Below are positions 1 through 64,000 of a stretch of DNA of 64,000 nt, in pieces. Below the pieces are notes generated by a model that did not search any database, was not told where the DNA came from, and worked only from the letters and a program-made list of their open reading frames with translations. How positions within the stretch are numbered: the stretch's first letter is position 1; each line of letters starts with the position of its first letter. The stretch is from an uncultured Anaerolineales bacterium (lineage in GTDB: Bacteria; Chloroflexota; Anaerolineae; Anaerolineales; UBA11858), in contig CAZRUS010000009.1 in assembly GCA_964603385.1 (NCBI GenBank), positions 9,279 to 73,278 of the forward strand. The letters run 5' to 3'. The translations under genes were made by a program, and so were the position numbers.

Positions 1-2
1 AG

Positions 3-287
3 GAAGTCATCTACATCGCCGGGGACACCGGGCTGTTTGCCGGAATGGAACTGATCGGCGAGGAGGGCATCGACCTGGCCCTGCTGCCCATCGGTGACAA
101 CTACACCATGGGGCCGGATGACGCCCTGCGGGCGGTAAAGCTGCTTCAGCCCCGGACAGTCATCCCCACCCACTACAATACCTGGGACCTGATTGCCCAG
201 GACCCGGAAGCCTGGAAGGCCCGCGTGGAAGCGGCCACCGATGCTGTGGTGCAGGTTGTCGAACCGGATACCAGCCTGGACTTTTAA
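3..287 (+). CDS. Metal-dependent hydrolase, metallo-beta-lactamase fold (UPF0173-like), 5'-truncated by the window edge
   Basis: Frame is open from position 3 and reads IYIAGDTG...[15 protein letters not shown]...VIPTHYNTW, the typical C-terminal half of UPF0173 MBL-fold hydrolases. Confidence 0.85.
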
Positions 288-302
288 TCAACGAGGAGCA
301 CC

Positions 303-938
303 ATGAGCCCACCGATCAACCGACAAACACAGGAACAACAAATCAAGAAGGAAGACCGGCTGCCTCCCGGCCAATCCCTGACCCAGAAATTTCCCGTGCT
401 CCATTACGGTGCCATTCCTGCCTTTGATCCCCAAACCTGGCGCTTCCGAATCTGGGGGGAGGTCGAGGAGGAGCTCAGCTGGCGCTGGGAGGAGTTTTCC
501 CGTCTGCCCCGAACAGAAACCACCCTGGATATCCACTGCGTGACCCGCTGGAGCAAATTTGACACCAGCTGGGCAGGGGTCTCCGTGAAGGCCTTAATTG
601 ATCAAGAAATCCTCCGGCCGCTGCCCACAGCCAATTATGTGATACAGCATGCCGAGGGCGGCTATACCACCAACCTGCCTTTGGAGATTCTGCTGCAGGA
701 CAACTTTCTGCTGGCCACCCATTACAACGGCGAGCCGCTCACCCCCGAGCACGGTTATCCGCTGCGGGGGATCGTGGGCCAGATCCCGGACCGGAAGGAT
801 CTGAAAACGCCCTATTTCTGGAAGGGGGCTAAATGGCTGACGGGACTGGAGTTTCTTACTGAAGACCAGCTCGGCTTCTGGGAGCAGGCCGGCTACCACA
901 ACGAAGGCGATGTCTGGAAGGAACAGCGCCGGCGTTGA
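303..938 (+). CDS. Sulfite oxidase-like molybdopterin oxidoreductase (YuiH-like)
   Basis: Motifs RLPPGQ, DIHCVTRWSK (Mo-ligand Cys), HGYPLR, YFWKGAKWL and GFWE..GYH. SD 'aggag' lies just upstream. Confidence 0.9.
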   Translation: MSPPINRQTQEQQIKKEDRLPPGQSLTQKFPVLHYGAIPAFDPQTWRFRIWGEVEEELSWRWEEFSRLPRTETTLDIHCVTRWSKFDTSWAGVSVKALIDQEILRPLPTANYVIQHAEGGYTTNLPLEILLQDNFLLATHYNGEPLTPEHGYPLRGIVGQIPDRKDLKTPYFWKGAKWLTGLEFLTEDQLGFWEQAGYHNEGDVWKEQRRR

Positions 939-961
939 TTCAGGTGATGGTTAAGTTCAAC

Positions 962-987
962 ACCCTCCCGCTTGTTCTCGGGAGGGT
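962..987. terminator. Probable bidirectional intrinsic terminator
   Basis: Perfect 9-bp stem accctcccg/cgggagggt with 8-nt loop, followed by 'tgatcattttt', between convergent genes. Confidence 0.7.
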
Positions 988-1017
988 TGATCATTTTTCA
1001 GGCTCAGCCATCAGGAA

Positions 1018-1971
1018 TCAGGATGCCGCAGCAGGCAGCCCTTTCACCTTTTCCGCGGTGCGCACTGCCCGCAGAATGGACTCCTGATAGACCTGAGCTG
1101 CATAAGCCCCGACAATATTGACATCCATCTCCACTTCGCCGGCGGAGAGGGCGAAGCAGGTATCGCCGTCCAGCAGGGTGAATGCCGGCCGGATGCAGCG
1201 GGCCAACCCGCTGTGGGCCATCCGGGCCACCCGGCGGAGCTGATCCTTGGAAAGACGGACGTTAGTGGCTATCACGCCGATCACGGTGTTCTCCGCAGCG
1301 GCAAATTTCATGATCTTTCGGCCCACAAATGTCCTCATGATCTTTTGAGTGTCCGCAAAACCGGTCACCCCGCGGGCACCGGCCAGGATCTCCCCCGTCT
1401 CGGGATCGAGCACATCTCCGAAGGCGTTGACCGCCACCAGCGCAGCCACCTTCCCACCGCCGCCGATGTCCATCGAAGCGGTACCGATGCCTGATTTCAT
1501 AGCCCGCTTCATACCGAGAATTTTCCCCACCGTAGCCCCGGTCCCGGCGCCGACATTTCCCTCAGCAACTTCTCCACCAGAGGCGTTCAGACAGGCCTGG
1601 TAGCCCATCGCGGCATCCGGCCGGACCGAAGGATCCCCCACGGCGAGATCGAAAAGCACCGCGGCGGGGACGATCGGTACTGCGGTGGGGCCGACGTCGA
1701 GACCGATCCCCTGTTCTTCCAGGCAGCGCATCACCCCATCCGCTGCCGCCAGCCCAAAGGCCGAACCGCCGGTCAGCAGCACGGCATGAACCCGGTTGAC
1801 CAGCTGCCCACTGCGCAGCAGATCGGTCTCCCGGGTGCCGGGCGCCCCGCCGCCCTGATCCACCGCCCCCCGGGTATCGGGGGGACAGAGCACCACACTG
1901 CAGCCGGTCAGCGCCGCCAGATGCTGGGTATGTCCCACCTTGAATCCGGGAATATCTGTCATGCTGCCCAT
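1018..1971 (-). CDS. P1/S58 family peptidase (DmpA-like L-aminopeptidase/D-esterase)
   Basis: ITDIPGFKVGH-type start, GGGAPGTRETDLL, LTGGSAFGL, GNVGAGTG, NTVIGVIATN and DGDTCFALS. Start moved from 2004 to ATG 1971, which has SD gggagg. Confidence 0.9.
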   Translation of the reverse strand: MGSMTDIPGFKVGHTQHLAALTGCSVVLCPPDTRGAVDQGGGAPGTRETDLLRSGQLVNRVHAVLLTGGSAFGLAAADGVMRCLEEQGIGLDVGPTAVPIVPAAVLFDLAVGDPSVRPDAAMGYQACLNASGGEVAEGNVGAGTGATVGKILGMKRAMKSGIGTASMDIGGGGKVAALVAVNAFGDVLDPETGEILAGARGVTGFADTQKIMRTFVGRKIMKFAAAENTVIGVIATNVRLSKDQLRRVARMAHSGLARCIRPAFTLLDGDTCFALSAGEVEMDVNIVGAYAAQVYQESILRAVRTAEKVKGLPAAAS

Positions 1972-2060
1972 GGTTACCTCCCATCCTGTTTTCCGGTCTA
2001 TCACAGCGCCAGGGTTGAATAGTTCCTGACCAAAGACCGGAGACTATTTCTGGAGATTTT

Positions 2061-2130
2061 ATCGGTCCTCCATCCCCGGTCTTCCGTCCCATTCCCCACC
2101 TCCGGTCTCCTGTCCTCAATCCCCGGTCCG
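2061..2130. repeat. Quasi-periodic pyrimidine-rich intergenic repeat
   Basis: atccccggtc occurs at 2072-2081 and 2119-2128, with variants ttccgtc, tccggtc and cctgtcc between them. Confidence 0.5.
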
Positions 2131-2153
2131 AAGCTGCCTTCCACGCCGCTTCG

Positions 2154-3821
2154 CTACCATCCACTGGCCCGGAAGACCGTCTCCAGCAGGGTCTCCCGTT
2201 CCTGCGTCGTCATCGGCCGGGCCCGGGCAAAATCTTCAAACCGAATGGTGAGCAGCTCAGTGCTGATGTGCCTGCCGTCGTAAAAAACGTGGCGGTCGAT
2301 AAATGCCGTGGCGGTGTTGGGGGGAATCTCATAGATCTGGTCGAAGAACAGGTTCCCCAGGCCGTGGTGCACGAAGGCCCCTTCCTTGATCTCAAACCCC
2401 TGGGGCTGGTGGGCCTGGCTGCCGCTGACGATCACCGCCCCGGCGTCGGTCAGCCGGGCTGCGTCCCGGATCTGATCCGGCTGGGCAGCGTAGGTATAGT
2501 ACTCGAAATGCTGAAAGGTGCCGATCACCAGGTACCCCTGCCGGGTCAGGTCCTCGACGGCAGCGGTGATCTGGTCGAAATCACAGGCCACCGCGCCTGG
2601 CTGCGCCGGACCTGCGGTGGCGTAGCCGCCCCCCTTGGCGTTGCAGCCGATAAAAGCGATCCGGTTGCCGTTGTGCTCGAAGAGGACCGGCTGCTGGGCT
2701 TCCTGCCGGGTAGCCCCGCCGCCGTAATAGGGCCACTCCCGTAGGTCATACAGCTCCAAAGTGTTGAGCATGGCCAGCGGGCCGTAATCCCCGAAATGGT
2801 CCCCGGTCAGTTCGACCACATCGGTACCGATCGTCTCCAGCAGCCGGATGTATTTGGGATGGCTGCAGAACTTCAAATCGGACTGACTTGGATTGGGATA
2901 AGGACAGCCGCGCACAAAGGGGACCTCATTGCTGATGTGCAGGATATCCGCCGCCACCAGCCAGTCCTGGATATCCCGGGCCGGATATTCCACACCTTCC
3001 ATCTCCATGGTCCAGGCTGTGGCCCGCACCAGAGCGGTCACCCCGGTAAGCATCACCGTGGTCAGTTTCTCCTCTTCGCGGTTGGATGCCGGCAGAATCA
3101 TCCCTCCGGGCAGATCTCCTTCCAGGGAGATGGGCAGAACCAGAGGATAATCCGCTGCTTGAAAGTCCCTGTCCAGCGGAGAAACGCCGTCCACGGCCAG
3201 CACTTTCCAGGACGGACTCAGTTCCTCAAAAGGCAGCAGCGCCCAGGAGGGGCGGTTGCGCCAGGCCCGATCAGAAAGCCCCTCCGCGGTGGTCACCTGA
3301 ACGGCGCCAACAGCCGGTTCCCCCCAAAGGGACCGGAATACCTCCAGCGTTTCCTGGGTGAGCAGCAGTGGGCTGGCCTGGAAATCAGCCGGGGGATCAC
3401 CCCGCCAGGCTGTTTCCAGTTCCTGGCTGGAAATGCCGTCCGTCACGGTGGGAAAAGGCGCGGCCAGGGCATACACCCAGCGTCTGACCGGATTTTCCCC
3501 TCCCAGAGAAAGGTGGATCACTGCCTGGTCGGGATCCTCACTGAGGAGAATCCCTGCTGGAACTTGAATGCCATCCCGAAAATCTGCCGGTAGAGCCGGA
3601 TCCAGCCAGACAGCGGGAGGCAGCAGGGTCGGGGTGGGGGTGGTGGGTGAAAAATGGGTCGGCGTCGGATTGTGATGCTCTGCAGGGGGAATGAAGACCT
3701 GAGCAGTGGGCGCAGCCGAATCCGGGACAAGCAACTGCCTGCCAAACAGGACCATCAGCACAGCCGTGCTGAGCAGTGCCAGAACACCAGTAATGATCAT
3801 CCAGGGGGTCTTTTTTTTCAT
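2154..3821 (-). CDS. Membrane-anchored CapA/PgsA-family (PGA_cap, metallophosphatase fold) protein
   Basis: N-terminal TM helix, Pro/Thr linker, then C-terminal motifs LTGV, HISNE, TGDHFGDYG, FQHFEY, GSQAHQPQ and HHGLGNLFFDQ. Confidence 0.85.
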   Translation of the reverse strand: MKKKTPWMIITGVLALLSTAVLMVLFGRQLLVPDSAAPTAQVFIPPAEHHNPTPTHFSPTTPTPTLLPPAVWLDPALPADFRDGIQVPAGILLSEDPDQAVIHLSLGGENPVRRWVYALAAPFPTVTDGISSQELETAWRGDPPADFQASPLLLTQETLEVFRSLWGEPAVGAVQVTTAEGLSDRAWRNRPSWALLPFEELSPSWKVLAVDGVSPLDRDFQAADYPLVLPISLEGDLPGGMILPASNREEEKLTTVMLTGVTALVRATAWTMEMEGVEYPARDIQDWLVAADILHISNEVPFVRGCPYPNPSQSDLKFCSHPKYIRLLETIGTDVVELTGDHFGDYGPLAMLNTLELYDLREWPYYGGGATRQEAQQPVLFEHNGNRIAFIGCNAKGGGYATAGPAQPGAVACDFDQITAAVEDLTRQGYLVIGTFQHFEYYTYAAQPDQIRDAARLTDAGAVIVSGSQAHQPQGFEIKEGAFVHHGLGNLFFDQIYEIPPNTATAFIDRHVFYDGRHISTELLTIRFEDFARARPMTTQERETLLETVFRASGW

Positions 3822-3917
3822 AGATCTTGGAGAGACACTAAAAATACCGGGCGCTGATCCAGCCGCCTCCCGTTGTGGTGCAGCTTGCTAATCCAGCTTC
3901 TGGAGGCAATCATGGAC

Positions 3918-5429
3918 TCAGAACAATCCTCCCCGGTCCTTGAGCAGCCGATAGAGCTCATTCAGAGACCCTTCTGTTTTCCCCTGCATCTCCTCCAGCT
4001 CCTGCAGCATTTTTTCTGCCTTCGGGTCATCCTGTAGATCCTGCAGATTGATGCGCACGTTGTATCCTGCGCTGTGGAAGGCGGCCTTGGCCAGGTTGAC
4101 CCCGGAGGCCGCATCCGAAATGGCATTGAGATTGCCCAGCTCCGCTGCCCGCACGCCCAGCTCCATCACCCGGAGCGCTTTGCGGGCCGCCTGCAGGGGC
4201 ACAGCAGCAGCCTGCAGCGTTGCCTGATGAATGTTTTCTGCTCGCTGCGGATCCTCTCTGTCCAATCGGTAAGCAGCCATCAGCTCCTGAAAAGCCGCAG
4301 CATCACGCTCTACCCCTTTGGAAAGTTCCCTGCGCAGCTTCTCCGCCTCATTGAGCACATCGCTCATCTCCCGCTCCACGGCAGCGTATTTCTTCTTGCC
4401 CACGGTCAGACGGGCTACCATGGCCACCAGCCCCGCCCCCATGGCCCCGGCGTAGGCTGCTGCAGACCCCCCTCCGGGGGTGGGTGTTCCCGCTGCCAGG
4501 GCATCCAGGAAATCCTCCTCCTGTTCCTCCTGCAGCGCGGCGGAAATCTTCTGCTCCAGCACCTGCTCCGGCTCAAACATATCCATCTGCGTGTACCAGA
4601 CGGCAGCATCCACCATGGCCTGCTGGGGAATCAACCCCACCAGCTCGCTGTGGCTGATCCCCACCCCATAACGCTCGGCTTCCCGGCGGATGGTTTCCAC
4701 AACCAGGGCTAGCGGAGTCTTCTTGAAGTTGGTCAGATTCATGGAGACCTGCGCCTGGCCGTCCACCAGCATGCCCAGCGCCTTGACATAGCGCAGGCCG
4801 CCGGAAGAATGCCGCACCGCGCGGGCGATGGCAGCGGCAATGCTTTCATCCTCCGTGGTCAGGTAAACATTGTAGGCAATTAAGAATTCCCGGGCCCCAA
4901 TCACTGTGGCCCCGGCGGATCCCAGCTCTGAAGGTCCCTGATCCGGCGCCCGCTCCGGCACCGTACCGATCTCCTCTTTAAGCTGCTCGTACTGTCCCCG
5001 GCGGATGACTTCCAGCCGCCTGCGCTCTGGGCGAAGGGCTGCCTGTTCGTAGAAAAAAATCGGGATCTGCAGTTCCCTGGCAACCCGCTCCCCCAGCCGG
5101 TGGGCAATTTCCACGCACTCCGCCATGGTGATTCCGGAGATGGGTACAAAGGGAACCACATCTGTGGCTCCAATGCGCGGATGCTCTCCCTGGTGGGATT
5201 CCATATCGATCAACTCCGCAGCCGCGGCGATGGCCTGAAAAGCACCTTCTTCTACTGCTTCCGGTGTGCCCACAAAGGTGATCACACTGCGGTTGTGATC
5301 GGCATCCATATGATGATCCAGCACATAGGCGCCTTTCACCGCGGCGATGGCTTTGCTGATCGCTTCCACCACCTCCGGTCGGCGTCCTTCAGAAAAGTTG
5401 GGAATGCATTCCACAAGAGGCGAAATCAT
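3918..5429 (-). CDS. ftcD: Bifunctional glutamate formimidoyltransferase / formimidoyl-THF cyclodeaminase
   Basis: LVECIPNFSEGR, DADHNRSV, HPRIGATDVVPF and QVSMNL (FTCD N-domains), fused to PTPGGGSAAA cyclodeaminase domain. Start set at ATG 5429. Confidence 0.95.
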   Translation of the reverse strand: MISPLVECIPNFSEGRRPEVVEAISKAIAAVKGAYVLDHHMDADHNRSVITFVGTPEAVEEGAFQAIAAAAELIDMESHQGEHPRIGATDVVPFVPISGITMAECVEIAHRLGERVARELQIPIFFYEQAALRPERRRLEVIRRGQYEQLKEEIGTVPERAPDQGPSELGSAGATVIGAREFLIAYNVYLTTEDESIAAAIARAVRHSSGGLRYVKALGMLVDGQAQVSMNLTNFKKTPLALVVETIRREAERYGVGISHSELVGLIPQQAMVDAAVWYTQMDMFEPEQVLEQKISAALQEEQEEDFLDALAAGTPTPGGGSAAAYAGAMGAGLVAMVARLTVGKKKYAAVEREMSDVLNEAEKLRRELSKGVERDAAAFQELMAAYRLDREDPQRAENIHQATLQAAAVPLQAARKALRVMELGVRAAELGNLNAISDAASGVNLAKAAFHSAGYNVRINLQDLQDDPKAEKMLQELEEMQGKTEGSLNELYRLLKDRGGLF

Positions 5430-5668
5430 AACAGGTTCCTTATATTTTATAACTCGGCAACGGAGCATGAATTATCTGCCTGAATTATACCGAAGTTTAG
5501 CCCCCGGTGATCAAGCACCAACCGGCCGCTGCCGTGGTGAAGCAGCTTTCTTCTCCTACCCTCCATCGGGGCTGCTAGACAGGGGCAGAAATCATTGTCA
5601 TCCCTGCCTGAAATCTTGATCAAACCCACATTAACTGTATCTTTACAACCTGTTCAATCTTCCCTGTC

Positions 5669-7270
5669 ATGAAGATGATAACTTTAAGAGTACTATCCGC
5701 GGGTGATTATCCTCCCGGAAGAGTCTCCTTGTTTAATTCACAGCAGTCGATATCATGGCCACCAGAACCAGAGTGCCAAACACCCCACCTGCAGAATCAA
5801 GCTCCTACCAGGCCGTTTGAAGTTCTGCTTCCAGATTTTCAAGACTTAACGCTGGACTCCATGTTAATGGACCTTCCCTCCTACGCCCGGGCCGTGGATC
5901 CCGGCACATCCGGGCAGAAAGTCGCGGATTTATTTTCAGAGGATCTGCTTGTACCCGGAGTCATCATTCTGAATAAAGGTGTCTTTCTGGGCGTGATCTC
6001 CCGGGATATGTTCTTTGAGCGGACCGGCAAGCTGTATGGGACAGAAATCTTCCTGGTCCGTCCCATTTGGAAAAGCTCAACACCCTGCGCCATCAACCGC
6101 TGGTGCTGCCGGAAACCATTCTGATCTCACTGGCTGCCAAAGGGGCGTTGAGCCGGGAAGGGGATCGGATTTACCAGTCAATTGTCATAGAAAAAAAGAT
6201 CTGACCTTTCACCTGATCAGCGCACTGATGCTCTTCATGGCCCAGAGCCACCAGCTGATCACCCTCCACAACCAGCGCCTCTACACAGTTGAGTCCGGCC
6301 AGAAAATCAGCCGCAAAGCAGCTGTGCTGCGCTTTCTCAAGCAAGTCGGCATCAAAGACCACTTTACCCTGTCCATGCTCCTCAAACGCCACTCTGTGCG
6401 CTGCGACCACTGTGGAAAACTGGTTAACTATTCCCTTATCGATGGTGTCCGCACCTTTCCCGTTCTCAATCAGGGCGTCATTGTTGAGGAAAAGATGGGC
6501 ACCAGAACCAACCGTCTATACATCCGCCACCGCTGTCAGGACGAGCTTTGGGAGATCCCGGTTCACCATGACTCCAACCTTGAATATCGTTCCCAGCGGC
6601 CGGCCCGCATTGAAGAGTCCTATCTCTAAAAAAACCTTCAAAAAGTCACCGGATATGTCATGCCGGTGGGCAACGGGGCAGTTGGAAAAACCAGTCTGGC
6701 CCTTACCCTGCAGCATGACCAGCTGCCAACGGATTGGCAGGATCACCTCAGCCAGGTTCAAAAAACAGTCAACCTGGAATTTCAATACGTCACGGATAAA
6801 GTTTGAACTAACTCATCCCAGTATGACCTCCTGCACCAATACTTGATCCCCCCGGGCAGAAGGTATTTGAAGTTGACCCCCGCAGCCGATCCTTCGACCA
6901 GGTGCTGCGCATATATCAGCCCATCATCCGCCGGGTGGATGTGGTGCTGCTTTCTTATAAGGTACCCCAAATAGAAACCTTTCACGACCTGGAATACTGG
7001 GCGGAAAAGGTCTGCGAGATCAGCAGCGAGCAAACCAACTTGATCCTGGTGGGCACCCATCCTGATCAAAAAGAAAATCATCAGTTCACCCCGGAGAGCA
7101 TCGCGACCGGAAAAAAGTATGTCATCGAACTCATATAAGGAATCCGCTCCAGCTGGAAAGGTCACTGCACCTCCCTGGAGGTTTCCAACCTGAGTGGAGA
7201 AAATATCTCACATCTGCGCACCCTGATTTCCCAGGGTCTGATTCTGGCCGCTGGATATCCACTAAACTGA
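5669..7270 (+). pseudogene. Disrupted CBS-like / Cys-motif / Ras-Roc-like small GTPase fusion gene
   Basis: One continuous protein is recovered by restoring one base at runs 6071-6074, 6191-6197 and 6848-6856, and reading through in-frame stops 6627-6629, 6804-6806 and 7136-7138. P-loop GNGAVGKT at 6669-6692, then PPGQ, LVGTHPD and EVSNLSGENI. Final TGA at 7268-7270. True start uncertain. Confidence 0.75.
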
Positions 7271-7356
7271 GTCCCGGCAGTAAGCTGAGGGCAGATTGAA
7301 TAATTCCTGCAGCAGCCCTTCCTCTGTCATCTCAGCTGGTACAATGGCGGCAGGAT

Positions 7357-8142
7357 ATGAAACCGCAGCAGCTCCACGATCGAACTCAACTGGAAGCTTA
7401 TTTCCGCCGGAATCTATACCTGCACCTCTACAGCCTGGGGGATCTGGATGATTTCTACTGGCCGAACACCCGCTGGTACGGAATCAGCACAGCGCACGGG
7501 GTTGACCGGGTTGTGCTCATCTATACCGGTGGGGAGCTGCCGGTGTTGCTGGCTTTTCTCGATCCCGGGGCAGAGACAGCGGCTTACCTGCAGTCCCTGA
7601 TCCCCATCTTACCGGACCGATTTTATGCCCATCTCAGCCCGGGATTGAAACAATATTTCCAACCCGGATACCAGATCCAGGCTCACGGGCCCCATTACAA
7701 AATGGGCCTGCTCCAGCCTGAACAGCTGGGGCAGTTTTCCGGTAGAGAGGTAGAGCCCCTGTCGCGGGAAGATCAGCAGGAAATTATTCAGCTGTACCAG
7801 GAAAGCTACCCCGGAAACTGGTTTGATTCCCGCCTGCTGCAAACCGGACAGTACCGGGGAATTCGCCGGCAGGGCCGGCTGTGCAGTATCGCGGGTGTTC
7901 ATGTCTACTCACCCAGCTACCGCATTGCCGCGCTGGGAAATATCACCACGCACCCGGATTACCGCAATCAAGGCCTGGGGAAGAGCGTCACTGCTGCCCT
8001 GTGTCGGTCGCTGCTCCGGGAAGTGGATGCCATCGGGTTAAATGTGCGGCAGGACAATCCTGCAGCCCTGGCCTGCTACCGAAAAATCGGCTTCAAGGTC
8101 ACCGCCCGGTACGGAGAATATACCTTGCAGAGGCGGAAATAA
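7357..8142 (+). CDS. GNAT family N-acetyltransferase (FR47-like)
   Basis: C-terminal GNAT motif GNITTHPDYRNQGLGK...LNV..DN.AA..CY.KIGF. TACAAT at 7340-7345. Confidence 0.9.
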   Translation: MKPQQLHDRTQLEAYFRRNLYLHLYSLGDLDDFYWPNTRWYGISTAHGVDRVVLIYTGGELPVLLAFLDPGAETAAYLQSLIPILPDRFYAHLSPGLKQYFQPGYQIQAHGPHYKMGLLQPEQLGQFSGREVEPLSREDQQEIIQLYQESYPGNWFDSRLLQTGQYRGIRRQGRLCSIAGVHVYSPSYRIAALGNITTHPDYRNQGLGKSVTAALCRSLLREVDAIGLNVRQDNPAALACYRKIGFKVTARYGEYTLQRRK

Positions 8143-8236
8143 GCACTATTTTCTGAAAAACCACCCCGAAACAAGCCGATTTTGCCCCCAAAGCTGCTCT
8201 TTCAGGGTAAAATAGAGGCAGATCAGCCAGTTCCCA

Positions 8237-8430
8237 TTTCCCCTCATCCCTGACAGCAAAGTGGCCCCGTCGAAGGCGGTATTCATTCCTGAGCCTCTTC
8301 AGGGATCAGCAGAACAGTTGATCTGGAGAGCCCCCTTGAGAAATTAAATCCCGCTACAAACCGGGTTCATTTGCGGCTCTGCAAGGATGTGCAGCTTAAA
8401 AAGCAGCTCGATGGCACCCTGGGTGGGAAA
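8237..8430 (+). ncRNA. Candidate structured ncRNA, rod-like, possibly 6S RNA
   Basis: Nested long-range pairings found by eye: tttccc/gggaaa, ccgtcga/tcgatgg, cattcct/aggatg, gagcc/ggctc and tcttcaggg/cccttgaga. A TAAAAT -10-like box lies upstream (~8209-8214). No folding or covariance search was run. Confidence 0.35.
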
Positions 8431-8489
8431 TCCCAGACCCGCAGTTGTTGGACGGTAAAGAAGCATGTTATGTGGATAAAGGAGATCCT

Positions 8490-8687
8490 ATGGCTTACAG
8501 TTATACAAACTCAAAAGGAAAGACCTACTACCTGCACGGAAAGACCCGCACCCTGAAGAGTGGGAAAAAATCAACCCTGTATTATTTCGCCAAAGAAATC
8601 AAAGATGAAGCTCTGGACAGCGTGCCGATGGGTTACATGGTTTCTGAAAGCAAGAACGGACTGCCCGTACTGAAGAAAAACCAGTAA
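8490..8687 (+). CDS. Small basic conserved hypothetical protein (65 aa)
   Basis: Strong SD aaggaga at 8479-8485. Sequence MAYSYTNSKGKTYYLH...TLYYFAK...GY.V.ES.NGLPVLKK is rich in Lys and aromatic residues. Confidence 0.8.
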   Translation: MAYSYTNSKGKTYYLHGKTRTLKSGKKSTLYYFAKEIKDEALDSVPMGYMVSESKNGLPVLKKNQ

Positions 8688-8835
8688 CGCAGCATCCTCT
8701 CCGGGAGAGTCACAACCGGAAAGAAAATCCGGCAGCTTTCTAACATCCGGGGAATATGCATCCGCCCAACAACAGCAAAGCCTGTTGAAGAATCACCAAA
8801 AATCGACAAACCGTTCAGCACACAACGAAGATCCT

Positions 8836-8864
8836 GATCCCCCCCATGAATAACCTGGGGGGAT
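8836..8864. terminator. Probable bidirectional intrinsic terminator
   Basis: 10-bp stem gatcccccca/tggggggatc between convergent genes, followed by 'ctttgtt'. Confidence 0.7.
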
Positions 8865-8878
8865 CCTTTGTTAACAGA

Positions 8879-9454
8879 TTATTCCCCGACAGTAATGTAT
8901 TTGCGAATCTGTTCAAAGGTGGCTGCTCCGATGCCGGGCACCTGCTGAATTTCTTCAATCATTGCAAAGGGGTTTTCCTGACGGTATTCCAGTATAGCCT
9001 GAGCAGTGACCGGACCAATTCCCGGTAATGTTTCTAAGGCAGCCTGCGAAGCCAGGTTGATATCGATCACCTGCCTTCCATCCTCAAGCTGGTATACAGC
9101 CTCCTCGGTGATCGAGCCCAATTCATTTCCCGGGGCGGTCGGCCTGCGAATCGGCACATAAATTCGGGTGCCATCCTCCAGAAACTCGGCCAGATTCAGG
9201 GCTCCCCGGTAGGCATCTGGACGGCACCCTCCTGCCGCGGCGACCGCATCCTCCACCCGGCTGTCCGGCGGCAGGGCATAGACCCCTGGTGAATGCACCG
9301 CACCTTCGACATCCACCTTGATGGGCGCTGGACTAGGGGGTGGACGCAGCAGAACAGCTTTGCCCGGATCCGGCCTGCAGACCAGCAGGATCAATCCGGC
9401 GCAGAACAGGCCGAAGAGTACACCCAGCAGTAGATCCCCCACTCGGTTGAACAT
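8879..9454 (-). CDS. comEA: ComEA family DNA receptor (TM + SLBB + helix-hairpin-helix)
   Basis: VDVEGAVHSPGVY.LP..SRV.DA, LNLA..L.DG..IYVP, IDINLAS...LETLPGIGPVTA..I and F..IEEI..VPGIG. Confidence 0.92.
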   Translation of the reverse strand: MFNRVGDLLLGVLFGLFCAGLILLVCRPDPGKAVLLRPPPSPAPIKVDVEGAVHSPGVYALPPDSRVEDAVAAAGGCRPDAYRGALNLAEFLEDGTRIYVPIRRPTAPGNELGSITEEAVYQLEDGRQVIDINLASQAALETLPGIGPVTAQAILEYRQENPFAMIEEIQQVPGIGAATFEQIRKYITVGE

Positions 9455-9471
9455 CAGAAAACAGCCCTAGA

Positions 9472-10416
9472 TCATTCCCCCATTTCCAGGCTGAGGCCTA
9501 ACCGCTGTTCAGTGGGATCCAGATGAATGATTTCCACTGAAACCCGCTGATTTTCCTGGAGCACATCCCAGGGAGAGATATGGTCCCCATTTCCCCCCAG
9601 TTCTGAGACGTGGATCAATCCATCCACCCCTTCTTCCAATTGAACAAAGGCACCGTAGGAGACGATATTCTTGACCACTGCCTCGACCACCTGACCGGTT
9701 TGATAGCGGTCCTGGATGGTCTCCCAGGGGTTGGAACACAGCTTCTTCAGGCTGAGAGCTACTTTGTTCTCCTCTCTATCCACGTTCAGCACATAGACCT
9801 CAAGCTGGTCGCCTACGGAAACCACATCTGAAGGATGATCCACCCGCCCCCAGGATAGTTCTGAGATATGGATCAGCCCTTCCATCCCTCCCAAATCAAC
9901 AAAAGCGCCGAAGTCCGTTATGGTGGTGACCACACCGGGAATGCAGGTGCCCTCTTCCAGGGTGTCCAGCAGTTTCAAGCGCTTCCCCGGGCCTGCCTGG
10001 GCAGCTCTTTCGGAGAGCACCACCCGGCAGCGATCCCGGTCATATTCAATAATTTTCAGGGCAATCGTTTGCTGAAGATAAGCTTTTTTGTCATCCCCCT
10101 GGAGCAGATGCGAGCAGGGAACAAAGCCATTAATACTCTCCCCCTGGACAAGCAGCCCCCCCTGATTACAGCCGACAACTTTCAGGGAGACCACCTCATC
10201 CCTGCTGTACTGATCCTGGATATACTGCCAATCGTTATCCGGTTGGTCATATACCATCCGGGATTTTTCAGGTGGCGTATCCTTTGCCAGGGGCCAAGGA
10301 TTCGCGGCCTCCGGCGGGAATTCCTTTTCGCCTTCGCTGAGGGCAGCTTTCCACCAGGATTCTCCCAGGGAAGGCGGGGTTGCTGAATCCAGTTGATTGT
10401 GTTCTTCTTGAACCAT
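9472..10416 (-). CDS. Short S1-domain RNA-binding protein (ribosomal protein S1-like, three S1 repeats)
   Basis: Repeats NQGGLLV...GFVP.S, TDFGAFVDLGGMEGLIHISELSW and SYGAFVQLEEGVDGLIHVSE. Start probably 10416; the ORF-track start 10515 overlaps the upstream gene. Confidence 0.85.
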   Translation of the reverse strand: MVQEEHNQLDSATPPSLGESWWKAALSEGEKEFPPEAANPWPLAKDTPPEKSRMVYDQPDNDWQYIQDQYSRDEVVSLKVVGCNQGGLLVQGESINGFVPCSHLLQGDDKKAYLQQTIALKIIEYDRDRCRVVLSERAAQAGPGKRLKLLDTLEEGTCIPGVVTTITDFGAFVDLGGMEGLIHISELSWGRVDHPSDVVSVGDQLEVYVLNVDREENKVALSLKKLCSNPWETIQDRYQTGQVVEAVVKNIVSYGAFVQLEEGVDGLIHVSELGGNGDHISPWDVLQENQRVSVEIIHLDPTEQRLGLSLEMGE

Positions 10417-10511
10417 TAACAATACCCCAGAAGTTTCACCATTTTGTATTGTATCATTTTTTTGACGCTCAAGAAGTTGCTTCTTTCCTATTCTCAGGTG
10501 ATTTTTTACGC

Positions 10512-12416
10512 TCAACCCGGATGGTGTGAAGATTGATTCCTCTCTTCCAGCGCCTGTTTTTCCATTTCTATGATCGTTTTTGCCACCACTTCAATCGCTA
10601 CCTTCTGCTTCCGGTAAAGATTGGCTTCAGACATAGCCAGGCGCTTGGCGACATCCCGCACTTTCTGACCTTTGAGGAACTTCATCTCCAATATATTGTA
10701 AAGCACCCAATCCAGGGTAAAACGTCGGGTCCCTTCCGGTCGGATTTTATCGATGGCCTCCCGCAATATAGCCCGGACTGCTTTGACAGAAATGCCGTCA
10801 TGCTCCTCCAGCGCCTGCTGAACCACTGCTAATTGAAGGAGGGGGGATTCTGAGAGATCCGGCCCACCCCAGTAATCCGACAGGGCGTCCCGCACCCATT
10901 CGATGATCGTACTCTCGTCTGGAAGTTCCTTCTCATTGGGGCCGGTCAGGATTGTGCTGCCGTCATACTGCGCTGCAGCTCGAAGCTGCTGCAGGCGGGT
11001 CATCTGCGGCGTTAAATCTTCCAGAGAGGTAAACACCTGCTGCTGATTGAAGCGGTCTTCCAGCGCCTGAGAGGCCCGGAAGGCCAGCATGTGGAGCGCT
11101 TCCCACTGCTCCTCGAGAATTTCCTGATCGGAACGTTCCACACCGACCAACCCCAGCAGTTCCTGGGGGTTGCCATCCTTGAAGAGTGGAATCAGCCAGA
11201 AATCCCCCCAGGAATACAATTCCAGGCCCTCCGTTTCCTGCTCCGGATTGACCGACTCAAGGATTTTTTGGGAGAGCTCTTCCCCCTGCAGTTCTTTCAT
11301 CTTCCCCACATTGACCAGAAAATCCAACCCCCCAATATCCACGGAGGCAGCAAAGGCGGTCTTAACCTGCAGGCGATCACAGATGGCCGCCAGCACTGAT
11401 TCCAGAAACTGCTTCAGGTCGGCGGTGGTCAGCAGCCGCTCTTCCAGATTCTGGATCAGGGCCAGATCTTGCTGCCCATCACTGTACAGAAACCAGCGTT
11501 CCCAATAAGGAGACAGCATGGTAATCATGTACTGCATCAGGAGAACTGAACCGACCATCACCACGGGGGCAAACACGGAGAAGGGCTCTCCCGCCCGGCG
11601 GGTAATGGTGGTCAGCGCCAGCACGGTGGAGGCTGTGACCGGCCCGCGCATCACCCATTTAATCAGGCGGCGCTTGACCACCCGATCGGGCCAGGGCACA
11701 CCGAAGAAAGCTACTGCGTAAGCCATAATAACAATCAGCGCCGAAACCAGAATATTACTCAGAATGGCAGCAGACCAGAAGACATAAGGGTGGTTTCCTG
11801 CAAATCCCGACCCGAAGAGCAGATAGGGGAAGGATCCCAGCGCTGGGGCCAGCGCACCGCCGATCAGATAGCTCATCCGCCGCCGGCTGGACCGGGTCAC
11901 TGTCCGGAAGTAGGCTCGCTGGAAGGTAAACCAGGACCAGATCATGCTGATCAGATAATAAGCGGAAAACAGCCAGGTGAGGTTGGTGCGCTGCAGATGG
12001 GGGGAGACCACATTTTCTACAACCAGCGGCCCTACCAGAATTTCCAGGGGGATCAGCACTAAAAAAACTGCCGAGATCAGATAAGAAACATAGACTAGCT
12101 TGGTTCGCCTTCCCCGGGAGGGTCTTCCCGTGGTTGCCAGGACAGCATCAGAAAGTTGGTTGTACGCAGCCGGCAGAAAAGTAATCCCCAGCCACTGAAA
12201 TTGGTACCAGCGCTCAATCCACAGCCGGGTGTTGAGTACGCTGGCCACCGCTTCCCCGACGAAGACCACCACCACACAGCCCATCATGAAAGCAAAAGAA
12301 CGGGCCACTCGATCTTTGAGATTAAAGGAAAGCGCATAGAGCAGCAGAGAAAAGGCAGTGATAGCGATCCCTGCTGTCAGCAGCTGGTTGATGGTTTGAA
12401 GACCATTGATCACCAT
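10512..12416 (-). CDS. Multi-TM sensor (HisKA_7TM-like N-terminus) with C-terminal helix-turn-helix and no kinase domain
   Basis: About 8-9 hydrophobic segments in the first ~300 aa and a soluble middle region. C-terminal VRDVAKRLAMSEANLYRKQK is an HTH. No H-box or HATPase G-boxes seen. Confidence 0.7.
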   Translation of the reverse strand: MVINGLQTINQLLTAGIAITAFSLLLYALSFNLKDRVARSFAFMMGCVVVVFVGEAVASVLNTRLWIERWYQFQWLGITFLPAAYNQLSDAVLATTGRPSRGRRTKLVYVSYLISAVFLVLIPLEILVGPLVVENVVSPHLQRTNLTWLFSAYYLISMIWSWFTFQRAYFRTVTRSSRRRMSYLIGGALAPALGSFPYLLFGSGFAGNHPYVFWSAAILSNILVSALIVIMAYAVAFFGVPWPDRVVKRRLIKWVMRGPVTASTVLALTTITRRAGEPFSVFAPVVMVGSVLLMQYMITMLSPYWERWFLYSDGQQDLALIQNLEERLLTTADLKQFLESVLAAICDRLQVKTAFAASVDIGGLDFLVNVGKMKELQGEELSQKILESVNPEQETEGLELYSWGDFWLIPLFKDGNPQELLGLVGVERSDQEILEEQWEALHMLAFRASQALEDRFNQQQVFTSLEDLTPQMTRLQQLRAAAQYDGSTILTGPNEKELPDESTIIEWVRDALSDYWGGPDLSESPLLQLAVVQQALEEHDGISVKAVRAILREAIDKIRPEGTRRFTLDWVLYNILEMKFLKGQKVRDVAKRLAMSEANLYRKQKVAIEVVAKTIIEMEKQALEERNQSSHHPG

Positions 12417-12418
12417 AA

Positions 12419-12955
12419 TTACACAAACGTTGAGAAGAAAAGCGCGATCTCCTGATGATGATAGTACTGATCATTGTACCCGGAAAATTCAAACCCTAAT
12501 TTGGAGGCAAATTGAATGGCAGGATAGTTTTTAGGCTGCATCTCCAGGATCAGGCGGTGAACCCCCTTCCGCCCGCACCAATCCTGCGCCGCCAGAACCA
12601 GGGCACTGCCAATGCCCTGCTGTCGGGAGATGCGGTCAACCACCAGGTCCTCAATCCAGGCGCTGGATGGAGCGAGATCCAACCGCAGGGAGAGATATCC
12701 GTACACTTGTTCTCCCTGTTCAGCCAGCAGCAGCAGATGCTTTTCAGTCCAGGTATCCGCCAGCAAACGGGGCAGACGGGGATAATTGACATGGACCTCC
12801 CGTGGTAATCGCACTTCCCGGAAGGAGATCTGGGTTTGGATTTCGGTGATATCCAAAGTCATCTGCCAGACCCGATCGGTGGAATAATTATGATCCAGGG
12901 AGGTCATTTTAGGGATGTCGGAAGAAAAAGCGGGACGGATTTGGATCTCGGGCAT
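12419..12955 (-). CDS. GNAT family N-acetyltransferase
   Basis: WIEDLVVDRISRQQGIGSAL...LEMQPKNYPAIQFASKLGF. Start moved to ATG 12955 (SD 'ggag'). Confidence 0.85.
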   Translation of the reverse strand: MPEIQIRPAFSSDIPKMTSLDHNYSTDRVWQMTLDITEIQTQISFREVRLPREVHVNYPRLPRLLADTWTEKHLLLLAEQGEQVYGYLSLRLDLAPSSAWIEDLVVDRISRQQGIGSALVLAAQDWCGRKGVHRLILEMQPKNYPAIQFASKLGFEFSGYNDQYYHHQEIALFFSTFV

Positions 12956-12971
12956 GAACTCTCCTGACCTG

Positions 12972-13664
12972 TTATTCCCGGGGGGCTTCAACATACAGCG
13001 ACACCTGGCAGGGGTCGAGCTCTGTCCCCTGGTTATCTGTGACCACCAGACGGAGCTGATAGCCCCCGGGTTCCAGCTGGGTAGTGTCCCAGAAACCGAG
13101 CTGCTCCTCCACTGCGGGCAGATCACTGGCCTGAATAGTCAACCAGTTCTGGCTATCAGCCGGGGCAATCTCAAACTTATAAAACCCAAAATCCGGGATA
13201 TCCACTGTGCCCTCGATCTCGATAATGCCGCTGACCGCAGCCTCCGGTTCCGGAGATGTGATCATCACTTCCCCCGGTCGGCAGCCGCTGATACCCGGCG
13301 TCCCCCCGACAGCCTCGGTTGGCTGGAGGGTAGGGTCTGCCCCTTCTGCTGGGGGAAGCAGGGTGGTCGTGGGTGTGGCCAGCAGATCCAGGGTTGGCGT
13401 AGGCAGCGGCTGAGCATCCGGTACTGTCGGCGCCAGATAGGTAACCAGACCATATTCTGCCACCGTCAGCGCCAGGAGGACGGCCAGAACAATCGCAGCA
13501 CTGTTCAAGCGTGATTGGGCACTCTCTTTTTCAAGACCAAAGGCTGCCGACCGGAGCTCCTCCCAGGCCAATAAAAATTTCCGAATCTGCCATACCGCCA
13601 GAGTCCCCAGCACAATGTAGATCAAGATCTCATAATTTTTCAGGAAGCGAATGATCTCATTCAT
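12972..13664 (-). CDS. Hypothetical membrane protein (2 TM, Pro/Thr linker, C-terminal Ig-like beta domain)
   Basis: Two hydrophobic helices, PTPT linker, then ITSP...IEGTVD...WDTTQLEPGGYQLRLVVTD. Start probably 13664. Confidence 0.7.
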   Translation of the reverse strand: MNEIIRFLKNYEILIYIVLGTLAVWQIRKFLLAWEELRSAAFGLEKESAQSRLNSAAIVLAVLLALTVAEYGLVTYLAPTVPDAQPLPTPTLDLLATPTTTLLPPAEGADPTLQPTEAVGGTPGISGCRPGEVMITSPEPEAAVSGIIEIEGTVDIPDFGFYKFEIAPADSQNWLTIQASDLPAVEEQLGFWDTTQLEPGGYQLRLVVTDNQGTELDPCQVSLYVEAPRE

Positions 13665-13750
13665 AGGAACAGATATCCGGACCCCTGGCAGCCGGGACGC
13701 GCTGGACAGCACAGAAAAACAGCTTTTCCCCCTCTGGATAAAACCTGGGT

Positions 13751-14587
13751 TTATAGTTTTTGCAGTACGCCCCGGATCAGGGCCATCATCTTGGGCGTGA
13801 GAATTTTGCCGGTCTCAATGACCTCTTCGTGAGTGGTTTCGCCTTCCCCGTAAAGGTAGGATTTATTGGTGATCCCCGATATTCCCAGCACCCGCTGCCC
13901 ACCATGATTGGCAACGATCACCTCGGGAACCGTGGACATACCAACGGCATCCACGCCCGCGCTCGCCAAAAACCGCAAGTCTGCCGGGGTTTCATACGTG
14001 GGACCGGCCAGGCAAACATAGATTCCTTCGTAGAGGGTGAGATCCAGATCCTGAGCGGTTTTTCTGGCCAGCTCAGCCAAATCAGGGTCATAGGCTTTGC
14101 TCATATCCGGAAATCGCGGGCCAAGCTCGTCAATATTGGGGCCCCGCAGCGGATTTGCGCCCGCCATTCCCAGCAGGTTAAAATGGTCGGTAATCAGCAT
14201 TGGATGTCCGGGTTCAAAATCCTGATTGATCCCGCCGGCGGCGTTGGTAATGATGATGATGTCTATGCCCAACCGCTGCATCACCCGGATGGGCAGCGTC
14301 ACCTGGTGCATTTCATAGCCTTCGTAGTAATGAATCCGGCCGTTCATGACCAGAACATCTTTGCCCTCCAGCGTGCCGACCACCAGCTCTCCGGCGTGAC
14401 CTTCCACAGTCGAAACCGGCCAGAGGGGAAGCTCCCGATAAGGGATGGTCACCGGGTCAGCAACCTCAGCAGACAGAGGTCCCAGCCCGGATCCCAGGAT
14501 CATCCCAATCCGGGGTTCCATGGCTGTTCTGGAACGGATTTCCTTGACGATGCGGTCAATTTCTTCCAAGGTATAGGTGTTCTTCAT
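13751..14587 (-). CDS. punA: Purine nucleoside phosphorylase, trimeric PNP-I/XapA type
   Basis: GMILGSGLG, STVEGHAG, GRIHYYEG, TNAAGG, GPTYETPA, VGMSTVPE and ITN. Confidence 0.95.
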   Translation of the reverse strand: MKNTYTLEEIDRIVKEIRSRTAMEPRIGMILGSGLGPLSAEVADPVTIPYRELPLWPVSTVEGHAGELVVGTLEGKDVLVMNGRIHYYEGYEMHQVTLPIRVMQRLGIDIIIITNAAGGINQDFEPGHPMLITDHFNLLGMAGANPLRGPNIDELGPRFPDMSKAYDPDLAELARKTAQDLDLTLYEGIYVCLAGPTYETPADLRFLASAGVDAVGMSTVPEVIVANHGGQRVLGISGITNKSYLYGEGETTHEEVIETGKILTPKMMALIRGVLQKL

Positions 14588-14700
14588 GCGGATCTCTGTC
14601 CTTGCTGAAGGTCGTAAACAACTATGTATTATATCATCAGCCTCACAACGGGATCTCCCGACTTCCTGGATGTCTCCCGGAATAAGTAATCGCTGTTTCC

Positions 14701-15741
14701 TCAGCCAGCCAGCACCTCCTCAAAGGCAGCCACGACCGCATGCACCTGAGCGTCATCAATCCACAGATGAGTGACCAAACGATGTCTGCGCTCGCCGGTA
14801 ACGCCGATCAACACGCCCCGCTGGCGCATTCGCCGGGCGACTTCTTCTGCACTGAGATCGACCTCCGGGGCGAGGTTGCAGTAGACCATATTGGTTGCCG
14901 GCTGGGGAGGATCCAGCACCAGTCCTGGCACTTCCGTTAACCCTGCAGCCAGCGCTTGCGCCCGACGGTGATCCTCAGTTAAGCGGGGGCGGACATGTTC
15001 CAGGGCATATAATCCTGCCGCGGCGATCACCCCGGCCTGCCGCATCCCTCCACCCAGCATCTTGCGGATTTTTCTAGCCCGGTCGATAAATTCCCTGGAA
15101 CCGCAGAGCACCGATCCCACAGGAGCACTCAGCCCCTTACTTAAACAAAACATCACCGAGTCCACGGGATCGGTCAGCTCCACCGGGTCCACGTCAAGCG
15201 CCGCAGCGGCATTGAATATCCTGGCCCCATCGAGGTGGACCTTCAATCCCCGCTCAGCCGCCAGAGCTGCTACCTGGCGGGTGTAAGCTGGGGACAGCAC
15301 CACACCGCCGCAGCGGTTGTGGGTGTTCTCCAGGAGGATCAACCGGGTGGGGGGATCGTGGATATCCTCCCCCCGTACGGCGCCGCGGATATCCTCCAAC
15401 TTCAGCGTCCCATCTGATTGATTGGGAATGGTATGAGGATGGATCCCGCCCAAGGCGGAAATCCCACCTACCTCATATAAAAACGTATGGGCTTTCTCTC
15501 CCAAGATGATTTCGCTGCCTCGGCCACAATGCGTGAGCACGGCCGCCAAATTTCCCATGGTCCCGGAAGGGACATATAAGCCAGCCTGCTTTCCCAGCAG
15601 CTCTGCAGCGCGGGCTTCCAGTCGGTTGACGGTGGGATCCTCCCCATATACATCATCTCCAACTTCTGCGCGGGCCATTGCATCCCTCATTTCCGGTGTA
15701 GGTTTCGTCACCGTATCTGAACGCAGATCAATCCAATCCAT
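14701..15741 (-). CDS. ltaE: Low-specificity L-threonine aldolase
   Basis: IDLRSDTVT, VGDDVYGEDPTV, SGTMGN, LENTHN, HLDGARIFNA and CLSKGLSAPVGS (PLP Lys). Confidence 0.95.
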   Translation of the reverse strand: MDWIDLRSDTVTKPTPEMRDAMARAEVGDDVYGEDPTVNRLEARAAELLGKQAGLYVPSGTMGNLAAVLTHCGRGSEIILGEKAHTFLYEVGGISALGGIHPHTIPNQSDGTLKLEDIRGAVRGEDIHDPPTRLILLENTHNRCGGVVLSPAYTRQVAALAAERGLKVHLDGARIFNAAAALDVDPVELTDPVDSVMFCLSKGLSAPVGSVLCGSREFIDRARKIRKMLGGGMRQAGVIAAAGLYALEHVRPRLTEDHRRAQALAAGLTEVPGLVLDPPQPATNMVYCNLAPEVDLSAEEVARRMRQRGVLIGVTGERRHRLVTHLWIDDAQVHAVVAAFEEVLAG

Positions 15742-15742
15742 G

Positions 15743-16675
15743 TCATCCTTCCTTGTGATAACCGAGAGTTTCCAAGATGGACTTCAATTCCGGGGGCAGC
15801 GGAGCTTCAAATTTTCGCTGGATTCGCTCTCCGGGAAGTCGAATGCCCAGCCTCGCGGCATGCAAAAACTGCCGGTCCAGAGGGAGGCTGGGGCTGCTCC
15901 GACCGTATGTGGTGTCTCCCACCACCGGGCAGTCAAGATAAGATAGATGAATGCGGATCTGATGGGTTCTCCCGGTGAGGATCTTGATTTCCAGCAGCGT
16001 ATGTTCCGGAAATGAAGCCAAAGTATAATATTCACTGACTGCTTCTTTGCCGTCCTTGACCGGGACAGCGGCCAGCTTCTGTCGCTGCCTGGGATGCCGT
16101 CCGATAGCCACCTCAACCCTCCCCTGGGGAGTCGGCGGACGACCATCCACCAGAGCCAGATAGGTCTTAGCAACGCTCCTTTCTTGGAACTGCTGCTGTA
16201 AAAAACGATGGGCGCGATCGTTCTTGGCCATGATCAGCACCCCGGAAGTATCCTGATCCAGCCGATGAACAACCCCCGGGCGCTTGACCCCGCCCACCCC
16301 CTGAATGTCGGGGAGGTAGCCGAGAACTGCATTGACTAGCGTGCCGCTGCTGTGTCCAGCAGAGGGATGCACCACCATCCCTGCCGGCTTATTCAGCACC
16401 AGCACATCGTCGTTTTCGAAAAGGATCTTTAAAGGAATATGCTCCGGCTCCAAGGAGCTTTCCTCCGCAGGAGGAATGTGCACATCAATCTCTGACCCGG
16501 GTAAGATCGGCTCCGCTTTCCGCCAGACAGTCTCCCCATCTACCGACACCTCCCCATCGTTGATTAATCGCTGCAGAAATGTCCGTGAGTAGCCAGAGAG
16601 CTGTTTTGCCAGCAGCTTATCAAGCCGGATCTCGTGATCACCCTGAAAGGTAAACGCTTTCCACTCTTCAGTCAT
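15743..16675 (-). CDS. rluD: RluA/RluD family 23S rRNA pseudouridine synthase with S4 domain
   Basis: RLDK S4 start, NKPAGMVVHP, VHRLDQDTSG and TGRTHQIR. Sits directly downstream of lspA. Confidence 0.88.
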   Translation of the reverse strand: MTEEWKAFTFQGDHEIRLDKLLAKQLSGYSRTFLQRLINDGEVSVDGETVWRKAEPILPGSEIDVHIPPAEESSLEPEHIPLKILFENDDVLVLNKPAGMVVHPSAGHSSGTLVNAVLGYLPDIQGVGGVKRPGVVHRLDQDTSGVLIMAKNDRAHRFLQQQFQERSVAKTYLALVDGRPPTPQGRVEVAIGRHPRQRQKLAAVPVKDGKEAVSEYYTLASFPEHTLLEIKILTGRTHQIRIHLSYLDCPVVGDTTYGRSSPSLPLDRQFLHAARLGIRLPGERIQRKFEAPLPPELKSILETLGYHKEG

Positions 16676-17180
16676 CCCGAGCCCTGCGTTCTTCAATCCA
16701 GATACCGATGATCAAGACCCCTACGCCCATGGTGATGCAGGAATCAGCAACATTAAATACGGGAAAACTGCCGATGGAAATGAAATCGGTCACATATCCT
16801 CTGGCAACACGATCAATCAGATTGCCGGTTGCGCCTGACAACTGCAGGGTAAGTGCCAGCCGAAAAAAATATTCGGAAGAGGGGATCTGAGGGAAATACA
16901 GCAGAATGGCAATGATAATCACCACCGAAATGATGGTAAAGAGATCATTCATCCCCTGAAATATGCCGAAAGCGGCTCCAGTATTATGCCAATTAACGAT
17001 TCTGACATAAGGAGCCAGCCAGTCTACCGGCATCCAGAATTCATTGACCGATAGATTTTGGCGAACAATGGTTTTGGTCCATTGATCAAGAAAAAGCAGC
17101 AGAACAGCAATTGGCAGCAGAAACGTGTACGCCCGAAGGTATTTTTTCAAGGAACCCTCCCCAGGAATCAACACCCCCAT
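16668..17180 (-). CDS. lspA: Lipoprotein signal peptidase II
   Basis: DQWTK, NTGAAFG, GATGNLIDR, VTDFI and FNVADSCI. Confidence 0.95.
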   Translation of the reverse strand: MGVLIPGEGSLKKYLRAYTFLLPIAVLLLFLDQWTKTIVRQNLSVNEFWMPVDWLAPYVRIVNWHNTGAAFGIFQGMNDLFTIISVVIIIAILLYFPQIPSSEYFFRLALTLQLSGATGNLIDRVARGYVTDFISIGSFPVFNVADSCITMGVGVLIIGIWIEERRARDD

Positions 17181-17332
17181 TTTACCTTACAAACCCGGGC
17201 CTTGGCCAGAAACCCCCAGAATAAAGGGGGACAGGAGCCCGGAACGGAACCCTAGTCCCGCCAGAGACAGGCTGGGATATAATGCTCTCCAGTGAGAAGA
17301 AAACATCTGAAATTCATCAGGGAAATCAGATA

Positions 17333-18193
17333 ATGAACACCCATCGAACGGCACTGGTCACGGACAGCACCTGCGACATCCCCCAAGCATCCATCGAGAA
17401 GCATCACATCCAGATTCTTCCCCAGCGCTTGATCTGGGGGGAGGAGACCTTCCGGGATCGGATTGATATCTCCCCGGCGGAATTCTATCAACGCCTGGAA
17501 AACGACAACCGCCACCCAAAAACCACGCTGCCAGCCCCGGAAACCATCCGGAAGGTTTTCCAGAAAGAATTTCAGCAGGGCGCAGACAGCATCCTGGTAT
17601 TTACCGTCAGCAGCCAGATGAGCGGGACATTCCAGCTGGTGCAGCAGATAGCGGAGGATTTCCAGCAGCCGATTGAGGTGATCGATTCCAGGGGACCATC
17701 GATGAGCCTGGGCTGGCAGGTGCTGGCAGCAGCGCGCCGGCGGGAAGCCGGGGGAGACCGCTACCAGATGATCCAGGCCGCTGCCGAAACACGCAGCAGC
17801 CTGGTGCAGGTTGTCTTCATGGACACTTTAAAGTACCTTCATAAGGGCGGGCGGATCGGACGGGCGGCGATGCTTTTGGGCAGCCTGCTGGATTTCAAAC
17901 CCCTGGTATCCATTAACCACGAGCAGGGGGTCGTGGAAGCTGCCGGCAGGGTGCGCACCCGGGAGAAAGGACTGGCAGCTCTGCAGGCAAAATTTTTCAG
18001 CCATTTTAACCCCGGGACTCCTCTGCACGTGGCCGTACTGCATGGGGACGTACCTGGCGATGCAGAGAGACTGGCACAAGAGATCCGGGAGCAGTATTCC
18101 CCCCAGGAACTGCTGATCAACATCACCGGCCCCGTATTGGGCGTGAATACCGGCCCGGGAGCCCTGGCGCTGTGCGGTTATTCCGGGAGTTAA
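17333..18193 (+). CDS. DegV family fatty-acid-binding protein
   Basis: ALVTDSTCD, SSQMSGT, IDS...SMSLG, TLKYLHKGGRIG and GVNTGPG. Start moved to 17333. Confidence 0.93.
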   Translation: MNTHRTALVTDSTCDIPQASIEKHHIQILPQRLIWGEETFRDRIDISPAEFYQRLENDNRHPKTTLPAPETIRKVFQKEFQQGADSILVFTVSSQMSGTFQLVQQIAEDFQQPIEVIDSRGPSMSLGWQVLAAARRREAGGDRYQMIQAAAETRSSLVQVVFMDTLKYLHKGGRIGRAAMLLGSLLDFKPLVSINHEQGVVEAAGRVRTREKGLAALQAKFFSHFNPGTPLHVAVLHGDVPGDAERLAQEIREQYSPQELLINITGPVLGVNTGPGALALCGYSGS

Positions 18194-18237
18194 AAAGCTC
18201 TTGAGATGTTGAGAACCCCCATGCTATAATTTTGAAA

Positions 18238-18753
18238 ATGACGCAGTCAATGAATGAGCCGGTCCTGGTATTAAACGGGAATTACGCCCCCATCAATGTC
18301 TGCACCACCAAGCGGGCGATGGGATTGATCATGGTTGGAAAAGCCAACCTGGTCCTGGATGGACGCGGCGTGGTGCGCACAGTTTCGAAAGAATACCCCA
18401 GACCTTCCATTATTCGCCTGCATTATTTCGTCCAACGGCCCCGACCCAGCGTAAAGCTGTCCAAGCATGAGATTTTCCGGCGGGACGGCTACCGCTGTCA
18501 ATACTGCGGCCAGCAGTCTCGCGACTTAACGGTAGATCATATTCTGCCTCAGCACATGGGAGGCGAGTCCACCTGGTCAAATCTGGTCACAGCCTGTGCG
18601 GCCTGTAATCATCAAAAAGGGGGCCTCACCCTGGAACAGTCAGGGCTAAGCCTGTTAAAGACACCCCGGAAACCTCCGGGCTCAGCTGCCTACCTGTTCC
18701 GGAAATATCTCAACCGCTATCAGGAATGGGAACCCTTTATTGAAGGCTGGTAA
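18238..18753 (+). CDS. HNH endonuclease (McrA-like, Zn-binding)
   Basis: VLVLN..Y.PI, FRRDGYRCQYCG, LTVDHILP and WSNLVTAC..CN..KG. TGCTATAAT ends at 18230. Confidence 0.9.
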   Translation: MTQSMNEPVLVLNGNYAPINVCTTKRAMGLIMVGKANLVLDGRGVVRTVSKEYPRPSIIRLHYFVQRPRPSVKLSKHEIFRRDGYRCQYCGQQSRDLTVDHILPQHMGGESTWSNLVTACAACNHQKGGLTLEQSGLSLLKTPRKPPGSAAYLFRKYLNRYQEWEPFIEGW

Positions 18754-19528
18754 AGCCGCTTCCCGCTGAATCCTCCAGATCAATGGCCATCAAATCTTGA
18801 GCAACCACGACCTGCCCCGGGAAGGACTTCCGGGCTGCAGCGGCCAGCTCCTCTCTGGTAGAGCCATGCAGGGGATAATGAACCAGATACAGCGCCCCGG
18901 CCCCGGCCTGCTCGGCAATCCCGCCGGCTTCTTCCGGGGTGGAATGGCCCGGAAAGGCCCCGGCTGCCTCATGAATGAGAATATCTGCATCCCGCGATAG
19001 GGCAGCTGTGGCCGGACAGGGATCGGTGTCACTGGAATACGCCACGGTGAACCCGGTGGGAAGGTGCTCCATTCGCAGACCCAGAGTGGGAATCATATGC
19101 TGTACCGGAGAGGACTTGATGGAAAATTCCCCATTCTCCAGGACGGGAGCGAGTTCATCCCCCGGTAGATGGTGCAGCACAACCGGGAAAAAATTGTTCC
19201 AGTCCTCCCAATCGAACAGATCCATCATCTTGTTTACCCGCAGCAGCGTATGGTGAAGGCCGTAGATATTGAGGGGCTCCTTCCGTCCCAGAATCCACAT
19301 TTGCATCAACAGCATGGGCAGGCCCGAGACGTGATCGGGATGAAAGTGAGTCAGGATCAGGTCGGTGAGATCCTGATAAGGGACTTCTGCTTCCGCCAGG
19401 CGTCGCAGCGGGTTCCCCCCGCAGTCCACCATGACCACGGACTGACTGCCCACCAACAGCAGATGGGTGTTTTCCCGGCCCAGAGAGGCCACGGCGCTGG
19501 AGGTTCCCAGAAAGATCAATTTTGCCAC
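18737..19528 (-). CDS. rnz: Ribonuclease Z-like MBL-fold hydrolase
   Basis: FLGTS, VDCG, THFHPDHVSG, YSSDT, LIHEA, GHST and LVHY. Lacks a long exosite arm. Confidence 0.75.
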   Translation of the reverse strand: MAKLIFLGTSSAVASLGRENTHLLLVGSQSVVMVDCGGNPLRRLAEAEVPYQDLTDLILTHFHPDHVSGLPMLLMQMWILGRKEPLNIYGLHHTLLRVNKMMDLFDWEDWNNFFPVVLHHLPGDELAPVLENGEFSIKSSPVQHMIPTLGLRMEHLPTGFTVAYSSDTDPCPATAALSRDADILIHEAAGAFPGHSTPEEAGGIAEQAGAGALYLVHYPLHGSTREELAAAARKSFPGQVVVAQDLMAIDLEDSAGSGFTSLQ

Positions 19529-19558
19529 GGCATCACCTCAGCAATCTCATCGATATTT

Positions 19559-20992
19559 TTACTGCTGGAAAATCCACAACGCAGCCTGCGGTGTGAGGTA
19601 AATTTCCAGCACCGCGGCCAACAGGAAGAGGGGCAGGACCACAAAGACCATTAACCTGGCCCATTCTGCCAGCGAGCGGACCCAGGCTTCACCGATTGTA
19701 TATTCCTCCTGGGGGGTGACCAGAACCAATCCCAACCGGATGATTATCGCCCCGGTGAGAACAATCGCTGGAATCTCGATAATCCCATGGGGAAGGATGA
19801 ATCCCAGCAAAAAATACCCCGGAGAAAATCCTGTCTGGGCAGCGACAGCGGAAAAATAGCCGATCAGCGCAAATGGAAGCGCGAGAATGAGCACCCCAAG
19901 CACACCAAATGAGAAGATTCCCAGCAAAGTGGCCAGGGCAATCACCCGCAGGTTGTGCAGGAAGATCCGGCCAACTCCCTCAACGGAGAAAAAGCGAATC
20001 GGCCCGATCTGCTCCAGTCCAGTGACAAAGCCTTCTTCAATGTTTTCCCAATCCAGCACACCAGGAGGAAGGGAGTAGATCTCCGCCTGGGAAGCACCGA
20101 ACAACCCGGCCGCAGCCATGATCAACAGGGAAATCAGGATCGGCCAGCGCATATTCTGCAAAGGCTGCCAGAGGTTGTTTCGCCACCATGCTCCCGCGGT
20201 CTCGCGCTCCCCCTGAAAGGCACCGCGGAACACGCGCCAGGCCCAGGGTAGATTCAGGGTATCCAGCTCCCGCCCCAGGAGTTCCTCCCGGTTGAAATGG
20301 GCCAGACCGGTTCGGATCAGCAGACCGGCGATGATCATCTGACCGAAGATCGCCCACCATAAAATGTGGTAGCGGGCCCAGAACATGATCATGCTCTCCC
20401 CAATCAGCAGCAGGGCCATGGGGATGATAATGAAGGACGCCAGCAGATTTGCTGCCCGCACCGAGGTAGTCTGGGAGGAAACCACCACGGCTCCGCTGAC
20501 CATGACCAGAGACTGCACCGAGGCCAGGGCCACTACCTGGACCAGCAGGGTAGGGTCAGGCACCCAGCCAACCTGACGGTAGACCCCAAACAGATAAACG
20601 CCGATGCCCAGAAAGCTGGCTACCAGGGGGGGGAATATCACAGCCATCAGCTTGCCCAGGTACAGCTGAACGTCGGTCAGCGGGGTGGAAAGCAGCGGCT
20701 CTATGCTGCGGCGTTCCTTTTCCCCCACAAAGCTCTCCAGGGCAATCACCAGAGAGACAGAAATCGGGAAAAACCCCACTACCATGAGCAGGAAGGGGAT
20801 CAGGCGGTCAGCGATGATCTCAGCCCCGTACTGGGCCACAAACTCAACCGCCTGCTCAGCGGTGAAGTTCATCAAACCGGGAAAGAAAACCGTTAGGATG
20901 ATGATGGGAGCGACGATCCGCCAGTCGCGGAACTGATCGCGGATCTCCCTCCGGGTGATAATCAGAGCGCCCTGCAGTTGTTTAAGCATCAT
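19559..20992 (-). CDS. ABC-2 type permease fused to a SpoIIM/DUF95-like membrane domain
   Basis: ESFVGEKERRSIEPLLSTP...LGK in the N-half. IFLHNLRV and ILPHGIIEIPAI...AAVLEIYLTP in the C-half. Confidence 0.8.
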   Translation of the reverse strand: MMLKQLQGALIITRREIRDQFRDWRIVAPIIILTVFFPGLMNFTAEQAVEFVAQYGAEIIADRLIPFLLMVVGFFPISVSLVIALESFVGEKERRSIEPLLSTPLTDVQLYLGKLMAVIFPPLVASFLGIGVYLFGVYRQVGWVPDPTLLVQVVALASVQSLVMVSGAVVVSSQTTSVRAANLLASFIIIPMALLLIGESMIMFWARYHILWWAIFGQMIIAGLLIRTGLAHFNREELLGRELDTLNLPWAWRVFRGAFQGERETAGAWWRNNLWQPLQNMRWPILISLLIMAAAGLFGASQAEIYSLPPGVLDWENIEEGFVTGLEQIGPIRFFSVEGVGRIFLHNLRVIALATLLGIFSFGVLGVLILALPFALIGYFSAVAAQTGFSPGYFLLGFILPHGIIEIPAIVLTGAIIIRLGLVLVTPQEEYTIGEAWVRSLAEWARLMVFVVLPLFLLAAVLEIYLTPQAALWIFQQ

Positions 20993-21920
20993 CTAATCCT
21001 CGATCTTCCGGTTCTCCTACCGCTTTCAAATAGACGGATTCTAAACTGCGCTGCACCTCGGAAAGGCTGACCACCGCATACTGCTCCGCCACCAGGCGCT
21101 GCAGCAGCAGGGGATTATCTCTGGCAGCATCCTCTGTCTGATAGCTGAACCAGCTCTGACCTCTGCGGATCAATTCCACCCGATCAGGGAGCGGCAGTTC
21201 TCGACCGTCCAGCGGGCTGTTCAGATGCACCCGGAATTCACTGGGGCCCAGCAGCTGCTTCTTCAAATCGCGGGGCGTTCCCTGGGCGATAATTTTTCCA
21301 TCCCTGATAATGGCGATTTGATCTGCCAGATCCTCCGCCTCTGCCAGGTTGTGGGTGCAGACGATAATGGTGCGCTCTGCCGAGCGCAGCGTTTTAATCG
21401 CGTTGCGCACCAGACGGGCGCTGGCCGGATCCATCGCTGAGGTTGGTTCGTCCAGCAGCAGTACAGGCGGCTCATGGAGCAGGGCCCGGGCCAGGGACAG
21501 CTTCTGGCGCATCCCTTTAGAAAATTTTCCAATACGCCTGTCAACGGCGTTTTCCAGATCAAATTTTCGGAGTAAATAGGCAATCCTCTCCTGGCGGCGG
21601 GCGGGGGGGATCTGGTAGGTTTGCCCGAAAAAATCCAGATACTCCTCAATATACATGCGGTCGTATAAGCCATGGTCCTCGGTCAGCACGCCAACTGAGG
21701 ATCTGACTTTTTCCGGATCTTCAAGAATATCATAATCGGCAACCCTGGCAGTCCCCTGACTGGGACGCAGCACTGTGGTAAGCATGCGCACGGTGGTGGT
21801 TTTCCCGGCGCCGTTCGGCCCCAGCAAAGCCAGCACTTCCCCGGTAGACACTTCCAAATCCAGGCTGTCTACCGCCAGGAAATCCTTGAAATACTTGGTG
21901 AGCTTAGTGGTGCTGATCAT
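20982..21920 (-). CDS. ABC transporter ATP-binding protein
   Basis: Walker A GPNGAGKTT, signature FSKGMRQ, Walker B LLLDEPT and H-loop CTH. Confidence 0.95.
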   Translation of the reverse strand: MISTTKLTKYFKDFLAVDSLDLEVSTGEVLALLGPNGAGKTTTVRMLTTVLRPSQGTARVADYDILEDPEKVRSSVGVLTEDHGLYDRMYIEEYLDFFGQTYQIPPARRQERIAYLLRKFDLENAVDRRIGKFSKGMRQKLSLARALLHEPPVLLLDEPTSAMDPASARLVRNAIKTLRSAERTIIVCTHNLAEAEDLADQIAIIRDGKIIAQGTPRDLKKQLLGPSEFRVHLNSPLDGRELPLPDRVELIRRGQSWFSYQTEDAARDNPLLLQRLVAEQYAVVSLSEVQRSLESVYLKAVGEPEDRGLDDA

Positions 21921-22731
21921 CTTCGCTGACTTCCTTAGGACTTTGATCTTTCTGCCTCAGGTAGAGCATGACGCCGCCCAGGAGAGCTGCTCCAACCGCT
22001 GCCGCCTGATTGATATTCACACCTGCAGCAGTGGAGACATCCAGACGCAGAAATTCCAGGCCCGCTCTGCCGGTGCCGTAAACCAGCAGGTAGATCCAGA
22101 ACAAACTTCCCGGCCGCAGCTGATGCCGATAGCGGTTTCCCAACCACAGCAGCACGACCATATTGAGCAGGCTCAAGAGAGACTCATACAAAAATAAGGG
22201 ATGGTAAAAAGCCGCCTGTTCATAGCCAGGCAGGCGGCGCCTCGGCTCGATATAAATCGCCCAGGGCAAATTAGCAGGCAGGCCGTAAACCTCCTGATTG
22301 ATGAAGTTTCCCCAGCGGCCCACCGCCTGCGCCAGGGCAGCCCCCGGTGCAAGGATATCCAGCCAGATCAGAAATGGTTTACCTGTCACCCGGGAGTAAA
22401 TCCACAGCGCAGCCGTTCCCCCGAGAATTGCACCCAGAATGCCGACCCCGCCCTTCCAGATGGCAAGGGCTTCGTTGAGGTGGGTGAGGTAATAGCGGGT
22501 GGTGATCCCCTGCTGCACCATGGATTCCGGCGGGGTCAGGATGTGCCAGAGTCTGGCTCCCAGCAAGCCTCCCAAAAACATCCAGGGAAGGGCGTCCAGC
22601 AGGTCATCTATCCTTTTTCCCCACCTGCGGGCCAGATGCTGGGTGAGCAGCAGGGCTGCCAGAATGCCGGCGGAAATCACAATCCCGTAATAACGAATGG
22701 TCAGCGGTCCAACTTTAATCCCAGTAGTCAT
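21904..22731 (-). CDS. lgt: Prolipoprotein diacylglyceryl transferase
   Basis: IRYYG, GARLWH, GR.GNFINQE.YG and HPLFLYES. Confidence 0.92.
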   Translation of the reverse strand: MTTGIKVGPLTIRYYGIVISAGILAALLLTQHLARRWGKRIDDLLDALPWMFLGGLLGARLWHILTPPESMVQQGITTRYYLTHLNEALAIWKGGVGILGAILGGTAALWIYSRVTGKPFLIWLDILAPGAALAQAVGRWGNFINQEVYGLPANLPWAIYIEPRRRLPGYEQAAFYHPLFLYESLLSLLNMVVLLWLGNRYRHQLRPGSLFWIYLLVYGTGRAGLEFLRLDVSTAAGVNINQAAAVGAALLGGVMLYLRQKDQSPKEVSEDDQHH

Positions 22732-22775
22732 AGGTTTGCGAACACTATACTCTTTTCAAGAGCTCTTTCCCGCCG

Positions 22776-24977
22776 TTAAAAACGGGCGCCAAAATCCTCA
22801 TCGGATTCAATGAACACTTCTCTCTCCACCCCGCTGCCCTGGGAGGGACCCACATAGCCCAGGGAAGCCAGCTCATCCATCAATCTGGCTGCCCGGGGGT
22901 AGCCAATATGCAGTTTGCGCTGGATCATCGAGGTCGAAGCCCGCTGGGAATCGCGAACGATTTTGAAGGCATCTTCAATCAGATCATCATACTCATCCAA
23001 CGCAGCCTGTTCAGCCAGCATGGATTCCCAGGGCGGTGTGTCCCCTTCAAGTTCATCATCAGCGATCCCTTTCCAGGCTTTGATCACCCGCTCCAGCTCC
23101 TCTTTGGTCACCAGGCAGCCCTGAGCCCGGATGGGACTTCCCGCCTCGGGAGGCAGAAAGAGCATATCCCCGTTCCCCAGCAGCGACTCCGCGCCGTTGG
23201 TATCCAGAATCACCCGTGAGTCAACCGAGGAGGCCACTGCGAAAGATAGGCGGGCTGGAAAGTTGGCCTTGATCAGTCCGGTGACTACATCGGTGCTGGG
23301 CCGCTGGGTAGCCACCACCAGGTGAATCCCGGTAGCACGGGCCATCTGCGCCAGGCGGACCAGGCTGTGCTCCGTTTGAGCCGGGGCCATCATCATTAAG
23401 TCAGCCAGCTCATCGATCATGACCACAATTCGCGGAAGCGGCTGGCCGTCTTTGCGGCGGCGGACCTTCCGGTTGTAGGTGTCGATATTGCGGGATCGGG
23501 TCTGCTCCAGCAGCTGGTAGCGTTTATCCATCTCGGCGACCACCCACTGCAGCACACCCAGAATGCGCTCCAGATCGGTTTCGACCTTTCCGTATAAATG
23601 CGGCAGACCATTGAAGCGAACCAGTTCCACCATTTTGGGATCAATCATCACCAGCCGGAGCTGTTCCGGCGTGTTGTTCATCACCAGGCAGGTGGTCAGA
23701 GCGGTAATGCAGACCGACTTCCCGGAACCGGTGGTTCCGGCAATTAATAAGTGAGGCATATTCGCCAGATCCGCCACCACGGGCTCACCGGACACATCCC
23801 TCCCCAGGGCGACCGCCAGCGGAGAATCCAGCCGATAAAATGGATCCGATTCCAGCAGCGACCGCAGCCGTACCAGGGAGGACTTTTCATTGGGGACTTC
23901 GATCCCGATATACGCCCGCCCCGGCACCGGGGCTTCTATCCGCAGCTGTTTGGCAGACAAAGCCAGGGCGAGGTCTTTTTTCAAGGAGGTAATTCGGGAG
24001 ACGCGGACTTTTTTCTTTTCCTCATCCTCGTCTTCCCCTCCATTTAGATAGCCAGGTTTGACGGCAAATTGGGTCACCGTGGGACCCACCTGAAAACCCA
24101 CCACCTGCGCCGGAATACCAAACTCAGCCAGCGTTTTCTCGATCAACCCCGCGCTGGTATTGATATGGCGCTCATTTGGTTTCGCAGATCGGTCCGATGA
24201 CAGCAAACTCAGCGCCGGCAGACGATCATCCCGGGGTGGGGGCTTGACTGCTTTCTCCTCCTTGACCTCCACCCGGAACTGTTTGCGGAACTCCGGGGGG
24301 AGGCGTCTGCGTCGATCCTCCAGAGTTTCCGGTTGACTGGCAGACTCCAACGCCGCTGCAGCGGACGCTGCTTCAGCGGCAGGTTCATTCTCCGGGGCGG
24401 CATCAGCCACCCGGCGGAGCTGCTCCTGGATGTAATCCCGTAGGTCCAGACCGATCACCAGGCCGCCAGCCGCGCCGGTCAAAGCCAGCAGTCCCGTCCA
24501 GAACAAGCCCAGCAGGCTGGCAACCGCCTCGGTCAGCCCCCAGCCAACCAGTCCCCCGTCCAAGCCTGCCCGGGCCCGGTCCAGGGAATGCCCTCCCAGC
24601 ACAGTCAGCAGCATGATCACGCAAAACACCGCCCCCTCCAGGGCAAATACGCGCCCCCAGTTCACCTCTGGATCTTCCCCACCCTGCTGGAGCAGCATCC
24701 AGAAGCCCAGATAAACCAGGGAGGCGATAATCAGCAGACTGCCCCAGCCCAACCCCAGGCGGAAGACGTTCACCCAATTGAGCAGGGCTGAGCCTGACAC
24801 CAACCCGGGAAAAAGGAAAGCGATCAGCGCCATCACCGAAATGGAAAGCACCAGGATGCCTCCAATATCCCAGCTGTATCCCTGGAGACGGCTCCACAGC
24901 CCAGAAAAGGAGCTTCCTTTCTGAGCCAGGGCATCCAGGATATCTTTAATTTCCCGTGGTTCCTGGTTTTTAGTCAT
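22776..24977 (-). CDS. ftsK: DNA translocase FtsK/SpoIIIE
   Basis: N-terminal TMs, then PHLLIAGTTGSGKS, MIDPKMVEL, IDELADLM, ATQRPS, GAESLLGNGDML and gamma domain STSMIQRKL.IGYPRAARLMD. Confidence 0.96.
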   Translation of the reverse strand: MTKNQEPREIKDILDALAQKGSSFSGLWSRLQGYSWDIGGILVLSISVMALIAFLFPGLVSGSALLNWVNVFRLGLGWGSLLIIASLVYLGFWMLLQQGGEDPEVNWGRVFALEGAVFCVIMLLTVLGGHSLDRARAGLDGGLVGWGLTEAVASLLGLFWTGLLALTGAAGGLVIGLDLRDYIQEQLRRVADAAPENEPAAEAASAAAALESASQPETLEDRRRRLPPEFRKQFRVEVKEEKAVKPPPRDDRLPALSLLSSDRSAKPNERHINTSAGLIEKTLAEFGIPAQVVGFQVGPTVTQFAVKPGYLNGGEDEDEEKKKVRVSRITSLKKDLALALSAKQLRIEAPVPGRAYIGIEVPNEKSSLVRLRSLLESDPFYRLDSPLAVALGRDVSGEPVVADLANMPHLLIAGTTGSGKSVCITALTTCLVMNNTPEQLRLVMIDPKMVELVRFNGLPHLYGKVETDLERILGVLQWVVAEMDKRYQLLEQTRSRNIDTYNRKVRRRKDGQPLPRIVVMIDELADLMMMAPAQTEHSLVRLAQMARATGIHLVVATQRPSTDVVTGLIKANFPARLSFAVASSVDSRVILDTNGAESLLGNGDMLFLPPEAGSPIRAQGCLVTKEELERVIKAWKGIADDELEGDTPPWESMLAEQAALDEYDDLIEDAFKIVRDSQRASTSMIQRKLHIGYPRAARLMDELASLGYVGPSQGSGVEREVFIESDEDFGARF

Positions 24978-25939
24978 GGGAATGGTCCGTCAGGGGGAGG
25001 GTGCTTGCTGTCTTTGGGCCGGAAAGAGGCGATCCCAATCCCGACAAGAATAAGTATAGCACCAATTATTTTCAGCTGAACGGGCTTCTCCTTGAGAAAA
25101 ATGTAAGCCAGAATTGTGGAACCGATCGGTTCTCCCAGCAGGGTGACCGAGACGTAACCAGCCGGAAGATAACGGAGCGCCCAGTTGAAAACGGAATGCC
25201 CCAGCAGCTGGGGAAACACAGCCAGCAGCAGGAAATAAAGGTAAACTCGGGAAGGCAGCCCCGCAGGGACCCCATCCACCACCAGCATTCCGGCGGTTAA
25301 ATAAACAGCTGCTGTCCCGTACACCAGAAAGATATAGGGAGCAAGAGCAAATTTTCCCCGCAGATGGCGGCCAATCATCAAATACCCCGCCCCGGATATT
25401 GCTCCCAGCAGGGCCAGGAAATCTCCCCGAAAGGCTCTCCCCTGCAGGATCCTCTCCAGAGAGGGGCAGACCAGCTGACCAGCGCCAGCCGTGCAGCTGT
25501 CACTGACCGCAACAATCCCCCCGCCCCCCAGCGCCAGCAGCATGCCCATCAGCACCGCGCGGTTGGTTTTTTCTCCCAGCAGCAGCGGAGAGGCAGCTGC
25601 CACCCAGAGCGGTGTCGTGCTCACCAGCACCACAGAACTGGCCACGGTTGTATACTCCAGAGAGGTAATCCAGGAAGCAAAATGCACTGCCAGCAGCAGA
25701 CCGGCCAGCAGAGTGAGGGAGAAATCCCGTCGGGAGAGCAGTCCCAGGTCTTTCCGGTGGTTAAGAAGGACATGAGGGGAGAGCAGGATCACTGCCAGTC
25801 CGAGCCGAAAAGCAGCAATGGTCAAAGAACCCGCGGATTCCTGAGCAAGACGAATCCAGATAGAAGCAGTGGAAACCGCAGCAATCCCCAGGGGAATAAC
25901 CAGCAGAGGAGGCAGTGGAGGGTTGACCATCTTTTTCAT
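24974..25939 (-). CDS. DMT/EamA family transporter (10 TM)
   Basis: Two EamA repeats (HFASWITSLEYTTVASS; QLLGHSVFNWAL...LGEPIGS). Start 25939 has SD aagagg. Stop overlaps the ftsK start by 4 nt. Confidence 0.9.
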   Translation of the reverse strand: MKKMVNPPLPPLLVIPLGIAAVSTASIWIRLAQESAGSLTIAAFRLGLAVILLSPHVLLNHRKDLGLLSRRDFSLTLLAGLLLAVHFASWITSLEYTTVASSVVLVSTTPLWVAAASPLLLGEKTNRAVLMGMLLALGGGGIVAVSDSCTAGAGQLVCPSLERILQGRAFRGDFLALLGAISGAGYLMIGRHLRGKFALAPYIFLVYGTAAVYLTAGMLVVDGVPAGLPSRVYLYFLLLAVFPQLLGHSVFNWALRYLPAGYVSVTLLGEPIGSTILAYIFLKEKPVQLKIIGAILILVGIGIASFRPKDSKHPPPDGPFP

Positions 25940-25989
25940 GAAGAATGTAACCTCTTTGACATAGAAAGGGTCAACAAGGTCCTTTTTTC

Positions 25990-26018
25990 TTGACAAAGGA
26001 TTTCCCCGGGACTACAAT
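25990..26018 (+). promoter_or_regulatory. Sigma70-type promoter of the ferredoxin gene
   Basis: TTGACA (25990-25995), 17-nt spacer, TACAAT (26013-26018). Confidence 0.8.
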
Positions 26019-26103
26019 TCGAACTTAGGTTGCTTATTATACAGCAGCAGCCTGGAATTCTGACAGATCCTACAATATCTAGCTAGATTTAAGGAGAGAT
26101 CCT

Positions 26104-26514
26104 ATGGCCCACGTTATTACCAATTTCTGCCTGCATGACGGCAGCTGTGTTGATGTTTGCCCTGTGGAATGCATCGTGCCCGGCAAGCCCGTCGAAGAAT
26201 GGCCCTCCTATTATATCGACGCGGAGACCTGCATTGACTGCGGCGCCTGCGTCCCTGAATGCCCTTATGAGGCGATTTACATGGAAGACGAGGTCCCCTC
26301 AGCCTATGAAGCTTACGGCGATGAACGCATGAGCATGCCGGTCGGAACGGAAGGTTTTGATGAAGAATTTGAGTCCGAGGACGTAGACGGAAACGTCTGG
26401 ACGCTGAAAGCCACCCGTGTGCTGGACGAGGGCGAAGTGGTCGACCTCACCCCGGCCATTCAGCGCAATGAGGACTACTTCGTCGAGGGCCCTGGATACG
26501 ACGCCCTGGACTGA
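26104..26514 (+). CDS. Dicluster (7Fe-type, FdxA-like) ferredoxin with an acidic insertion
   Basis: C-x5-C-x3-CP-x2-C followed by CIDCGAC-x3-CP and AI..EDEVP. SD aaggag. Confidence 0.9.
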   Translation: MAHVITNFCLHDGSCVDVCPVECIVPGKPVEEWPSYYIDAETCIDCGACVPECPYEAIYMEDEVPSAYEAYGDERMSMPVGTEGFDEEFESEDVDGNVWTLKATRVLDEGEVVDLTPAIQRNEDYFVEGPGYDALD

Positions 26515-26540
26515 GACAGAGATTTGCTGGTTGTTAATGA

Positions 26541-26572
26541 AAGGAAGCCGGGATCCGGCTTCCTTTTTTTTT
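26541..26572 (+). terminator. Intrinsic terminator
   Basis: 11-bp stem aaggaagccgg/ccggcttcctt followed by a T-tract. Confidence 0.85.
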
Positions 26573-26831
26573 ATCTCCACCCCTGTTGAGCTGGCATCAA
26601 GCATCGAATCCCACCAAGCGGATATTTATAAAAGTGCCTGTGGGGTAGAGAGGGGAGCAAATTCAGCAGCCCCGCCAGCCCTGCTTCCCACCCCGGGACA
26701 TCCCGAAGCAGAAAGCGCCGCCAGATCAACCAGCCAAACAGCTGGAGTGCAGCCTGCAGAACAGGACTGGTTCCCCGGCGGAGAATTTGTTTCCCCTACA
26801 CCGCAGTCCCTGTTTGAATTCAACCAGCTTT

Positions 26832-27737
26832 TTATCCCTCGCTGTCTTCGCGGTAATACCTGAGGAAGATCTCCTCCAGAGAATGAGCGGTAGTTTGCAG
26901 GTCTTTTACCGGAAAATCGGCCAGCGATTTCACCAGCGGATCCATCTCCCCTTCCACCTGGAGCCGGGCAGATACCCCCCCCTGGTGCGATAACACCTCC
27001 ACACCCGCCAACTCTTCCAACGGTCGGACATCAACCGGCTCCAAAAATCTGACCTCCACCCGCCGAATTGCCATCTCGGTAAGCTTGGCCGGTGTCGACT
27101 CCTCAACAATCCGTCCTTTGCGAATGATCGCCACTCGATCCGCTAACGCCTCCACTTCACTGAGAATATGGGAAGAAAAGAACACCGTGGTGCCGCGGGC
27201 CTGGGCTTCTTTCAGCAGCCGGTAGACTTCCTGCTGCATGAGCGGATCTAATCCTGATGTCGGTTCATCCAGAATGAGCAGCTCAGGCTGATGCATCAGG
27301 GCCTGGACAATGCCCACCTTTTGTTTGTTTCCACTGGAAAGATTTTTGATCGTCCGCCTCGGGTCCACTTCCAGCCGATCAATCAGTTCGTCAAGGTAGT
27401 CCAGATTAATCTGGTTTCCCCGCAGTTCCCGCAGGTACTGCAAAAACTGCCTCACTTGGAGAGACCCCTCCAGGTTTAATTCCCCGGGCAAATAGCCGGT
27501 CCGCCGCTGCACGGCAACCGGACTGTGCCGAGGATCCAGCCCGAGCACCCGGATGGTTCCTTCCTGCGGTCGAATTTGATCCAGCAGACAGCGGATGGTA
27601 GTGGTTTTTCCGGCACCATTGGGCCCTAAAAAGCCCAGCAGCTCCCCCTGATGGACGGTCAGATCCACGCCCCGCAGCGCCTGTACCGACCCATACCACT
27701 TTACCAGTCCCTGAATATCAATCGCCAGTTGAGCCAT
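26832..27737 (-). CDS. ABC-2 type exporter ATP-binding protein
   Basis: GPNGAGKTT, LSSGNKQ, LILDEPT and SSH. Confidence 0.92.
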   Translation of the reverse strand: MAQLAIDIQGLVKWYGSVQALRGVDLTVHQGELLGFLGPNGAGKTTTIRCLLDQIRPQEGTIRVLGLDPRHSPVAVQRRTGYLPGELNLEGSLQVRQFLQYLRELRGNQINLDYLDELIDRLEVDPRRTIKNLSSGNKQKVGIVQALMHQPELLILDEPTSGLDPLMQQEVYRLLKEAQARGTTVFFSSHILSEVEALADRVAIIRKGRIVEESTPAKLTEMAIRRVEVRFLEPVDVRPLEELAGVEVLSHQGGVSARLQVEGEMDPLVKSLADFPVKDLQTTAHSLEEIFLRYYREDSEG

Positions 27738-27827
27738 TCCCTTTTCCTTTGCTGTTGAAGCTGAAAGATTTTACCATCAATCCCATCAGCAAACTTCCCC
27801 CGCCCTGTCCCCTGCCAGAAGCCCGGC

Positions 27828-29255
27828 TTAAACCAGGGCGGCAAGAATGCGCCAGATTTGTGCCACAAAGAAAGTCACCACAAACCCCAGAACCAGGGGC
27901 AGCAGGGTGGCCACAGCGGTCCACTTGATACTTTTGGTTTCCTCATAGATCGTATAGATAGTGGTGCTGCAGGGGTTGTGGATCAAACTGAAAAGCATGA
28001 GATTAACCCCGGTCAGCAGAGTCCAACCGCCGGCCCGGAAGAGGTCCATTGTTTTGGCAGCGGAATCCAATTCGAACATCACCCCGGCTCCTTCTCCTAA
28101 TCCGGAAACTCCGGAAACCAACACGGTGAGCATCAGCACAGTAGGAATGACGATCTCATTAGCCGGGATAGCGACAATATAAGCGACCAGGATGACACCG
28201 TTCAGTCCCATTAGCAGTCCCAAGGGATTCAGGAAGTTGATCAGATGCTCGGCAATACTGATCCCACCGATATGCAGGTTGGCGCTCACCCAGAGCACGA
28301 TCCCGGCGGGGAGCGCGAAGACCACCGCCCGCCAGAGCACAATCAGTGTCCGGTCAATCACCGAGGTATACAGGGTTTGCAGAATCCGGGGAGGGCGGTA
28401 GGGCGGCAGCTCCAGAGTAAAGGTGGAAACCTCACCTTTGAGCACCGTCCGGGAAAGTGTCCAGGAAACCCCCAGGGTGAGCAGCACCCCCAGCAGGGCA
28501 ATCCCCACCACAGCGAGCGCTGAGATCAGCCCGGCCAGGTGGGCGGGGACCAGGCTGCCGACAAACAGGGTAGCGATCAGAATCTGGGTCGGCCAGCGGC
28601 CATTGCAGAGGGCAAAATTGTTGGTGATGATGGCGATCAACCGCTCCCGGGGGCTGTCAATGATGCGGGTTGAAATCACCCCGGCAGCGTTGCAGCCAAA
28701 CCCCATGGTCATGCTCAATGCCTGCTTGCCGTGTGCACCGGCTTTCCGGAAGATGTGGTCGAGGTTGAAGGCCACCCGGGGTAAATAACCAAAATCCTCC
28801 AGCAGGGTGAACAGCGGAAAGAAGATCGCCATTGGGGGCAGCATCACGCTGACCACCCAGGCTGTGGCCAGATAGGCTCCATCCAGCAGTACTCCATCAA
28901 TCCAGTAGGGGACCCCGAGTTGGGCCGATAGATCCTTCAGGAAAGGATGGATGGTGTCCAGCAGCAGACGGGCCAGCATCCCGGAAGGGTAATTTGCTCC
29001 GGTAATCGTCAGCCAGAACACCCCGGTGAGAAGCAGCAGCATGATCGGAAATCCCCAGACACGGCTGGTGACCAACCGGTCCAGAAAGCGATCCAGATCA
29101 AAACCCCTGGGCTCTCCGGTCCGGGTGACCGCCAGGTCGGCAATCCTGGAGGCATCCTGGTAAATTGATTCCATAATCTTTTCGTGAAAATCTCCCCCCA
29201 CCTTCCAGCGCAGGTCCTGGGCTGTTTTTAATATTTTCTCAGCAGTTTTATTCAT
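27828..29255 (-). CDS. feoB: FeoB membrane domain (C-terminal half of a split FeoB)
   Basis: [33 protein letters not shown] and HNPC. ATG 29255 is preceded by 'aggtgg'; GTG 29264 is an alternative start. Confidence 0.9.
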
Positions 29256-29267
29256 ACCATCCACCTG

Positions 29268-30182
29268 TCAGAGTTGATTTAATCCCTCTCCGGTTTCGCT
29301 CCCTCCTGGGAATCCTTCGCGTCCGGCAGACTTTTTTGTGTCTTCGTCAAGTTCTTCCAAGGAGTACGCCAGATCCCCCAGTTCCCCATTTTTGACCGCC
29401 TCGATAATCCTTCGATCTCCATCCAAAAGCCGGAGCGCGACCCATTTTGCGTTGGGGACATCCGGAAAGGCGGCTTCAATTTGCCCGGTCAGGTCGCTGA
29501 CCGCCCGATCCACAGCCGGATGGTGATAGTCCACCCGATAAGGGGTTCCAATGGTCTCCCCCAGCGCAACCTCACTGATGGCCTGCACCAGCTCATCCAG
29601 CCCCTGTTGATAGCGGGCAACCGTGGGCACCACCGGGACGCCGAGATCGCGGGCCAGACGGCGGTGATCAACCTGGATTTGATGGCGCTCAGCCTCATCC
29701 ATCAAATTTAAACAGATCACCATCCGGCTGGTGATTTCCAGCACCTGCAGGGCCAGGTTTAAATTTCGCTCCAGTCGGGTGGCATCCACCACCACCACGG
29801 TGACATCCGGCCGGCCGAATAGGATGAAATCCCTGGCGATCTCCTCATCCAGACTGGTCGCCAGCAGAGAATAGGTCCCAGGAAGATCGACCAGTTTATA
29901 GCGATGATCCCGGTAATCAAATCCCCCCTCGGCCCTGGTGACAGTTTTCCCCGGCCAATTGCCGGTGTGCTGACGGAGGCCGGTCAGGGCATTAAATACA
30001 GTGCTTTTGCCAGTATTAGGATTTCCGGCCAGGGCGACCACAAAATCCCAATCCTCCATATCGACCCCCAGCTTTTTCAGATTGGCCGCGTGATGCACCG
30101 GACAGGAAGCACAGCCGCTGCGGTCTTTCCCCTGCGTCAGATCGGGGAAACTATTCTGAGATTGGTCAGCCTCTTTCCTCAT
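29268..30182 (-). CDS. feoB: FeoB GTPase domain (N-terminal half of a split FeoB)
   Basis: G1 GNPNTGKS, G2 NWPGKT, G3 DLPG and G4 NLMD. N-terminal CASCPVH motif. Confidence 0.92.
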
Positions 30183-31243
30183 TGCTCTCTCCTGGGTGGG
30201 TGGGGAACATCCCGCTGAGATCCGTTTTTGGGTTCCACGTAGATCATCCTGGCCTGCTGTTCGCGGAGAGCGATCAGGGATCCGCGAATTCTATAGGCCG
30301 TGGGGTCTCCGCCGGGGCTGACCATTTCCACCTCAATCTCCGTTCCGGGAATCACCCCCAGGTCGAGCAGCCGGCGCCGTTCCAGCCCCCGGCAGAGCGG
30401 GGCGATTTCAATCACCTTCCCCCCGGTACCCTGCTTCAGGGAACTCAAGGGGACTCCTGCTGATTCCCGGAGCTGCTCCTCCTGCACCAGAGGAGTGACC
30501 GAAATATTGGCTGCAACCACAGGAGCAAGAATGTGCTCCTGATCATCACTCCAGATGCGCACCCGCTGTTCAGAGATCTCATCAACTTCAATAATCTGCT
30601 GAGGGTGAAGCCCTTCAGCAAGTATTTGTGCGTAGACGACATCGGGCTCATCCTCGATATGGACGATCCGGGCTGGGACCTGCTGACGCATATCGGTCAA
30701 TGGCATCCCCCCGTGACCTACCAGCTGCCCTGCTGCTGTGGGAATTGGATCCCCATGGGGATCATGAGTGGGATTGCCCAGGCTGGCTGACAGTTGATCT
30801 GCCTCTTCAGCCGTCAGCTGATGCTCATAGCGCTCAGCGCGCTGATGCCATTCCTGCTCGGAAAAGCCGGTGGCTTCTGCCAGATATTTCTCCCAAAGGC
30901 GGTGCGCCCGGACGATCTGGACGGCAGTATCCCGGCCGCGTTCAGTCAGCTGGAACTGATTCCCCCGGATCACCACCAGCCCTTTCGCCTGAGAGGAGGC
31001 CATCAGCTCCGAGACCCGATCGCGCGAGATGGATAGCGCCCCAGCCAGACTTTCCACCGTGCAGGGATTCTGATACCGTTCTGATTTGTAAAGATACTTC
31101 AGAGCATCCTCGACCAGCACCCGGTCGGTTAACTCCCGTCGGCGCTGCAGCTGCCAGATCAGCCCGTTCTCAGGCCAGAACAGGTACCCGGCTAAGATCA
31201 CCATCACACTTCCTGCAACAAAGGCCAATAAGGGGTCAATCAT
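30179..31243 (-). CDS. Membrane-anchored DtxR-like protein with two FeoA domains
   Basis: N-terminal hydrophobic helix, EDALKYLY w[21 protein letters not shown], then two FeoA repeats (second: [12 protein letters not shown]...PGGDP). Confidence 0.85.
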
Positions 31244-31339
31244 TGCCTTTCTCCCAAATTTTCCTGATCTGCTCTCTGTTCTGAGCTTTTTTAAAAGCTC
31301 ATCCTCTCAGCTCCCTGGACTGCCTGGAATTCTGGACCG

Positions 31340-32020
31340 TTACGGGGAGATCCGCACCAGAATCTGAGCGGTTGCGCTGGCACCCAGCACGCTTTTCTCC
31401 TCCCGACCCTGAATCTGCAGATGCAGGGTGTCATCGTAGGGAGAAAAATCCAGCACCAGGAACTCCGCTTCCGGCACCAGACCTTTCTCCGCCAGATAGC
31501 GGAGAAAGCCCGGATCATCGTCCTGCACAGAATGAATGGTCCCCCGCTTTCCCGGGGGGACATCATGCAGATATAGAGTATCCTCATCCGGCATCTCGAG
31601 AGACCGGGTGGGGATCGGTTTTCCGTGCAGTCCCCGCTGGGGATGCCCCAGCACCTCGGCCAGCCGGTCTTCAAACACCTCGGAGATGACATGTTCCAGA
31701 CGGTCAGCCTCTTCATGCACCTGGTCCCAGGTATACCCCAGATACTGATGTAAAAAGAGCTCCAGCAGGCGGTGGTGGCGGATGACCTCCAGTGCGATCC
31801 GGCGTCCCTGGGCTGTCAGGGCCGCTCCCCGGTGCTTGCGGTAATCCACCAGCGGCGTTTGCTCGCCAGCCAGCCGCTGCAGCATATCGGTCACCGAGGC
31901 CGGGCTGATGTTCAGCTCCGCGGCAATCTCACCGGTGCTGGCGCGCTCAGCCTCTGCGGTGAGCTGATAGATAATTTTCAGATAATCCTCAATCGTTTCC
32001 GAAAATCCGGTCTGTCTCAT
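31340..32020 (-). CDS. DtxR/MntR/IdeR family metal-dependent repressor
   Basis: EDYLKIIY, SPASVTDML, RHHRLLELFL, HEEADRLEHVIS and a C-terminal SH3/FeoA-like domain. Confidence 0.93.
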   Translation of the reverse strand: MRQTGFSETIEDYLKIIYQLTAEAERASTGEIAAELNISPASVTDMLQRLAGEQTPLVDYRKHRGAALTAQGRRIALEVIRHHRLLELFLHQYLGYTWDQVHEEADRLEHVISEVFEDRLAEVLGHPQRGLHGKPIPTRSLEMPDEDTLYLHDVPPGKRGTIHSVQDDDPGFLRYLAEKGLVPEAEFLVLDFSPYDDTLHLQIQGREEKSVLGASATAQILVRISP

Positions 32021-32049
32021 GGCGATATTCCTTTCTGCTTATCTAATAC

Positions 32050-32079
32050 TTATTTTAGGTATTCCTAAAATAATGTCAA
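32050..32079 (-). promoter_or_regulatory. DtxR-family operator overlapping the promoter of the regulator-feo operon
   Basis: Perfect 10-4-10 palindrome TTATTTTAGG-tatt-CCTAAAATAA (32050-32073). On the minus strand it overlaps TTGACA-N16-TAAAAT. The TTAGG...CCTAA core matches DtxR-family boxes. Confidence 0.8.
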
Positions 32080-32184
32080 GGGAAGAGATCTGGGAAATCC
32101 TTTTCCATCCTAATCTGGTAATTCCAGGCCCATATTCATCCTTTAAAATATTTGCAGGGAATATCAATATTTCCAATTTTGTGT

Positions 32185-32212
32185 TTGACATAATTAATTA
32201 TCATGTTACAAT
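32185..32212 (+). promoter_or_regulatory. Sigma70-type promoter of the MFS gene
   Basis: TTGACA (32185-32190), 16-nt spacer, TGnTACAAT (-10 at 32207-32212). Confidence 0.7.
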
Positions 32213-32258
32213 TGTGGCGCTTATTAGCAAAAATTACTAAACTTTTTTAAGGTGCCTT

Positions 32259-33545
32259 ATGCTGACCAGGCTTTCTGACCTTTACCGCGAATATCCGCGC
32301 ACATTCTGGATCATCCTGGGTGCTTCCTTTGTGGATCGCCTGGGTGGAGCCCTGATTTTCCCCTTCTTTGCGCTTTACATCACCGCCAACTATAACGCCG
32401 GTATGACCCAGGTCGGTGTGCTGTTTTCCATCATCGCCATCACCAGCGTCTTTGGGAGTTTGGCTGGAGGGGCTTTTACCGATAAGTTTGGCCGCAAGCT
32501 GATCATCATTCTGGGGCTGATCTTCAGCGCAGCCAGCACCCTGTTGTTTGCCTTTGCACCGAACCTGCGGTTTATTTATCTATCCGGTTTCATCGTGGGC
32601 TTGTTCGGCCACATGGCCGGCCCGGCCCACCAGGCGATGATCGCCGATGTGCTGCCGGAGCACCAGCGGGCGGAAGGCTTCGGTCTGCTGCGGGTAGCCT
32701 TCAACCTGGCGGTGGCCATCGGGCCTGCGATCGGCGGTCTGCTGGCAGCGCAGTCCTACACCCTGCTGTTCATCATTGACGTCATCACCAGCTCGCTGGT
32801 GGCGGTGTTCTTTTTCATTGCCGTGCCTGAGACCAAACCGGCGGTCTCCGGGCAGGAGGAACAGCAGCGGGAAGAGACTCTGCTGCAATCGCTGTCCGGA
32901 TATCTGGCCGTAACCCGAGATACGCTGTATATGGTCTTCCTGTTCGGCTCCCTGCTCATGGTGGCAGCCTATATGCAGATGAATTCCACGCTTTCGGTCT
33001 ACCTCCGCGACGTGCACGGCGTGCCGGACCAGGGCTACGGGCTGATCCTGAGCATCAACGCCGGGATGGTGGTGCTGTTTCAGTTCTGGGTCACCCGCCG
33101 GATCAAGGGGCTTCCCCCCATGATCACCATGGTGCTCGGCGTGGTGCTCTACGCAGTTGGCTTCACCATGTACGGATTTGTCGCCGGGATGCTTCTGTTC
33201 ATCACCGCCATGGTCATTATCACCATCGGCGAGATGCTGATCGCTCCGATCGGCCAATCGCTGGTCGCCGCCCTCTCCCCTACCGCCATGCGGGGTCGGT
33301 ATATGGCAGTGTATGGTTTTTCCTGGACCATTCCCAATGCCTTTGCCCCCCTGCTGGCCGGGGTGATCATGGACCGCTACAATCCCCATTGGGTCTGGTA
33401 TGGTGCGGGGCTGGTCCTACTCTGTTCGGCTGCTATCTTTGCCGGCCTGCATCTCAAAGCAGGGGAAAGGATTAAACACATCAACAGCGGTCAGCCTGAC
33501 CCATCGGTCGGGCCGCTGCTTGACCGCCACCCCGCTGTTGAGTGA
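32259..33545 (+). CDS. MFS transporter (DHA1/MdtH-like)
   Basis: About 12 TMs, motif A GAFTDKFGRK, and GPAIGGLL. Confidence 0.92.
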   Translation: MLTRLSDLYREYPRTFWIILGASFVDRLGGALIFPFFALYITANYNAGMTQVGVLFSIIAITSVFGSLAGGAFTDKFGRKLIIILGLIFSAASTLLFAFAPNLRFIYLSGFIVGLFGHMAGPAHQAMIADVLPEHQRAEGFGLLRVAFNLAVAIGPAIGGLLAAQSYTLLFIIDVITSSLVAVFFFIAVPETKPAVSGQEEQQREETLLQSLSGYLAVTRDTLYMVFLFGSLLMVAAYMQMNSTLSVYLRDVHGVPDQGYGLILSINAGMVVLFQFWVTRRIKGLPPMITMVLGVVLYAVGFTMYGFVAGMLLFITAMVIITIGEMLIAPIGQSLVAALSPTAMRGRYMAVYGFSWTIPNAFAPLLAGVIMDRYNPHWVWYGAGLVLLCSAAIFAGLHLKAGERIKHINSGQPDPSVGPLLDRHPAVE

Positions 33546-33572
33546 TCCGGGCTGCCCGCAGATCCGGCAGTG

Positions 33573-33601
33573 TTGACCCCGGCGGGGGTTTGTGGCATAA
33601 T
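33573..33601 (+). promoter_or_regulatory. Promoter of the ileS leader
   Basis: TTGACC (33573-33578), 17-nt spacer, TGnCATAAT (-10 at 33596-33601). Confidence 0.65.
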
Positions 33602-33619
33602 CATCCCGACACATGGAAA

Positions 33620-33922
33620 AGCAGAGATGAAAACGAGTAAGGCGGACTGGGGCCCTCAGCGAGCCCGGAAATGGTGAAAGCCGGGTCAGAAACAGCCGCT
33701 CGAAAATCCTTTCGGAGCTGTGCACTGAACGCCCTCAGGCAAGTAAGGAATCCGACCTCACCCCCCGTTACCAGGGTGCAGAGATCCATCAGAACCTGCC
33801 GCGAGGGAAACTTTCCCACAGCGGCGTTGCGCCGGGTCTTTGCCGAGCGCCCGCCAGCCAGCGGGAATCCGGGTGGTACCGCGTGAGTGATTACTCTCGT
33901 CCCAGTGGGGACGAGTTTTTTT
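33620..33922 (+). ncRNA. T-box riboswitch, Ile specifier
   Basis: AGTA and AGCGA/GGTG stem-I motifs, GAAA followed by specifier ATC (33706-33708), T-box GGGTGGTACCGCG (33871-33883), and terminator ctcgtccc/gggacgag + T7 (33896-33922), directly upstream of ileS. Confidence 0.93.
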
Positions 33923-33937
33923 GTTTCTGGAGGCAGT

Positions 33938-36900
33938 ATGGCCATCGAAAAAGCACCGCATGAATTTGATTTTATCGAAAACGAACACCACATTCTGAAG
34001 ATCTGGGAAGAATCCCGGGCCTTTAAAACCCTCTGCAAACTCCATCAGGGGGAACCGCGCTGGTCTTTCATTGACGGCCCGATCACTGCCAATAATCCCA
34101 TGGGTGTGCATCACGGTTGGGGCAGGACCTATAAGGACCTCTTCAACCGCTACTGGACCATGCGCGGTCGCGAACTGCGCTACCAGAACGGTTTTGATTG
34201 TCAGGGGCTGTGGGTGGAAGTGGAGGTGGAGAAGGAGAAAGGCTTTCAATCCAAAAAAGACATCGAAGAATACGGATTGGATACCTTCGTCCGGGAATGC
34301 AAAGCCCGGGTGCTGCGCTACGCCGCCGTGCAGACCGAGCAGTCGCAGCGTCTGGGATACTGGATGGACTGGAATGATCCCGATCGGCTGCGGGACCTGG
34401 CTGAGAAACTGCTGGAGGATCCCCTCCAGGTGATCACGGTTGACGGTCCGGAGGGACCGGTGACCGACACGGTGGAACAGATCGTCGGCCGGTTGGGTCT
34501 GCCTGAACTGGGCGGCAGCTATTTCACGTTTTCCAATGAGAACAATTACATGATCTGGAAATTTCTCAAGAAGACCTGGGAGAACGGCTGGCTCTACCGG
34601 GGAGCTGATGTCATGCCCTGGTGTCCGCGCTGTGCCACTGCCATCAGCCAGCACGAGATCGTCACCGACGGGTACGCTGAGCTCACCCACCGCTCAGTCA
34701 CCCTGCGGTTTCCCCTGCGAGAAAAACCTGGTGAATCCCTGCTGGTCTGGACGACCACTCCCTGGACGCTGACTTCCAATGTGGCAGCAGCGGTCGGCCC
34801 TGACCTCACTTACGTCAAAGCGCGGGTCAAATCACCCCCCGGGGAAACAGGGGAGGAAAGCATCCTCTACCTCTCCAAGGGCACCCTTGCCATGCTCCAG
34901 GGAGAGGTGGAGATCCTGGAAGAACTGCCGGGGCGCGACATGGAAGGCTGGACCTACGATGGGCCTTTCGATGAGCTGCCGGCCGCCCAATCTCCCGGAG
35001 GCGTCACAGAGCTGAAAGAACTTCAAGCAGGGATTGACCACAACGCCATTCAGGCCCACCGGGTGATCCTCTGGGAGGACGTTGGAGAAGAAGAGGGCAC
35101 CGGCATCGTCCATATCGCTCCAGGCTGCGGTGCGGAGGACTTTGAGCTCTCTTACGAATATCAGCTGCCCCGCATTGCTCCCCTCACCGAAGAAGGGTAT
35201 TTCATTGAGGGGTTTGATTGGCTGACCGGGGAACATGTCTCCGAAGTCGCTGACCCCATCTTTGAAAGCCTGAAAGAAAAAGGCATCCTCTACCAGATTG
35301 AACCCTATACCCACCGCTACCCCACCTGCTGGCGCTGCAAGACCGAGCTGGTTTTTCGACTGGTCGATGAGTGGTTCATTGATATGGGAGAGAATTATCA
35401 GAAACCAAGGGAACAGCTGACCGAAGCGGAAAAAGCCGACAGCCTGCGCTACCAAATCATGGATGTGGTCGACCAGATCCGCTGGATCCCGGAATTCGGA
35501 CATGCCCGGGAGCTGGACTGGCTGCGCAATATGCACGACTGGATGATCTCCAAAAAACGCTACTGGGGGCTGGCCCTGCCCATCTGGGTTTGTGAGGAAT
35601 GCAGTCATTATCATGTCATCGGCGATGAGGTCGAACTGGCCGAGCGGGCTGTGGAAGGATACCAGGAGCTGGCCGGTCATACCCCTCACCGGCCCTTTAT
35701 TGACCGGGTGAAATTGACCTGCGGCGAATGCGGTGGGCGCATGAACCGCATCCCGGACGTCGGCAATCCCTGGCTGGATGCCGGGATTGTCCCTTTCTCC
35801 ACGCTGAGATACCGCACAGACCGGGAATACTGGGATCAATGGTATCCTGCGGATTGGATCAGTGAATCCTTCCCGGGGCAATTTCGCAACTGGTTCTACA
35901 GTTTGCTGGCCATGGCCACGGTGATCGATCAATCCCCCCCTTTCCTGGAGAACTTCAGCTACGCCAGCCTGTACGCGGAGGATGGCCGGGAAATGCACAA
36001 ATCCTGGGGGAACGCCATCGAGTTCAATGAAGCCGCCGACAGGATGGGTGTTGACGTCATGCGCTGGCTGTACTGTGCACACAAACCGGAGAACAACCTG
36101 CTCTTCGGCTACCACCGGGCAGAAGAAACCCGGCGCCGCTTCATCATCCCCTACTGGAATGTCTATTCCTTCTTCACCACCTACGCCGAGATCGATGGCT
36201 GGACGCCGGACGAAGGCCGGTTTGATCCGGATTATCCGGAAGGGTCCACCCCGGAAAGCAGCAACCCGCTGGACCGCTGGATTCTAGGGCGTTTGAATCA
36301 ATCCCTGCAAACTGTGGAAGACCGGTTGGAAAATTCAGACGCCTTCACCGCCACCCAGGAATTTGAAACCCTGCTGGATGACCTCAGCAACTGGTATGTC
36401 CGGCGCTCCCGCCGGCGGTTCTGGAAGACAGAAACAGACCGGGATAAGCAGCTGGCTTATCAGACCCTCTGGCATGTGCTGGTCAAGATGAGCCGGGCGC
36501 TGGCCCCGATCATTCCCTTCCTGACAGAAACAATTTATCAGAATCTGGTGCGGGAGCAGTTCCCAGCGGCCCGGGACAGCATTCATCACACCCGCTGGCC
36601 GGAAACAGATCCCTCTGCTGTGGACGGGCAGCTGATTGACCAGATGGGGCTGGCCCGGGAGATCGCCAGCCAGGGCTTGAGCGCCCGCAGTAATGAGGGC
36701 ATCAAGGTCCGTCAGCCGCTGTCCACAGTACTCGTTTATGTCAAGCAGGGCCGCGCTGAACTTTCCGAAGAACTGGTGGAAATCGTCACCGACGAACTTA
36801 ACATCCAGAATTTGGAGTTTGTCGATGATCCTGAAAAACTGGTCAGCTACAAAGTTTTCCCCGTCAACCGCCTGCTGGGGCCGAAGTATGGAGAGGATTT

Positions 36901-37378
36901 CCCCAAAATTCGAGGTGCACTGGATAATCTGAATCCCGATCAGGTCGCCTCCCAGGTGGAGGAAGGCCATCCGATCGCCGTTGAAATCGAGGGAGAAACC
37001 ATCCAGCTTGAACCGGAAGAGATCATGATCCGCACCGAAGCTGCTGAAGGCTTTTCCACGGTGGACAGCAAGCTGCTTACCGTGGCCATTGACACCACCA
37101 TCACAGCAGCGCTGCGGGCAGAGGGCCTGGCCAGAGAACTGGTCCGGCGCATCCAGGATTTTCGCAAGCAGGCCGATTTTGATATCGCTGACCGCATCCA
37201 ACTGGTCTACCAGGCCACGCCAGATCTGACCCGGGCTGCTGAAGAACACCGGGAATACATCATGGAGGAAACGCTGGCGGTGGAGATGGCGGAGGGCACA
37301 CCCGATGAGGGGATGTTTGTGGGCACGGACGAGTTTGAGGGCGAACAGGTCACCCTGGGGCTGGAAGTGGTCGGCTGA
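33938..37378 (+). CDS. ileS: Isoleucine-tRNA ligase, type 2 (IleRS2)
   Basis: DGPITANN, WTTTPWTL.SN, GTGIVHIAPG, DW.ISKKRYWG and EMHKSWGN. No C-terminal Zn finger of type 1. Ile T-box upstream; start 33938 with SD ggagg. Confidence 0.97.
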   Translation: MAIEKAPHEFDFIENEHHILKIWEESRAFKTLCKLHQGEPRWSFIDGPITANNPMGVHHGWGRTYKDLFNRYWTMRGRELRYQNGFDCQGLWVEVEVEKEKGFQSKKDIEEYGLDTFVRECKARVLRYAAVQTEQSQRLGYWMDWNDPDRLRDLAEKLLEDPLQVITVDGPEGPVTDTVEQIVGRLGLPELGGSYFTFSNENNYMIWKFLKKTWENGWLYRGADVMPWCPRCATAISQHEIVTDGYAELTHRSVTLRFPLREKPGESLLVWTTTPWTLTSNVAAAVGPDLTYVKARVKSPPGETGEESILYLSKGTLAMLQGEVEILEELPGRDMEGWTYDGPFDELPAAQSPGGVTELKELQAGIDHNAIQAHRVILWEDVGEEEGTGIVHIAPGCGAEDFELSYEYQLPRIAPLTEEGYFIEGFDWLTGEHVSEVADPIFESLKEKGILYQIEPYTHRYPTCWRCKTELVFRLVDEWFIDMGENYQKPREQLTEAEKADSLRYQIMDVVDQIRWIPEFGHARELDWLRNMHDWMISKKRYWGLALPIWVCEECSHYHVIGDEVELAERAVEGYQELAGHTPHRPFIDRVKLTCGECGGRMNRIPDVGNPWLDAGIVPFSTLRYRTDREYWDQWYPADWISESFPGQFRNWFYSLLAMATVIDQSPPFLENFSYASLYAEDGREMHKSWGNAIEFNEAADRMGVDVMRWLYCAHKPENNLLFGYHRAEETRRRFIIPYWNVYSFFTTYAEIDGWTPDEGRFDPDYPEGSTPESSNPLDRWILGRLNQSLQTVEDRLENSDAFTATQEFETLLDDLSNWYVRRSRRRFWKTETDRDKQLAYQTLWHVLVKMSRALAPIIPFLTETIYQNLVREQFPAARDSIHHTRWPETDPSAVDGQLIDQMGLAREIASQGLSARSNEGIKVRQPLSTVLVYVKQGRAELSEELVEIVTDELNIQNLEFVDDPEKLVSYKVFPVNRLLGPKYGEDFPKIRGALDNLNPDQVASQVEEGHPIAVEIEGETIQLEPEEIMIRTEAAEGFSTVDSKLLTVAIDTTITAALRAEGLARELVRRIQDFRKQADFDIADRIQLVYQATPDLTRAAEEHREYIMEETLAVEMAEGTPDEGMFVGTDEFEGEQVTLGLEVVG

Positions 37379-37432
37379 GGGCAGATCAAGCGGGCAGATC
37401 CGGCGCTGATCTGTTAGCTGATCTGTTATAAT
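37379..37432 (+). promoter_or_regulatory. Repeat-flanked extended -10 promoter upstream of tyrS
   Basis: gggcagatc twice (37379, 37392), tandem gctgatctgtta twice (37405, 37417), then TGtTATAAT (37424-37432). Confidence 0.55.
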
Positions 37433-37604
37433 CACCTCAGACAGGAGCCACCGTTAACCCAGCAAAGCAAACATGAAGCAAACTGACGGATTGACCTATA
37501 CTGACTGCTAGAAGTGCTGCCTGGATCTGATGCCAAGGCCACTTCCCAACACGCCTCCCTCCCGGGGGCGTGTTCATCTATGGATAATACCCCGAGAGAT
37601 ACCC

Positions 37605-38834
37605 ATGTCTGATAAAAAGAACCTCACGATTGAACAGCAAGTAGATTACCTGATGCAGGGCGCCGACTACGGCGATCCCGACCTGCGCGACGCCATGGCA
37701 GCTGAGCTGAAAGAGCGCCTGCTTCAGGCAGCCGAGGAAAAGCGACCGCTGCGGGTCTACTGCGGATATGATCCCACCGCTCCCGATCTCCACCTCGGTC
37801 ACACGGTGACCATGCGCAAGCTGCGCCAATTCCAGGAGCTCGGCCATCAGGTCTACTTTGTCATTGGAGATTTCACCTCCCTGATTGGCGATCCTTCTGA
37901 TAAGGACAAGCTCCGTCCCCAGCTCTCCCCCCAGCAGGTCGCCAGGAATGCCCGGAGCTATGCGGATCAAGCTTTTAAGATCCTCGATCCGGAGCAAACC
38001 CGGGTCGTGCACAACGCGGAATGGCTCTCCAAGCTGTCCTTCGCGGATATCGTCAAATTGAGTGCCAACTTCACCGTGCAGCAGTTTCTCAACCGGGAAA
38101 ACTTCAGAAAGCGCTATGAAAATAATGATGCCATCTTCCTGCACGAATTCTTTTATGCCGTCATGCAGGGCTATGATGCCTACCATCTGGAAGCGGATGT
38201 CCAGGTCGGCGGCAGCGACCAGCTGTTCAATATTCTCACCGCAGCCCGGAAAATGATGACCGCCCTGGGCAGAAAACCAAACATCGGCATCACTATGTCC
38301 ATCCTCCCCGGCACGGACGGGGAAGTGCGCATGAGTAAGTCTCTGGGGAATGACATCCCCATCGCTGGCGATCCCAAGGATATGTACGGGAAGCTGATGA
38401 GCCTGCCGGATAAAGCCATGGGTGTCTACGCCCGACTGATCACCAGCTGGACCCCAGATGAGGTCGCAACCTTTGAAGAGCAGCTGGCGGAAGGCAGCTT
38501 ACATCCCAAGGATGCCAAAATGCGGCTGGCCCGGGAGATCGTCTCCATTTATCACGGCGAGCAGGCTGCTGCTCAGGCGGAAAAGGAATTCATCCGCATT
38601 TTCCAGGACCAGGGGGTGCCGGAAGATATGCCGGAATACACCCTGCCGCCGGACCAAACCGTGCTTGATGTACTGGATGATGCTGGACTGGTCAAGAGCC
38701 GCAGCCAGGCCCGCCGGATGATCCAGCAGAATGCTGTCCGCCTCAATGATGAGAAGCTCACCGACCCCCATCAACCTTTCCCCGGGAAAGGGATCCTCCA
38801 GGTGGGAAAACGGCGTTTTGTCCGGGTGGTTTGA
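37605..38834 (+). CDS. tyrS: Tyrosine-tRNA ligase
   Basis: YCGYDPTAPDLHLGH, MQGYD, GGSDQLFN, RMSKSLGN and a C-terminal S4 domain ending VGKRRF. Start moved to 37605. Confidence 0.97.
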   Translation: MSDKKNLTIEQQVDYLMQGADYGDPDLRDAMAAELKERLLQAAEEKRPLRVYCGYDPTAPDLHLGHTVTMRKLRQFQELGHQVYFVIGDFTSLIGDPSDKDKLRPQLSPQQVARNARSYADQAFKILDPEQTRVVHNAEWLSKLSFADIVKLSANFTVQQFLNRENFRKRYENNDAIFLHEFFYAVMQGYDAYHLEADVQVGGSDQLFNILTAARKMMTALGRKPNIGITMSILPGTDGEVRMSKSLGNDIPIAGDPKDMYGKLMSLPDKAMGVYARLITSWTPDEVATFEEQLAEGSLHPKDAKMRLAREIVSIYHGEQAAAQAEKEFIRIFQDQGVPEDMPEYTLPPDQTVLDVLDDAGLVKSRSQARRMIQQNAVRLNDEKLTDPHQPFPGKGILQVGKRRFVRVV

Positions 38835-38891
38835 CCCCCGGAAAGAGAATACCTTCTGGATGCTGCTCTCTAGGAGAGAAAGGTAGCTGCT

Positions 38892-39605
38892 ATGACCCTC
38901 CATTTCGCTTTTTTAGTGCTGGAAGAACACCCCTACGGCCGGGAGATGCTGCGGATTCTGCTGGAGAACGATCTCATCCCCAGCCTGATCCTCCAGGAGG
39001 TCTCTGAGGTTGGGGACCTGGAACGGGAAAAATTTCTCCGGCGCATCTCCGGCCAGCCGGTCCCACCGAGACTGACCGAGCTGATCAGCGGTCACAAGAT
39101 CCCTATCTACTGCGTGGGCAATCACAATGACCGGCTTTGTCAGGAACTGTTAACTGCGGAGCAGCCGGAGGTGCTGGTGCTGGGCGGTACCCGGATCATT
39201 AAACCGAGGATCCTGGAAATTCCCCCGCAGGGAACGGTCAATTCTCACCCTGGCTTGCTGCCTGAGCTGCGGGGTTCGGCCTCCGTCGGCTGGGCACTCT
39301 ACAAAGACCTGCCTCAGGGCGCCACAGCGCACTTTGTCGATCCAGGGATTGATGTCGGCGACATCATCATCTCCCGGGAGCTGCCAGTTTACCGCCGGGA
39401 CAGCTATGAAAGCCTCAATTATCGAGTGGCGATTCTGGCTGGAGAGCTGATGGCAGAAGCCTTGAAACGGATCGCCAGCGGGGATGTTCCCCGCCTCCCC
39501 CAGGATCCCGACCAGGGAGAAACCTTACGGGTCATTCCCGAGGAGCTGCTGGAAATTGGCCGGCAGCGCTTGAAGGATAACACTTACTCCCATTTTGCTG
39601 ACTGA
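38892..39605 (+). CDS. Formyltransferase-family protein (Formyl_trans_N only)
   Basis: NSHPGLLPELRG, ATAHFVDPGIDVGDII. No Fmt C-terminal domain. Confidence 0.85.
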   Translation: MTLHFAFLVLEEHPYGREMLRILLENDLIPSLILQEVSEVGDLEREKFLRRISGQPVPPRLTELISGHKIPIYCVGNHNDRLCQELLTAEQPEVLVLGGTRIIKPRILEIPPQGTVNSHPGLLPELRGSASVGWALYKDLPQGATAHFVDPGIDVGDIIISRELPVYRRDSYESLNYRVAILAGELMAEALKRIASGDVPRLPQDPDQGETLRVIPEELLEIGRQRLKDNTYSHFAD

Positions 39606-39646
39606 CCGCCATCCAAAACCACATCTACCCAGATAAGGTGTTGCCC

Positions 39647-40933
39647 ATGCATAAGTCAACCGATCTATCCTACGCCCAACAGCTTGATCAGCAAGACCCG
39701 CTGGCTGGCTTCCGGGATCGTTTTATCATTGACGATCCTGATCTGATCTATCTGGATGGAAATTCGCTGGGCAGGCTGCCGGCAGCCACTCCCGGGCATC
39801 TCGATCAGGTCATCAACGAGGAGTGGGGGAACAAACTGATCGGAAGCTGGAATGAGGGCTGGTTCAAAAAACCGCAGGTTCTGGGCGAACGCCTGGCAGC
39901 TCTGCTCGGTGCGCAACCCGGGGAAGTGCTGGTCTGCGACACCACCTGCATCAATCTCTTTAAACTCACCGCGGCGGCGCTGCGGGCTCGACCGGACAGA
40001 ACCCGCATCATCAGCGATGAGCTGAACTTTCCCTCCGATCTTTACGTTTTTCAGGGAACGGCCGATCTGCTTGGCGCGGGTCATCAACTGGATCTGATCC
40101 CTTCCAAGAACTCAATAGAAATCAGCGATCGAGCCGTGGAAGAAGCCATTGATGAGCACACCGCCCTGGTGGCTCTGACTCATGTTGCTTTTAAAAGCGC
40201 CTTCATGTACGACATGGCCCGGGTTACCGAGCTGGCTCACCAGGCCGGAGCGCTGATGCTCTGGGATCTCTCCCATTCCATCGGTGCTGTGCCCCTCGAT
40301 CTGAACGGCTGCGGTGTTGATCTGGCGGTGGGATGCACCTATAAATATCTTAACGGTGGCCCGGGCTCCCCGGCTTTTCTGTACGTCCGTAAAGAGCTCC
40401 AGGATGAGCTTATTCCCCCTATCTGGGGCTGGTTCGGCACCCAGAAGCCCTTCGCCTTCAACCTGGACTATGAAACTGGAGCTGGAGCCTCCCGATTCCT
40501 GGTCAGCACCCCTCACATTCTTTCTATGGCCGGCATCGAACCCGCAGTGGATATTTTGCTCGAGGCAGGCATGGAAAACCTCCGCGAAAAGAGCATCCAG
40601 CAGTGTGAATATCTGATCTATCTATTCAGGGAATGGCTGCAGCCGCTGGGATTTCGGCTGGGCTCCCCGGTGGAGGCAAAGAAACGGGGATCCCATGTTT
40701 CAGTGCAGCACCCCGAAGCCTACCGGATCAGCAGGGCAATGATCAATCCGGATCCCCAGGAAAGCGACCTCCGGGTGATTCCGGATTTCCGCTCCCCGGA
40801 CAACATCCGGCTGGGGATCGCCCCGCTGTACACCCGGTTCAGCGATATCCATCGGGCGCTGGATCGGATGCGGGTAATTGTCGCTGAGCAGAGCTACCAG
40901 CAGTACAGCAAAGACCTTCAGGGTGTAACTTGA
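39647..40933 (+). CDS. kynU: Kynureninase
   Basis: YLDGNSLG, WDLSHSIGAVP, GCTYKYLNGGPG and RGSHVS. ATG 39647 has SD aaggtg; GTG 39638 is possible. Confidence 0.95.
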   Translation: MHKSTDLSYAQQLDQQDPLAGFRDRFIIDDPDLIYLDGNSLGRLPAATPGHLDQVINEEWGNKLIGSWNEGWFKKPQVLGERLAALLGAQPGEVLVCDTTCINLFKLTAAALRARPDRTRIISDELNFPSDLYVFQGTADLLGAGHQLDLIPSKNSIEISDRAVEEAIDEHTALVALTHVAFKSAFMYDMARVTELAHQAGALMLWDLSHSIGAVPLDLNGCGVDLAVGCTYKYLNGGPGSPAFLYVRKELQDELIPPIWGWFGTQKPFAFNLDYETGAGASRFLVSTPHILSMAGIEPAVDILLEAGMENLREKSIQQCEYLIYLFREWLQPLGFRLGSPVEAKKRGSHVSVQHPEAYRISRAMINPDPQESDLRVIPDFRSPDNIRLGIAPLYTRFSDIHRALDRMRVIVAEQSYQQYSKDLQGVT

Positions 40934-40937
40934 GTGT

Positions 40938-42308
40938 TCAGCGGTGACTGCTGACGGTTTCTCCCGCCGGGGTTCGCCGGGCCCTGCGTTCATCTACCTT
41001 ATAAAGTAATCCCAATCCTGCAATCAGGAAGATCATCACCGGGATCAGGGCCACCCGCTGGCCCAGCTGTTCTGCCAGCGGCGCGCCCCCTTCCAGCAGC
41101 CGGAACCATAAAAAGGAAGCCTGCTCCCCCTGGGCTTCAAAGAACAGGGCTGCTTCAGCAGCAATAATGCCGTAAATGGTCGGCCCAATAAAGGACGAGG
41201 TTCTGCCAGCGACAGCGAAGAAACCGTAGAATTCCGCGCTCCGTCCCCGCGGACTGAGATTGCTGACCATCGCTCGGCTGACGGCCTGTACAGAGGAAAG
41301 GGCCAGACCGGCAATCCCTCCGACGATATAAAACCCCAGCACAGTTTCATTAACAAACAGCCCCACCACGGCAGCCAGCATGAGCACCAGAAAAATTACC
41401 AGGGTCGATTTGCTGCTCCAGCGGTCCGCCATCCATCCGGAGATATAGGCGCCGATCACACTGGTAAACTGGATCAGGATCATGAATAGAATGATCTGCT
41501 GCTGATCCAAACCAAACATCACCGCTCCAAAAATGGCAGCAAAATTGATCGCCATCAAAATCCCGTCGTTATATATCAGAAAGGCGAGGATGTATTTGAG
41601 GAATTCTCGATGGTGACGAACGGTCCGGAAAGAATGCTGCAGCCGCTTGACAGCTATTCCTATGACATTCTCCCCCGGCTGCAGCGGTTGGCCGTGGTCC
41701 CGCTCCCGGAACCAGACCAGCAGCGGCGCTGCAAAGACAGCAAAATAGACGGCCGTGATAACCAGGGAAACGCGCACAAAAAAGGTCCCTTCGTTAAAAG
41801 TTACCAGGGCCAGCACCAGGAAAAGGCAGACAATTCCCCCCAGCAGACCGATTGCCCAGCCGTTTCCGGAAACCCGGCCGATCTCATCCCGATCGGCCAC
41901 TTCTGGAAGCAGGGAATTGTAAAACACCTGCCCTCCCCGGTAGCCGATCTCGGCTAGAATAAAAAAGACCATCCCCATCAGAACATCCCCCTGGCGGACA
42001 AAAAAGAGCAACGCAGTGCAGCCGACAGAAAGAACAGTGAAATACAGTAGAAACTGTTTCTTCTTTCCAGTGTAATCTGCGATCACCCCCAGTACAGGGG
42101 AGATCACCGCCACGACCAGCATGGCAATTCCCACGGAAACTCCCCAAAGGCGGGATCCTTCCACCCCCCCAACGACATGTCCCTTAAAATAGGCGGCATA
42201 AATTGCCAGAATGACCACCGCTGCATAGGCGGAATTTCCGATATCGTACAGATACCACAGCCAGCGTCGCCTGGTTTTCATTCCCTGGGAGGAAAAGACA
42301 GCCTGCAT
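40938..42308 (-). CDS. MFS transporter, UMF1/ATG22 family
   Basis: WYLYDIGNSAY, FYNSLLP, G..SG.GWA.G, YNDG and EFYGF. Confidence 0.9.
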   Translation of the reverse strand: MQAVFSSQGMKTRRRWLWYLYDIGNSAYAAVVILAIYAAYFKGHVVGGVEGSRLWGVSVGIAMLVVAVISPVLGVIADYTGKKKQFLLYFTVLSVGCTALLFFVRQGDVLMGMVFFILAEIGYRGGQVFYNSLLPEVADRDEIGRVSGNGWAIGLLGGIVCLFLVLALVTFNEGTFFVRVSLVITAVYFAVFAAPLLVWFRERDHGQPLQPGENVIGIAVKRLQHSFRTVRHHREFLKYILAFLIYNDGILMAINFAAIFGAVMFGLDQQQIILFMILIQFTSVIGAYISGWMADRWSSKSTLVIFLVLMLAAVVGLFVNETVLGFYIVGGIAGLALSSVQAVSRAMVSNLSPRGRSAEFYGFFAVAGRTSSFIGPTIYGIIAAEAALFFEAQGEQASFLWFRLLEGGAPLAEQLGQRVALIPVMIFLIAGLGLLYKVDERRARRTPAGETVSSHR

Positions 42309-42401
42309 AATGTTCTCCTTAATAATCTCTGAAGAATGATCTACTCATTAATAACCCGATGTGGAAGGGTTCGATACGCTGCTTGGATATCACCAGACCC
42401 C

Positions 42402-42428
42402 AAAAAAAAACAGGGGCGTCAGCCCCCG
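42402..42428 (-). terminator. Intrinsic terminator after the fumarase alpha gene
   Basis: Minus-strand hairpin ggggc-tgac-gcccc followed by T9. Confidence 0.75.
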
Positions 42429-42461
42429 TCCGGCTCATTATACACGCTTGTGGTTGATCTC

Positions 42462-43337
42462 TCAGCTGTAGCGGGCTTCTCCGTTCTCATAAACCAGGCG
42501 GCGCCTCCGGTAAGCCCAGCACATATAGGAGATGGAAACAAAATAGCAGGCCGGCAGCCGGTGAATGACTTTGATTTTCGCGCCCAGCACAGTGGTCTTC
42601 CCAGAGAAGCCCATCGGTCCAATCCCCAGCTGGTTGGATTGATCGGTAATCGCCTCCTCCAGTGCAGCCAGCTCTACCCGGGGATGCTCATCATCCAGGG
42701 GTCGGAACAGGGCTTCTTTGGATGCAGCATACGATGCTGCCCTGTCCCCGCCCAGAGCGATCCCCAGCACACCCGGGGCGCAGCCTTTCCCCTGCGCTCG
42801 ATAGACAGCATCCAGCGCAGTCTTGCGCACCCCTTCCAGGTCCCTCCGGGCCCCCAGACTGACGTCGGGGAGGTCATACTGCCGGCTGACATTCTCGCAC
42901 CCTCCCCCTTTAAGCATCAGGTGGACAGTCAGACGCTCCCGCTCTACCTCCCAGAAGTGAATGGAGGGGTAGTACTCATCGCCGGTGTTATCTCCGGTAT
43001 TCTTACCGGTCACCGGATGGACAGAATTTGGCCGCAGAATTGCCTGCCGGGTAGCTTCAACCAATGCTTGCTCAATCTGGGAGCGGAGGAGCTGGGTGCT
43101 CCAACCCCGGGGATGATCGACAAGAAAAATCGGCGTCCCGGTATCCTGGCAGATTGGGGTGGAATTCTGTCTGGCCAGCTTGATATTTTTTAACATCGCA
43201 TCCAGGGCGCCCTGCGCTGCCGAACCGGGCTCCTCTCGCTCCCGAGCCCGGTGCAGCGAGCACTCCACATCCTGCGGCAGATCGGTCGCCGCCAAACGAA
43301 CCAATTCGCGCACTTCTTCTGTGATATCAGGCTGCAT
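42462..43337 (-). CDS. Class I fumarate/tartrate hydro-lyase, alpha (Fe-S) subunit
   Basis: PICQDTG, KGGGCEN, GCAPG, GIGPMGFSG.TT and HRLPAC. Confidence 0.92.
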   Translation of the reverse strand: MQPDITEEVRELVRLAATDLPQDVECSLHRAREREEPGSAAQGALDAMLKNIKLARQNSTPICQDTGTPIFLVDHPRGWSTQLLRSQIEQALVEATRQAILRPNSVHPVTGKNTGDNTGDEYYPSIHFWEVERERLTVHLMLKGGGCENVSRQYDLPDVSLGARRDLEGVRKTALDAVYRAQGKGCAPGVLGIALGGDRAASYAASKEALFRPLDDEHPRVELAALEEAITDQSNQLGIGPMGFSGKTTVLGAKIKVIHRLPACYFVSISYMCWAYRRRRLVYENGEARYS

Positions 43338-43513
43338 ATCGATCCCCTCAGGTTCCTGATCAGCAGGAACTCCTTGTTCATGTTACCTTAACTCACTCAA
43401 TTTCCTCCGCCAAGTAGGGGAAATCACCGGGCCGGCGTACCATTTATCACAATCTTCCTGTGGTGCCTGGCACTCACTGGAAAGATGAAATTATGCTATA
43501 CTAAATCTGAACT

Positions 43514-43765
43514 ATGAACCGGAAAACATGGGATCCGTTGGTCAAAACACTGCGGAAACTGCAGCTGCATGAATTCACAGCGGCCTTTTTAGAGGCACTG
43601 GGTCCCGTCAATGTGCTCATCGCCCAGATGATTTATGTCAGTGAACCGGTGCTGTCCCTTTTTGTGCCGCCGGAACAGTCCCAGGATTTTGCCACCACCC
43701 TGGAGGATCCCCAGGATACAGCTCTCTTGATCGATGCCCTGAGGACCAGCTCGCCGAAATCATAA
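43514..43765 (+). CDS. Small hypothetical protein, probable first gene of the GlmL-like operon
   Basis: 83-aa ORF with an amphipathic/hydrophobic middle. TGCTATACT -10 at ~43494-43502. Lies 20 nt before the next gene. Confidence 0.7.
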   Translation: MNRKTWDPLVKTLRKLQLHEFTAAFLEALGPVNVLIAQMIYVSEPVLSLFVPPEQSQDFATTLEDPQDTALLIDALRTSSPKS

Positions 43766-43785
43766 TCGGTGGGAGGAGCGTCATT

Positions 43786-44568
43786 TTGTCAGCAACAGGT
43801 TTTACCGGGATCGTCGTCATCCTCCTTTTTTTGGGATTGATGATCTTTTTCTATTTTATCCGCGAGGATCGAGAAGAAGATTCCCTGCGGGAAATCCCGG
43901 GCTACAAGAAGATATCTGAGCAGATCAACCAGGCTGTCGAAGACGGAACACAGCTGCACATCTCCCTGGGAAGGGCGGGTATTAACGGTCCAGAATCTGC
44001 TGCCGCCCTGGCCGGTCTCTCGATCCTTCAACAGGTGATTCAGAAATCATCGGTTTGTGATTATCCCCCGCTGGCCACCACCGGGGAAGCGACCATTTCC
44101 ATCCTCGCTCAGGACACCATCAAAGGCACATCCAAGGCCATTAAAGTTGGCCAACACGACCGCCTTTCTTATGGGGAACTGGTGGGCTTAACACCGTTCT
44201 CTTATGCCGCCGGCACCCTGACCACCATCCGGGATGAGAATGTTTCCGCCAATGTATTCACCGGCTGGTTCGGCAGCGAGACCATCTGGCTAACCACTGC
44301 CGGTGAGCGTCAGAGCTCCCCCACCATCGCCGGTACCGGCCAGCTGCCCGCCCAGGCAGTGATGTATGCCTCTGCTTCTCAACCCTTGATTGGCGAAGAG
44401 CTGTATGCCGGAGGCGCTTACCTGGGTGCGGGAAAACTGCACCGGGCGGGTGTGACCACCCAGGATGTATTTCGCTGGATCATCATTGCCCTGATTCTGG
44501 GTGGAGTCCTGCTGAACATCCTCGGGCTGGATCGATTCCTGGAAAGTATTCTGGCAGGTTCATTGTGA
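43786..44568 (+). CDS. Conserved membrane protein (DUF6754-like)
   Basis: TTG start with SD ggagg, N- and C-terminal TMs, and LREIPGY..I...I.QAVEDG..LHISLG. Family name is from recollection and was not searched. Confidence 0.7.
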   Translation: MSATGFTGIVVILLFLGLMIFFYFIREDREEDSLREIPGYKKISEQINQAVEDGTQLHISLGRAGINGPESAAALAGLSILQQVIQKSSVCDYPPLATTGEATISILAQDTIKGTSKAIKVGQHDRLSYGELVGLTPFSYAAGTLTTIRDENVSANVFTGWFGSETIWLTTAGERQSSPTIAGTGQLPAQAVMYASASQPLIGEELYAGGAYLGAGKLHRAGVTTQDVFRWIIIALILGGVLLNILGLDRFLESILAGSL

Positions 44569-45209
44569 ACATCAAGATTAAAGCACCGGTCTCCACAGCG
44601 ATCGCCATCGGGGTTGGCATTGTTGTTCTGGCTGGCTATTTCATCCCTTCCATCATTAATATTCGCTATGCCCTGCTGCGGACCGGGCTGGTGCTCTCAG
44701 CTGTGGCACTGCTGGTAGGCATCATTAATCTAATCGTTGTGCACCTGAGAAAAATCGGTTCTGACAGCGAAAACAGCGGCTACAGTCTCATCCTGGTCAT
44801 CTCCCTGGTGGTCACTCTGATAATTGGGATCACCGACATGTTCCAAACGTATATGTTCGGGCAGCCAAACTTCCGCGTAACCAGCTGGGTGTTCAATTAC
44901 ATCCACCTGCCCATAGAGATCAGCCTGATGGCGGTGACCACGATCAGTCTGACCTATGCCGCTGCCACCATCCTGCGGAAAAGAATGGATCTGTATTCGA
45001 TGATATTTTATTTGGTTCTTATTCTGGTGCTGTTGGGCTCCTTCTCTATTCCGCCAGCGACCAGTCCCCTGCTGGCTGGTGTACGCAACTGGCTGATTCA
45101 GGTTCCGGCGATGGGGGGTGCCCGGGGACTGCTGCTGGGAATTGCCCTGGGAACGATAGCCACCGGGTTGAGAATACTGACAGGGACAGACCGTCCTTAT
45201 GGGGGATAA
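44565..45209 (+). CDS. Hypothetical polytopic membrane protein (~6 TM)
   Basis: GTGA overlap with the previous gene. C-terminal W...VPAMGGARGLLLGIALG.IA.GLRIL.G.DRPY. Confidence 0.8.
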   Translation: MNIKIKAPVSTAIAIGVGIVVLAGYFIPSIINIRYALLRTGLVLSAVALLVGIINLIVVHLRKIGSDSENSGYSLILVISLVVTLIIGITDMFQTYMFGQPNFRVTSWVFNYIHLPIEISLMAVTTISLTYAAATILRKRMDLYSMIFYLVLILVLLGSFSIPPATSPLLAGVRNWLIQVPAMGGARGLLLGIALGTIATGLRILTGTDRPYGG

Positions 45210-45212
45210 CAG

Positions 45213-47276
45213 ATGACTGAGATCCGCTGCCCTGTCTGCGGAAGGCCAAATTCTGAATTCAGAGAGTCCTGCGAATTCTGTGGGGCCTCTCTGGAAACGC
45301 CGGATGCTGCAATTTACGGCCAGCGGCTGTCCAGTTTTCCAGAAGAAGAAGCAGATCAGCCTGCCGAAGAACAGCTTCCCCCCACCCCGGAAGAAGAGCC
45401 TGCCCTCCCTGCTCCGCTGCCGGAGGATCAGGTCCCCGGGGAAGAGCCGGAGGACCAGGTTGGATGGCTGGATATGCTGGGAGAGGACCGCGATCAAGGG
45501 CCCAGAGATGACCTCTTCTCCGCTGAAGAGCCCCCAGCTCCCCCGCCGGAGGCGCCCCGAAGACAAGAAAAACCTGAAACGGATTGGCTGGAGAGGATCA
45601 AAAGGCTCGACCAGAGCAGTGAGCAAGTCGATGACGATTCCTCCTTCCCGGATTGGCTGGCAGTGGCCGGCGGCGAGCAAAAAAGCGCAGAAGAACAGAC
45701 GGCCGAACCATCCCCGCCGCCAGACGATGAACTTCCGGACTGGCTGCAGATGGATGACGAGGATGAGCTCCTCAACGAATTCTTGAAGCAAAAATCCCTT
45801 CAGGATGCGGAATACGGGATGCGCAGGGAGGCAGCAGAAGAAACCCCGGAGCCGGAGCCTCCCCAGGAGGAGCCTGAAGAACCACCGAAGTTCCCCTCCT
45901 GGGCCAGCGATGAAGACCGGGAATCTGCCCGGCAGGTGCCGGACGAACTGCGCTTCCTGGCGGGGGAAATGGAGGATGAGGGGGAGGAAGGCGGTCCCGC
46001 AGTCGATCCTTTCCAAATCGAAGAAGAGGACATGCTGGATGATCTTTTTGAAGAGGAGCTGCCCGACTGGCTGACCAGCGCCTCAAGCCAGGAGGTTAAT
46101 CTACCGGAGGAGGACCTCGCCCAGGCAGAACTGCCCGGTTGGGTGGAAGCGATGAGACCGGTGGTGGAATCTGCGGAAGCGCTGGAATATGAAGATGAGG
46201 ATGAATATATCGAGAATTACGGCCCGCTGGCCGGTATTCCCAGCATCCTGCCGGCAGAAGCAGAAACCCAGCTGGATCCAGACTCACCTTCTACTCAAAA
46301 ACTTGACCTGGTCGTGACCAAAACCCAGCAGGAATATGTCGGGTTGCTTCAGCAGATGATCGCTGCTGAAGGCAAGACCAAAACAATCCAAAAACCTGCG
46401 CCAATCGCTACTCAGCGCATGCTTCGCTGGCTGATCGCACTGATCCTGATCATCACCGTGGGTGGATCGATCATCTTTGGCGGACCCGTTGAAATGCAAG
46501 ACCCTCCCCCTGATCAAAACAGCCAGCTCGGTTTCGTCTCCCTGTATGAAATTATCGGGAATTTAGAAGCGGAAGACCCTGTGCTGCTGGCCTTTGACTA
46601 TCTCCCAGCATCGGCTGGAGAAATGAACACCGCAGCAGCCCCGGTGATCAGCCACTTGATGGAGCAGGGTACTTACCTGTCCCTGATCTCCACAAAACCC
46701 ACCGGACCAGCCCTGGGGGAATATTTTCTGCGCTCCACCCAGAGTGCATTTGAGTATCGCTCCAGCCAGCAGTATGTCAACCTGGGCTACCTTCCCGGTG
46801 AGGCAGCCGGGCTGCTGAGCTTTGTCAGGGCTCCAAAACAGATCATTCCCCTGGCTTATGACGGATCCAATGCCTGGGGAGCTCCCCCTTTGGTTGCGGT
46901 GGAAAGATTAGCAGATTTCGAAACCGTTCTGGTGATCACCGACGATCCCAATTCAGCAAAAATCTGGATTGAACAGGTAGAGCCCTACCTGCTCAATACC
47001 CCGCTGGTGATGATCATCAGCGCCCAGGCAGAACCGCTGGTGCAGCCCTATTACCAATCCAACCCCCAGCCGGTGGATGGGTACGCCGCCGGCATCATCG
47101 ACAGCATGAATTACGAGCGTTTGAACAGCAGCCCAGGGTCCGCCCATGCCATTTGGCTTCCCTTTAACATTGGGATCGTTATTGGCGCTGGAACCATCTT
47201 CATCGGCGGCATGGCCAACGGTATTCTGGCCCTCTTCACCCAGCACCGCACCCGCGAACGAGGAGACAGCCAGTGA
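45213..47276 (+). CDS. Zinc-ribbon + acidic low-complexity Trp-repeat region + TM + conserved alpha/beta domain + TM
   Basis: CPVC-x9-CEFC, ~380 aa Glu/Asp/Pro-rich region with PDWL-type repeats, a TM, LLAFDY...QYVNLGYLPG, and a terminal TM. Confidence 0.8.
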   Translation: MTEIRCPVCGRPNSEFRESCEFCGASLETPDAAIYGQRLSSFPEEEADQPAEEQLPPTPEEEPALPAPLPEDQVPGEEPEDQVGWLDMLGEDRDQGPRDDLFSAEEPPAPPPEAPRRQEKPETDWLERIKRLDQSSEQVDDDSSFPDWLAVAGGEQKSAEEQTAEPSPPPDDELPDWLQMDDEDELLNEFLKQKSLQDAEYGMRREAAEETPEPEPPQEEPEEPPKFPSWASDEDRESARQVPDELRFLAGEMEDEGEEGGPAVDPFQIEEEDMLDDLFEEELPDWLTSASSQEVNLPEEDLAQAELPGWVEAMRPVVESAEALEYEDEDEYIENYGPLAGIPSILPAEAETQLDPDSPSTQKLDLVVTKTQQEYVGLLQQMIAAEGKTKTIQKPAPIATQRMLRWLIALILIITVGGSIIFGGPVEMQDPPPDQNSQLGFVSLYEIIGNLEAEDPVLLAFDYLPASAGEMNTAAAPVISHLMEQGTYLSLISTKPTGPALGEYFLRSTQSAFEYRSSQQYVNLGYLPGEAAGLLSFVRAPKQIIPLAYDGSNAWGAPPLVAVERLADFETVLVITDDPNSAKIWIEQVEPYLLNTPLVMIISAQAEPLVQPYYQSNPQPVDGYAAGIIDSMNYERLNSSPGSAHAIWLPFNIGIVIGAGTIFIGGMANGILALFTQHRTRERGDSQ

Positions 47277-47977
47277 ACTTTGCAGCTCTTTCCCTGGTGG
47301 ATTTCATAGGGTTCTCACTGGGCTTTCTGCTCACCATCCTGGTCTTCAGTTATCTGCTGGGAGATAACCCCTTCTTCCGGCTGGCTATCCATATTTTCAT
47401 CGGTGTTTCGGCTGCCTATGCAGCCATCATTACAGTAAATAACGTCCTCATCCCCCGCTTAATCACGCCGCTTTTTCAGGGCAGCAGCGGAGAACGGCTG
47501 TTATCTATCCTGCTAATCATCCCCAGCCTGTTTTTACTGACCAAAGCAACCCCGCTGCGGAAAGCCGGCAACTGGACGGTTGCCATCCTGGTGGGTATTG
47601 GCTCCGCCACCGCTATCGGCGGAGCGGTCACCGGAACCCTCTTCCCCCAGATCCTGGGAACCATCAATGCGGTAGATCCCGGAGCCAGATCAACCCTGGT
47701 GAATCCCTGGATGGCCACACTCAATGGAGCTGTGATAGTATTGGGTACAGTTACCACCTTGATCTATTTCCATTTCGGGATTCGGGTCAGACCCGGTCAG
47801 CCCGACCAGCGCCCAGCGCTGATTGAGCAGATCAGCCGGATCGGTCAGATCTTTTTGGCAGTCACCTTTGGGGCCCTTTTTGCCGGCGTTTATCTGGCTG
47901 CTCTTTCTGCCTTCGTGGAACGATTGACATTTTTATGGGACTTCCTTAACAGCATGGGAGTCCAGCTTTTCTCCTGA
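47273..47977 (+). CDS. Hypothetical polytopic membrane protein (~6-7 TM)
   Basis: GTGA overlap. LTILVFSYLLGDNPFFRLA.HIFIGVSA.Y, TL.YFHF and FGALFAG..LAAL..FVERL. Confidence 0.8.
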   Translation: MNFAALSLVDFIGFSLGFLLTILVFSYLLGDNPFFRLAIHIFIGVSAAYAAIITVNNVLIPRLITPLFQGSSGERLLSILLIIPSLFLLTKATPLRKAGNWTVAILVGIGSATAIGGAVTGTLFPQILGTINAVDPGARSTLVNPWMATLNGAVIVLGTVTTLIYFHFGIRVRPGQPDQRPALIEQISRIGQIFLAVTFGALFAGVYLAALSAFVERLTFLWDFLNSMGVQLFS

Positions 47978-47979
47978 CT

Positions 47980-49740
47980 ATGAACACATCAAGCCAAGCA
48001 GCGAAATCCCTTCTGGCCATTGACATCGGCAGTTCCCTCACCCGGGTGCTGTTTTTTGATGTGGTCAATGGACGCTTCCGTTTTATCGGCAGGGGATCGG
48101 CCCCCACAACAGCGGGCGCACCGATCTATGATGCCGCAGAGGGCATCTGGCGGGCCATTGAAGAGCTCCAGCTGATCACCGAGCGGACTTTTCTCAGCAA
48201 GGATGAAGGGGTAATCATCCCCAGCACCCCGGAAAATGAAGGTGTGGACATGATGGTCGCCACCATGTCAGCCGGCGATCCTTTGAAAGTGATCACGGTA
48301 GGGCTGCTGGATGACGTTTCTCTGAAAACAGCCCGACACCTTGCTGAGACCACCTATGCCAGCGTGGTGGATGAGATTTCCCTTAACGATCACCGCAGCC
48401 CCTCCGACCGCATCAACCTGATTACCACCGTCCGGCCGGATTTGATCATCATGGCCGGTGGGACCAACGGGGGAGCCACCCAGGCAACGCTGAACATGCT
48501 GGAGATGGTCGGTCTGGCCAGCTATTTTATTGAAAAAAACCACAAACCTCATGTCCTTTATGTGGGGAACGAGCAGCTTCACGATGAAGTGAAGTCCAGT
48601 TTGGAGAACATCAGCAATCTGCACCTGGCGGCCAACATTCAGCCGGTGCTTGAGGAAGAGCAGCTCTACCCAGCTCAGAAAAAACTCAAATCCATCTTCA
48701 ATGAGATCAGAAAGCAGCAGTCGGCAGGTGTCCGGGAGCTGCTCTCCTGGGCGAATGGGCATTTCGCTTCCTCTGCTTCCGGTTTTGGTCGTTTGATCCG
48801 CTTCCTGAGCCAGAAATTTGAGCCGGAAAAAGGGGTGCTGGGAATCGATATCGGTTCCTCCAACACCGTACTGGCGGCAGCGTTTTCAGGAGAAGAAACC
48901 CTGCGGGTGTTCCCCGATCTCGGGGTGGGAGCCAGTGCTGCCAGCGTGCTGGAGGAAACTTCCCTGCCGGAGATCACCCGCTGGCTGTCCCTGCCTTTGA
49001 GCGACCAGACAGTGGAGAATTATCTCTACCAGAAGACCGCCTACCCGGACAGCATCCCGGCAGAACCGGAACATTTAGCGATTGAACATGCCCTGGCCCG
49101 CCAGGTGCTCCGGCTGGCGGCCTCGCAAAGCATTCCCTGCTTCCCGAAAAGAACCCAACGGTCTGCGGATGGACTGCTGCCTGCCGTAGAGCCGATCATC
49201 GGCGCCGGGCGGGTGCTCACTCAGGCGCCAAACCGGGCTGACAGTCTGGGCATTCTCCTGGACGGCCTGCAGCCCACGGGGGTGACAACCCTGGCGCTGG
49301 ATCAGAATGATATCCTGGCCAGTCTGGGGGCGATTGCAGACCGAAATCCTCTGATGACCGTACAGATTGTCGAAACCAGCACCTTTCTCAATTTAGGCAC
49401 AATTATTGCACCCTTGGGAAGTGCCCGCCCGGGCACCACAATCCTGCGCATCCAGGTCAACCGCTCGGATGGGAGAACGGCCACCAGAGATATCAAATTT
49501 GGCTCGCTGGTGGTGCTGCCGGTAGAAACCGGTGAAAAGGTCACCCTCCACCTCCGTCCCCTGCATAAATTTGACGTTGGGATGGGGGGCCCGGGGAAAG
49601 CTGGCAAAGTGAATGCCGTCGGAGGAGCGCTGGGTGTGATCATCGATGCCAGAGGACGACCTCTGCGGTTCTTTGCTGACCGCGAAAAAAATATTAAACG
49701 GAACGCTGCCTGGAAAAAAAACCTGCAGAAATTTGAGTGA
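47980..49740 (+). CDS. GlmL/MutL (glutamate mutase L)-family ASKHA ATPase-fold protein
   Basis: Phosphate-1-like LAIDIGSSLT, APTT, PDLIIMAGGTNGG, phosphate-2-like LGIDIGSSNT, IIGAG.VL..AP and GGALGVIIDARGRP. Confidence 0.8.
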   Translation: MNTSSQAAKSLLAIDIGSSLTRVLFFDVVNGRFRFIGRGSAPTTAGAPIYDAAEGIWRAIEELQLITERTFLSKDEGVIIPSTPENEGVDMMVATMSAGDPLKVITVGLLDDVSLKTARHLAETTYASVVDEISLNDHRSPSDRINLITTVRPDLIIMAGGTNGGATQATLNMLEMVGLASYFIEKNHKPHVLYVGNEQLHDEVKSSLENISNLHLAANIQPVLEEEQLYPAQKKLKSIFNEIRKQQSAGVRELLSWANGHFASSASGFGRLIRFLSQKFEPEKGVLGIDIGSSNTVLAAAFSGEETLRVFPDLGVGASAASVLEETSLPEITRWLSLPLSDQTVENYLYQKTAYPDSIPAEPEHLAIEHALARQVLRLAASQSIPCFPKRTQRSADGLLPAVEPIIGAGRVLTQAPNRADSLGILLDGLQPTGVTTLALDQNDILASLGAIADRNPLMTVQIVETSTFLNLGTIIAPLGSARPGTTILRIQVNRSDGRTATRDIKFGSLVVLPVETGEKVTLHLRPLHKFDVGMGGPGKAGKVNAVGGALGVIIDARGRPLRFFADREKNIKRNAAWKKNLQKFE

Positions 49741-50837
49741 TCGGACTGGAAGGCGGTTCCGCAACAGCTATGATAACCTTACTCAAACATATTCACCCTC
49801 TGACCAACATCCGCCGGGAGCGGGTAGTCCCCGTTTCCGGGCAGGTGATCACACGGCGGATGCAGAAGGTCACCCCCACCGATATCATCGTCACCGCCCC
49901 CCTGGCCCCCCAATATCTGCTGCTGGATATCGCCCGGGGCCTGAATGTATCCCCTTCCCGGGCGGACGAGCTCCTTCAGAGGCAGCCTGGGGATGACCTC
50001 TCCAAAGGGGATGTCATTGCCGGACCGGTAGGTTTGTTCCAGCGGGTGATCCGGGCACCGGAGAATGGTGTCATACGCATCGCCGGGGAAGGAAAAGTGC
50101 TTTTCGAAATCTCTGCAGAGGAGTATGAGCTTCCTGCCGGCATGGACGGCACCATTACCGGCATCATCCCGGATCGAGGAGCAATCATCGAAACCAAAGG
50201 GGCCTTGATCCAGGGCATCTGGGGAAACGGCAGGATCGCCTATGGAGTTATTCAACCGATCAGCAAAGACCTCAGCAAAGAAGTGGAAAGTGAGCAAATT
50301 GACATCAGCTTTCGAGGGGCAATCATGGCTGCCGGGTCCTGCAGCAAAGCCGAAGTCCTGGAAGCCGCTGCTGCCGTGCCCATCAAAGGATTGATCCTGG
50401 GCAGTATGTCAGCCTCCCTGATTCCAACAGCCAAATCGATGAGCTATCCGATTATGGTGATTGATGGTTTTGGATCGATACCGATGAACAATCGGGCGGA
50501 GCAATTGCTGGTCACCAATCGGGACCGCAATATCGCTCTCAACGCCCAGCGCCATCAACCTTACCGGGGGAAATATCCAGAAGTAATCATCTCCCTGCCT
50601 ATTCAGAAAGATTTCAACACCCCGGTGGAAGCTGAGGAACTCATCCCTGGGCAGCGGGTGATTATGATCAGCGGGGCCAGGATTGGCAAAATTGGCACCG
50701 TAGCCAGACTGCTGGAAGGAAAATTTACCTTTGCCAGCGGAGTTGCTGCCCCGGCGATCGAGATCGAAATGGAAGGCGGGGCGCCGGTGATCGTTCCGGC
50801 AAACAACGTCAGACTATTGTCTTCACAGGAATATTAA
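49737..50837 (+). CDS. Conserved hypothetical soluble protein (barrel-sandwich-hybrid-like segment, C-terminal KOW/SH3-like domain)
   Basis: IRRERVVP..G.V, GDVIA...RAPENGVI, IETKGALIQGIWGNG, IDGFGSIPM and PGQRV...GKIGTV. GTG 49737 overlaps the previous stop; ATG 49770 is an alternative start. Confidence 0.75.
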   Translation: MIGLEGGSATAMITLLKHIHPLTNIRRERVVPVSGQVITRRMQKVTPTDIIVTAPLAPQYLLLDIARGLNVSPSRADELLQRQPGDDLSKGDVIAGPVGLFQRVIRAPENGVIRIAGEGKVLFEISAEEYELPAGMDGTITGIIPDRGAIIETKGALIQGIWGNGRIAYGVIQPISKDLSKEVESEQIDISFRGAIMAAGSCSKAEVLEAAAAVPIKGLILGSMSASLIPTAKSMSYPIMVIDGFGSIPMNNRAEQLLVTNRDRNIALNAQRHQPYRGKYPEVIISLPIQKDFNTPVEAEELIPGQRVIMISGARIGKIGTVARLLEGKFTFASGVAAPAIEIEMEGGAPVIVPANNVRLLSSQEY

Positions 50838-50887
50838 TTTCAATTGCGTTCTCTTCTACATAGACAGACAACACAGAGGAGTTGACC

Positions 50888-51496
50888 ATGGGCATGAGCG
50901 ATTTTGATGATTTTGAAGATTTGGAATTTGAGGACATGGATGCCGATCAAACCATCACCACCTCAGGAGGGTCCAACCGGACCTTTCTGGTGGTGGCAGG
51001 GATTCTCGGCGGCATTCTCCTGCTGGCCTTGATAGCCATCGCTGCTTATGCAGTAGTCATTTTGCCCGGCAGACAGACCGGAGAGCAAACTCAGGTGGCA
51101 GCGGTCAATGCAACCAATACGGCAATCGCTGAACAGAGTCAGCTGACCGCTATCGCCAAGCAGACCACCGCAACCCCCACGGTCACCAACACACTTCCTC
51201 CCACTGAAACCCCTGTTCCCACAGCAACGGAAACGGCCACCCCGGTTGTGGCGCCGACCAACACACCGGAGGTGGATACCGCCACCCCTGATCCAGCTAC
51301 CCAGACGGTTGCGGCACTGCTCACCCAGCAGGCGGGCGATGAAGGGGGCGGAGCAGGCACTCCGATTGCCACAGCGACTGCGCTGCCGGACACCGGCCTC
51401 GGGGATGATTTTGGCGTACCCGGCCTGCTCCTGGGTGCCGCCGTCCTGGTAGTTGTCATTATTCTCAGCCGGCGGCTGCGCTCATCCAGCACCTGA
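50888..51496 (+). CDS. Thr/Pro-rich surface protein with N-terminal TM and C-terminal LPDTG sorting-signal-like tail
   Basis: Acidic N-terminus, TM, Thr-rich linker, LPDTG (51383-51397), hydrophobic helix and SRRLR. SD agagga. Confidence 0.8.
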   Translation: MGMSDFDDFEDLEFEDMDADQTITTSGGSNRTFLVVAGILGGILLLALIAIAAYAVVILPGRQTGEQTQVAAVNATNTAIAEQSQLTAIAKQTTATPTVTNTLPPTETPVPTATETATPVVAPTNTPEVDTATPDPATQTVAALLTQQAGDEGGGAGTPIATATALPDTGLGDDFGVPGLLLGAAVLVVVIILSRRLRSSST

Positions 51497-51530
51497 GCCC
51501 GGGAACTCACCGCTCTCTGCCCATTTAAAA

Positions 51531-51572
51531 AAACAACCACAGCGAAGAAATCCATCTTCCCTGTGGTTGTTT
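51531..51572. terminator. Bidirectional intrinsic terminator
   Basis: 12-bp stem aaacaaccacag/ctgtggttgttt extended by gaaga/tcttc, between convergent genes. Confidence 0.8.
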
Positions 51573-51588
51573 GCTGTCATCTTCCGGG

Positions 51589-53049
51589 TCAGGTCACTTG
51601 ATCCGCGACTTCCTCCCCATATCCAAGCAGCGCTTCCATGATCTCCTCACTGCGCCCTTCTGCATATAAACGCAGCACCGGCTCGGTGCCCGAAGGGCGG
51701 ATCAACAGCCAGGAATCGTCTTCCAGAATGTATTTCACCCCATCAGTGGTCATCATCTCGGCTACTTTGAGACCGGCAATCTCTGCCGGCGCCTGGTCCT
51801 TAAGATATCCAACCATGCGCTTTTTTTGAACGGGATACTGCAGGCGCTGGTCTTTGCGCTGATAGAATGCCGGGCCGACCCTGTCCAGCAAATCACTGAC
51901 CAGTTGATGGAGCGATTTCTGGGTGACAGCCACCATTTCCACCAGCAGCAGTCCCATCAGCACCCCATCTCCTTCGGGAATATGCCCCCGGAAAGAGATC
52001 CCCCCGGATTCCTCCCCTCCCAGCAGGATATCCTCCGAGAGCATGTGATCGGCAATGTGATTGAAACCCACCGGGGTTTCATAAACCGGCAGATCATATT
52101 CCCCTGCCAGCCGGTCAATCATCCGGGTGGTGGACACCGTGCGCACCACTGGTCCCTGCCAGCCCCGTTTTTCTACCAGATACTGCAAGGCCAGCGACAT
52201 TATCTTGTGAGGGTCAACATAGTTCCCCCGTTCATCCATCGCACCAATACGGTCTCCGTCCCCATCCAGGGCCAGACCCAGGGTGCCCATACCTGTGCTG
52301 ATGGCGCCAGCCAGGGCCCCCAGATGTTTCCCGATCGGCTCCGGGTGAGCACCACCGAACCCTGGATTCATCTCCCCCCGGATCTCCTGAACTTCACAGC
52401 CGGTTCCCTGTAGAATGCCTTTGATCACCCCACGACCCGAGCCGTGCATGGAGTCGACCACCACCTGGGGGGGATTTTCAGCGATGGCATCAAAATCAAT
52501 CAGTGTCCGCAGATGCTGATAGTAATCAGGGATGGGGTTAAAGCGGTGGATTAATCCGGAATCCACCGCCTGATTCCAATCCATCAGGTTGGGTCCCCGG
52601 CCGCGTTCCTGATTATCGTTGAGAAATATTTCTACCCGGCGGGAATGTTCCGGCGAGGCTGCACTCCCCGTGGGCGTTTTGATTTTAACGCCGTTATAGC
52701 GGGGGGCATTATGAGAGGCTGTGATCACAATGCCGCCGATCGCCTTCTGGTTTTTAACCGCATATGAAATTGCCGGGGTGGGGGCATCCGCCTGGGTGAG
52801 GTGGACCGTATACCCATTGGCTGCCAGAACCCGGGCCACATCCCGGGCAAAGCGGTCAGACAGAAAACGGGTATCAAAGCCGACCACAAAGCGGTTGGGG
52901 TCGGGATCAATTTTCAAAATGGATTCATCCACCCAGTGTCCTGAGCGAACTGCATCTGCGATCGCCTGGGTGACCAGTCTGAGATTATGAAAGGTAAAGG
53001 TGTCAGACATCACTGCCCGCCAGCCATCCGTGCCAAAACTGATCGGCAT
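51589..53049 (-). CDS. Phosphoglucomutase/phosphomannomutase family protein
   Basis: FGTDGWR, ITASHN (phospho-Ser), DGDGDR, GGEESGG and RPSGTEP. Confidence 0.95.
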   Translation of the reverse strand: MPISFGTDGWRAVMSDTFTFHNLRLVTQAIADAVRSGHWVDESILKIDPDPNRFVVGFDTRFLSDRFARDVARVLAANGYTVHLTQADAPTPAISYAVKNQKAIGGIVITASHNAPRYNGVKIKTPTGSAASPEHSRRVEIFLNDNQERGRGPNLMDWNQAVDSGLIHRFNPIPDYYQHLRTLIDFDAIAENPPQVVVDSMHGSGRGVIKGILQGTGCEVQEIRGEMNPGFGGAHPEPIGKHLGALAGAISTGMGTLGLALDGDGDRIGAMDERGNYVDPHKIMSLALQYLVEKRGWQGPVVRTVSTTRMIDRLAGEYDLPVYETPVGFNHIADHMLSEDILLGGEESGGISFRGHIPEGDGVLMGLLLVEMVAVTQKSLHQLVSDLLDRVGPAFYQRKDQRLQYPVQKKRMVGYLKDQAPAEIAGLKVAEMMTTDGVKYILEDDSWLLIRPSGTEPVLRLYAEGRSEEIMEALLGYGEEVADQVT

Positions 53050-53201
53050 ATTTCTTGCTCCTTTGTTCTCCGTAACGAACCGTACCTATTCTATCACCGA
53101 ACGACTCCAACGGGAGGAAGGGTCGTGACCCGTCCGGCTCTCCACTCCCGGCGTGGGAGTATGTTAAAATTCAGATACATTCAGGAATCAAACCACCATC
53201 T

Positions 53202-54839
53202 ATGGACTCAAAGACTATTTACGCGTTCCTGCGAGAGCATCCCATATTCAACCAGCTCAGCGATGAGGAGCTGGGGCAGATTCTTCCTCTCTTTCAGCCC
53301 ATCTCCCTGCAGAAAGGCGAGGTTCTCTTCCGGGCTGGTTTCCCAGGCCGGAATTTTTTCATCATCGTCTCGGGGGCCATGCTCCTGCTTCGGGAAGATC
53401 AACCTGCCAAGAAAGTGTATGCGCGCGAGCCTTTTGGCGAAGAGGAGCTTTTTGGGGAGGCTGTCCGGGAGCACACGGCCCAGGCGCTGGAAACCACCCG
53501 CCTCCTGGCGGTCAACCGACGCGGCTTCCTGGCGATATTAAATGCCTATCCGACGGTCAAGGCTAGGCTGCGGGCCCTCAGAAACAGCCTGCGACTGCGC
53601 GAAAAAACCGACTTTCCCTGGATCGGAGAGCGGGAACAGATCCGCTTCCTTGACCGTAAGCACATTCACCTGTTTTACCAGCAGATGGTTTTTCCGGTGC
53701 TCTTTCTGTCCATCGGTGTGCTTGGCGGGCTCTACCTCCAATTCAACCCGGTCATTTTCCTGCCCGTTCTCCTGTTGATATTTGGTCTCTGGACCTGGTG
53801 GCACTGGATGGATTGGGGGAATGATTTTTATCTGGTGACCACGGAACGGGTCGCCTGGGTAGAAAAGGTGCTCTGGCTGCACGACCAGCGCAGAGAAATT
53901 CCCCTGCAGTCCATCCTTTCTGTAAATCTCTCTTCCAATCAAGTACAGCGGGTGTTCGGTTATGGGGATGTCATCATCCGCACCTACACCGGGGATATGC
54001 CCATGCGCAACGCTTCCCATCCGAAGGTGCTGCTGGATCTGATCCTGGAAACTCAAAAGCTGACCCGGGAGCAAGCCCGGGAGACGGAACTGGACGAGAT
54101 TGGTGAAACCATCCGAACTCGTTTGAGGATGAGTGATGATCAGCGGGATCTGGAATCCAGCTCTGAGGTCCCTTCCCCTCCAGCCGGTCCGCAGCTGACA
54201 GAAACCATCACCCCGCTGCAGGAGTTCCTGAATCTCTTCCGGGCCCGATATGAGGTTAACGGTGTAATTACCTACCGCAAGCATAAGTTTATTCTCGTGA
54301 AGCAGTCCTGGTGGCTGCTGCTCCTGCTGGTGCTGCTGATCAGCGCTTTCTTTGCTCGCCTGGTCAATCTGCTGACTTTTCCCAGCCTGCCCTGGATCGG
54401 GCTGCTGATCGCTGTCAGCCTGCTCGGCCTGGGCTATGTTTTCGCCAATTGGGCCAATGATCGCTTTCAGATTACAGAGAAGCAGATCGTCGATCTGGAC
54501 CGCACCCCGCTGGGCCGGGAAACGAAGCGCTCAGCTCTGCTTGAAAACATCCTCAGCCTGGACTACCAGAGAAAAAATATCCTCCAGCGTCTGTTTGATT
54601 TCGGAACAGTGGCCATCAACGTCGGGGACATTCAGCTGGACTTTGAGAATGTCGCCCGACCGAAAGCCGTCCAGAATGAGATTTTCGAACGCTACAACAC
54701 AGCCATCAAAGAAAAGGAACGGGAGGAAGCGCAACGGCGCCGCGATGATATGGTAGAATTTCTTGCGGCTTACCATCAGGAAAATCAACCCGACGCCGGT
54801 GCCCTGGATGAATCCACTTCATCGGCACAGGAGCGCTGA
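53202..54839 (+). CDS. Cyclic-nucleotide-binding domain fused to two TM-hairpin + bPH_2 (YdbS/DUF304-like) units
   Basis: LQKGEVLFRAG...FFIIVSG...FGEEEL (cNMP-like), then TM pair + YLVTTERV...QRVFGYGDV, and a second TM pair + FQITEKQI...QRLFDFGTV. Confidence 0.8.
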   Translation: MDSKTIYAFLREHPIFNQLSDEELGQILPLFQPISLQKGEVLFRAGFPGRNFFIIVSGAMLLLREDQPAKKVYAREPFGEEELFGEAVREHTAQALETTRLLAVNRRGFLAILNAYPTVKARLRALRNSLRLREKTDFPWIGEREQIRFLDRKHIHLFYQQMVFPVLFLSIGVLGGLYLQFNPVIFLPVLLLIFGLWTWWHWMDWGNDFYLVTTERVAWVEKVLWLHDQRREIPLQSILSVNLSSNQVQRVFGYGDVIIRTYTGDMPMRNASHPKVLLDLILETQKLTREQARETELDEIGETIRTRLRMSDDQRDLESSSEVPSPPAGPQLTETITPLQEFLNLFRARYEVNGVITYRKHKFILVKQSWWLLLLLVLLISAFFARLVNLLTFPSLPWIGLLIAVSLLGLGYVFANWANDRFQITEKQIVDLDRTPLGRETKRSALLENILSLDYQRKNILQRLFDFGTVAINVGDIQLDFENVARPKAVQNEIFERYNTAIKEKEREEAQRRRDDMVEFLAAYHQENQPDAGALDESTSSAQER

Positions 54840-54862
54840 GAGTATCGGAGGAGTACCCAGGC

Positions 54863-55363
54863 ATGGCCCTTCGCGACGTGATAACCGTTCCCCATCCAAC
54901 GCTGCGGAAGAAGGCAGCCCAGGTGGAAGAATTCGATCAAGAACTGCAGCAGCTGATTGACGATATGGTAGAAACCATGCGTCAAGAAGCTGGCGTAGGG
55001 CTGGCTGCCCCGCAGATCGATGTCTCCCAACGGGTAATTGTCATTGAGTTTGGCAGCGAAGACGACCCGGAAGTCCCCGCAGCGCTTTATACGCTGGTCA
55101 ATCCCCGCATCACCCGCTTCTCCCCGGACACGGTGTCCGGCGCCGAGGGCTGTTTATCCATCCCCGGATTGATGGGAGAAGTAGACCGGGCATACCAGGT
55201 CACCGTCGAGGCTCAGGATCGCTTTGGCAGCGAGGTCAAACTCCACCCGCAGGGCTGGCTGGCCCGTGTTTTTCAACATGAAATCGACCACATCAACGGC
55301 ATTCTCTACACCGACCGGGCCCAGCAGGTCTGGAAAACGGAAGAGGATTACGATCCTGTTTAG
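54863..55363 (+). CDS. def: Peptide deformylase
   Basis: GVGLAAPQ, EGCLS and HEIDH. Confidence 0.96.
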   Translation: MALRDVITVPHPTLRKKAAQVEEFDQELQQLIDDMVETMRQEAGVGLAAPQIDVSQRVIVIEFGSEDDPEVPAALYTLVNPRITRFSPDTVSGAEGCLSIPGLMGEVDRAYQVTVEAQDRFGSEVKLHPQGWLARVFQHEIDHINGILYTDRAQQVWKTEEDYDPV

Positions 55364-55369
55364 CCCGGT

Positions 55370-56572
55370 ATGTATCTGACCCACCTGTCCCTGACGGACT
55401 TCCGGATATTTTCCCGCCTTGACCAGGAGGTTCCCAAGAAGTCCTTAATTCTCGTGGGCGAAAACGCCCAGGGAAAAACCACTCTGCTGGAATCGGTTTA
55501 TTTCCTCTCGGCGATGGAATCCTTTCAGGCAGGCAGTGCTGGCGAGTTAATCAACTTTTTTGCCCAGCAGAATGATCTCGCCGTCAGCCGGATTGTGGCG
55601 GATTACATCAAAGGCGGGAATTCCCATCATCTGGAAGTCCGCATCATCCAAAACACCGCAGTTAACGGCAGCACCACCGTACGCAAAGAAGTCCTTCTGG
55701 ATGGTCGGGAGCGAACGCTTAATGAGGTCATCGGGCACTTTAATGCTGTCCTTTTCCTGCCCGATATGATGCAGATCATCACCGGTTCTCCCAGTCGGCG
55801 CCGTCACTATCTGGATGTCACCATCTCCCAGGTAGATCCCAAGTACAACGAACATACCACAGCCTACAACCGCTCGCTTACCCAGCGCAATGCCCTCCTC
55901 AAGCAGCTCAAAGAGACCAACGGGGATCCCGATCAGCTCTCCTATTGGGACGAAAAAATCATCCAATCAGGCTCTTATCTGATCCTGGCCCGCATCCTGG
56001 CCCTCAAAGACCTGGAACAGCTGGCGTCCAGCATTCATGCCGATCTTACCCGAGGAGAAGAGATCCTCCGGCTGCAGTATCTCCCCCAATATGATCCGCT
56101 GCCCGCCCCTCCTGGTCAGATGGAGCTGCCCATCGCCAACCCAGTTGACCGCAGCGTCCTCTCCCTGGAGGAGATCCAGCAGGGCTTCCGGGAGGAGCTT
56201 CTCAACCTGCGGGAGCAGGAGATCCTCCGGGGGGTGACCACCATTGGACCTCACCGGGATGAGGTGATTTTTCTCAGCAATGGGCTCGACCTGGGCAGAT
56301 TTGGAAGCCGGGGGCAGATCCGCACCACGCTGCTCTCCCTTAAGCTGGCGGAAATTGCCTGGTTTAAAGAAAAAACCGGCCACTGGCCGGTGCTGCTGCT
56401 GGATGAGGTGCTGGCAGAGCTGGACGACATCCGGCGGAATGATTTACTGGAAAGGCTCACCCAAACTGAGCAGGCCCTGCTTACCACCACCGATCTCAGC
56501 CTTTTCTCCCCTGAATTTCAACAAACTGCCGCCCGGTGGCGGGTGCACAGCGGACAGCTGGAAGTGGAGTAG
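55370..56572 (+). CDS. recF: DNA replication and repair protein RecF
   Basis: GENAQGKTTLLE, GSP..RR.YLD, GPHRDE, SRGQ.R and LLLDEVLAELD. Confidence 0.96.
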   Translation: MYLTHLSLTDFRIFSRLDQEVPKKSLILVGENAQGKTTLLESVYFLSAMESFQAGSAGELINFFAQQNDLAVSRIVADYIKGGNSHHLEVRIIQNTAVNGSTTVRKEVLLDGRERTLNEVIGHFNAVLFLPDMMQIITGSPSRRRHYLDVTISQVDPKYNEHTTAYNRSLTQRNALLKQLKETNGDPDQLSYWDEKIIQSGSYLILARILALKDLEQLASSIHADLTRGEEILRLQYLPQYDPLPAPPGQMELPIANPVDRSVLSLEEIQQGFREELLNLREQEILRGVTTIGPHRDEVIFLSNGLDLGRFGSRGQIRTTLLSLKLAEIAWFKEKTGHWPVLLLDEVLAELDDIRRNDLLERLTQTEQALLTTTDLSLFSPEFQQTAARWRVHSGQLEVE

Positions 56573-57283
56573 CTACAGCGGTCTTTTTCCCGGAGTTCCT
56601 ACTCTGCGGGGATATTTCTCCGGGGTGGTGGCCTGCTTGTGAATGGTGATCAGGTAGCGTTCTTCAACCACGCCGGGCAGGGTCACCTTTTTGATCTGCT
56701 GCAAATCTCCCCCCAGCAAAGACACCGCAGACTGGGCCTGATGGGCCTCGTGGGGCCCCTGTTCTCCTTTCATGGCCAGCGCCTTCCCCCCGACCCTGAC
56801 CAGGGGAAGCAGATACTCACTCAGCGTGGACAGATGGGCCACCGCCCGGGCGATCGCCCAGTCATACCGCTCCCGATACGCTGGCTGCTGTCCCAAATGC
56901 TCAATCCGGGCGCGCTCTACCTGGATTCCCGGAAGCTGCAGCACATCGATAACATGCCGGCAGAACTCAGTTTTTTTTCTCACCGAATCCACCAGGGTCA
57001 CCTGCAGATCGGGGAGGAGGATTTTCAGAGGGATCCCTGGAAAACCCGCTCCGGTGCCCACATCGATGACCCGCTGGCCCGGGGATCCTTTCATCACCAG
57101 ATAGGGGGAAAAAGAATCCAGAAAGTGCTTCACGCGAACTTTTTCCGGCTCGACGATGGCGGTGAGGCTGTAGCGTTGATTCCACTCGTCCAGCTCTCTG
57201 GCGTAGATCTTCAGGCAGGCCAGCTGCTTGTCCGTCAGGGTCACTCCAATCAAATCTCTGGTTTCATTTATCAAAGCGTCCAT
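56573..57283 (-). CDS. rsmG: 16S rRNA m7G527 methyltransferase
   Basis: KHFLDS, DVGTGAGFPG, ARAVA and KYPRRVG. Confidence 0.96.
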   Translation of the reverse strand: MDALINETRDLIGVTLTDKQLACLKIYARELDEWNQRYSLTAIVEPEKVRVKHFLDSFSPYLVMKGSPGQRVIDVGTGAGFPGIPLKILLPDLQVTLVDSVRKKTEFCRHVIDVLQLPGIQVERARIEHLGQQPAYRERYDWAIARAVAHLSTLSEYLLPLVRVGGKALAMKGEQGPHEAHQAQSAVSLLGGDLQQIKKVTLPGVVEERYLITIHKQATTPEKYPRRVGTPGKRPL

Positions 57284-57315
57284 CGCTCACCATTATACAG
57301 GATGGGGGTTGAGAT

Positions 57316-57348
57316 AAAAAAATCTGGCCCCGGTTTTCAGGGGCCAGA
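57316..57348 (-). terminator. Intrinsic terminator after the DUF4349 gene
   Basis: 9-bp stem tctggcccc/ggggccaga with a T7 tract on the minus strand. Confidence 0.8.
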
Positions 57349-57368
57349 GACATGGCGAAGAATCCGGG

Positions 57369-58295
57369 CTACTCCTGCTGTTTTTCCTCTTCCTGATCCT
57401 TTTTTCTGCGGCTGAACAGCCTTTTAAGCCCTTTCCAGATCCAGCGGATGGGGAAGTAAAGGATCAGCACGACCGGTACAATGTAGATCAGCAGCCAGAT
57501 GAGAGCATCCCCAAAGAATTCCAGGGTGTTAATTAATGCTTGAATGGCCCGCTTGGCAACTCCAACCGGCTGCCAGCCGCCAATCTGAAGGGGCTGAACC
57601 GCCTCATTGGCCTGAATGCTGACCGAGATGGCGGAGAGAGCAGCGGCCTGCTGATAATACTGCATCTGACCTTTGATAATTTCAATCTCTTCCCGGACTT
57701 CAACCAGCTGGTTATAAACACTGAGCACTTCCTCTGTCCGGATGGCGTCCTTCATAATCTCGGTTAGCTGCTCTTCGGTATTTTCCAGATTGCGGAGACG
57801 CGATGAGAGATCTGTGTACTCTTGAGTGACATCCTCCCCGGTTACCGTCTCGCTGAGGATATCTCCTGCCCCGGATTTAATCACTTGCAAAGCCTGATCC
57901 AATCGTTCGGCGGGTACCCGGATGGTAATATTCGCTTCCGGGACCTCCAGACCCCGGTCGGTTCGGGTCTGATAGAGATTGGATGAGACCACAAAGCCGC
58001 CCATCTCGTCCGCCATCTGGCTGATGGCATCCATGGTGGCCGATGGGTCCTCAACCACGATGGACAGGGAGGCATTTTTTATCACCAACCGCCCTTCCTG
58101 GCCCCCGTCAGTTAGCGAGGAGCTCCGGGATGGTTCATAGCTGACCTCAGCTTCCGGGGCATAGGCCTCGCCGCCGAAATCAGCATTCTTTCCCTGCGGG
58201 GGGATCGATTCACTCATCGTCTGGTTGAAGGGAGAACTTCCACAGGCTGTCAGCAGCAACGAGATCAGCCCCAGCAACAGCAATCTTTTAAACAT
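57369..58295 (-). CDS. DUF4349-domain lipoprotein
   Basis: Lipobox LLTAC, IRVPAERLD, EDVTQEY.D...RL.NLE...L, ISVSI and a C-terminal TM. Confidence 0.88.
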   Translation of the reverse strand: MFKRLLLLGLISLLLTACGSSPFNQTMSESIPPQGKNADFGGEAYAPEAEVSYEPSRSSSLTDGGQEGRLVIKNASLSIVVEDPSATMDAISQMADEMGGFVVSSNLYQTRTDRGLEVPEANITIRVPAERLDQALQVIKSGAGDILSETVTGEDVTQEYTDLSSRLRNLENTEEQLTEIMKDAIRTEEVLSVYNQLVEVREEIEIIKGQMQYYQQAAALSAISVSIQANEAVQPLQIGGWQPVGVAKRAIQALINTLEFFGDALIWLLIYIVPVVLILYFPIRWIWKGLKRLFSRRKKDQEEEKQQE

Positions 58296-58363
58296 GATTT
58301 TCTCTCCTTGATCAGGTGTCGTCAGTATTAATTATGACGCCTGCAGCTTCAAAAAAGTTCCCC

Positions 58364-59092
58364 TTACCACCCTAAATCCAACCGCTGAATATACTCCCTG
58401 GGCAGTCCTGCCAGGGACATTCTTCTTTGAACTGCCTCAATGTCGTAAGCGATGCGGTGCTGCGTCCAGCGGTTCTTCTCACCGTCATAAATGGCATAGG
58501 CAGCCCGCGGATCATGATCCCTGGGCTGACCGACCGACCCGGGATTGGCGATGGTTTTCCCGTTCAACGACAGGGATTGATGATCCTTACAAAAATCCAC
58601 CCGCGCCTGGCCATTTTTCTCGCTCAGTGTATACACCACAGGGAGGTGTGAATGACCCACAAAACAGTTGGCAGTTGAAAAATATTCAAAGTTTGCCTGA
58701 GCAGTATAGATATCCATGATATATTCCCAGATTGGATCCCGGGGACTTCCATGTGCCAGGGTGATCCCCTCAAATTCCTGCACAGGCTGGAGTTGTTTTA
58801 TGTAATGATGATGGGTGGGATTGAGCTGGTCGGCGGTCCACTGCAGAACTTCCTGTGCGGCGTAATTGAACTTGGCTTGTTCCGTCAGCCCCACCACCGC
58901 ACTATCATGATTGCCCCGCAGACAGATCAATCCCGGCAGATCCCGGATGATTGCCATGCAGTCATTGGGGTCAGGTCCGTAGCCGATGATATCTCCCAGA
59001 CACCACACAGCATCGATCTTCCCTGCATCCTCAAGGACCGTTTCCAGGGCGGTTCGATTTCCATGAATGTCTGAGATAACCAGCACTCTCAT
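58364..59092 (-). CDS. Calcineurin-like metallophosphoesterase
   Basis: SDIHGN, LGDIIGYG, GNHD, HGSP, GHSH and NPGSVGQPRD. Confidence 0.92.
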   Translation of the reverse strand: MRVLVISDIHGNRTALETVLEDAGKIDAVWCLGDIIGYGPDPNDCMAIIRDLPGLICLRGNHDSAVVGLTEQAKFNYAAQEVLQWTADQLNPTHHHYIKQLQPVQEFEGITLAHGSPRDPIWEYIMDIYTAQANFEYFSTANCFVGHSHLPVVYTLSEKNGQARVDFCKDHQSLSLNGKTIANPGSVGQPRDHDPRAAYAIYDGEKNRWTQHRIAYDIEAVQRRMSLAGLPREYIQRLDLGW

Positions 59093-59191
59093 ATCAAATT
59101 CCATCCTCCCCGCTGCGGGTTGAGCATCTGCTGCCAGAATCGAACGGGCAGCAAACCTGCCCCCTTCCCCCTGCTGCCGCGGCTAATACGG

Positions 59192-59647
59192 CTAATGAGC
59201 TGCCGGCCGGTGTGCCAGCTGAATGAGCACAATGCCAATAACGATAGCCATCAGCCCCAGTGCGATTTTTAGATCAATTTTTTGAGTGCCGGCGATCAAT
59301 CCGGTCACCGTACCGGCAATCGGAGAAAAGGCGAAGGCAATTGCCAGGGTAACACCAAGGTTTTCGGTCAAGGAAAGGGAGGAATAGAAGCTCCACATGC
59401 CTATACTACCCGCAATCACACCCCCGCCGATGGCAACCATCAACCAGGCTTTGATATTGCCGGGATTTTCAATTTGCTTCCAGGCGGGAATGGACAGGGT
59501 CCCCAGAATGACCAGCGCTATCACCGTCCGCAGCGTAATGCCAGCGATCGGAGGCAGTTTCAAGGCCTGCAGGCCTGTCTTTTCAAAGAATCCACCCAGC
59601 CCCCAGGCAACGCCTGCCAGTACTGCGTAGATGATATAGGAACCCAT
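59192..59647 (-). CDS. Single-repeat EamA/DMT small membrane transporter
   Basis: 151 aa with ~5 hydrophobic helices; AWGLGGFFEK.GL. SD aggag. Confidence 0.75.
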   Translation of the reverse strand: MGSYIIYAVLAGVAWGLGGFFEKTGLQALKLPPIAGITLRTVIALVILGTLSIPAWKQIENPGNIKAWLMVAIGGGVIAGSIGMWSFYSSLSLTENLGVTLAIAFAFSPIAGTVTGLIAGTQKIDLKIALGLMAIVIGIVLIQLAHRPAAH

Positions 59648-59838
59648 GTCATTCTCCTTGCAAAGTAGACCCTAAAACACGAATAGTATACCTTATCCTG
59701 GCGGTTTATTATACAGCACAATTGACCTTCTTCACCCCGGCTGGGGACCACTGGGGAAGTGGTATGAAGCTTGCAATCCTTGTTAAAGGACCCCACTTTC
59801 GACAGAATGCTAACTTAAAGGTAAAATATCTCTGAAAT

Positions 59839-61344
59839 ATGACTCGTAGGCTATGGATGTTCATTGGTTGTCTGGTTATCATCCTCAGTGCATGCACAAA
59901 AACTGCCCACACTGCACCGTATATCAACTTCTCAAAAACCTATCGAAACACCGAAACAGCCCCTACCAGCGATCCCTATCTACCTCCGACCCGGCAGCCT
60001 GACCAGCCCATCCAGACCCCCACCCCGAATCGGCCCAAACCAGTGCCCACCCTGCGAACTCAGGATACAATCTATTACGTCCGGCAGGGGGACACTTTAA
60101 AATCCATTGCCCTTCGCTATCAACTGCTCCCCGAACAGATTATTGACGCCAATCAAATCACCAATCCGAATCTGATCTATGCCGGCCAGCAGCTGCTTCT
60201 GCCGGCCCCTGTTATCGGCAAAACAGGTCCCAGCTTTAAAATCATCCCCAATTCGGAGCTGGTTCTGGGACCCTACACTGTGCGGTTCAACCCCGCTTCC
60301 TTTATTGAAAATCAGGGCGGCCAACTGGCAGTCCATGAAGAGGAAGTTGAGGGGGAAATCGCCAGCGGTGCAGAGATCGTGGAACGGATCGCCTGGGACT
60401 ATTCGGTCAATCCCCGGCTGCTGCTGACCCTCATCGAGCATCAGGCAGGATGGGTGACCGGCGGCGGCAATCCGGATGCCCCTTACCCGCTGGGATTTCA
60501 GGAAGTCGGTTATGAGGGGTTGTACCGGCAGCTTTCCTGGGCTGCCAACGAACTCAACCGCGGATATTATCTCTGGAAAGCCAAAGCTGTTGGCAGCTGG
60601 ATCACCACAGACGGCGTGAATGTGCCCATTGACAGCACGATTAATGCCGGGACAGCCGGTCTGCAGCAGGTCTTCTCCCAGCTTCAGACTCATCAACAAT
60701 GGCTGAAAACCATGTCAGAAGACGGTCTGATCAACACCTACCAGCGCTTGTTTGGCTACCCGTTTGATTTCACTTTCAGCCCGCTGCTGCCGTCAGATCT
60801 GCAGCAGCCGAAATTGCAGCTTCCCTTTGAACCCGGGGTGACCTGGGCCTTCACCGGCGGCCCGCACGGCGGCTGGGGGAACGGTTCTGCCTGGGCAGCG
60901 CTGGACTTTGCTCCCCCGCCGGGGAACCAGGGCTGCACCCTTAGCAACGAATGGGTGGTGGCGGCGGCTGACGGCATGATTGTTCAATCTGACCGCGGGG
61001 CGGTGGTTCAAAGCCTGGACGGAGACCCTTATATGCAGACCGGTTGGTCCCTGCTGTACTTGCACATTGAAAGCCGGGACCGCGTCGAGGCCGGCACCTA
61101 CCTGTATGCAGGAGATCGAATTGGCCATCCCTCCTGTGAGGGCGGGATCTCCACCGGCACGCACCTCCATCTGGCGCGGCGGTATAATGGCGAATGGATT
61201 CCCGCTGACCAGCATATCCCCTTTAACCTGGAGGGCTGGATTTCTGGCAGTTCAGGCAGTGAATATCAGGGAACCCTGCACCGGGGTGGGACCACCCTTA
61301 AAGCTGATGATTATCTGACCGATAGCAACCAGATTACCCGCTGA
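59839..61344 (+). CDS. LysM lipoprotein with LasA-type (M23A) peptidase domain, copy 1
   Basis: Lipobox LSAC, LysM (YYVRQGDTL..IA), NPRLLLTLIE, H-x12-D (GPHGGWGNGSAWAALD) and CEGGISTGTHLH. Confidence 0.85.
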   Translation: MTRRLWMFIGCLVIILSACTKTAHTAPYINFSKTYRNTETAPTSDPYLPPTRQPDQPIQTPTPNRPKPVPTLRTQDTIYYVRQGDTLKSIALRYQLLPEQIIDANQITNPNLIYAGQQLLLPAPVIGKTGPSFKIIPNSELVLGPYTVRFNPASFIENQGGQLAVHEEEVEGEIASGAEIVERIAWDYSVNPRLLLTLIEHQAGWVTGGGNPDAPYPLGFQEVGYEGLYRQLSWAANELNRGYYLWKAKAVGSWITTDGVNVPIDSTINAGTAGLQQVFSQLQTHQQWLKTMSEDGLINTYQRLFGYPFDFTFSPLLPSDLQQPKLQLPFEPGVTWAFTGGPHGGWGNGSAWAALDFAPPPGNQGCTLSNEWVVAAADGMIVQSDRGAVVQSLDGDPYMQTGWSLLYLHIESRDRVEAGTYLYAGDRIGHPSCEGGISTGTHLHLARRYNGEWIPADQHIPFNLEGWISGSSGSEYQGTLHRGGTTLKADDYLTDSNQITR

Positions 61345-61348
61345 AAAC

Positions 61349-62950
61349 GTGAAACGATTAAACTGCTTCCTCCTGCTGATTTTGATGTTCGCCTCCACAG
61401 GCTGCCGCCTGTATTACTCCCGGCCGCCTGTTTTCGTCCCGCCGGTAGGCTACACAGCTACCCCGGTCCCTGTCGAGGAGGTCCAGCCCACCTCACAGCA
61501 GCCCACGGAAGCAATCTCCACTCCAGAAACAGCCCCCACCACCCCGGCCCTTTCTCCCACACCAGCCCCAACAGAGCCGCCGCCGCCCACGAAGACGCTG
61601 GTTCCCACGCCGGAAGTTGAGCTGGAGCCGATTGTCTATCAAGCGCAGGCAGGAGATACGCTCTCCGTTGTGGCCACGCACTTCGGCGTATCCAAAGACC
61701 AGATCCGCTATCAGGGCACTCTCCCCGATGATTCCTTTATTAACCCTGGAACCAGGCTGGTCATCCCCCAGGTCTTGATCAATACCACCTCGGGGACCCA
61801 CCTGCTGCCGGACAGTGAATTCGTCAATTCCCGGGCTGTAGAGGACTCAGATTTTCCCGCAGATCCTGTCCGTTTTGTGGAGGAAGCTGGCGGTTATCTG
61901 AGCATCCCCCGGGAATATCAGCACACCACCTTGATCAACGGCGGGGAGATCGTTAAGCAAATTGCTGAGAACAACTCGATCAATCCCTTTCTGCTGCTGG
62001 CGCTGCTGGAATACCAGAGCAATTGGGTGTACGGCGAGCCGCAGAATCTGGTTCAATTGAAATACCCGCTGGGAGAGATCGATTATCAACAGGAAGGGCT
62101 GGTCTACCAGCTGCGCTGGGCGGTCAATCAGCTCTCCATTGGGTATTACGGATGGCGGGAAGGCCGGCTGACCGAGATCTACCTGCGGGATTCAGAAAAC
62201 CCTTCTCAGATGGTAACCGCCCGGATTGATCCCACCCTGAACGCAGGCACTGTCGCTCTGCAGTATTATTTCTCCCAGATCTATGACAGTGAAGAATGGA
62301 TCCAGGCCCTGGATGAGAACACGGGATTTATGGCCACTTATCGATCCCTGTTCGGCGACCCAGCCAACCGCCGGGAATATGAACCGCTGTTCTCTCACAA
62401 CCTTGAACAGCCTCCCCTGGAACTGCCCTTCACTCCCGGAACCGTCTGGAACTACACCGGGGGACCGCACGGCGCCTGGGAGGGAGAAGGGTCCTGGGCA
62501 GCGATTGACTTCGCTCCCTCGGGATTTGGGGGGGAATGCTCCCGCTCCTTTGCCTACGTCACCGCATCAGCGCCCGGCCTGGTCATCCGGGCCGAGGACG
62601 GCGCGGTCGAGCTGGACCTCGACGGGGACGGGGATACCCGGACCGGCTGGGTGCTGCTCTATCTGCACATCGCCACCCAGGGAAGATTGGTGCAGGTGGG
62701 AGATTGGGTGGAAACCGGGGATAAACTGGGCCATCCCTCCTGTGAAGGGGGAAGGTCCACCGGCACCCATGTGCACATGGCCAGAAAATACAACGGGGAG
62801 TGGATGGCTGCCAACGGCCCCATCCCCCTGGTGCTCAGCGGCTGGGCCGCCCAAAACGGCAGTAAACCTTACGCAGGCACCCTGATCAAAGATGGGCAAA
62901 TGATAAGAGCGAGCTCCTACAGCGCACCGGGAAGCCAGATTTCGCGGTAA
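61349..62950 (+). CDS. LysM lipoprotein with LasA-type (M23A) peptidase domain, copy 2
   Basis: Lipobox-like STGC, LysM (YQAQAGDTL), NPFLLLALLEYQS, H-x12-D (GPHGAWEGEGSWAAID) and CEGGRSTGTHVH. Confidence 0.85.
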   Translation: MKRLNCFLLLILMFASTGCRLYYSRPPVFVPPVGYTATPVPVEEVQPTSQQPTEAISTPETAPTTPALSPTPAPTEPPPPTKTLVPTPEVELEPIVYQAQAGDTLSVVATHFGVSKDQIRYQGTLPDDSFINPGTRLVIPQVLINTTSGTHLLPDSEFVNSRAVEDSDFPADPVRFVEEAGGYLSIPREYQHTTLINGGEIVKQIAENNSINPFLLLALLEYQSNWVYGEPQNLVQLKYPLGEIDYQQEGLVYQLRWAVNQLSIGYYGWREGRLTEIYLRDSENPSQMVTARIDPTLNAGTVALQYYFSQIYDSEEWIQALDENTGFMATYRSLFGDPANRREYEPLFSHNLEQPPLELPFTPGTVWNYTGGPHGAWEGEGSWAAIDFAPSGFGGECSRSFAYVTASAPGLVIRAEDGAVELDLDGDGDTRTGWVLLYLHIATQGRLVQVGDWVETGDKLGHPSCEGGRSTGTHVHMARKYNGEWMAANGPIPLVLSGWAAQNGSKPYAGTLIKDGQMIRASSYSAPGSQISR

Positions 62951-62962
62951 AATAGTCCCGTT

Positions 62963-64000
62963 ATGAAGGTTCTGCTGGAAAAACGACTGGGCATATCCCG
63001 CTTGCTGATCCTGCTGGTGCTGCTGCCCGCTGTGCTGCTGACTTCCTGTCAGCCGCAGGCGACAGTGGAAACCACGCCCTTCCCCACCCCACAAACACCG
63101 ACACCGGCTGTTTCTCCCACACCGATCCCAAAGCGCCCGGCTTACTCCCCGGGTGAGCTGGTGGAATACACCGCCCAGGCCGGGGACACGCTGAAAAACC
63201 TGGCCTGCCGGTTTAACACCACCCCGGAGGAAATTTTAACAGCCAACCCCATCATTCCCGCAGAAGTCACCACCCTTCCCCCCGGTCTCCCCATGGAAAT
63301 TCCTGTTTACTATCAAACCCTGTGGGGGACGGCATATCAAATCCTTCCCAACAGCGTATTCGTCAACGGGCCCGCCGAACAGGGCTTTGATGTCATCGAA
63401 TATGTCAACAGCCAGCCCGGCTGGCTGCGGGCGCATGAGCAGTACGCCGGTGGGAAGCAGCGCACCGGCGCTGAGATCATCGACTATATCGCCTCCCATT
63501 TCAGCATCAGCCCCCGACTGCTGCTGGCCCTGCTCGAATATCAAACCGGCGCGCTAAGTGATCCTGCCCCCCCGGAAGATATCGACGCCTATCCGCTCGG
63601 GTACGACTCAACCGGTTACCACGGCCTCTACATCCAACTGGTCTGGGCAGCAAACTCGCTCAATCAAGGCTATTACGGCTGGCTGACCGGCCATTTGAAT
63701 ACCCTGGAGTTTTCTGATCAAACCATCCAGCGCCCTGACCCCTGGCAAACAGCAGCTACCGTCGCATTGCATTATTATTTCTCTCAGATCCTGCCCCCAA
63801 AAGAATTTGATCAGGTGGTGGGGCCTGAAGGCTTTATCCACACCTACCAGATGCTCTTTGATGACCCCTGGACAACCCCCCCGCACATACCTGGCAGTCT
63901 GCAGCAGCCGGAGATGCAGCTGCCCTTTGACCACAATAAAACCTGGGCTCTCACCGGCGGTCCTCACACCGCCTGGGGCCGGGGAGATCCCTGGGCCGCC
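62963..64000 (+). CDS. LysM lipoprotein with LasA-type peptidase domain, copy 3 (3'-truncated by the window edge; absent from the ORF track)
   Basis: Translated by hand: MKVLLEKR...LLTSC lipobox, YTAQAGDTL LysM, SPRLLLALLEYQT, ending QLPFDHNKTWALTGGPHTAWGRGDPWAA. Confidence 0.85.
   Translation, partial: MKVLLEKRLGISRLLILLVLLPAVLLTSCQPQATVETTPFPTPQTPTPAVSPTPIPKRPAYSPGELVEYTAQAGDTLKNLACRFNTTPEEILTANPIIPAEVTTLPPGLPMEIPVYYQTLWGTAYQILPNSVFVNGPAEQGFDVIEYVNSQPGWLRAHEQYAGGKQRTGAEIIDYIASHFSISPRLLLALLEYQTGALSDPAPPEDIDAYPLGYDSTGYHGLYIQLVWAANSLNQGYYGWLTGHLNTLEFSDQTIQRPDPWQTAATVALHYYFSQILPPKEFDQVVGPEGFIHTYQMLFDDPWTTPPHIPGSLQQPEMQLPFDHNKTWALTGGPHTAWGRGDPWAA

Follow-up and report, generated by a model that had tools for sequence, protein, structure and literature searches.

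The closest described counterpart of the genes considered here is the MglA-MglB system, in which a prokaryotic Ras-like GTPase is paired with a Roadblock/LC7 GAP (Wuichet & Sogaard-Andersen 2014, PMC4316618). Proteins of the Ras superfamily are recognized by the motifs G1 (GxxxxGK[ST]), G2 (Thr), G3 (DxxGQ), G4 ([NT]KxD), and G5 (SA[KL]); the G3 motif of MglA reads TVPGQ or GTPGQ and is therefore without the Asp, and the G4 motif departs from [NT]KxD in MglA groups 2 and 3 (PMC4316618). A second set of proteins, the Rup (Ras superfamily GTPases of prokaryotes, function unassigned), is found in bacteria including Chloroflexi, is not coupled to MglB, and is linked by gene context to signal transduction; its members keep the Asp of G3 (DxxG), and those of group 1 are without the catalytic Gln (PMC4316618). 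Outside MglA, the prokaryotic Ras-like GTPases are almost wholly uncharacterized, and their GAPs and GEFs are unidentified (PMC4316618). A zinc domain is part of one such cycle in Myxococcus xanthus, where the zinc-ribbon of GltJ, a four-Cys ribbon of ~35 residues, exerts its effect via MglB, with no binding of its own to MglA (PMC11135422).

In the window (the whole stretch of 64,000 nucleotides that was analyzed), positions 5755–7270 of the forward strand are, with high probability, the dead remnant of a two-gene operon. Pseudogene 1 (5755–6629, forward strand) is what is left of a gene for a ~291-aa protein with a divergent CBS pair followed by a putative C2HC zinc domain. It runs from a conserved native start (ATG at 5755) to a native stop (TAA at 6627–6629), and the start at 5669 proposed in the first-pass annotation is probably fortuitous. 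This remnant can be aligned from end to end with intact proteins encoded at 485–1360 of the Logan contig L011 (P0003, 291 aa) and in the genomes G013 (290 aa) and G014 (296 aa). Pseudogene 2 (6622–7270, forward strand) is what is left of a gene for a Ras/Rab-like small GTPase of ~216 aa, with a native start inside the end of gene 1 and a native stop (TGA) at 7268–7270; its intact orthologues have 215–220 aa. The neighboring genes, previously judged to be intact, are so: a formiminotransferase-cyclodeaminase-like gene (FTCD; 3918–5468, reverse strand, 516 aa) marks the syntenic locus on one side, and a GNAT acetyltransferase gene (7357–8142, forward strand, 261 aa, equal in length in L011) lies on the other. 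Between FTCD and GNAT, G013, G014, and L011 carry an intact pair of separate genes. In these relatives gene 2 begins within the last codons of gene 1 and in another frame, with its own ATG or TTG as start codon in each case. No second copy of gene 1 or gene 2 was found in the genome assembly, which is 92% complete.

The intact pair resembles MglA-MglB in that a single-domain Ras-superfamily GTPase gene stands beside a dedicated small partner gene. As in MglA, the G3 motif of gene 2 is without the Asp and retains PGQ, although it reads PPGQ, and G4 again deviates from [NT]KxD. In contrast, the C2HC partner is not a Roadblock/LC7 protein, and among proteins of known structure Rab and Cdc42 are nearest in sequence, as matched in the PDB by a profile of the GTPase; no MglA entry was among the best 60 PDB matches of that profile. 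No Roadblock/LC7 gene lay in the flanking DNA that was retrieved for the module loci; the PF03259 matches in G000, G013, G014, G007, and G003 were on other contigs or ~200 kb away. With Rup, the gene 2 family shares its small size, its Ras/Rab-like character, its occurrence in bacteria, and the lack of coupling to MglB, but it differs in having neither the G3 Asp nor the G4 Lys and in having an invariant Gln. The neighborhood of Rup group 1 (a coiled-coil protein, an OmpA-domain protein, and a GGDEF protein or kinase) was absent around the module loci.

The Ras-type small GTPase proposed in the first-pass annotation was recovered by the Pfam HMM for Ras (PF00071; E 1e-10 to 1e-13), with scores of 39.6 bits (E 5e-10) for the window remnant and 44.5–50.2 bits for intact orthologues against a cut-off of 21.6. 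The cut-off of 27 for Roc (PF08477) was reached by one orthologue only (28.3). The remnant retains a P-loop (G1, GNGAVGKT, 6669–6692, forward strand) of the form GxGxVGK[T/S] that is invariant in the family, and a G5-like LEVSN (7175–7189, forward strand). Across 40 sequences the motifs PPGQ (G3, with the Asp replaced and the Gln kept), THLD (G4, with His in place of Lys), and LEVSN (G5) are invariant. The window reads GTHPD at the G4 position (7052–7066, forward strand), and because GTHLD is invariant in the family, the Leu>Pro replacement arose on the window branch; THPD, earlier taken for the native motif, is thus a mutated form. No other GTPase of the window genome was found by the gene 2 family profile at E ≤ 0.01.

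The CBS pair, a Bateman-like sensor module, occupies 5858–6278 of the forward strand together with the helix that follows it, and the lesions split this region over three frames. An AlphaFold model of the intact orthologue P0001 (pLDDT 86) shows an order of secondary structure elements that fits two tandem beta-alpha-beta-beta-alpha CBS motifs. When the whole gene 1 model was compared with the PDB using Foldseek, the best 50 matches were all CBS-pair structures (probability 1.00, E 2e-4 to 1e-2, TM relative to the target 0.5–0.7), among them the CBS/Bateman modules of CBSX1 (4gqw), OpuCA (5iip), and CNNM2 (8f6d). On the predicted structure, the N-terminal half of gene 1 is a divergent CBS pair, in agreement with the CBS-like input domain suggested from the first reading of the sequence. 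Unlike these modules, it is too divergent in sequence for Pfam, and intact orthologues remained below the cut-off for PF00571 (12.8 bits vs 24; E 0.16). The CBS pair of CNNM2 is bound to the small GTPase ARL15 in 8f6d, and a CBS pair is thus able to dock a small GTPase. A profile search placed the same domain at the head of histidine kinases, GGDEF/HD-GYP proteins, and SpoIIE phosphatases; with 1319 profile matches, it serves as the input of about 1,300 representative proteins (kinases, cyclases, and phosphatases) and goes unrecognized by Pfam.

The 110-aa C-terminal domain of gene 1 (6297–6626, forward strand) lies in a single uninterrupted frame within a 204-aa ORF of the window, with Cys codons at 6402–6404, 6411–6413, and 6534–6536 and a His codon at 6528–6530. 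Of the metal site suggested earlier, the C-x2-C...H-x-C pattern proved invariant (35 + 11 sequences; alignments A2, A4, and A5), whereas the "HHD" motif did not, its Asp alone being conserved. In a decaying copy, L028, the first Cys of C-x2-C is replaced by Gly. The four invariant ligand-type residues suggest that the domain is of a zinc type, and it further contains invariant arginines at R52, R77, and in a tail of the form EYRSxRxxR. Modeled alone (pLDDT 85), the domain had no significant fold match in the PDB by Foldseek (best E 0.17) and no match to a zinc-ribbon. Searches of gene 1, as read-through pieces and as intact orthologues, against Pfam and NCBIfam gave zf-BED (E 0.09–0.12), DUF6715, CBS, and IbpB, all below cut-off. 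The intact product of ~290 aa is cytosolic. A likeness to GltJ, by analogy only, lies in the presence of a small Cys-ligated zinc domain, putative in gene 1, on a protein (a membrane protein in GltJ) of a bacterial Ras-like GTPase cycle; the C2HC domain differs in its length of 110 aa, its own predicted alpha/beta fold, and the lack of an MglB.

In each of 17/17 genome loci the GTPase gene overlaps the 3' end of the C2HC gene, by 4–92 nt, and in none are the two fused. At its N-terminus the partner has a CBS pair in some loci and a membrane segment of 3–4 helices in others, with the C2HC domain and the GTPase retained in both cases. Since membrane-anchored paralogues without the CBS pair keep the pairing with the GTPase, it is the C2HC domain that stays constant as partner, rather than the CBS pair. 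Outside the pair, the gene neighborhood of the loci shows no conservation. The module was found in 16/37 species of the genus and in none of the other genera of the family that were sampled, and no matches to the partner-GTPase family were found outside Anaerolineales. This distribution, together with a partner that is neither Roadblock nor longin, gives no support to the resemblance to Asgard archaeal proteins that had been suggested. A class-wide search with the C2HC profile matched 0/300 other genomes and only the genome of the window itself, and the domain is therefore narrowly distributed. No description of a C2HC-GTPase pairing was found in the literature; the pairing is limited to some Anaerolineales and previously undescribed. 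Further decayed copies of the module exist besides that of the window.

The same patchy distribution, with repeated loss, would also be accounted for if the intact module were a mobile or defense-type accessory cassette and not a housekeeping switch. This reading, which we consider improbable, draws on the restriction of the module to those 16/37 species, with no occurrence in the other sampled genera of the family or in the 300 other genomes of the class, on the existence of the further decayed copies, and on a G+C content 5–7 points below that of the flanks in G000, G013, and L011, albeit not relative to the GNAT flank in G014. However, PADLOC returned no match and so gave no support for a known defense system, no integrase, repeats, or other mobile-element genes adjoin the module, the FTCD-GNAT synteny is stable in four lineages, and the input domain is one commonly seen in signal-transduction proteins.

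The lesions of the window copy were defined by DNA alignment to the intact, 94%-identical contig L011. This comparison yielded eight lesions, all on the forward strand, comprising one +1 and four −1 frameshifts, the loss of the gene 2 start codon, and the changes TGG>TGA and AAA>TAA. The frames, homopolymer runs, and stop codons lie where the first-pass annotation had placed them, and the frame changes at 6071–6074, 6191–6197, and 6848–6856 proved, on alignment with intact orthologues (A1 and A3), to be genuine deletions of one base each. Their reading as changes in run length did not apply to two of the three. At 6070–6074 a unique T at 6070 in AAAATGCTC is gone beside the A4 run, giving AAAAGCTC, and this deletion is present in X1, X2, and X3 contigs. 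At 6191–6197, L011 reads AAAAAGCAG where the window has A7 followed by G; X2 has A8 at this position and is in frame relative to L011, which likely represents an intermediate of decay. The third is a C7>C6 deletion (6848–6853) within the PPGQ motif of G3 (6848–6859), where one X2 haplotype has C7. Three further lesions were concealed by the frame that had been drawn through the locus. An inserted base at 5784–5787 (ACACTCC-CCTG in L011, ACACCCCACCTG in the window) separates the conserved start MATRTR... from the reading frame of the remainder of gene 1; the ancestral state at 5787 is based on L011 and the conservation of this start, G013 and G014 being too divergent there for alignment, and the X4 contig is one base shorter than the window at 5787. 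Gene 2 has lost its start codon through ATG>ATC at 6622–6624, where the identical G>C change gives Val>Leu in gene 1. An A8>A7 deletion at 6628–6634, three codons into gene 2, shifts gene 2 into register with gene 1; the X2 contig aligns here without a gap. All three in-frame stops had been counted as lesions arising by C>T from CAA or CGA. Two of them are indeed nonsense changes, but the TGA at 6804–6806 came from TGG (Trp), and the TAA at 7136 came from AAA beside a Met>Ile change (ATG AAA > ATA TAA, 7133–7138); the TAA at 6627 is where gene 1 natively ends. X2 has two forms of 7133–7138, one with the TAA and the other an intact ATG AAG.

That the genes are intact in the organism, with the frameshifts and stops being sequencing or assembly artifacts, might be suggested by the nature of the genome, a MAG of 87 contigs, and by the homopolymer runs touched by three of the five frameshifts (A7 at 6191–6197, A7 at 6628–6634, and C6 at 6848–6853). 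Against this very unlikely reading, an independent Logan contig from run X1, the likely source run (depth ~34), had 0 differences from the window over 5500–7400, pieces from X3, another sample, matched exactly across 5787, 6070, and 7136, and X2, which belongs to an unrelated study, has the lesions at 5787, 6070, and the A7 run in common with the window. In addition, errors of the homopolymer type would not give rise to two nonsense substitutions, a lost start codon, or the disappearance of a unique T at 6070, and the neutral dN/dS and the replacement of invariant residues are limited to these two genes, the flanks being clean. The lesions are not assembly errors, and the earlier preference for pseudogenization over read error held on the identity of the X1 re-assembly, the lesions in common with X3 and X2, and the neutral dN/dS. 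For the 3' half of gene 2, X2 also contains a haplotype that looks intact and resembles L011; Logan contigs omit rare variants, and a minority intact allele may be present in the source population.

Substitutions were polarized by parsimony with G013 and G014 as outgroups, an approach chosen because dS relative to G014 was saturated (Nei-Gojobori failed). On the window branch dN/dS is ~1.1 in both gene 1 and gene 2, compared with 0.13–0.32 on the intact sister branch. The window branch carries 9 synonymous and 32 non-synonymous substitutions vs 12 and 8 on the intact L011 branch (Fisher p = 0.005). Its replacements include invariant residues (Y>N in TYR, P>S in YQP, and L>P in GTHLD) and, in the C2HC part, V>G, Y>N, and D>A. 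The GNAT flank is under purifying selection on both branches (omega 0.27). Gene 1 and gene 2 were thus shown to have evolved neutrally since their inactivation in the window genome. The description of this inactivation as recent was not upheld, as dN/dS is ~1 along the entire window branch, from its divergence from the 94%-identical intact lineage onward. With lesions relative to intact orthologues, relaxed selection, no functional copy elsewhere, and concordant contigs from three runs, the locus is a unitary-loss pseudogene pair.

The uninterrupted 110-aa C2HC region within its 204-aa ORF could be taken to mean that the locus is still expressed, by programmed frameshifting, stop read-through, or as shortened products (for instance the zinc-domain ORF at 6015–6629, or a P-loop fragment from ATG 6660). 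Expression of both genes in this way would depend on two read-throughs of stop codons, a non-ATG start, and five frameshift events, relatives conserve none of the eight lesions, omega is ~1 across both genes, the C2HC part included, and a whole GTPase cannot be obtained from any single frame, so we give this explanation very little credence. Least credible of all is one decayed gene of ~530 aa in a single frame, a fusion of CBS, Cys/His, and GTPase parts acting as a "ligand-sensing GTPase": gene 2 of the window does begin in the frame in which gene 1 ends, with TAA 6627 alone between them, but this frame is a product of the A8>A7 deletion, the orthologues end in ...ESYV* where TAA 6627–6629 sits, gene 2 has its own start in a different, overlapping frame in every intact relative, and no fused protein occurs among the best 150 of the 1319 profile matches (no length filter) or among 35 partner and 155 GTPase protein clusters (both searches length-limited), the parts being encoded separately there, in L011, and in all 17 genome loci, which is the arrangement that the first-pass annotation itself had named as speaking against a fusion. 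A fused single gene is therefore not borne out, and the decay of two genes is real.

For the intact module, the gene overlap and co-conservation suggest an interaction between partner and GTPase, and the C2HC domain may be the cognate partner of the GTPase, as a regulator or as an effector. A GAP-type role for the C2HC partner would be favored, because residues equivalent to Gly12 and Gln61 of Ras, which there cooperate with an arginine finger provided in trans, are retained in the GTPase and the partner domain has several invariant arginines. The N-terminus of the partner would then be an exchangeable input, either a CBS pair for small-ligand or adenylate sensing or a membrane segment, and the pair as a whole may be a sensor-coupled GTPase switch that the window genome has lost. 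On balance, we lean toward the view that the intact relatives encode an undescribed bacterial small-GTPase switch, in which translational coupling links a PPGQ/THLD GTPase to a regulator of its own, with a new C2HC zinc fold and interchangeable inputs (CBS pair or membrane segment). Alongside MglA-MglB and the Rup neighborhoods, such a switch would make a third GTPase-partner system of prokaryotes, and the window would represent one of several independent losses in one genus.

For the window genome itself the outcome is mundane: two accessory signaling genes are dead and should be annotated as pseudogenes, not as fragments or as a fusion. The stepwise decay across samples provides a small natural record of the loss of a module. 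For the family, the GTPases, which form at least 155 protein clusters, invariably occur together with a protein bearing the 110-aa Cys/His domain; because this partner is strictly conserved and translationally coupled, and the regulators of such GTPases are otherwise obscure, it would be a direct candidate regulator.

Between two intact flanking genes, a formiminotransferase-cyclodeaminase-like gene (FTCD; 3918-5468, minus strand, 516 amino acids) and a GNAT acetyltransferase gene (7357-8142, plus strand, 261 amino acids), the ORF list of the window contains only fragments. The first-pass annotation had read these as one fused gene of ~530 codons encoding a CBS-like sensor, a Cys/His motif and a GTPase, and the window does show all the frames, stop codons and homopolymer runs it lists, at the coordinates given. 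The 3' half of the remnant matches the Ras family in Pfam (PF00071, E 5e-10; Roc, E 1.5e-5); no Pfam or NCBIfam match above cut-off was obtained for the 5' half. When 40 related genomes were searched in six frames, the same locus, with the same flanking genes, was identified in two congeneric species (G013 and G014), each with two separate intact ORFs. The upstream orthologues (gene 1; 290-296 amino acids) end in RPARIVESYV and a stop codon, and the GTPase orthologues (gene 2; 215-220 amino acids) have their start codons 8-20 nt before this stop codon, in a different frame. The same gene order, a 291-amino-acid gene, a 216-amino-acid gene and then GNAT, is found on L011, a microbialite-metagenome contig (Logan) that represents a sister lineage and is 94% identical to the window across the aligned ~2.9 kb. 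As gene 1 ends at this position in the intact relatives, which have two separate genes, TAA 6627-6629 is the native gene 1 stop, and it is a deletion in the A run immediately 3' of this stop that makes the frame appear continuous in the window. The fused architecture is therefore wrong, as G013, G014 and L011 carry two overlapping genes in different frames.

DNA alignments with the intact forms revealed eight lesions in the window, all on the plus strand, three in gene 1 and five in gene 2. Those in gene 1 are a +1 insertion at ~5784-5787, soon after the conserved start ATG 5755 (MATRTR), a deletion at 6070 that removed a unique T (AAAATGCTC to AAAAGCTC), and a -1 change at 6191-6197 (AAAAAGCAG to A7 plus G). 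In gene 2, the start ATG has become ATC (6622-6624), A8 has become A7 (6628-6634), TGG has become TGA (6804-6806), C7 has become C6 (6848-6853), and ATG AAA has become ATA TAA (7133-7138). Contrary to the first-pass proposal, no stop derives from CAA or CGA by C>T. The leader/promoter region of gene 1 is also remodelled relative to L011, with 11 extra bases at ~5531-5541 and 15 bases missing after 5701.

That the lesions are assembly artefacts is contradicted by independent samples. A 33.5-kb Logan contig (independent assembly, word depth ~34) from the microbial mat run X1, probably the source sample of the window genome, has no difference from or gap against window 5500-7400, and pieces from run X3 of the same study match exactly across 5787, 6070 and 7136. 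In a marine metagenome from another study (X2), a window-like haplotype has both the 5787 insertion (+1) and the 6070 deletion (-1), as well as A7 at 6628-6634. Its run at 6190 is A8, plausibly an in-frame intermediate preceding slippage to A7. The 3' half of gene 2 occurs in X2 in two forms, one with the TAA and one L011-like with C7 and ATG AAG. The first-pass annotation was thus largely right that a hidden, truly decayed locus exists, and the lesions in X1, X3 and X2, with intermediate forms in X2, indicate decay in natural populations that appears stepwise. The X2 contig itself appears to be a recombinant haplotype or an intermediate one, being L011-like upstream of ~5640 (window 5500-5640; 6 substitutions in common with X4) and window-like inside gene 1 (5640-6213), including two frameshifts.

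Between the window and L011, dS is ~0.15 in gene 1, gene 2 and GNAT alike. Differences were polarised with G013 and G014 as outgroups. On the window branch, synonymous and non-synonymous changes number 5 and 17 in gene 1 and 4 and 15 in gene 2 (omega ~1.1 in both), versus 5 and 5 in gene 1 and 7 and 3 in gene 2 on the intact L011 branch (omega 0.32 and 0.13; Fisher p = 0.005 between branches, genes pooled). GNAT has an omega of 0.27 on both branches. Positions invariant in the families have also changed on the window branch; for example, MGxRxYR has Y>N, YQP has P>S and GTHLD has L>P. Together with the omega of ~1.1, these changes place inactivation in the early part of the window branch and not in the very recent past, so the proposed recent loss is unsupported. 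Decay does not account for the lower G+C content of the module (0.52, with flanks at 0.57-0.60), since the intact L011 and G013 copies are also lower (by up to ~9 points, versus 5-7 in the window); in G014 the module is below FTCD, yet not below GNAT. Such a G+C difference is consistent with the cassette being of foreign origin or having its own codon usage.

The gene 1 family is small (35 clusters at 90% identity, 220-303 amino acids, all labelled 'hypothetical') and comes from Anaerolineales, Longilinea or Leptolinea MAGs. In the AlphaFold model of the intact orthologue P0001 (pLDDT 86), the N-terminal ~140 residues form a CBS pair, for which the top PDB Foldseek matches are all Bateman modules (E from 2e-4), including 4gqw, 5iip, CNNM2 and AMPK-gamma. 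An exhaustive profile search with gene 1 returned 1,319 representative proteins; among the matches listed, most have only the N-terminal module in common, followed by HisKA/HATPase, GGDEF/HD-GYP/GAF/PAS or SpoIIE domains. As a sensor input, this module is both divergent and widespread; the Pfam CBS model misses it, and a separate family model may be warranted. The input (window ~5858-6278) heads ~1,300 representative signalling proteins (e.g. P0044-P0185). The C-terminal 110 residues contain an invariant C-x2-C...H-x-C (C2HC) motif, along with many Arg, Tyr and Glu positions that are likewise invariant. Modelled alone from the uninterrupted window frame 6297-6626 (pLDDT 85), this part had no significant match to PDB folds (best E 0.17, TM ~0.4). 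The gene 2 family comprises at least 155 clusters (190-260 amino acids) with invariant GxGxVGK[T/S], PPGQ, GTHLD and LEVSN motifs, and among the matches listed its nearest solved structures by sequence are Rab12, RabX3, Rab21 and Cdc42, not MglA. The first-pass domain calls are thereby borne out by Foldseek for the CBS-like part, the invariant motif for the Cys/His site and PF00071 for the small GTPase; the suggested Asgard link finds no support.

In all 17 genome loci encoding the C2HC domain, the GTPase gene lies directly 3' of the C2HC-domain gene, overlapping it by 4-92 nt, and in none are the two fused. Five carry the CBS-pair form, and the other 12 have an N-terminal membrane segment of 3-4 helices instead (~207 amino acids). 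The partner and the GTPase are strictly conserved together and coupled in translation, the partner's input being variable, and no conserved genes beyond this pair were found among the neighbourhoods compared. Roadblock/LC7 (MglB-like) genes are present in module-bearing genomes, but located elsewhere. Outside the window, its own genome has six such matches on contigs C1, C2, C11 and C41, three of them clustered on C2 (275-279 kb), and other MglA-type small-GTPase systems are probably still intact there. The module is patchy within the genus (16 of 37 species), with none found in the other genera of the family sampled or in 300 other genomes of the class, and no second copy of either gene was found in the window's genome. 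Two further loci look like decaying copies. At L028 3318-3970 (Chloroflexota MAG CSMAG_2151, G011), the GTPase has one in-frame stop (between EIF and PTIHR) and the partner has Gly for the first Cys of the putative zinc site. At L027 2700-3935 (MFD03804.bin.3.292), the partner and the GTPase each carry one frameshift, that of the GTPase directly after the P-loop; both could instead be sequencing errors of that MAG. Two genus members retain only short C2HC-domain fragments, each with an internal stop (G024:C67:30847-30981, E 8e-14; G016:C3:77537-77632, E 5e-12), which suggests that these are older relics and that the module was lost repeatedly and independently in the genus.

The C2HC domain would be the cognate regulator or effector of the GTPase, with the CBS pair or membrane segment providing signal or location. 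In Ras, the Gly12 and Gln61 configuration works with an arginine finger given in trans. Because the GTPase retains the equivalents of both residues and the partner has several invariant arginines, we favour a GAP-like action of the partner, a hypothesis we regard as roughly an even call; a GEF or effector role is the alternative. As in MglA-MglB, the GTPase has an adjacent dedicated partner, and its G3 motif (PPGQ) is without Asp, as is that of MglA (PMC4316618), but the module is not coupled to MglB and its GTPase is Rab-like by sequence. Like the Rup GTPases it is without MglB, but it has neither the canonical DxxG motif nor the described Rup neighbourhood. The zinc ribbon of GltJ (PMC11135422) and the CNNM2 CBS pair bound to ARL15 (8f6d) are loose analogies only, and no description of a C2HC protein-GTPase pairing was found in the literature searched. 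As pseudogenes, the two genes are unremarkable; the intact module represents a variant, so far undescribed, among prokaryotic small-GTPase systems and merits biochemical testing.

Follow-up and report, generated by a model that had tools for sequence, protein, structure and literature searches.

A conserved eight-gene operon of Anaerolineae and Caldilineae encoding an ASKHA protein, membrane proteins and an LPxTG-type protein: a candidate envelope-spanning complex

Described Systems and Their Likeness to the Operon

The ASKHA proteins PilM, FtsA, and ParM bind short peptides of their partners. In the PilM–PilN–PilO and GspL–GspM platforms of type IV pili and type II secretion, a cytoplasmic ASKHA protein is combined with small bitopic and polytopic membrane proteins, and in the FtsA–FtsN and MreB–RodZ–MreCD systems small polytopic proteins and bitopic proteins whose tail is cytoplasmic accompany an actin-fold protein. 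The diol/glycerol dehydratase reactivases DdrA/GdrA and EutA are ASKHA ATPases with inserted domains that serve as soluble partners of B12 enzymes. The GlmL proteins had been regarded in the initial annotation of this DNA as characterised reactivating factors; this premise goes beyond the evidence since, to our knowledge, the role of GlmL has been deduced only from the position of its gene.

The window, i.e., the whole 64-kb stretch of DNA analysed, belongs to an Anaerolineales bacterium and contains eight co-directional ORFs (g1–g8) on the plus strand at positions 43514–51496. The initial annotation had placed them at these coordinates, and the ORF list of the window contains all of them there. 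The composition of the operon resembles that of the pilus and secretion platforms, and PilM is the top, weak Foldseek match of the ASKHA protein g6 (5eoy, E = 6e-4). However, there is no sequence-family match, the model behind these hits is of low confidence and gives TM-scores below 0.2, the partners in the membrane are not related, and genes for a secretion ATPase, pilin, secretin, or PilC-like protein are absent. The wall-bearing, filamentous host also brings the FtsA–FtsN and MreB–RodZ–MreCD systems to mind, but homology was not detected; g6 has no amphipathic membrane-targeting helix and belongs to the hydantoinase/GlmL branch and not to the actin/Hsp70 branch. The matches of g6 to the reactivases (2d0o and 1nbw) have a TM-score of about 0.1, and no B12 enzyme of this kind is encoded here.

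The cluster was thought to be undescribed, and indeed no papers on it and no solved structures of the operon proteins were found; in public records, the genes appear under the names ‘glutamate mutase L’, ‘DUF6754’, or ‘hypothetical’. Apart from g6, the operon proteins have no characterised relatives.

Conservation and Boundaries of the Operon

The neighbourhood of the g6 gene was compared in 79 loci, in which the identity of the ASKHA protein to that of the window is 32–80%. Genes g2–g7 have the same order and strand in 46 of the 47 related genome loci with enough flanking sequence, and the order is kept down to 32% identity, Caldilineaceae included; g6 is flanked by g4, g5, and g7 in 74–77 of the 79 loci. 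Conservation of order, strand, and junctions over this range excludes chance. This survey supports the earlier proposal that the g6 gene is linked to membrane protein genes rather than to a B12 mutase. In the 28 most distant loci, the surrounding ±10 kb contain no further gene family that recurs. The suggestion that similar clusters occur in other anaerobes was not borne out: all relatives found belong to Chloroflexota (Anaerolineae/Caldilineae), and they include MAGs assigned to Caldilinea aerophila, which is an aerobe. The g7 family comprises 2961 clusters at 50% identity, and a family of this size indicates that the system is widespread and under selection. Operon conservation as such would also fit a pathway or a transporter and not only a stable complex.

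The genes are tightly packed. Of the reported junctions, two GTGA overlaps (at 44565 and 47273) and the short gaps of 3 nt at 45209/45213 and 2 nt at 47977/47980 were confirmed, whereas the third overlap reported by the initial annotation, at 49737, probably does not mark the true start of g7. Among orthologous loci, a −4 overlap was found at the g2–g3 junction in 41/54 cases and a −4/−1 overlap at the g4–g5 junction in 35/60 cases; the gaps are 2–3 nt between g3 and g4, 3–5 nt between g5 and g6, and typically about 30 nt between g6 and g7.

Upstream of g1, the extended −10 promoter element TGcTATACT is located on the plus strand at positions 43494–43502, in agreement with the −10 box noted earlier near 43497. 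It is the core of the block GAAAnTATGCTATACTAA, which is at least 90% conserved in 26 orthologous loci within otherwise variable intergenic DNA; a generic sigma-70 scan did not call this element. The element ends 11 nt upstream of the g1 start codon, so that the transcript would be nearly leaderless. On the other side of the operon, a hairpin of 12 + 5 bp (51531–51572) is located between the convergent g8 and phosphoglucomutase genes. Its fold of −24.4 kcal/mol (z = −5.5 against shuffled sequences) is consistent with the strong terminator assigned to this place. The hairpin is likely a bidirectional terminator; given the A-run upstream of it, it should be at least equally good for the minus-strand gene.

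Membrane Proteins

Six of the eight operon proteins have at least one clear predicted TM segment, and hydropathy predicts approximately 18 TM helices for one complete set of subunits. Judging by the charge distribution, the g4 arm, the acidic tail of g8, and the DUF6754 domain are cytoplasmic; the g8 stalk and the g4 domain are outside. Pfam matches, TM predictions, and AF2/Foldseek results agree with the initial descriptions of the proteins.

The small g1 protein (43514–43765; 83 aa) has one weakly hydrophobic segment and the conserved motif LEA-GP...AQ..Y...P-L. It has no match in Pfam, and a tblastn search revealed its orthologs upstream of g2 in 44 loci. The g2 protein (43786–44568) belongs to the DUF6754 family (PF20539, E = 1e-25). 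Its topology is predicted from hydropathy as N-out, with TM segments at residues 7–25 and 228–246 and a cytoplasmic domain of about 200 aa; basic residues follow TM1 in its orthologs, and no relative was found in the PDB. Both g3 (44565–45209; 214 aa), which overlaps g2 by 4 nt, and g5 (47273–47977; 234 aa), which overlaps g4 by 4 nt, have approximately six TM segments, contain conserved polar or charged residues, and have no match in Pfam or PDB. The conserved C-terminal motif of g3 is G-R-L-G-DRPY, and the conserved motifs of g5 are SY..GDN..F-LA-H-F-G and GGA..GT..PQ. When compared with each other, g3 and g5 turned out to be two unrelated 6-TM proteins and not paralogs.

Scaffold Protein with Tandem Tryptophan Motifs

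The g4 protein (45213–47276) consists of an N-terminal zinc ribbon (45213–45302), which gives a weak match in the window protein and a clear one among its orthologs (best E = 7e-11), an acidic disordered region that bears the E-phi-P-D-W-L motifs (about 45333–46202), TM1 (46422–46478), a conserved extracytoplasmic alpha/beta-like domain (46479–47156), and TM2 (47157–47222). No relative of the C-terminal domain was found in Pfam or PDB. The length of g4 orthologs varies from 404 to 2661 aa, and the motif is present in 4 to more than 60 tandem copies. It is a true repeat: 984 copies were counted in the window protein and 62 orthologs (63 sequences in total). Their median spacing is 27 aa, and P occupies position −2 in 71%, D position −1 in 53%, and L position +1 in 68% of cases.

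The WH2-repeat nucleators Spire, Cobl, and VopL/VopF offer an analogy, as they also have short amphipathic motifs every 25–35 residues or so in disordered regions and act beside an actin-fold protein. However, there is no sequence relationship, and the g4 motif is Trp-centred and acidic; by this analogy, it may be considered a candidate binding motif.

ASKHA Protein

The g6 protein (47980–49740) belongs to the ASKHA superfamily and to the broad GlmL/MutL family of Pfam (PF13941, E = 8e-67, 226 bits). Its core (48013–49377; residues 12–466) aligns with the whole Pfam model, and it shares with GlmL/MutL a flavodoxin-like insert as well as the phosphate motifs of ASKHA proteins. The first phosphate motif, D15/G17/T21, is conserved in 78/78 orthologs; D290/G292 do not vary in the orthologs of the Anaerolineales type, and at this place a DIGS motif is found in the distant clade. 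In contrast to GlmL/MutL, g6 has an extra C-terminal domain of about 120 aa (49378–49737), conserved in the ortholog alignment with the motifs NLGTxIAPxG and IDARGRPL, and it belongs to an operon of membrane proteins and is never located beside a mutase. Moreover, it fails the cut-offs of all the curated NCBIfam families NF040745, NF040744, and TIGR01319 (107/475 bits for GlmL, 81/600 for Or-4, and 69/204 for TIGR01319). No B12 mutase or B12-binding domain was detected in the approximately 45 other ORFs scanned in the window, as the initial annotation had maintained, and no mutase gene was found within ±10 kb of the operon in the 79 loci. Very probably, the operon does not serve as an accessory system of a glutamate mutase.

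AF2 modelled g6 poorly (pLDDT 56.6), so the Pfam match is the main ground for assigning the fold class. In this low-confidence model, the flavodoxin-like insert matches the B12-binding-domain folds 2yxb and 4r3u_D (TM ~0.6). The C-terminal helix is no more amphipathic than control segments, and thus g6 has no evident membrane anchor of the FtsA/MreB type.

Soluble Protein and LPxTG-Type Protein

The soluble g7 protein (49770–50837; 355 aa) consists of a barrel-sandwich hybrid, a swivelling beta/beta/alpha, an alpha/beta, and a KOW/SH3-like domain. Its translation probably starts at ATG 49770 and not at GTG 49737: most orthologs are 351–352 aa long with the first residue matching ATG 49770, and JGI independently called a protein of 355 aa on a contig with a 97% identical ASKHA protein. 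The AF2 model (pLDDT 86) has domain-level Foldseek matches to NusG/Spt5 KOW, RraA (2pcn), and AF0055 (2hi6), and the orthologs match Biotin_lipoyl, RnfC_N, and KOW of Pfam.

The g8 protein (50888–51496) has an acidic N-terminal tail, a TM segment, a Thr/Pro-rich stalk, an LPDTG motif (51383–51397), a second hydrophobic segment, and an RRLR tail. The ATG at 50888, located 6 nt after GAGGAG, is a more likely start than TTG 50882. The LPxTG-like motif, the hydrophobic stretch, and the RRLR tail are kept in 50/53 orthologs, and a conserved gene occupies the g8 position in 17 distant loci, in most of which g7 is followed by a VPETG/VPNTG equivalent. One ortholog matches Gram_pos_anchor of Pfam (E = 2.7e-4); the g8 of the window is below the threshold of the Pfam LPXTG model, and a sortase gene was not seen among those of the window. 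The set of C-terminal features, i.e., LPDTG, the hydrophobic segment, RRLR, and a Pro/Thr-rich region of the wall-spanning type, is shared with the sortase-anchored surface proteins of monoderm bacteria. However, g8 has no passenger domain, and its N-terminus, with a long acidic cytoplasmic tail, resembles a TM anchor and not a cleavable signal peptide. With such an architecture, g8 would bridge the membrane and the wall rather than be displayed on the surface.

Alternative Explanations

The public name ‘glutamate mutase L’ and the full-length PF13941 match would fit a GlmL-type accessory or reactivating factor acting on a B12 or radical enzyme encoded elsewhere, with unrelated neighbours, and the resemblance of the insert to B12-binding folds points the same way. 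This seems quite improbable: the scores are 4- to 7-fold below the GlmL/Or-4 equivalog cut-offs and 3-fold below that of TIGR01319, mutases are absent from the window and from the surveyed flanks, and the protein has an additional C-terminal domain and, in all lineages, shows translational coupling with membrane genes. It is still harder to believe that the genes are mere syntenic neighbours with independent functions. The flanking genes are indeed housekeeping ones (fumarase, tRNA synthetases, PGM, def, and recF), and their synteny is partly kept among close relatives; however, it disappears upstream below about 50% identity and downstream in Caldilineae-type loci, while g2–g7 stay together with their 4-nt overlaps.

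Two other explanations, both unlikely and to a similar degree, concern the function of the genes taken together. Possibly, g6 is a new polymer-forming bacterial actin-like protein, and the g4 motifs, acting like tandem WH2 repeats, bind several g6 protomers and nucleate or cluster them at the membrane, with g8 passing position or force to the wall. The spacing of about 27 aa and the high copy number recall, by analogy, the tandem actin-binding peptides that Spire, Cobl, and VopL carry; the complexes PilM:PilN (5eou) and FtsA:FtsN (7q6i) are in the low-confidence Foldseek list of g6, and the host lineage is filamentous. On the other hand, the GlmL family is nearest to the hydantoinase/reactivase branch, in which polymerisation is not known, g6 contains the flavodoxin-like insert, and the Trp motif might just as well be a ligand of the KOW/SH3-like domain in g7. 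Alternatively, g3, g5, and the DUF6754 protein may form a translocation path for a solute, a lipid-linked precursor, or a protein, energised or gated by g6. The number of TM helices and the conserved polar and charged residues of g3 and g5 are consistent with this, as is the convergent phosphoglucomutase/phosphomannomutase gene that adjoins the operon in 48 loci, even without upstream synteny; but this gene is on the opposite strand, and its linkage vanishes in Caldilineae-type loci. Moreover, no similarity to transporter families was found in Pfam, NCBIfam, or PDB sequences, and we know of no ASKHA-powered transporter.

Proposed Complex and Its Role

We favour, with slightly better than even confidence, the explanation that the eight genes are one operon for a single undescribed envelope-spanning complex, tethered to the wall and equipped with an ASKHA NTPase. 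The operon would have been inherited vertically across Anaerolineae/Caldilineae. As the predicted topology suggests, the unrelated 6-TM proteins g3 and g5, together with g2 and the scaffold g4, may form a membrane platform, in which the cytoplasmic domain of g2 would be held between its two TM segments, and g4 would expose its conserved alpha/beta-like domain outside and the arm with the zinc ribbon and acidic motifs on the cytoplasmic side. Both g6 and g7 presumably dock onto this platform from the cytoplasm, the likeliest sites being the tandem Trp motifs of g4 or the conserved tails that g3 and g8 have in the cytoplasm. The g6 protein would supply nucleotide-dependent switching or work, and g8, with its conserved LPxTG-type signal, may tether the complex to the cell wall. 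Judging by this architecture only, our best guess is that the complex serves envelope organisation or maintenance, i.e., wall growth or septum or filament integrity, in filamentous Chloroflexota.

Organization of the Eight-Gene Cluster

The eight co-directional genes initially annotated at 43514–51496 are present on the plus strand of the window, with two start codons corrected. The small g1 (43514–43765, 83 aa) is followed by g2 (43786–44568, 260 aa), g3 (44565–45209, 214 aa), g4 (45213–47276, 687 aa), g5 (47273–47977, 234 aa), g6 (47980–49740, 586 aa), g7 (49737 or 49770 to 50837), and g8 (50882 or 50888 to 51496). Pfam families were found for g2 (DUF6754, E = 1e-25) and g6 (MutL, PF13941, E = 8e-67 over the full length), and neither Pfam nor NCBIfam gave a significant family for the g1, g3, g4, g5, g7, and g8 proteins of the window. 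The GTGA overlap at 49737, first taken as the start of g7, is probably wrong, since the orthologs are mostly 351–352 aa in length and begin at the residue matching ATG 49770, the gap between g6 and g7 in orthologous loci is typically ~30 nt, and in a contig with a 97%-identical ASKHA protein, a JGI gene call makes g7 355 aa long; the start is probably ATG 49770. The g8 gene probably starts at ATG 50888, which is preceded by GAGGAG.

The tight spacing of the genes recurs among the orthologous loci. A 4-nt overlap joins g2 and g3 in 41 of 54 loci, and g4 and g5 overlap by 4 or 1 nt in 35 of 60; gaps of 2–3 nt separate g3 from g4, and gaps of 3–5 nt separate g5 from g6. The −10 element proposed upstream of g1 lies in the block GAAAnTATGCTATACTAA, a sequence with at least 90% conservation across 26 related loci, set in otherwise variable intergenic DNA. 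The 3′ end of this block is 11 nt upstream of the g1 ATG, which suggests a near-leaderless g1 mRNA. The hairpin that follows g8 (51531–51572) is indeed strong (−24.4 kcal/mol, z = −5.5).

Another conserved block of non-coding DNA, with a consensus of about cAGTAtGAGAAATAATC, can be noted at 43419–43436 of the window and at equivalent positions in the related loci L003–L024. It is located ~80 nt upstream of g1, inside the divergent fumarase/g1 intergenic region, and may serve as an operator or as the fumarase promoter. Searches of the whole window for Rfam families (riboswitch or leader RNA) and tRNAs gave no match.

Distribution and Synteny

The closest homologs of g6 and g7 are from Anaerolineales MAGs. 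A scan of one genome per species revealed 79 loci, in which the identity of g6 ranges from 80% down to 32%. All of them belong to Chloroflexota, except for one MAG that is probably mis-binned, and they fall into two NCBI classes, Anaerolineae and Caldilineae, with representatives in Anaerolineales, unclassified Anaerolineae, and Caldilineaceae, including Caldilinea aerophila MAGs. No relatives from other phyla were found among the best 80–120 matches listed. The earlier suggestion that such clusters occur in other anaerobes gives way to a distribution in Chloroflexota (Anaerolineae/Caldilineae). The g7 profile retrieves 2961 clusters at 50% identity among 1.84 billion representatives, 942 of them at E <= 1e-30; the first of these counts indicates that the system is common in environmental data. 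The exceptional contig, L010 (CAXMRF010000005.1), is labelled "uncultured Nitrosomonadaceae bacterium"; it carries a complete Anaerolineales-type cluster with 62% ASKHA identity and Anaerolineales flanking synteny, and was probably mis-binned.

When the eight window proteins were compared with the 79 loci by tblastn, gene order and strand were identical everywhere, and g4, g5, and g7 were detected in 74, 75, and 77 loci, respectively. The g2–g7 set is complete in 46 of the 47 loci with enough flanking sequence on both sides; the sole exception, L066, has a very long g4 that reaches the edge of the fetched DNA. The flanks decay, whereas the g2–g7 cluster persists: the upstream neighbourhood of fumarase and an MFS transporter is lost below ~50% identity, and the convergent downstream phosphoglucomutase is lost in Caldilineae-type loci. 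When all ORFs within 10 kb on either side of the 28 most distant loci were clustered, no family beyond g2–g8 recurred.

The L066 locus (Anaerolineales bacterium HSG24) contains between g5 and g6 (7601–9939 of that locus) a gene encoding AAA-ATPase_like and PD-(D/E)XK (PDDEXK_9) domains and a 202-aa ORF. The pair has the appearance of a selfish element inserted into the operon; the interpretation of L066 as a different system was rejected, the apparent variant being a mobile-type insertion.

In the window, the cluster is followed at 51589–54839 by the convergent phosphoglucomutase/phosphomannomutase gene and a gene for a 545-aa membrane protein with cNMP-binding and bacterial PH domains. These two genes adjoin the cluster in 45–48 loci, even after the upstream synteny is lost, a linkage that may reflect either function or inertia.

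The ASKHA Protein g6

The g6 protein belongs to the broad MutL family and falls far short of the curated GlmL models. Its score against PF13941 is 226.3 bits (gathering cut-off 27; residues 12–466 aligned to model positions 2–448 of 450), and the ortholog from L066 scores 192 bits. It reaches 106.7 bits with the NCBIfam GlmL equivalog NF040745 (cut-off 475), 81.4 bits with the Or-4 model NF040744 (cut-off 600), and 69 bits with the TIGR01319 subfamily (cut-off 204). Both DxGxxT-type phosphate-binding motifs of the duplicated ASKHA halves are found in g6. The first, D15-x-G17-x3-T21, is at least 85% conserved in 78 orthologs; in the second, D290-x-G292 is invariant among Anaerolineales-type orthologs, and the consensus of the distant clade at this position is GVDIGSxST. 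Given the conservation of D15/G17/T21 and D290/G292, g6 fits a nucleotide-binding ASKHA protein.

At 586 aa, g6 exceeds the single-domain GlmL architecture of ~460 aa. The extra C-terminal domain of ~120 aa is conserved in all orthologs (NLGTxIAPxG ... FDxGxG ... GGxxGxxIDARGRPL ... W) and has no solved relative; a PDB search gave only a borderline match (2eis, E = 9e-4), which was not relied on. The AlphaFold2 model of g6 has a pLDDT of 56.6 with a disordered second half and is interpretable at most in its N-terminal half. The top Foldseek matches of this poor model are ASKHA proteins (PilM, Ppx/GppA, allose kinase, FtsA, and DdrA) at TM-scores of 0.1–0.2, and a flavodoxin-like insert (about residues 100–230) weakly resembles B12-binding-domain folds (TM ~0.6, in a low-confidence model).

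Neither g6 nor g7 contains a TM segment according to hydropathy. PF13941 is the only Pfam match of g6 at E <= 0.1, with no match to PilM_2, FtsA, or MreB_Mbl. An FtsA-like amphipathic C-terminal helix was considered and is unsupported: the hydrophobic moment of the C-terminal helix (0.445) is close to that of control segments (0.42).

The absence of a B12 mutase nearby, pointed out initially, holds for the ~45 other window ORFs scanned, none of which has a mutase or B12-binding Pfam match. Public records, including P0501, P0413, and others, as well as the L017 locus, name g6 orthologs "glutamate mutase L" or "methylaspartate mutase" and call the neighbours "hypothetical". These names are over-annotation from the broad Pfam/TIGR family.

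Predicted Membrane Partners and the Soluble Protein g7

Hydropathy agrees with the topology first assigned to the products. The g2 protein has two TMs around a ~200-aa domain and matches DUF6754 (PF20539) with 90.6 bits at a cut-off of 27 (residues 9–251 on 13–253 of 257); its L017 ortholog bears the NCBI name "DUF6754 domain-containing protein". Basic residues after TM1 in the orthologs place the conserved domain, by prediction, in the cytoplasm. The g3 and g5 proteins have about six TMs each and no Pfam match, either in the window or among orthologs. The C-terminus of g3 carries a conserved tail, G-R-L-G-DRPY, predicted to be cytoplasmic, and g5 contains the conserved motifs SY..GDN and GGA..GT..PQ. 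Paralogy of g3 and g5 was rejected together with that of seven other pairs (g2/g3, g2/g5, g6/g7, g1/g2, g4/g7, g4/g2, and g8/g2), as hhalign probabilities for all eight pairs were <=16% and involved TM segments only.

The g4 scaffold, the most unusual of the components, consists of a zinc ribbon, clear in the orthologs (best E = 7e-11), a region of ~290 aa with 33% Asp/Glu, a TM, a ~225-aa domain, and a second TM. From the charge distribution, the domain between the TMs is predicted to lie outside the cell; it shows alternating beta/alpha-like conserved blocks and has no Pfam or PDB relative. The acidic disordered arm varies between ~150 and ~1950 residues, which accounts for g4 ortholog lengths of 404–2661 aa. 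In 63 sequences (the window protein and 62 orthologs), the arms contain 984 Trp in 36,985 disordered residues. These Trp are surrounded by E/D at −4, L/I at −3, P at −2 (71%), D at −1 (53%), L at +1 (68%), and L at +4, and the median spacing of the motif is 27 residues.

The g4 arm shows a striking length polymorphism within one scaffold protein. The motif, E-phi-P-D-W-L, is present in 4–7 copies in the window lineage (45333–46202) versus 20–67 copies in Caldilineae-type orthologs of 1600–2660 aa; arm expansion was noted in L056, L058, L060, L062, L063, L065, and L068.

The AlphaFold2 model of g7 is confident (pLDDT 86) and comprises barrel-sandwich hybrid, swivelling beta/beta/alpha, alpha/beta, and KOW/SH3-like domains. 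Foldseek matches are at the domain level only (NusG/Spt5 KOW, RraA 2pcn, and AF0055 2hi6), and some orthologs match Pfam Biotin_lipoyl, RnfC_N, or KOW. No significant PDB relative was recovered by sequence or profile searches with g2, g3, g5, the g4 C-terminal domain, g6, or g7.

The Putative Surface Protein g8

The N-terminus of g8 consists of a 34-aa acidic segment and a hydrophobic stretch (>=19 aa) that resembles a TM anchor rather than a cleavable signal peptide. This TM is followed by a Thr/Pro-rich stretch, LPDTG, a hydrophobic segment, and RRLR. A [LV]PxTG-type motif with the hydrophobic segment and RRLR is present in 50 of 53 g8 orthologs. Among 17 distant loci with a conserved gene at the g8 position, most have a g8-like protein after g7, characterized by an acidic N-terminus, NR-F before the TM, a Pro/Thr-rich stalk, VPETG or VPNTG, a TM, and RRLR. 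The window g8 does not match Pfam Gram_pos_anchor or NCBIfam LPXTG at E <= 0.1; of seven g8 sequences compared with Pfam, a single ortholog matches the anchor model (E = 2.7e-4). The scan of window ORFs yielded no sortase. If processed by a sortase, g8 would bridge the membrane and the wall.

Other Features of the Window

The housekeeping genes of the window include recF, gidB/rsmG, def, ftsK, lgt, and lspA. At 5669–6846, plus-strand ORFs of 151, 204, and 185 aa overlap in three different frames; none has a Pfam match, and they may reflect a frameshift in one gene, a pseudogene, or misassembly. In the iron uptake locus at 27828–32020, FeoB is split into an N-terminal GTPase gene (304 aa) and a C-terminal membrane gene (478 aa), adjoined by two DtxR-type repressor/FeoA fusion proteins (354 and 226 aa). 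Two adjacent paralogous LysM and peptidase M23 proteins (501 and 533 aa) at 59839–62950 are likely peptidoglycan hydrolases. No tandem repeats were found in the 64-kb window.

Discussion

At the level of sequence comparison, g1–g8 are established as an operon that is inherited vertically, is translationally coupled, and has a conserved promoter of its own. In it, a GlmL-branch ASKHA protein is coupled to seven proteins, six of them predicted to be membrane-embedded. Portions of the products are predicted to lie on either side of the membrane, and g8 carries a wall-anchor signal. Comparative genomics supports the main proposal of the initial annotation: a conserved, undescribed membrane-associated system that has a GlmL-like ASKHA protein at its centre and no relation to B12 mutases. 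A mere synteny of independent genes is disfavoured, as the flanks decay while g2–g7 stay together. The conventional role of g6 as a mutase accessory is likewise disfavoured by the GlmL cut-off, neighbourhood, and architecture results: true GlmL is recognized by its curated HMM score, a mutase neighbourhood (glmS/glmE, oraSE, or kamDE), and a ~460-aa architecture, and g6 has none of these.

Within the reach of these tests, the operon fits no known kind of system, and the family memberships that hold are only those in the broad Pfam MutL family and DUF6754. PilMNO/GspLM, FtsA/FtsN, and MreB/RodZ/MreCD are functional analogies only, with no sequence-family match and weak structural matches, and g6 shows no evident amphipathic membrane helix. 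An Rnf/Nqr ion-translocating complex was considered in view of the RnfC_N matches and two 6-TM subunits and was rejected: g3 and g5 have no Pfam match and are not paralogs, g7 lacks Fe-S and flavin domains, and no NqrA or RnfC appears in its top 50 Foldseek matches. There was no credible PADLOC match to a defence system, and FcmB, a newly reported actin-like family, is ParM-derived and unrelated. Literature searches on the cluster, DUF6754, PF13941, TIGR01319, GlmL, ASKHA with glutamate mutase, and PDWL returned nothing relevant.

We infer that the products may assemble into one envelope-spanning complex, in which g6 with g7 would form a cytoplasmic nucleotide-dependent module, the tandem Trp motifs of the g4 arm would recruit soluble partners, and g8 would tether the assembly to peptidoglycan. 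A transporter and a cytoskeletal or nucleator mechanism are competing readings of the operon. The architecture and host biology allow a guess that its role is in envelope growth, septation, or filament integrity. A further proposal is a new cytoskeletal/envelope machine specific to filamentous Chloroflexota, in which g6, as a GlmL-branch actin-fold ATPase, is recruited in multiple copies, and possibly polymerised, by the g4 tandem motifs and coupled via g3/g5 and the DUF6754 protein to the extracytoplasmic domain, with a sortase-processed stalk covalently attached to peptidoglycan. We consider this proposal improbable; if true, it would describe an organiser of envelope growth or septation that is anchored in the wall, driven by an actin-fold protein, and unrelated to the MreB and FtsA systems.

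Operons of conserved hypothetical genes are frequent in phyla that have received little study, and this tempers the weight of the finding. Anaerolineae are among the most abundant filamentous bacteria of sediments, digesters, and activated sludge, and to our knowledge, the way they build their envelope and filaments is largely unknown. The class-wide eight-gene operon, with six genes in no described family, would constitute a new multi-protein system, and it reveals systematic mis-annotation as "glutamate mutase L" and even "methylaspartate mutase". For the broad GlmL/MutL family, it would add a second functional setting unconnected with B12. It offers two directly testable hypotheses: a tandem Trp-motif scaffold recruiting an actin-fold protein, and a protein with one end anchored in the membrane and the other linked to the wall by a sortase.
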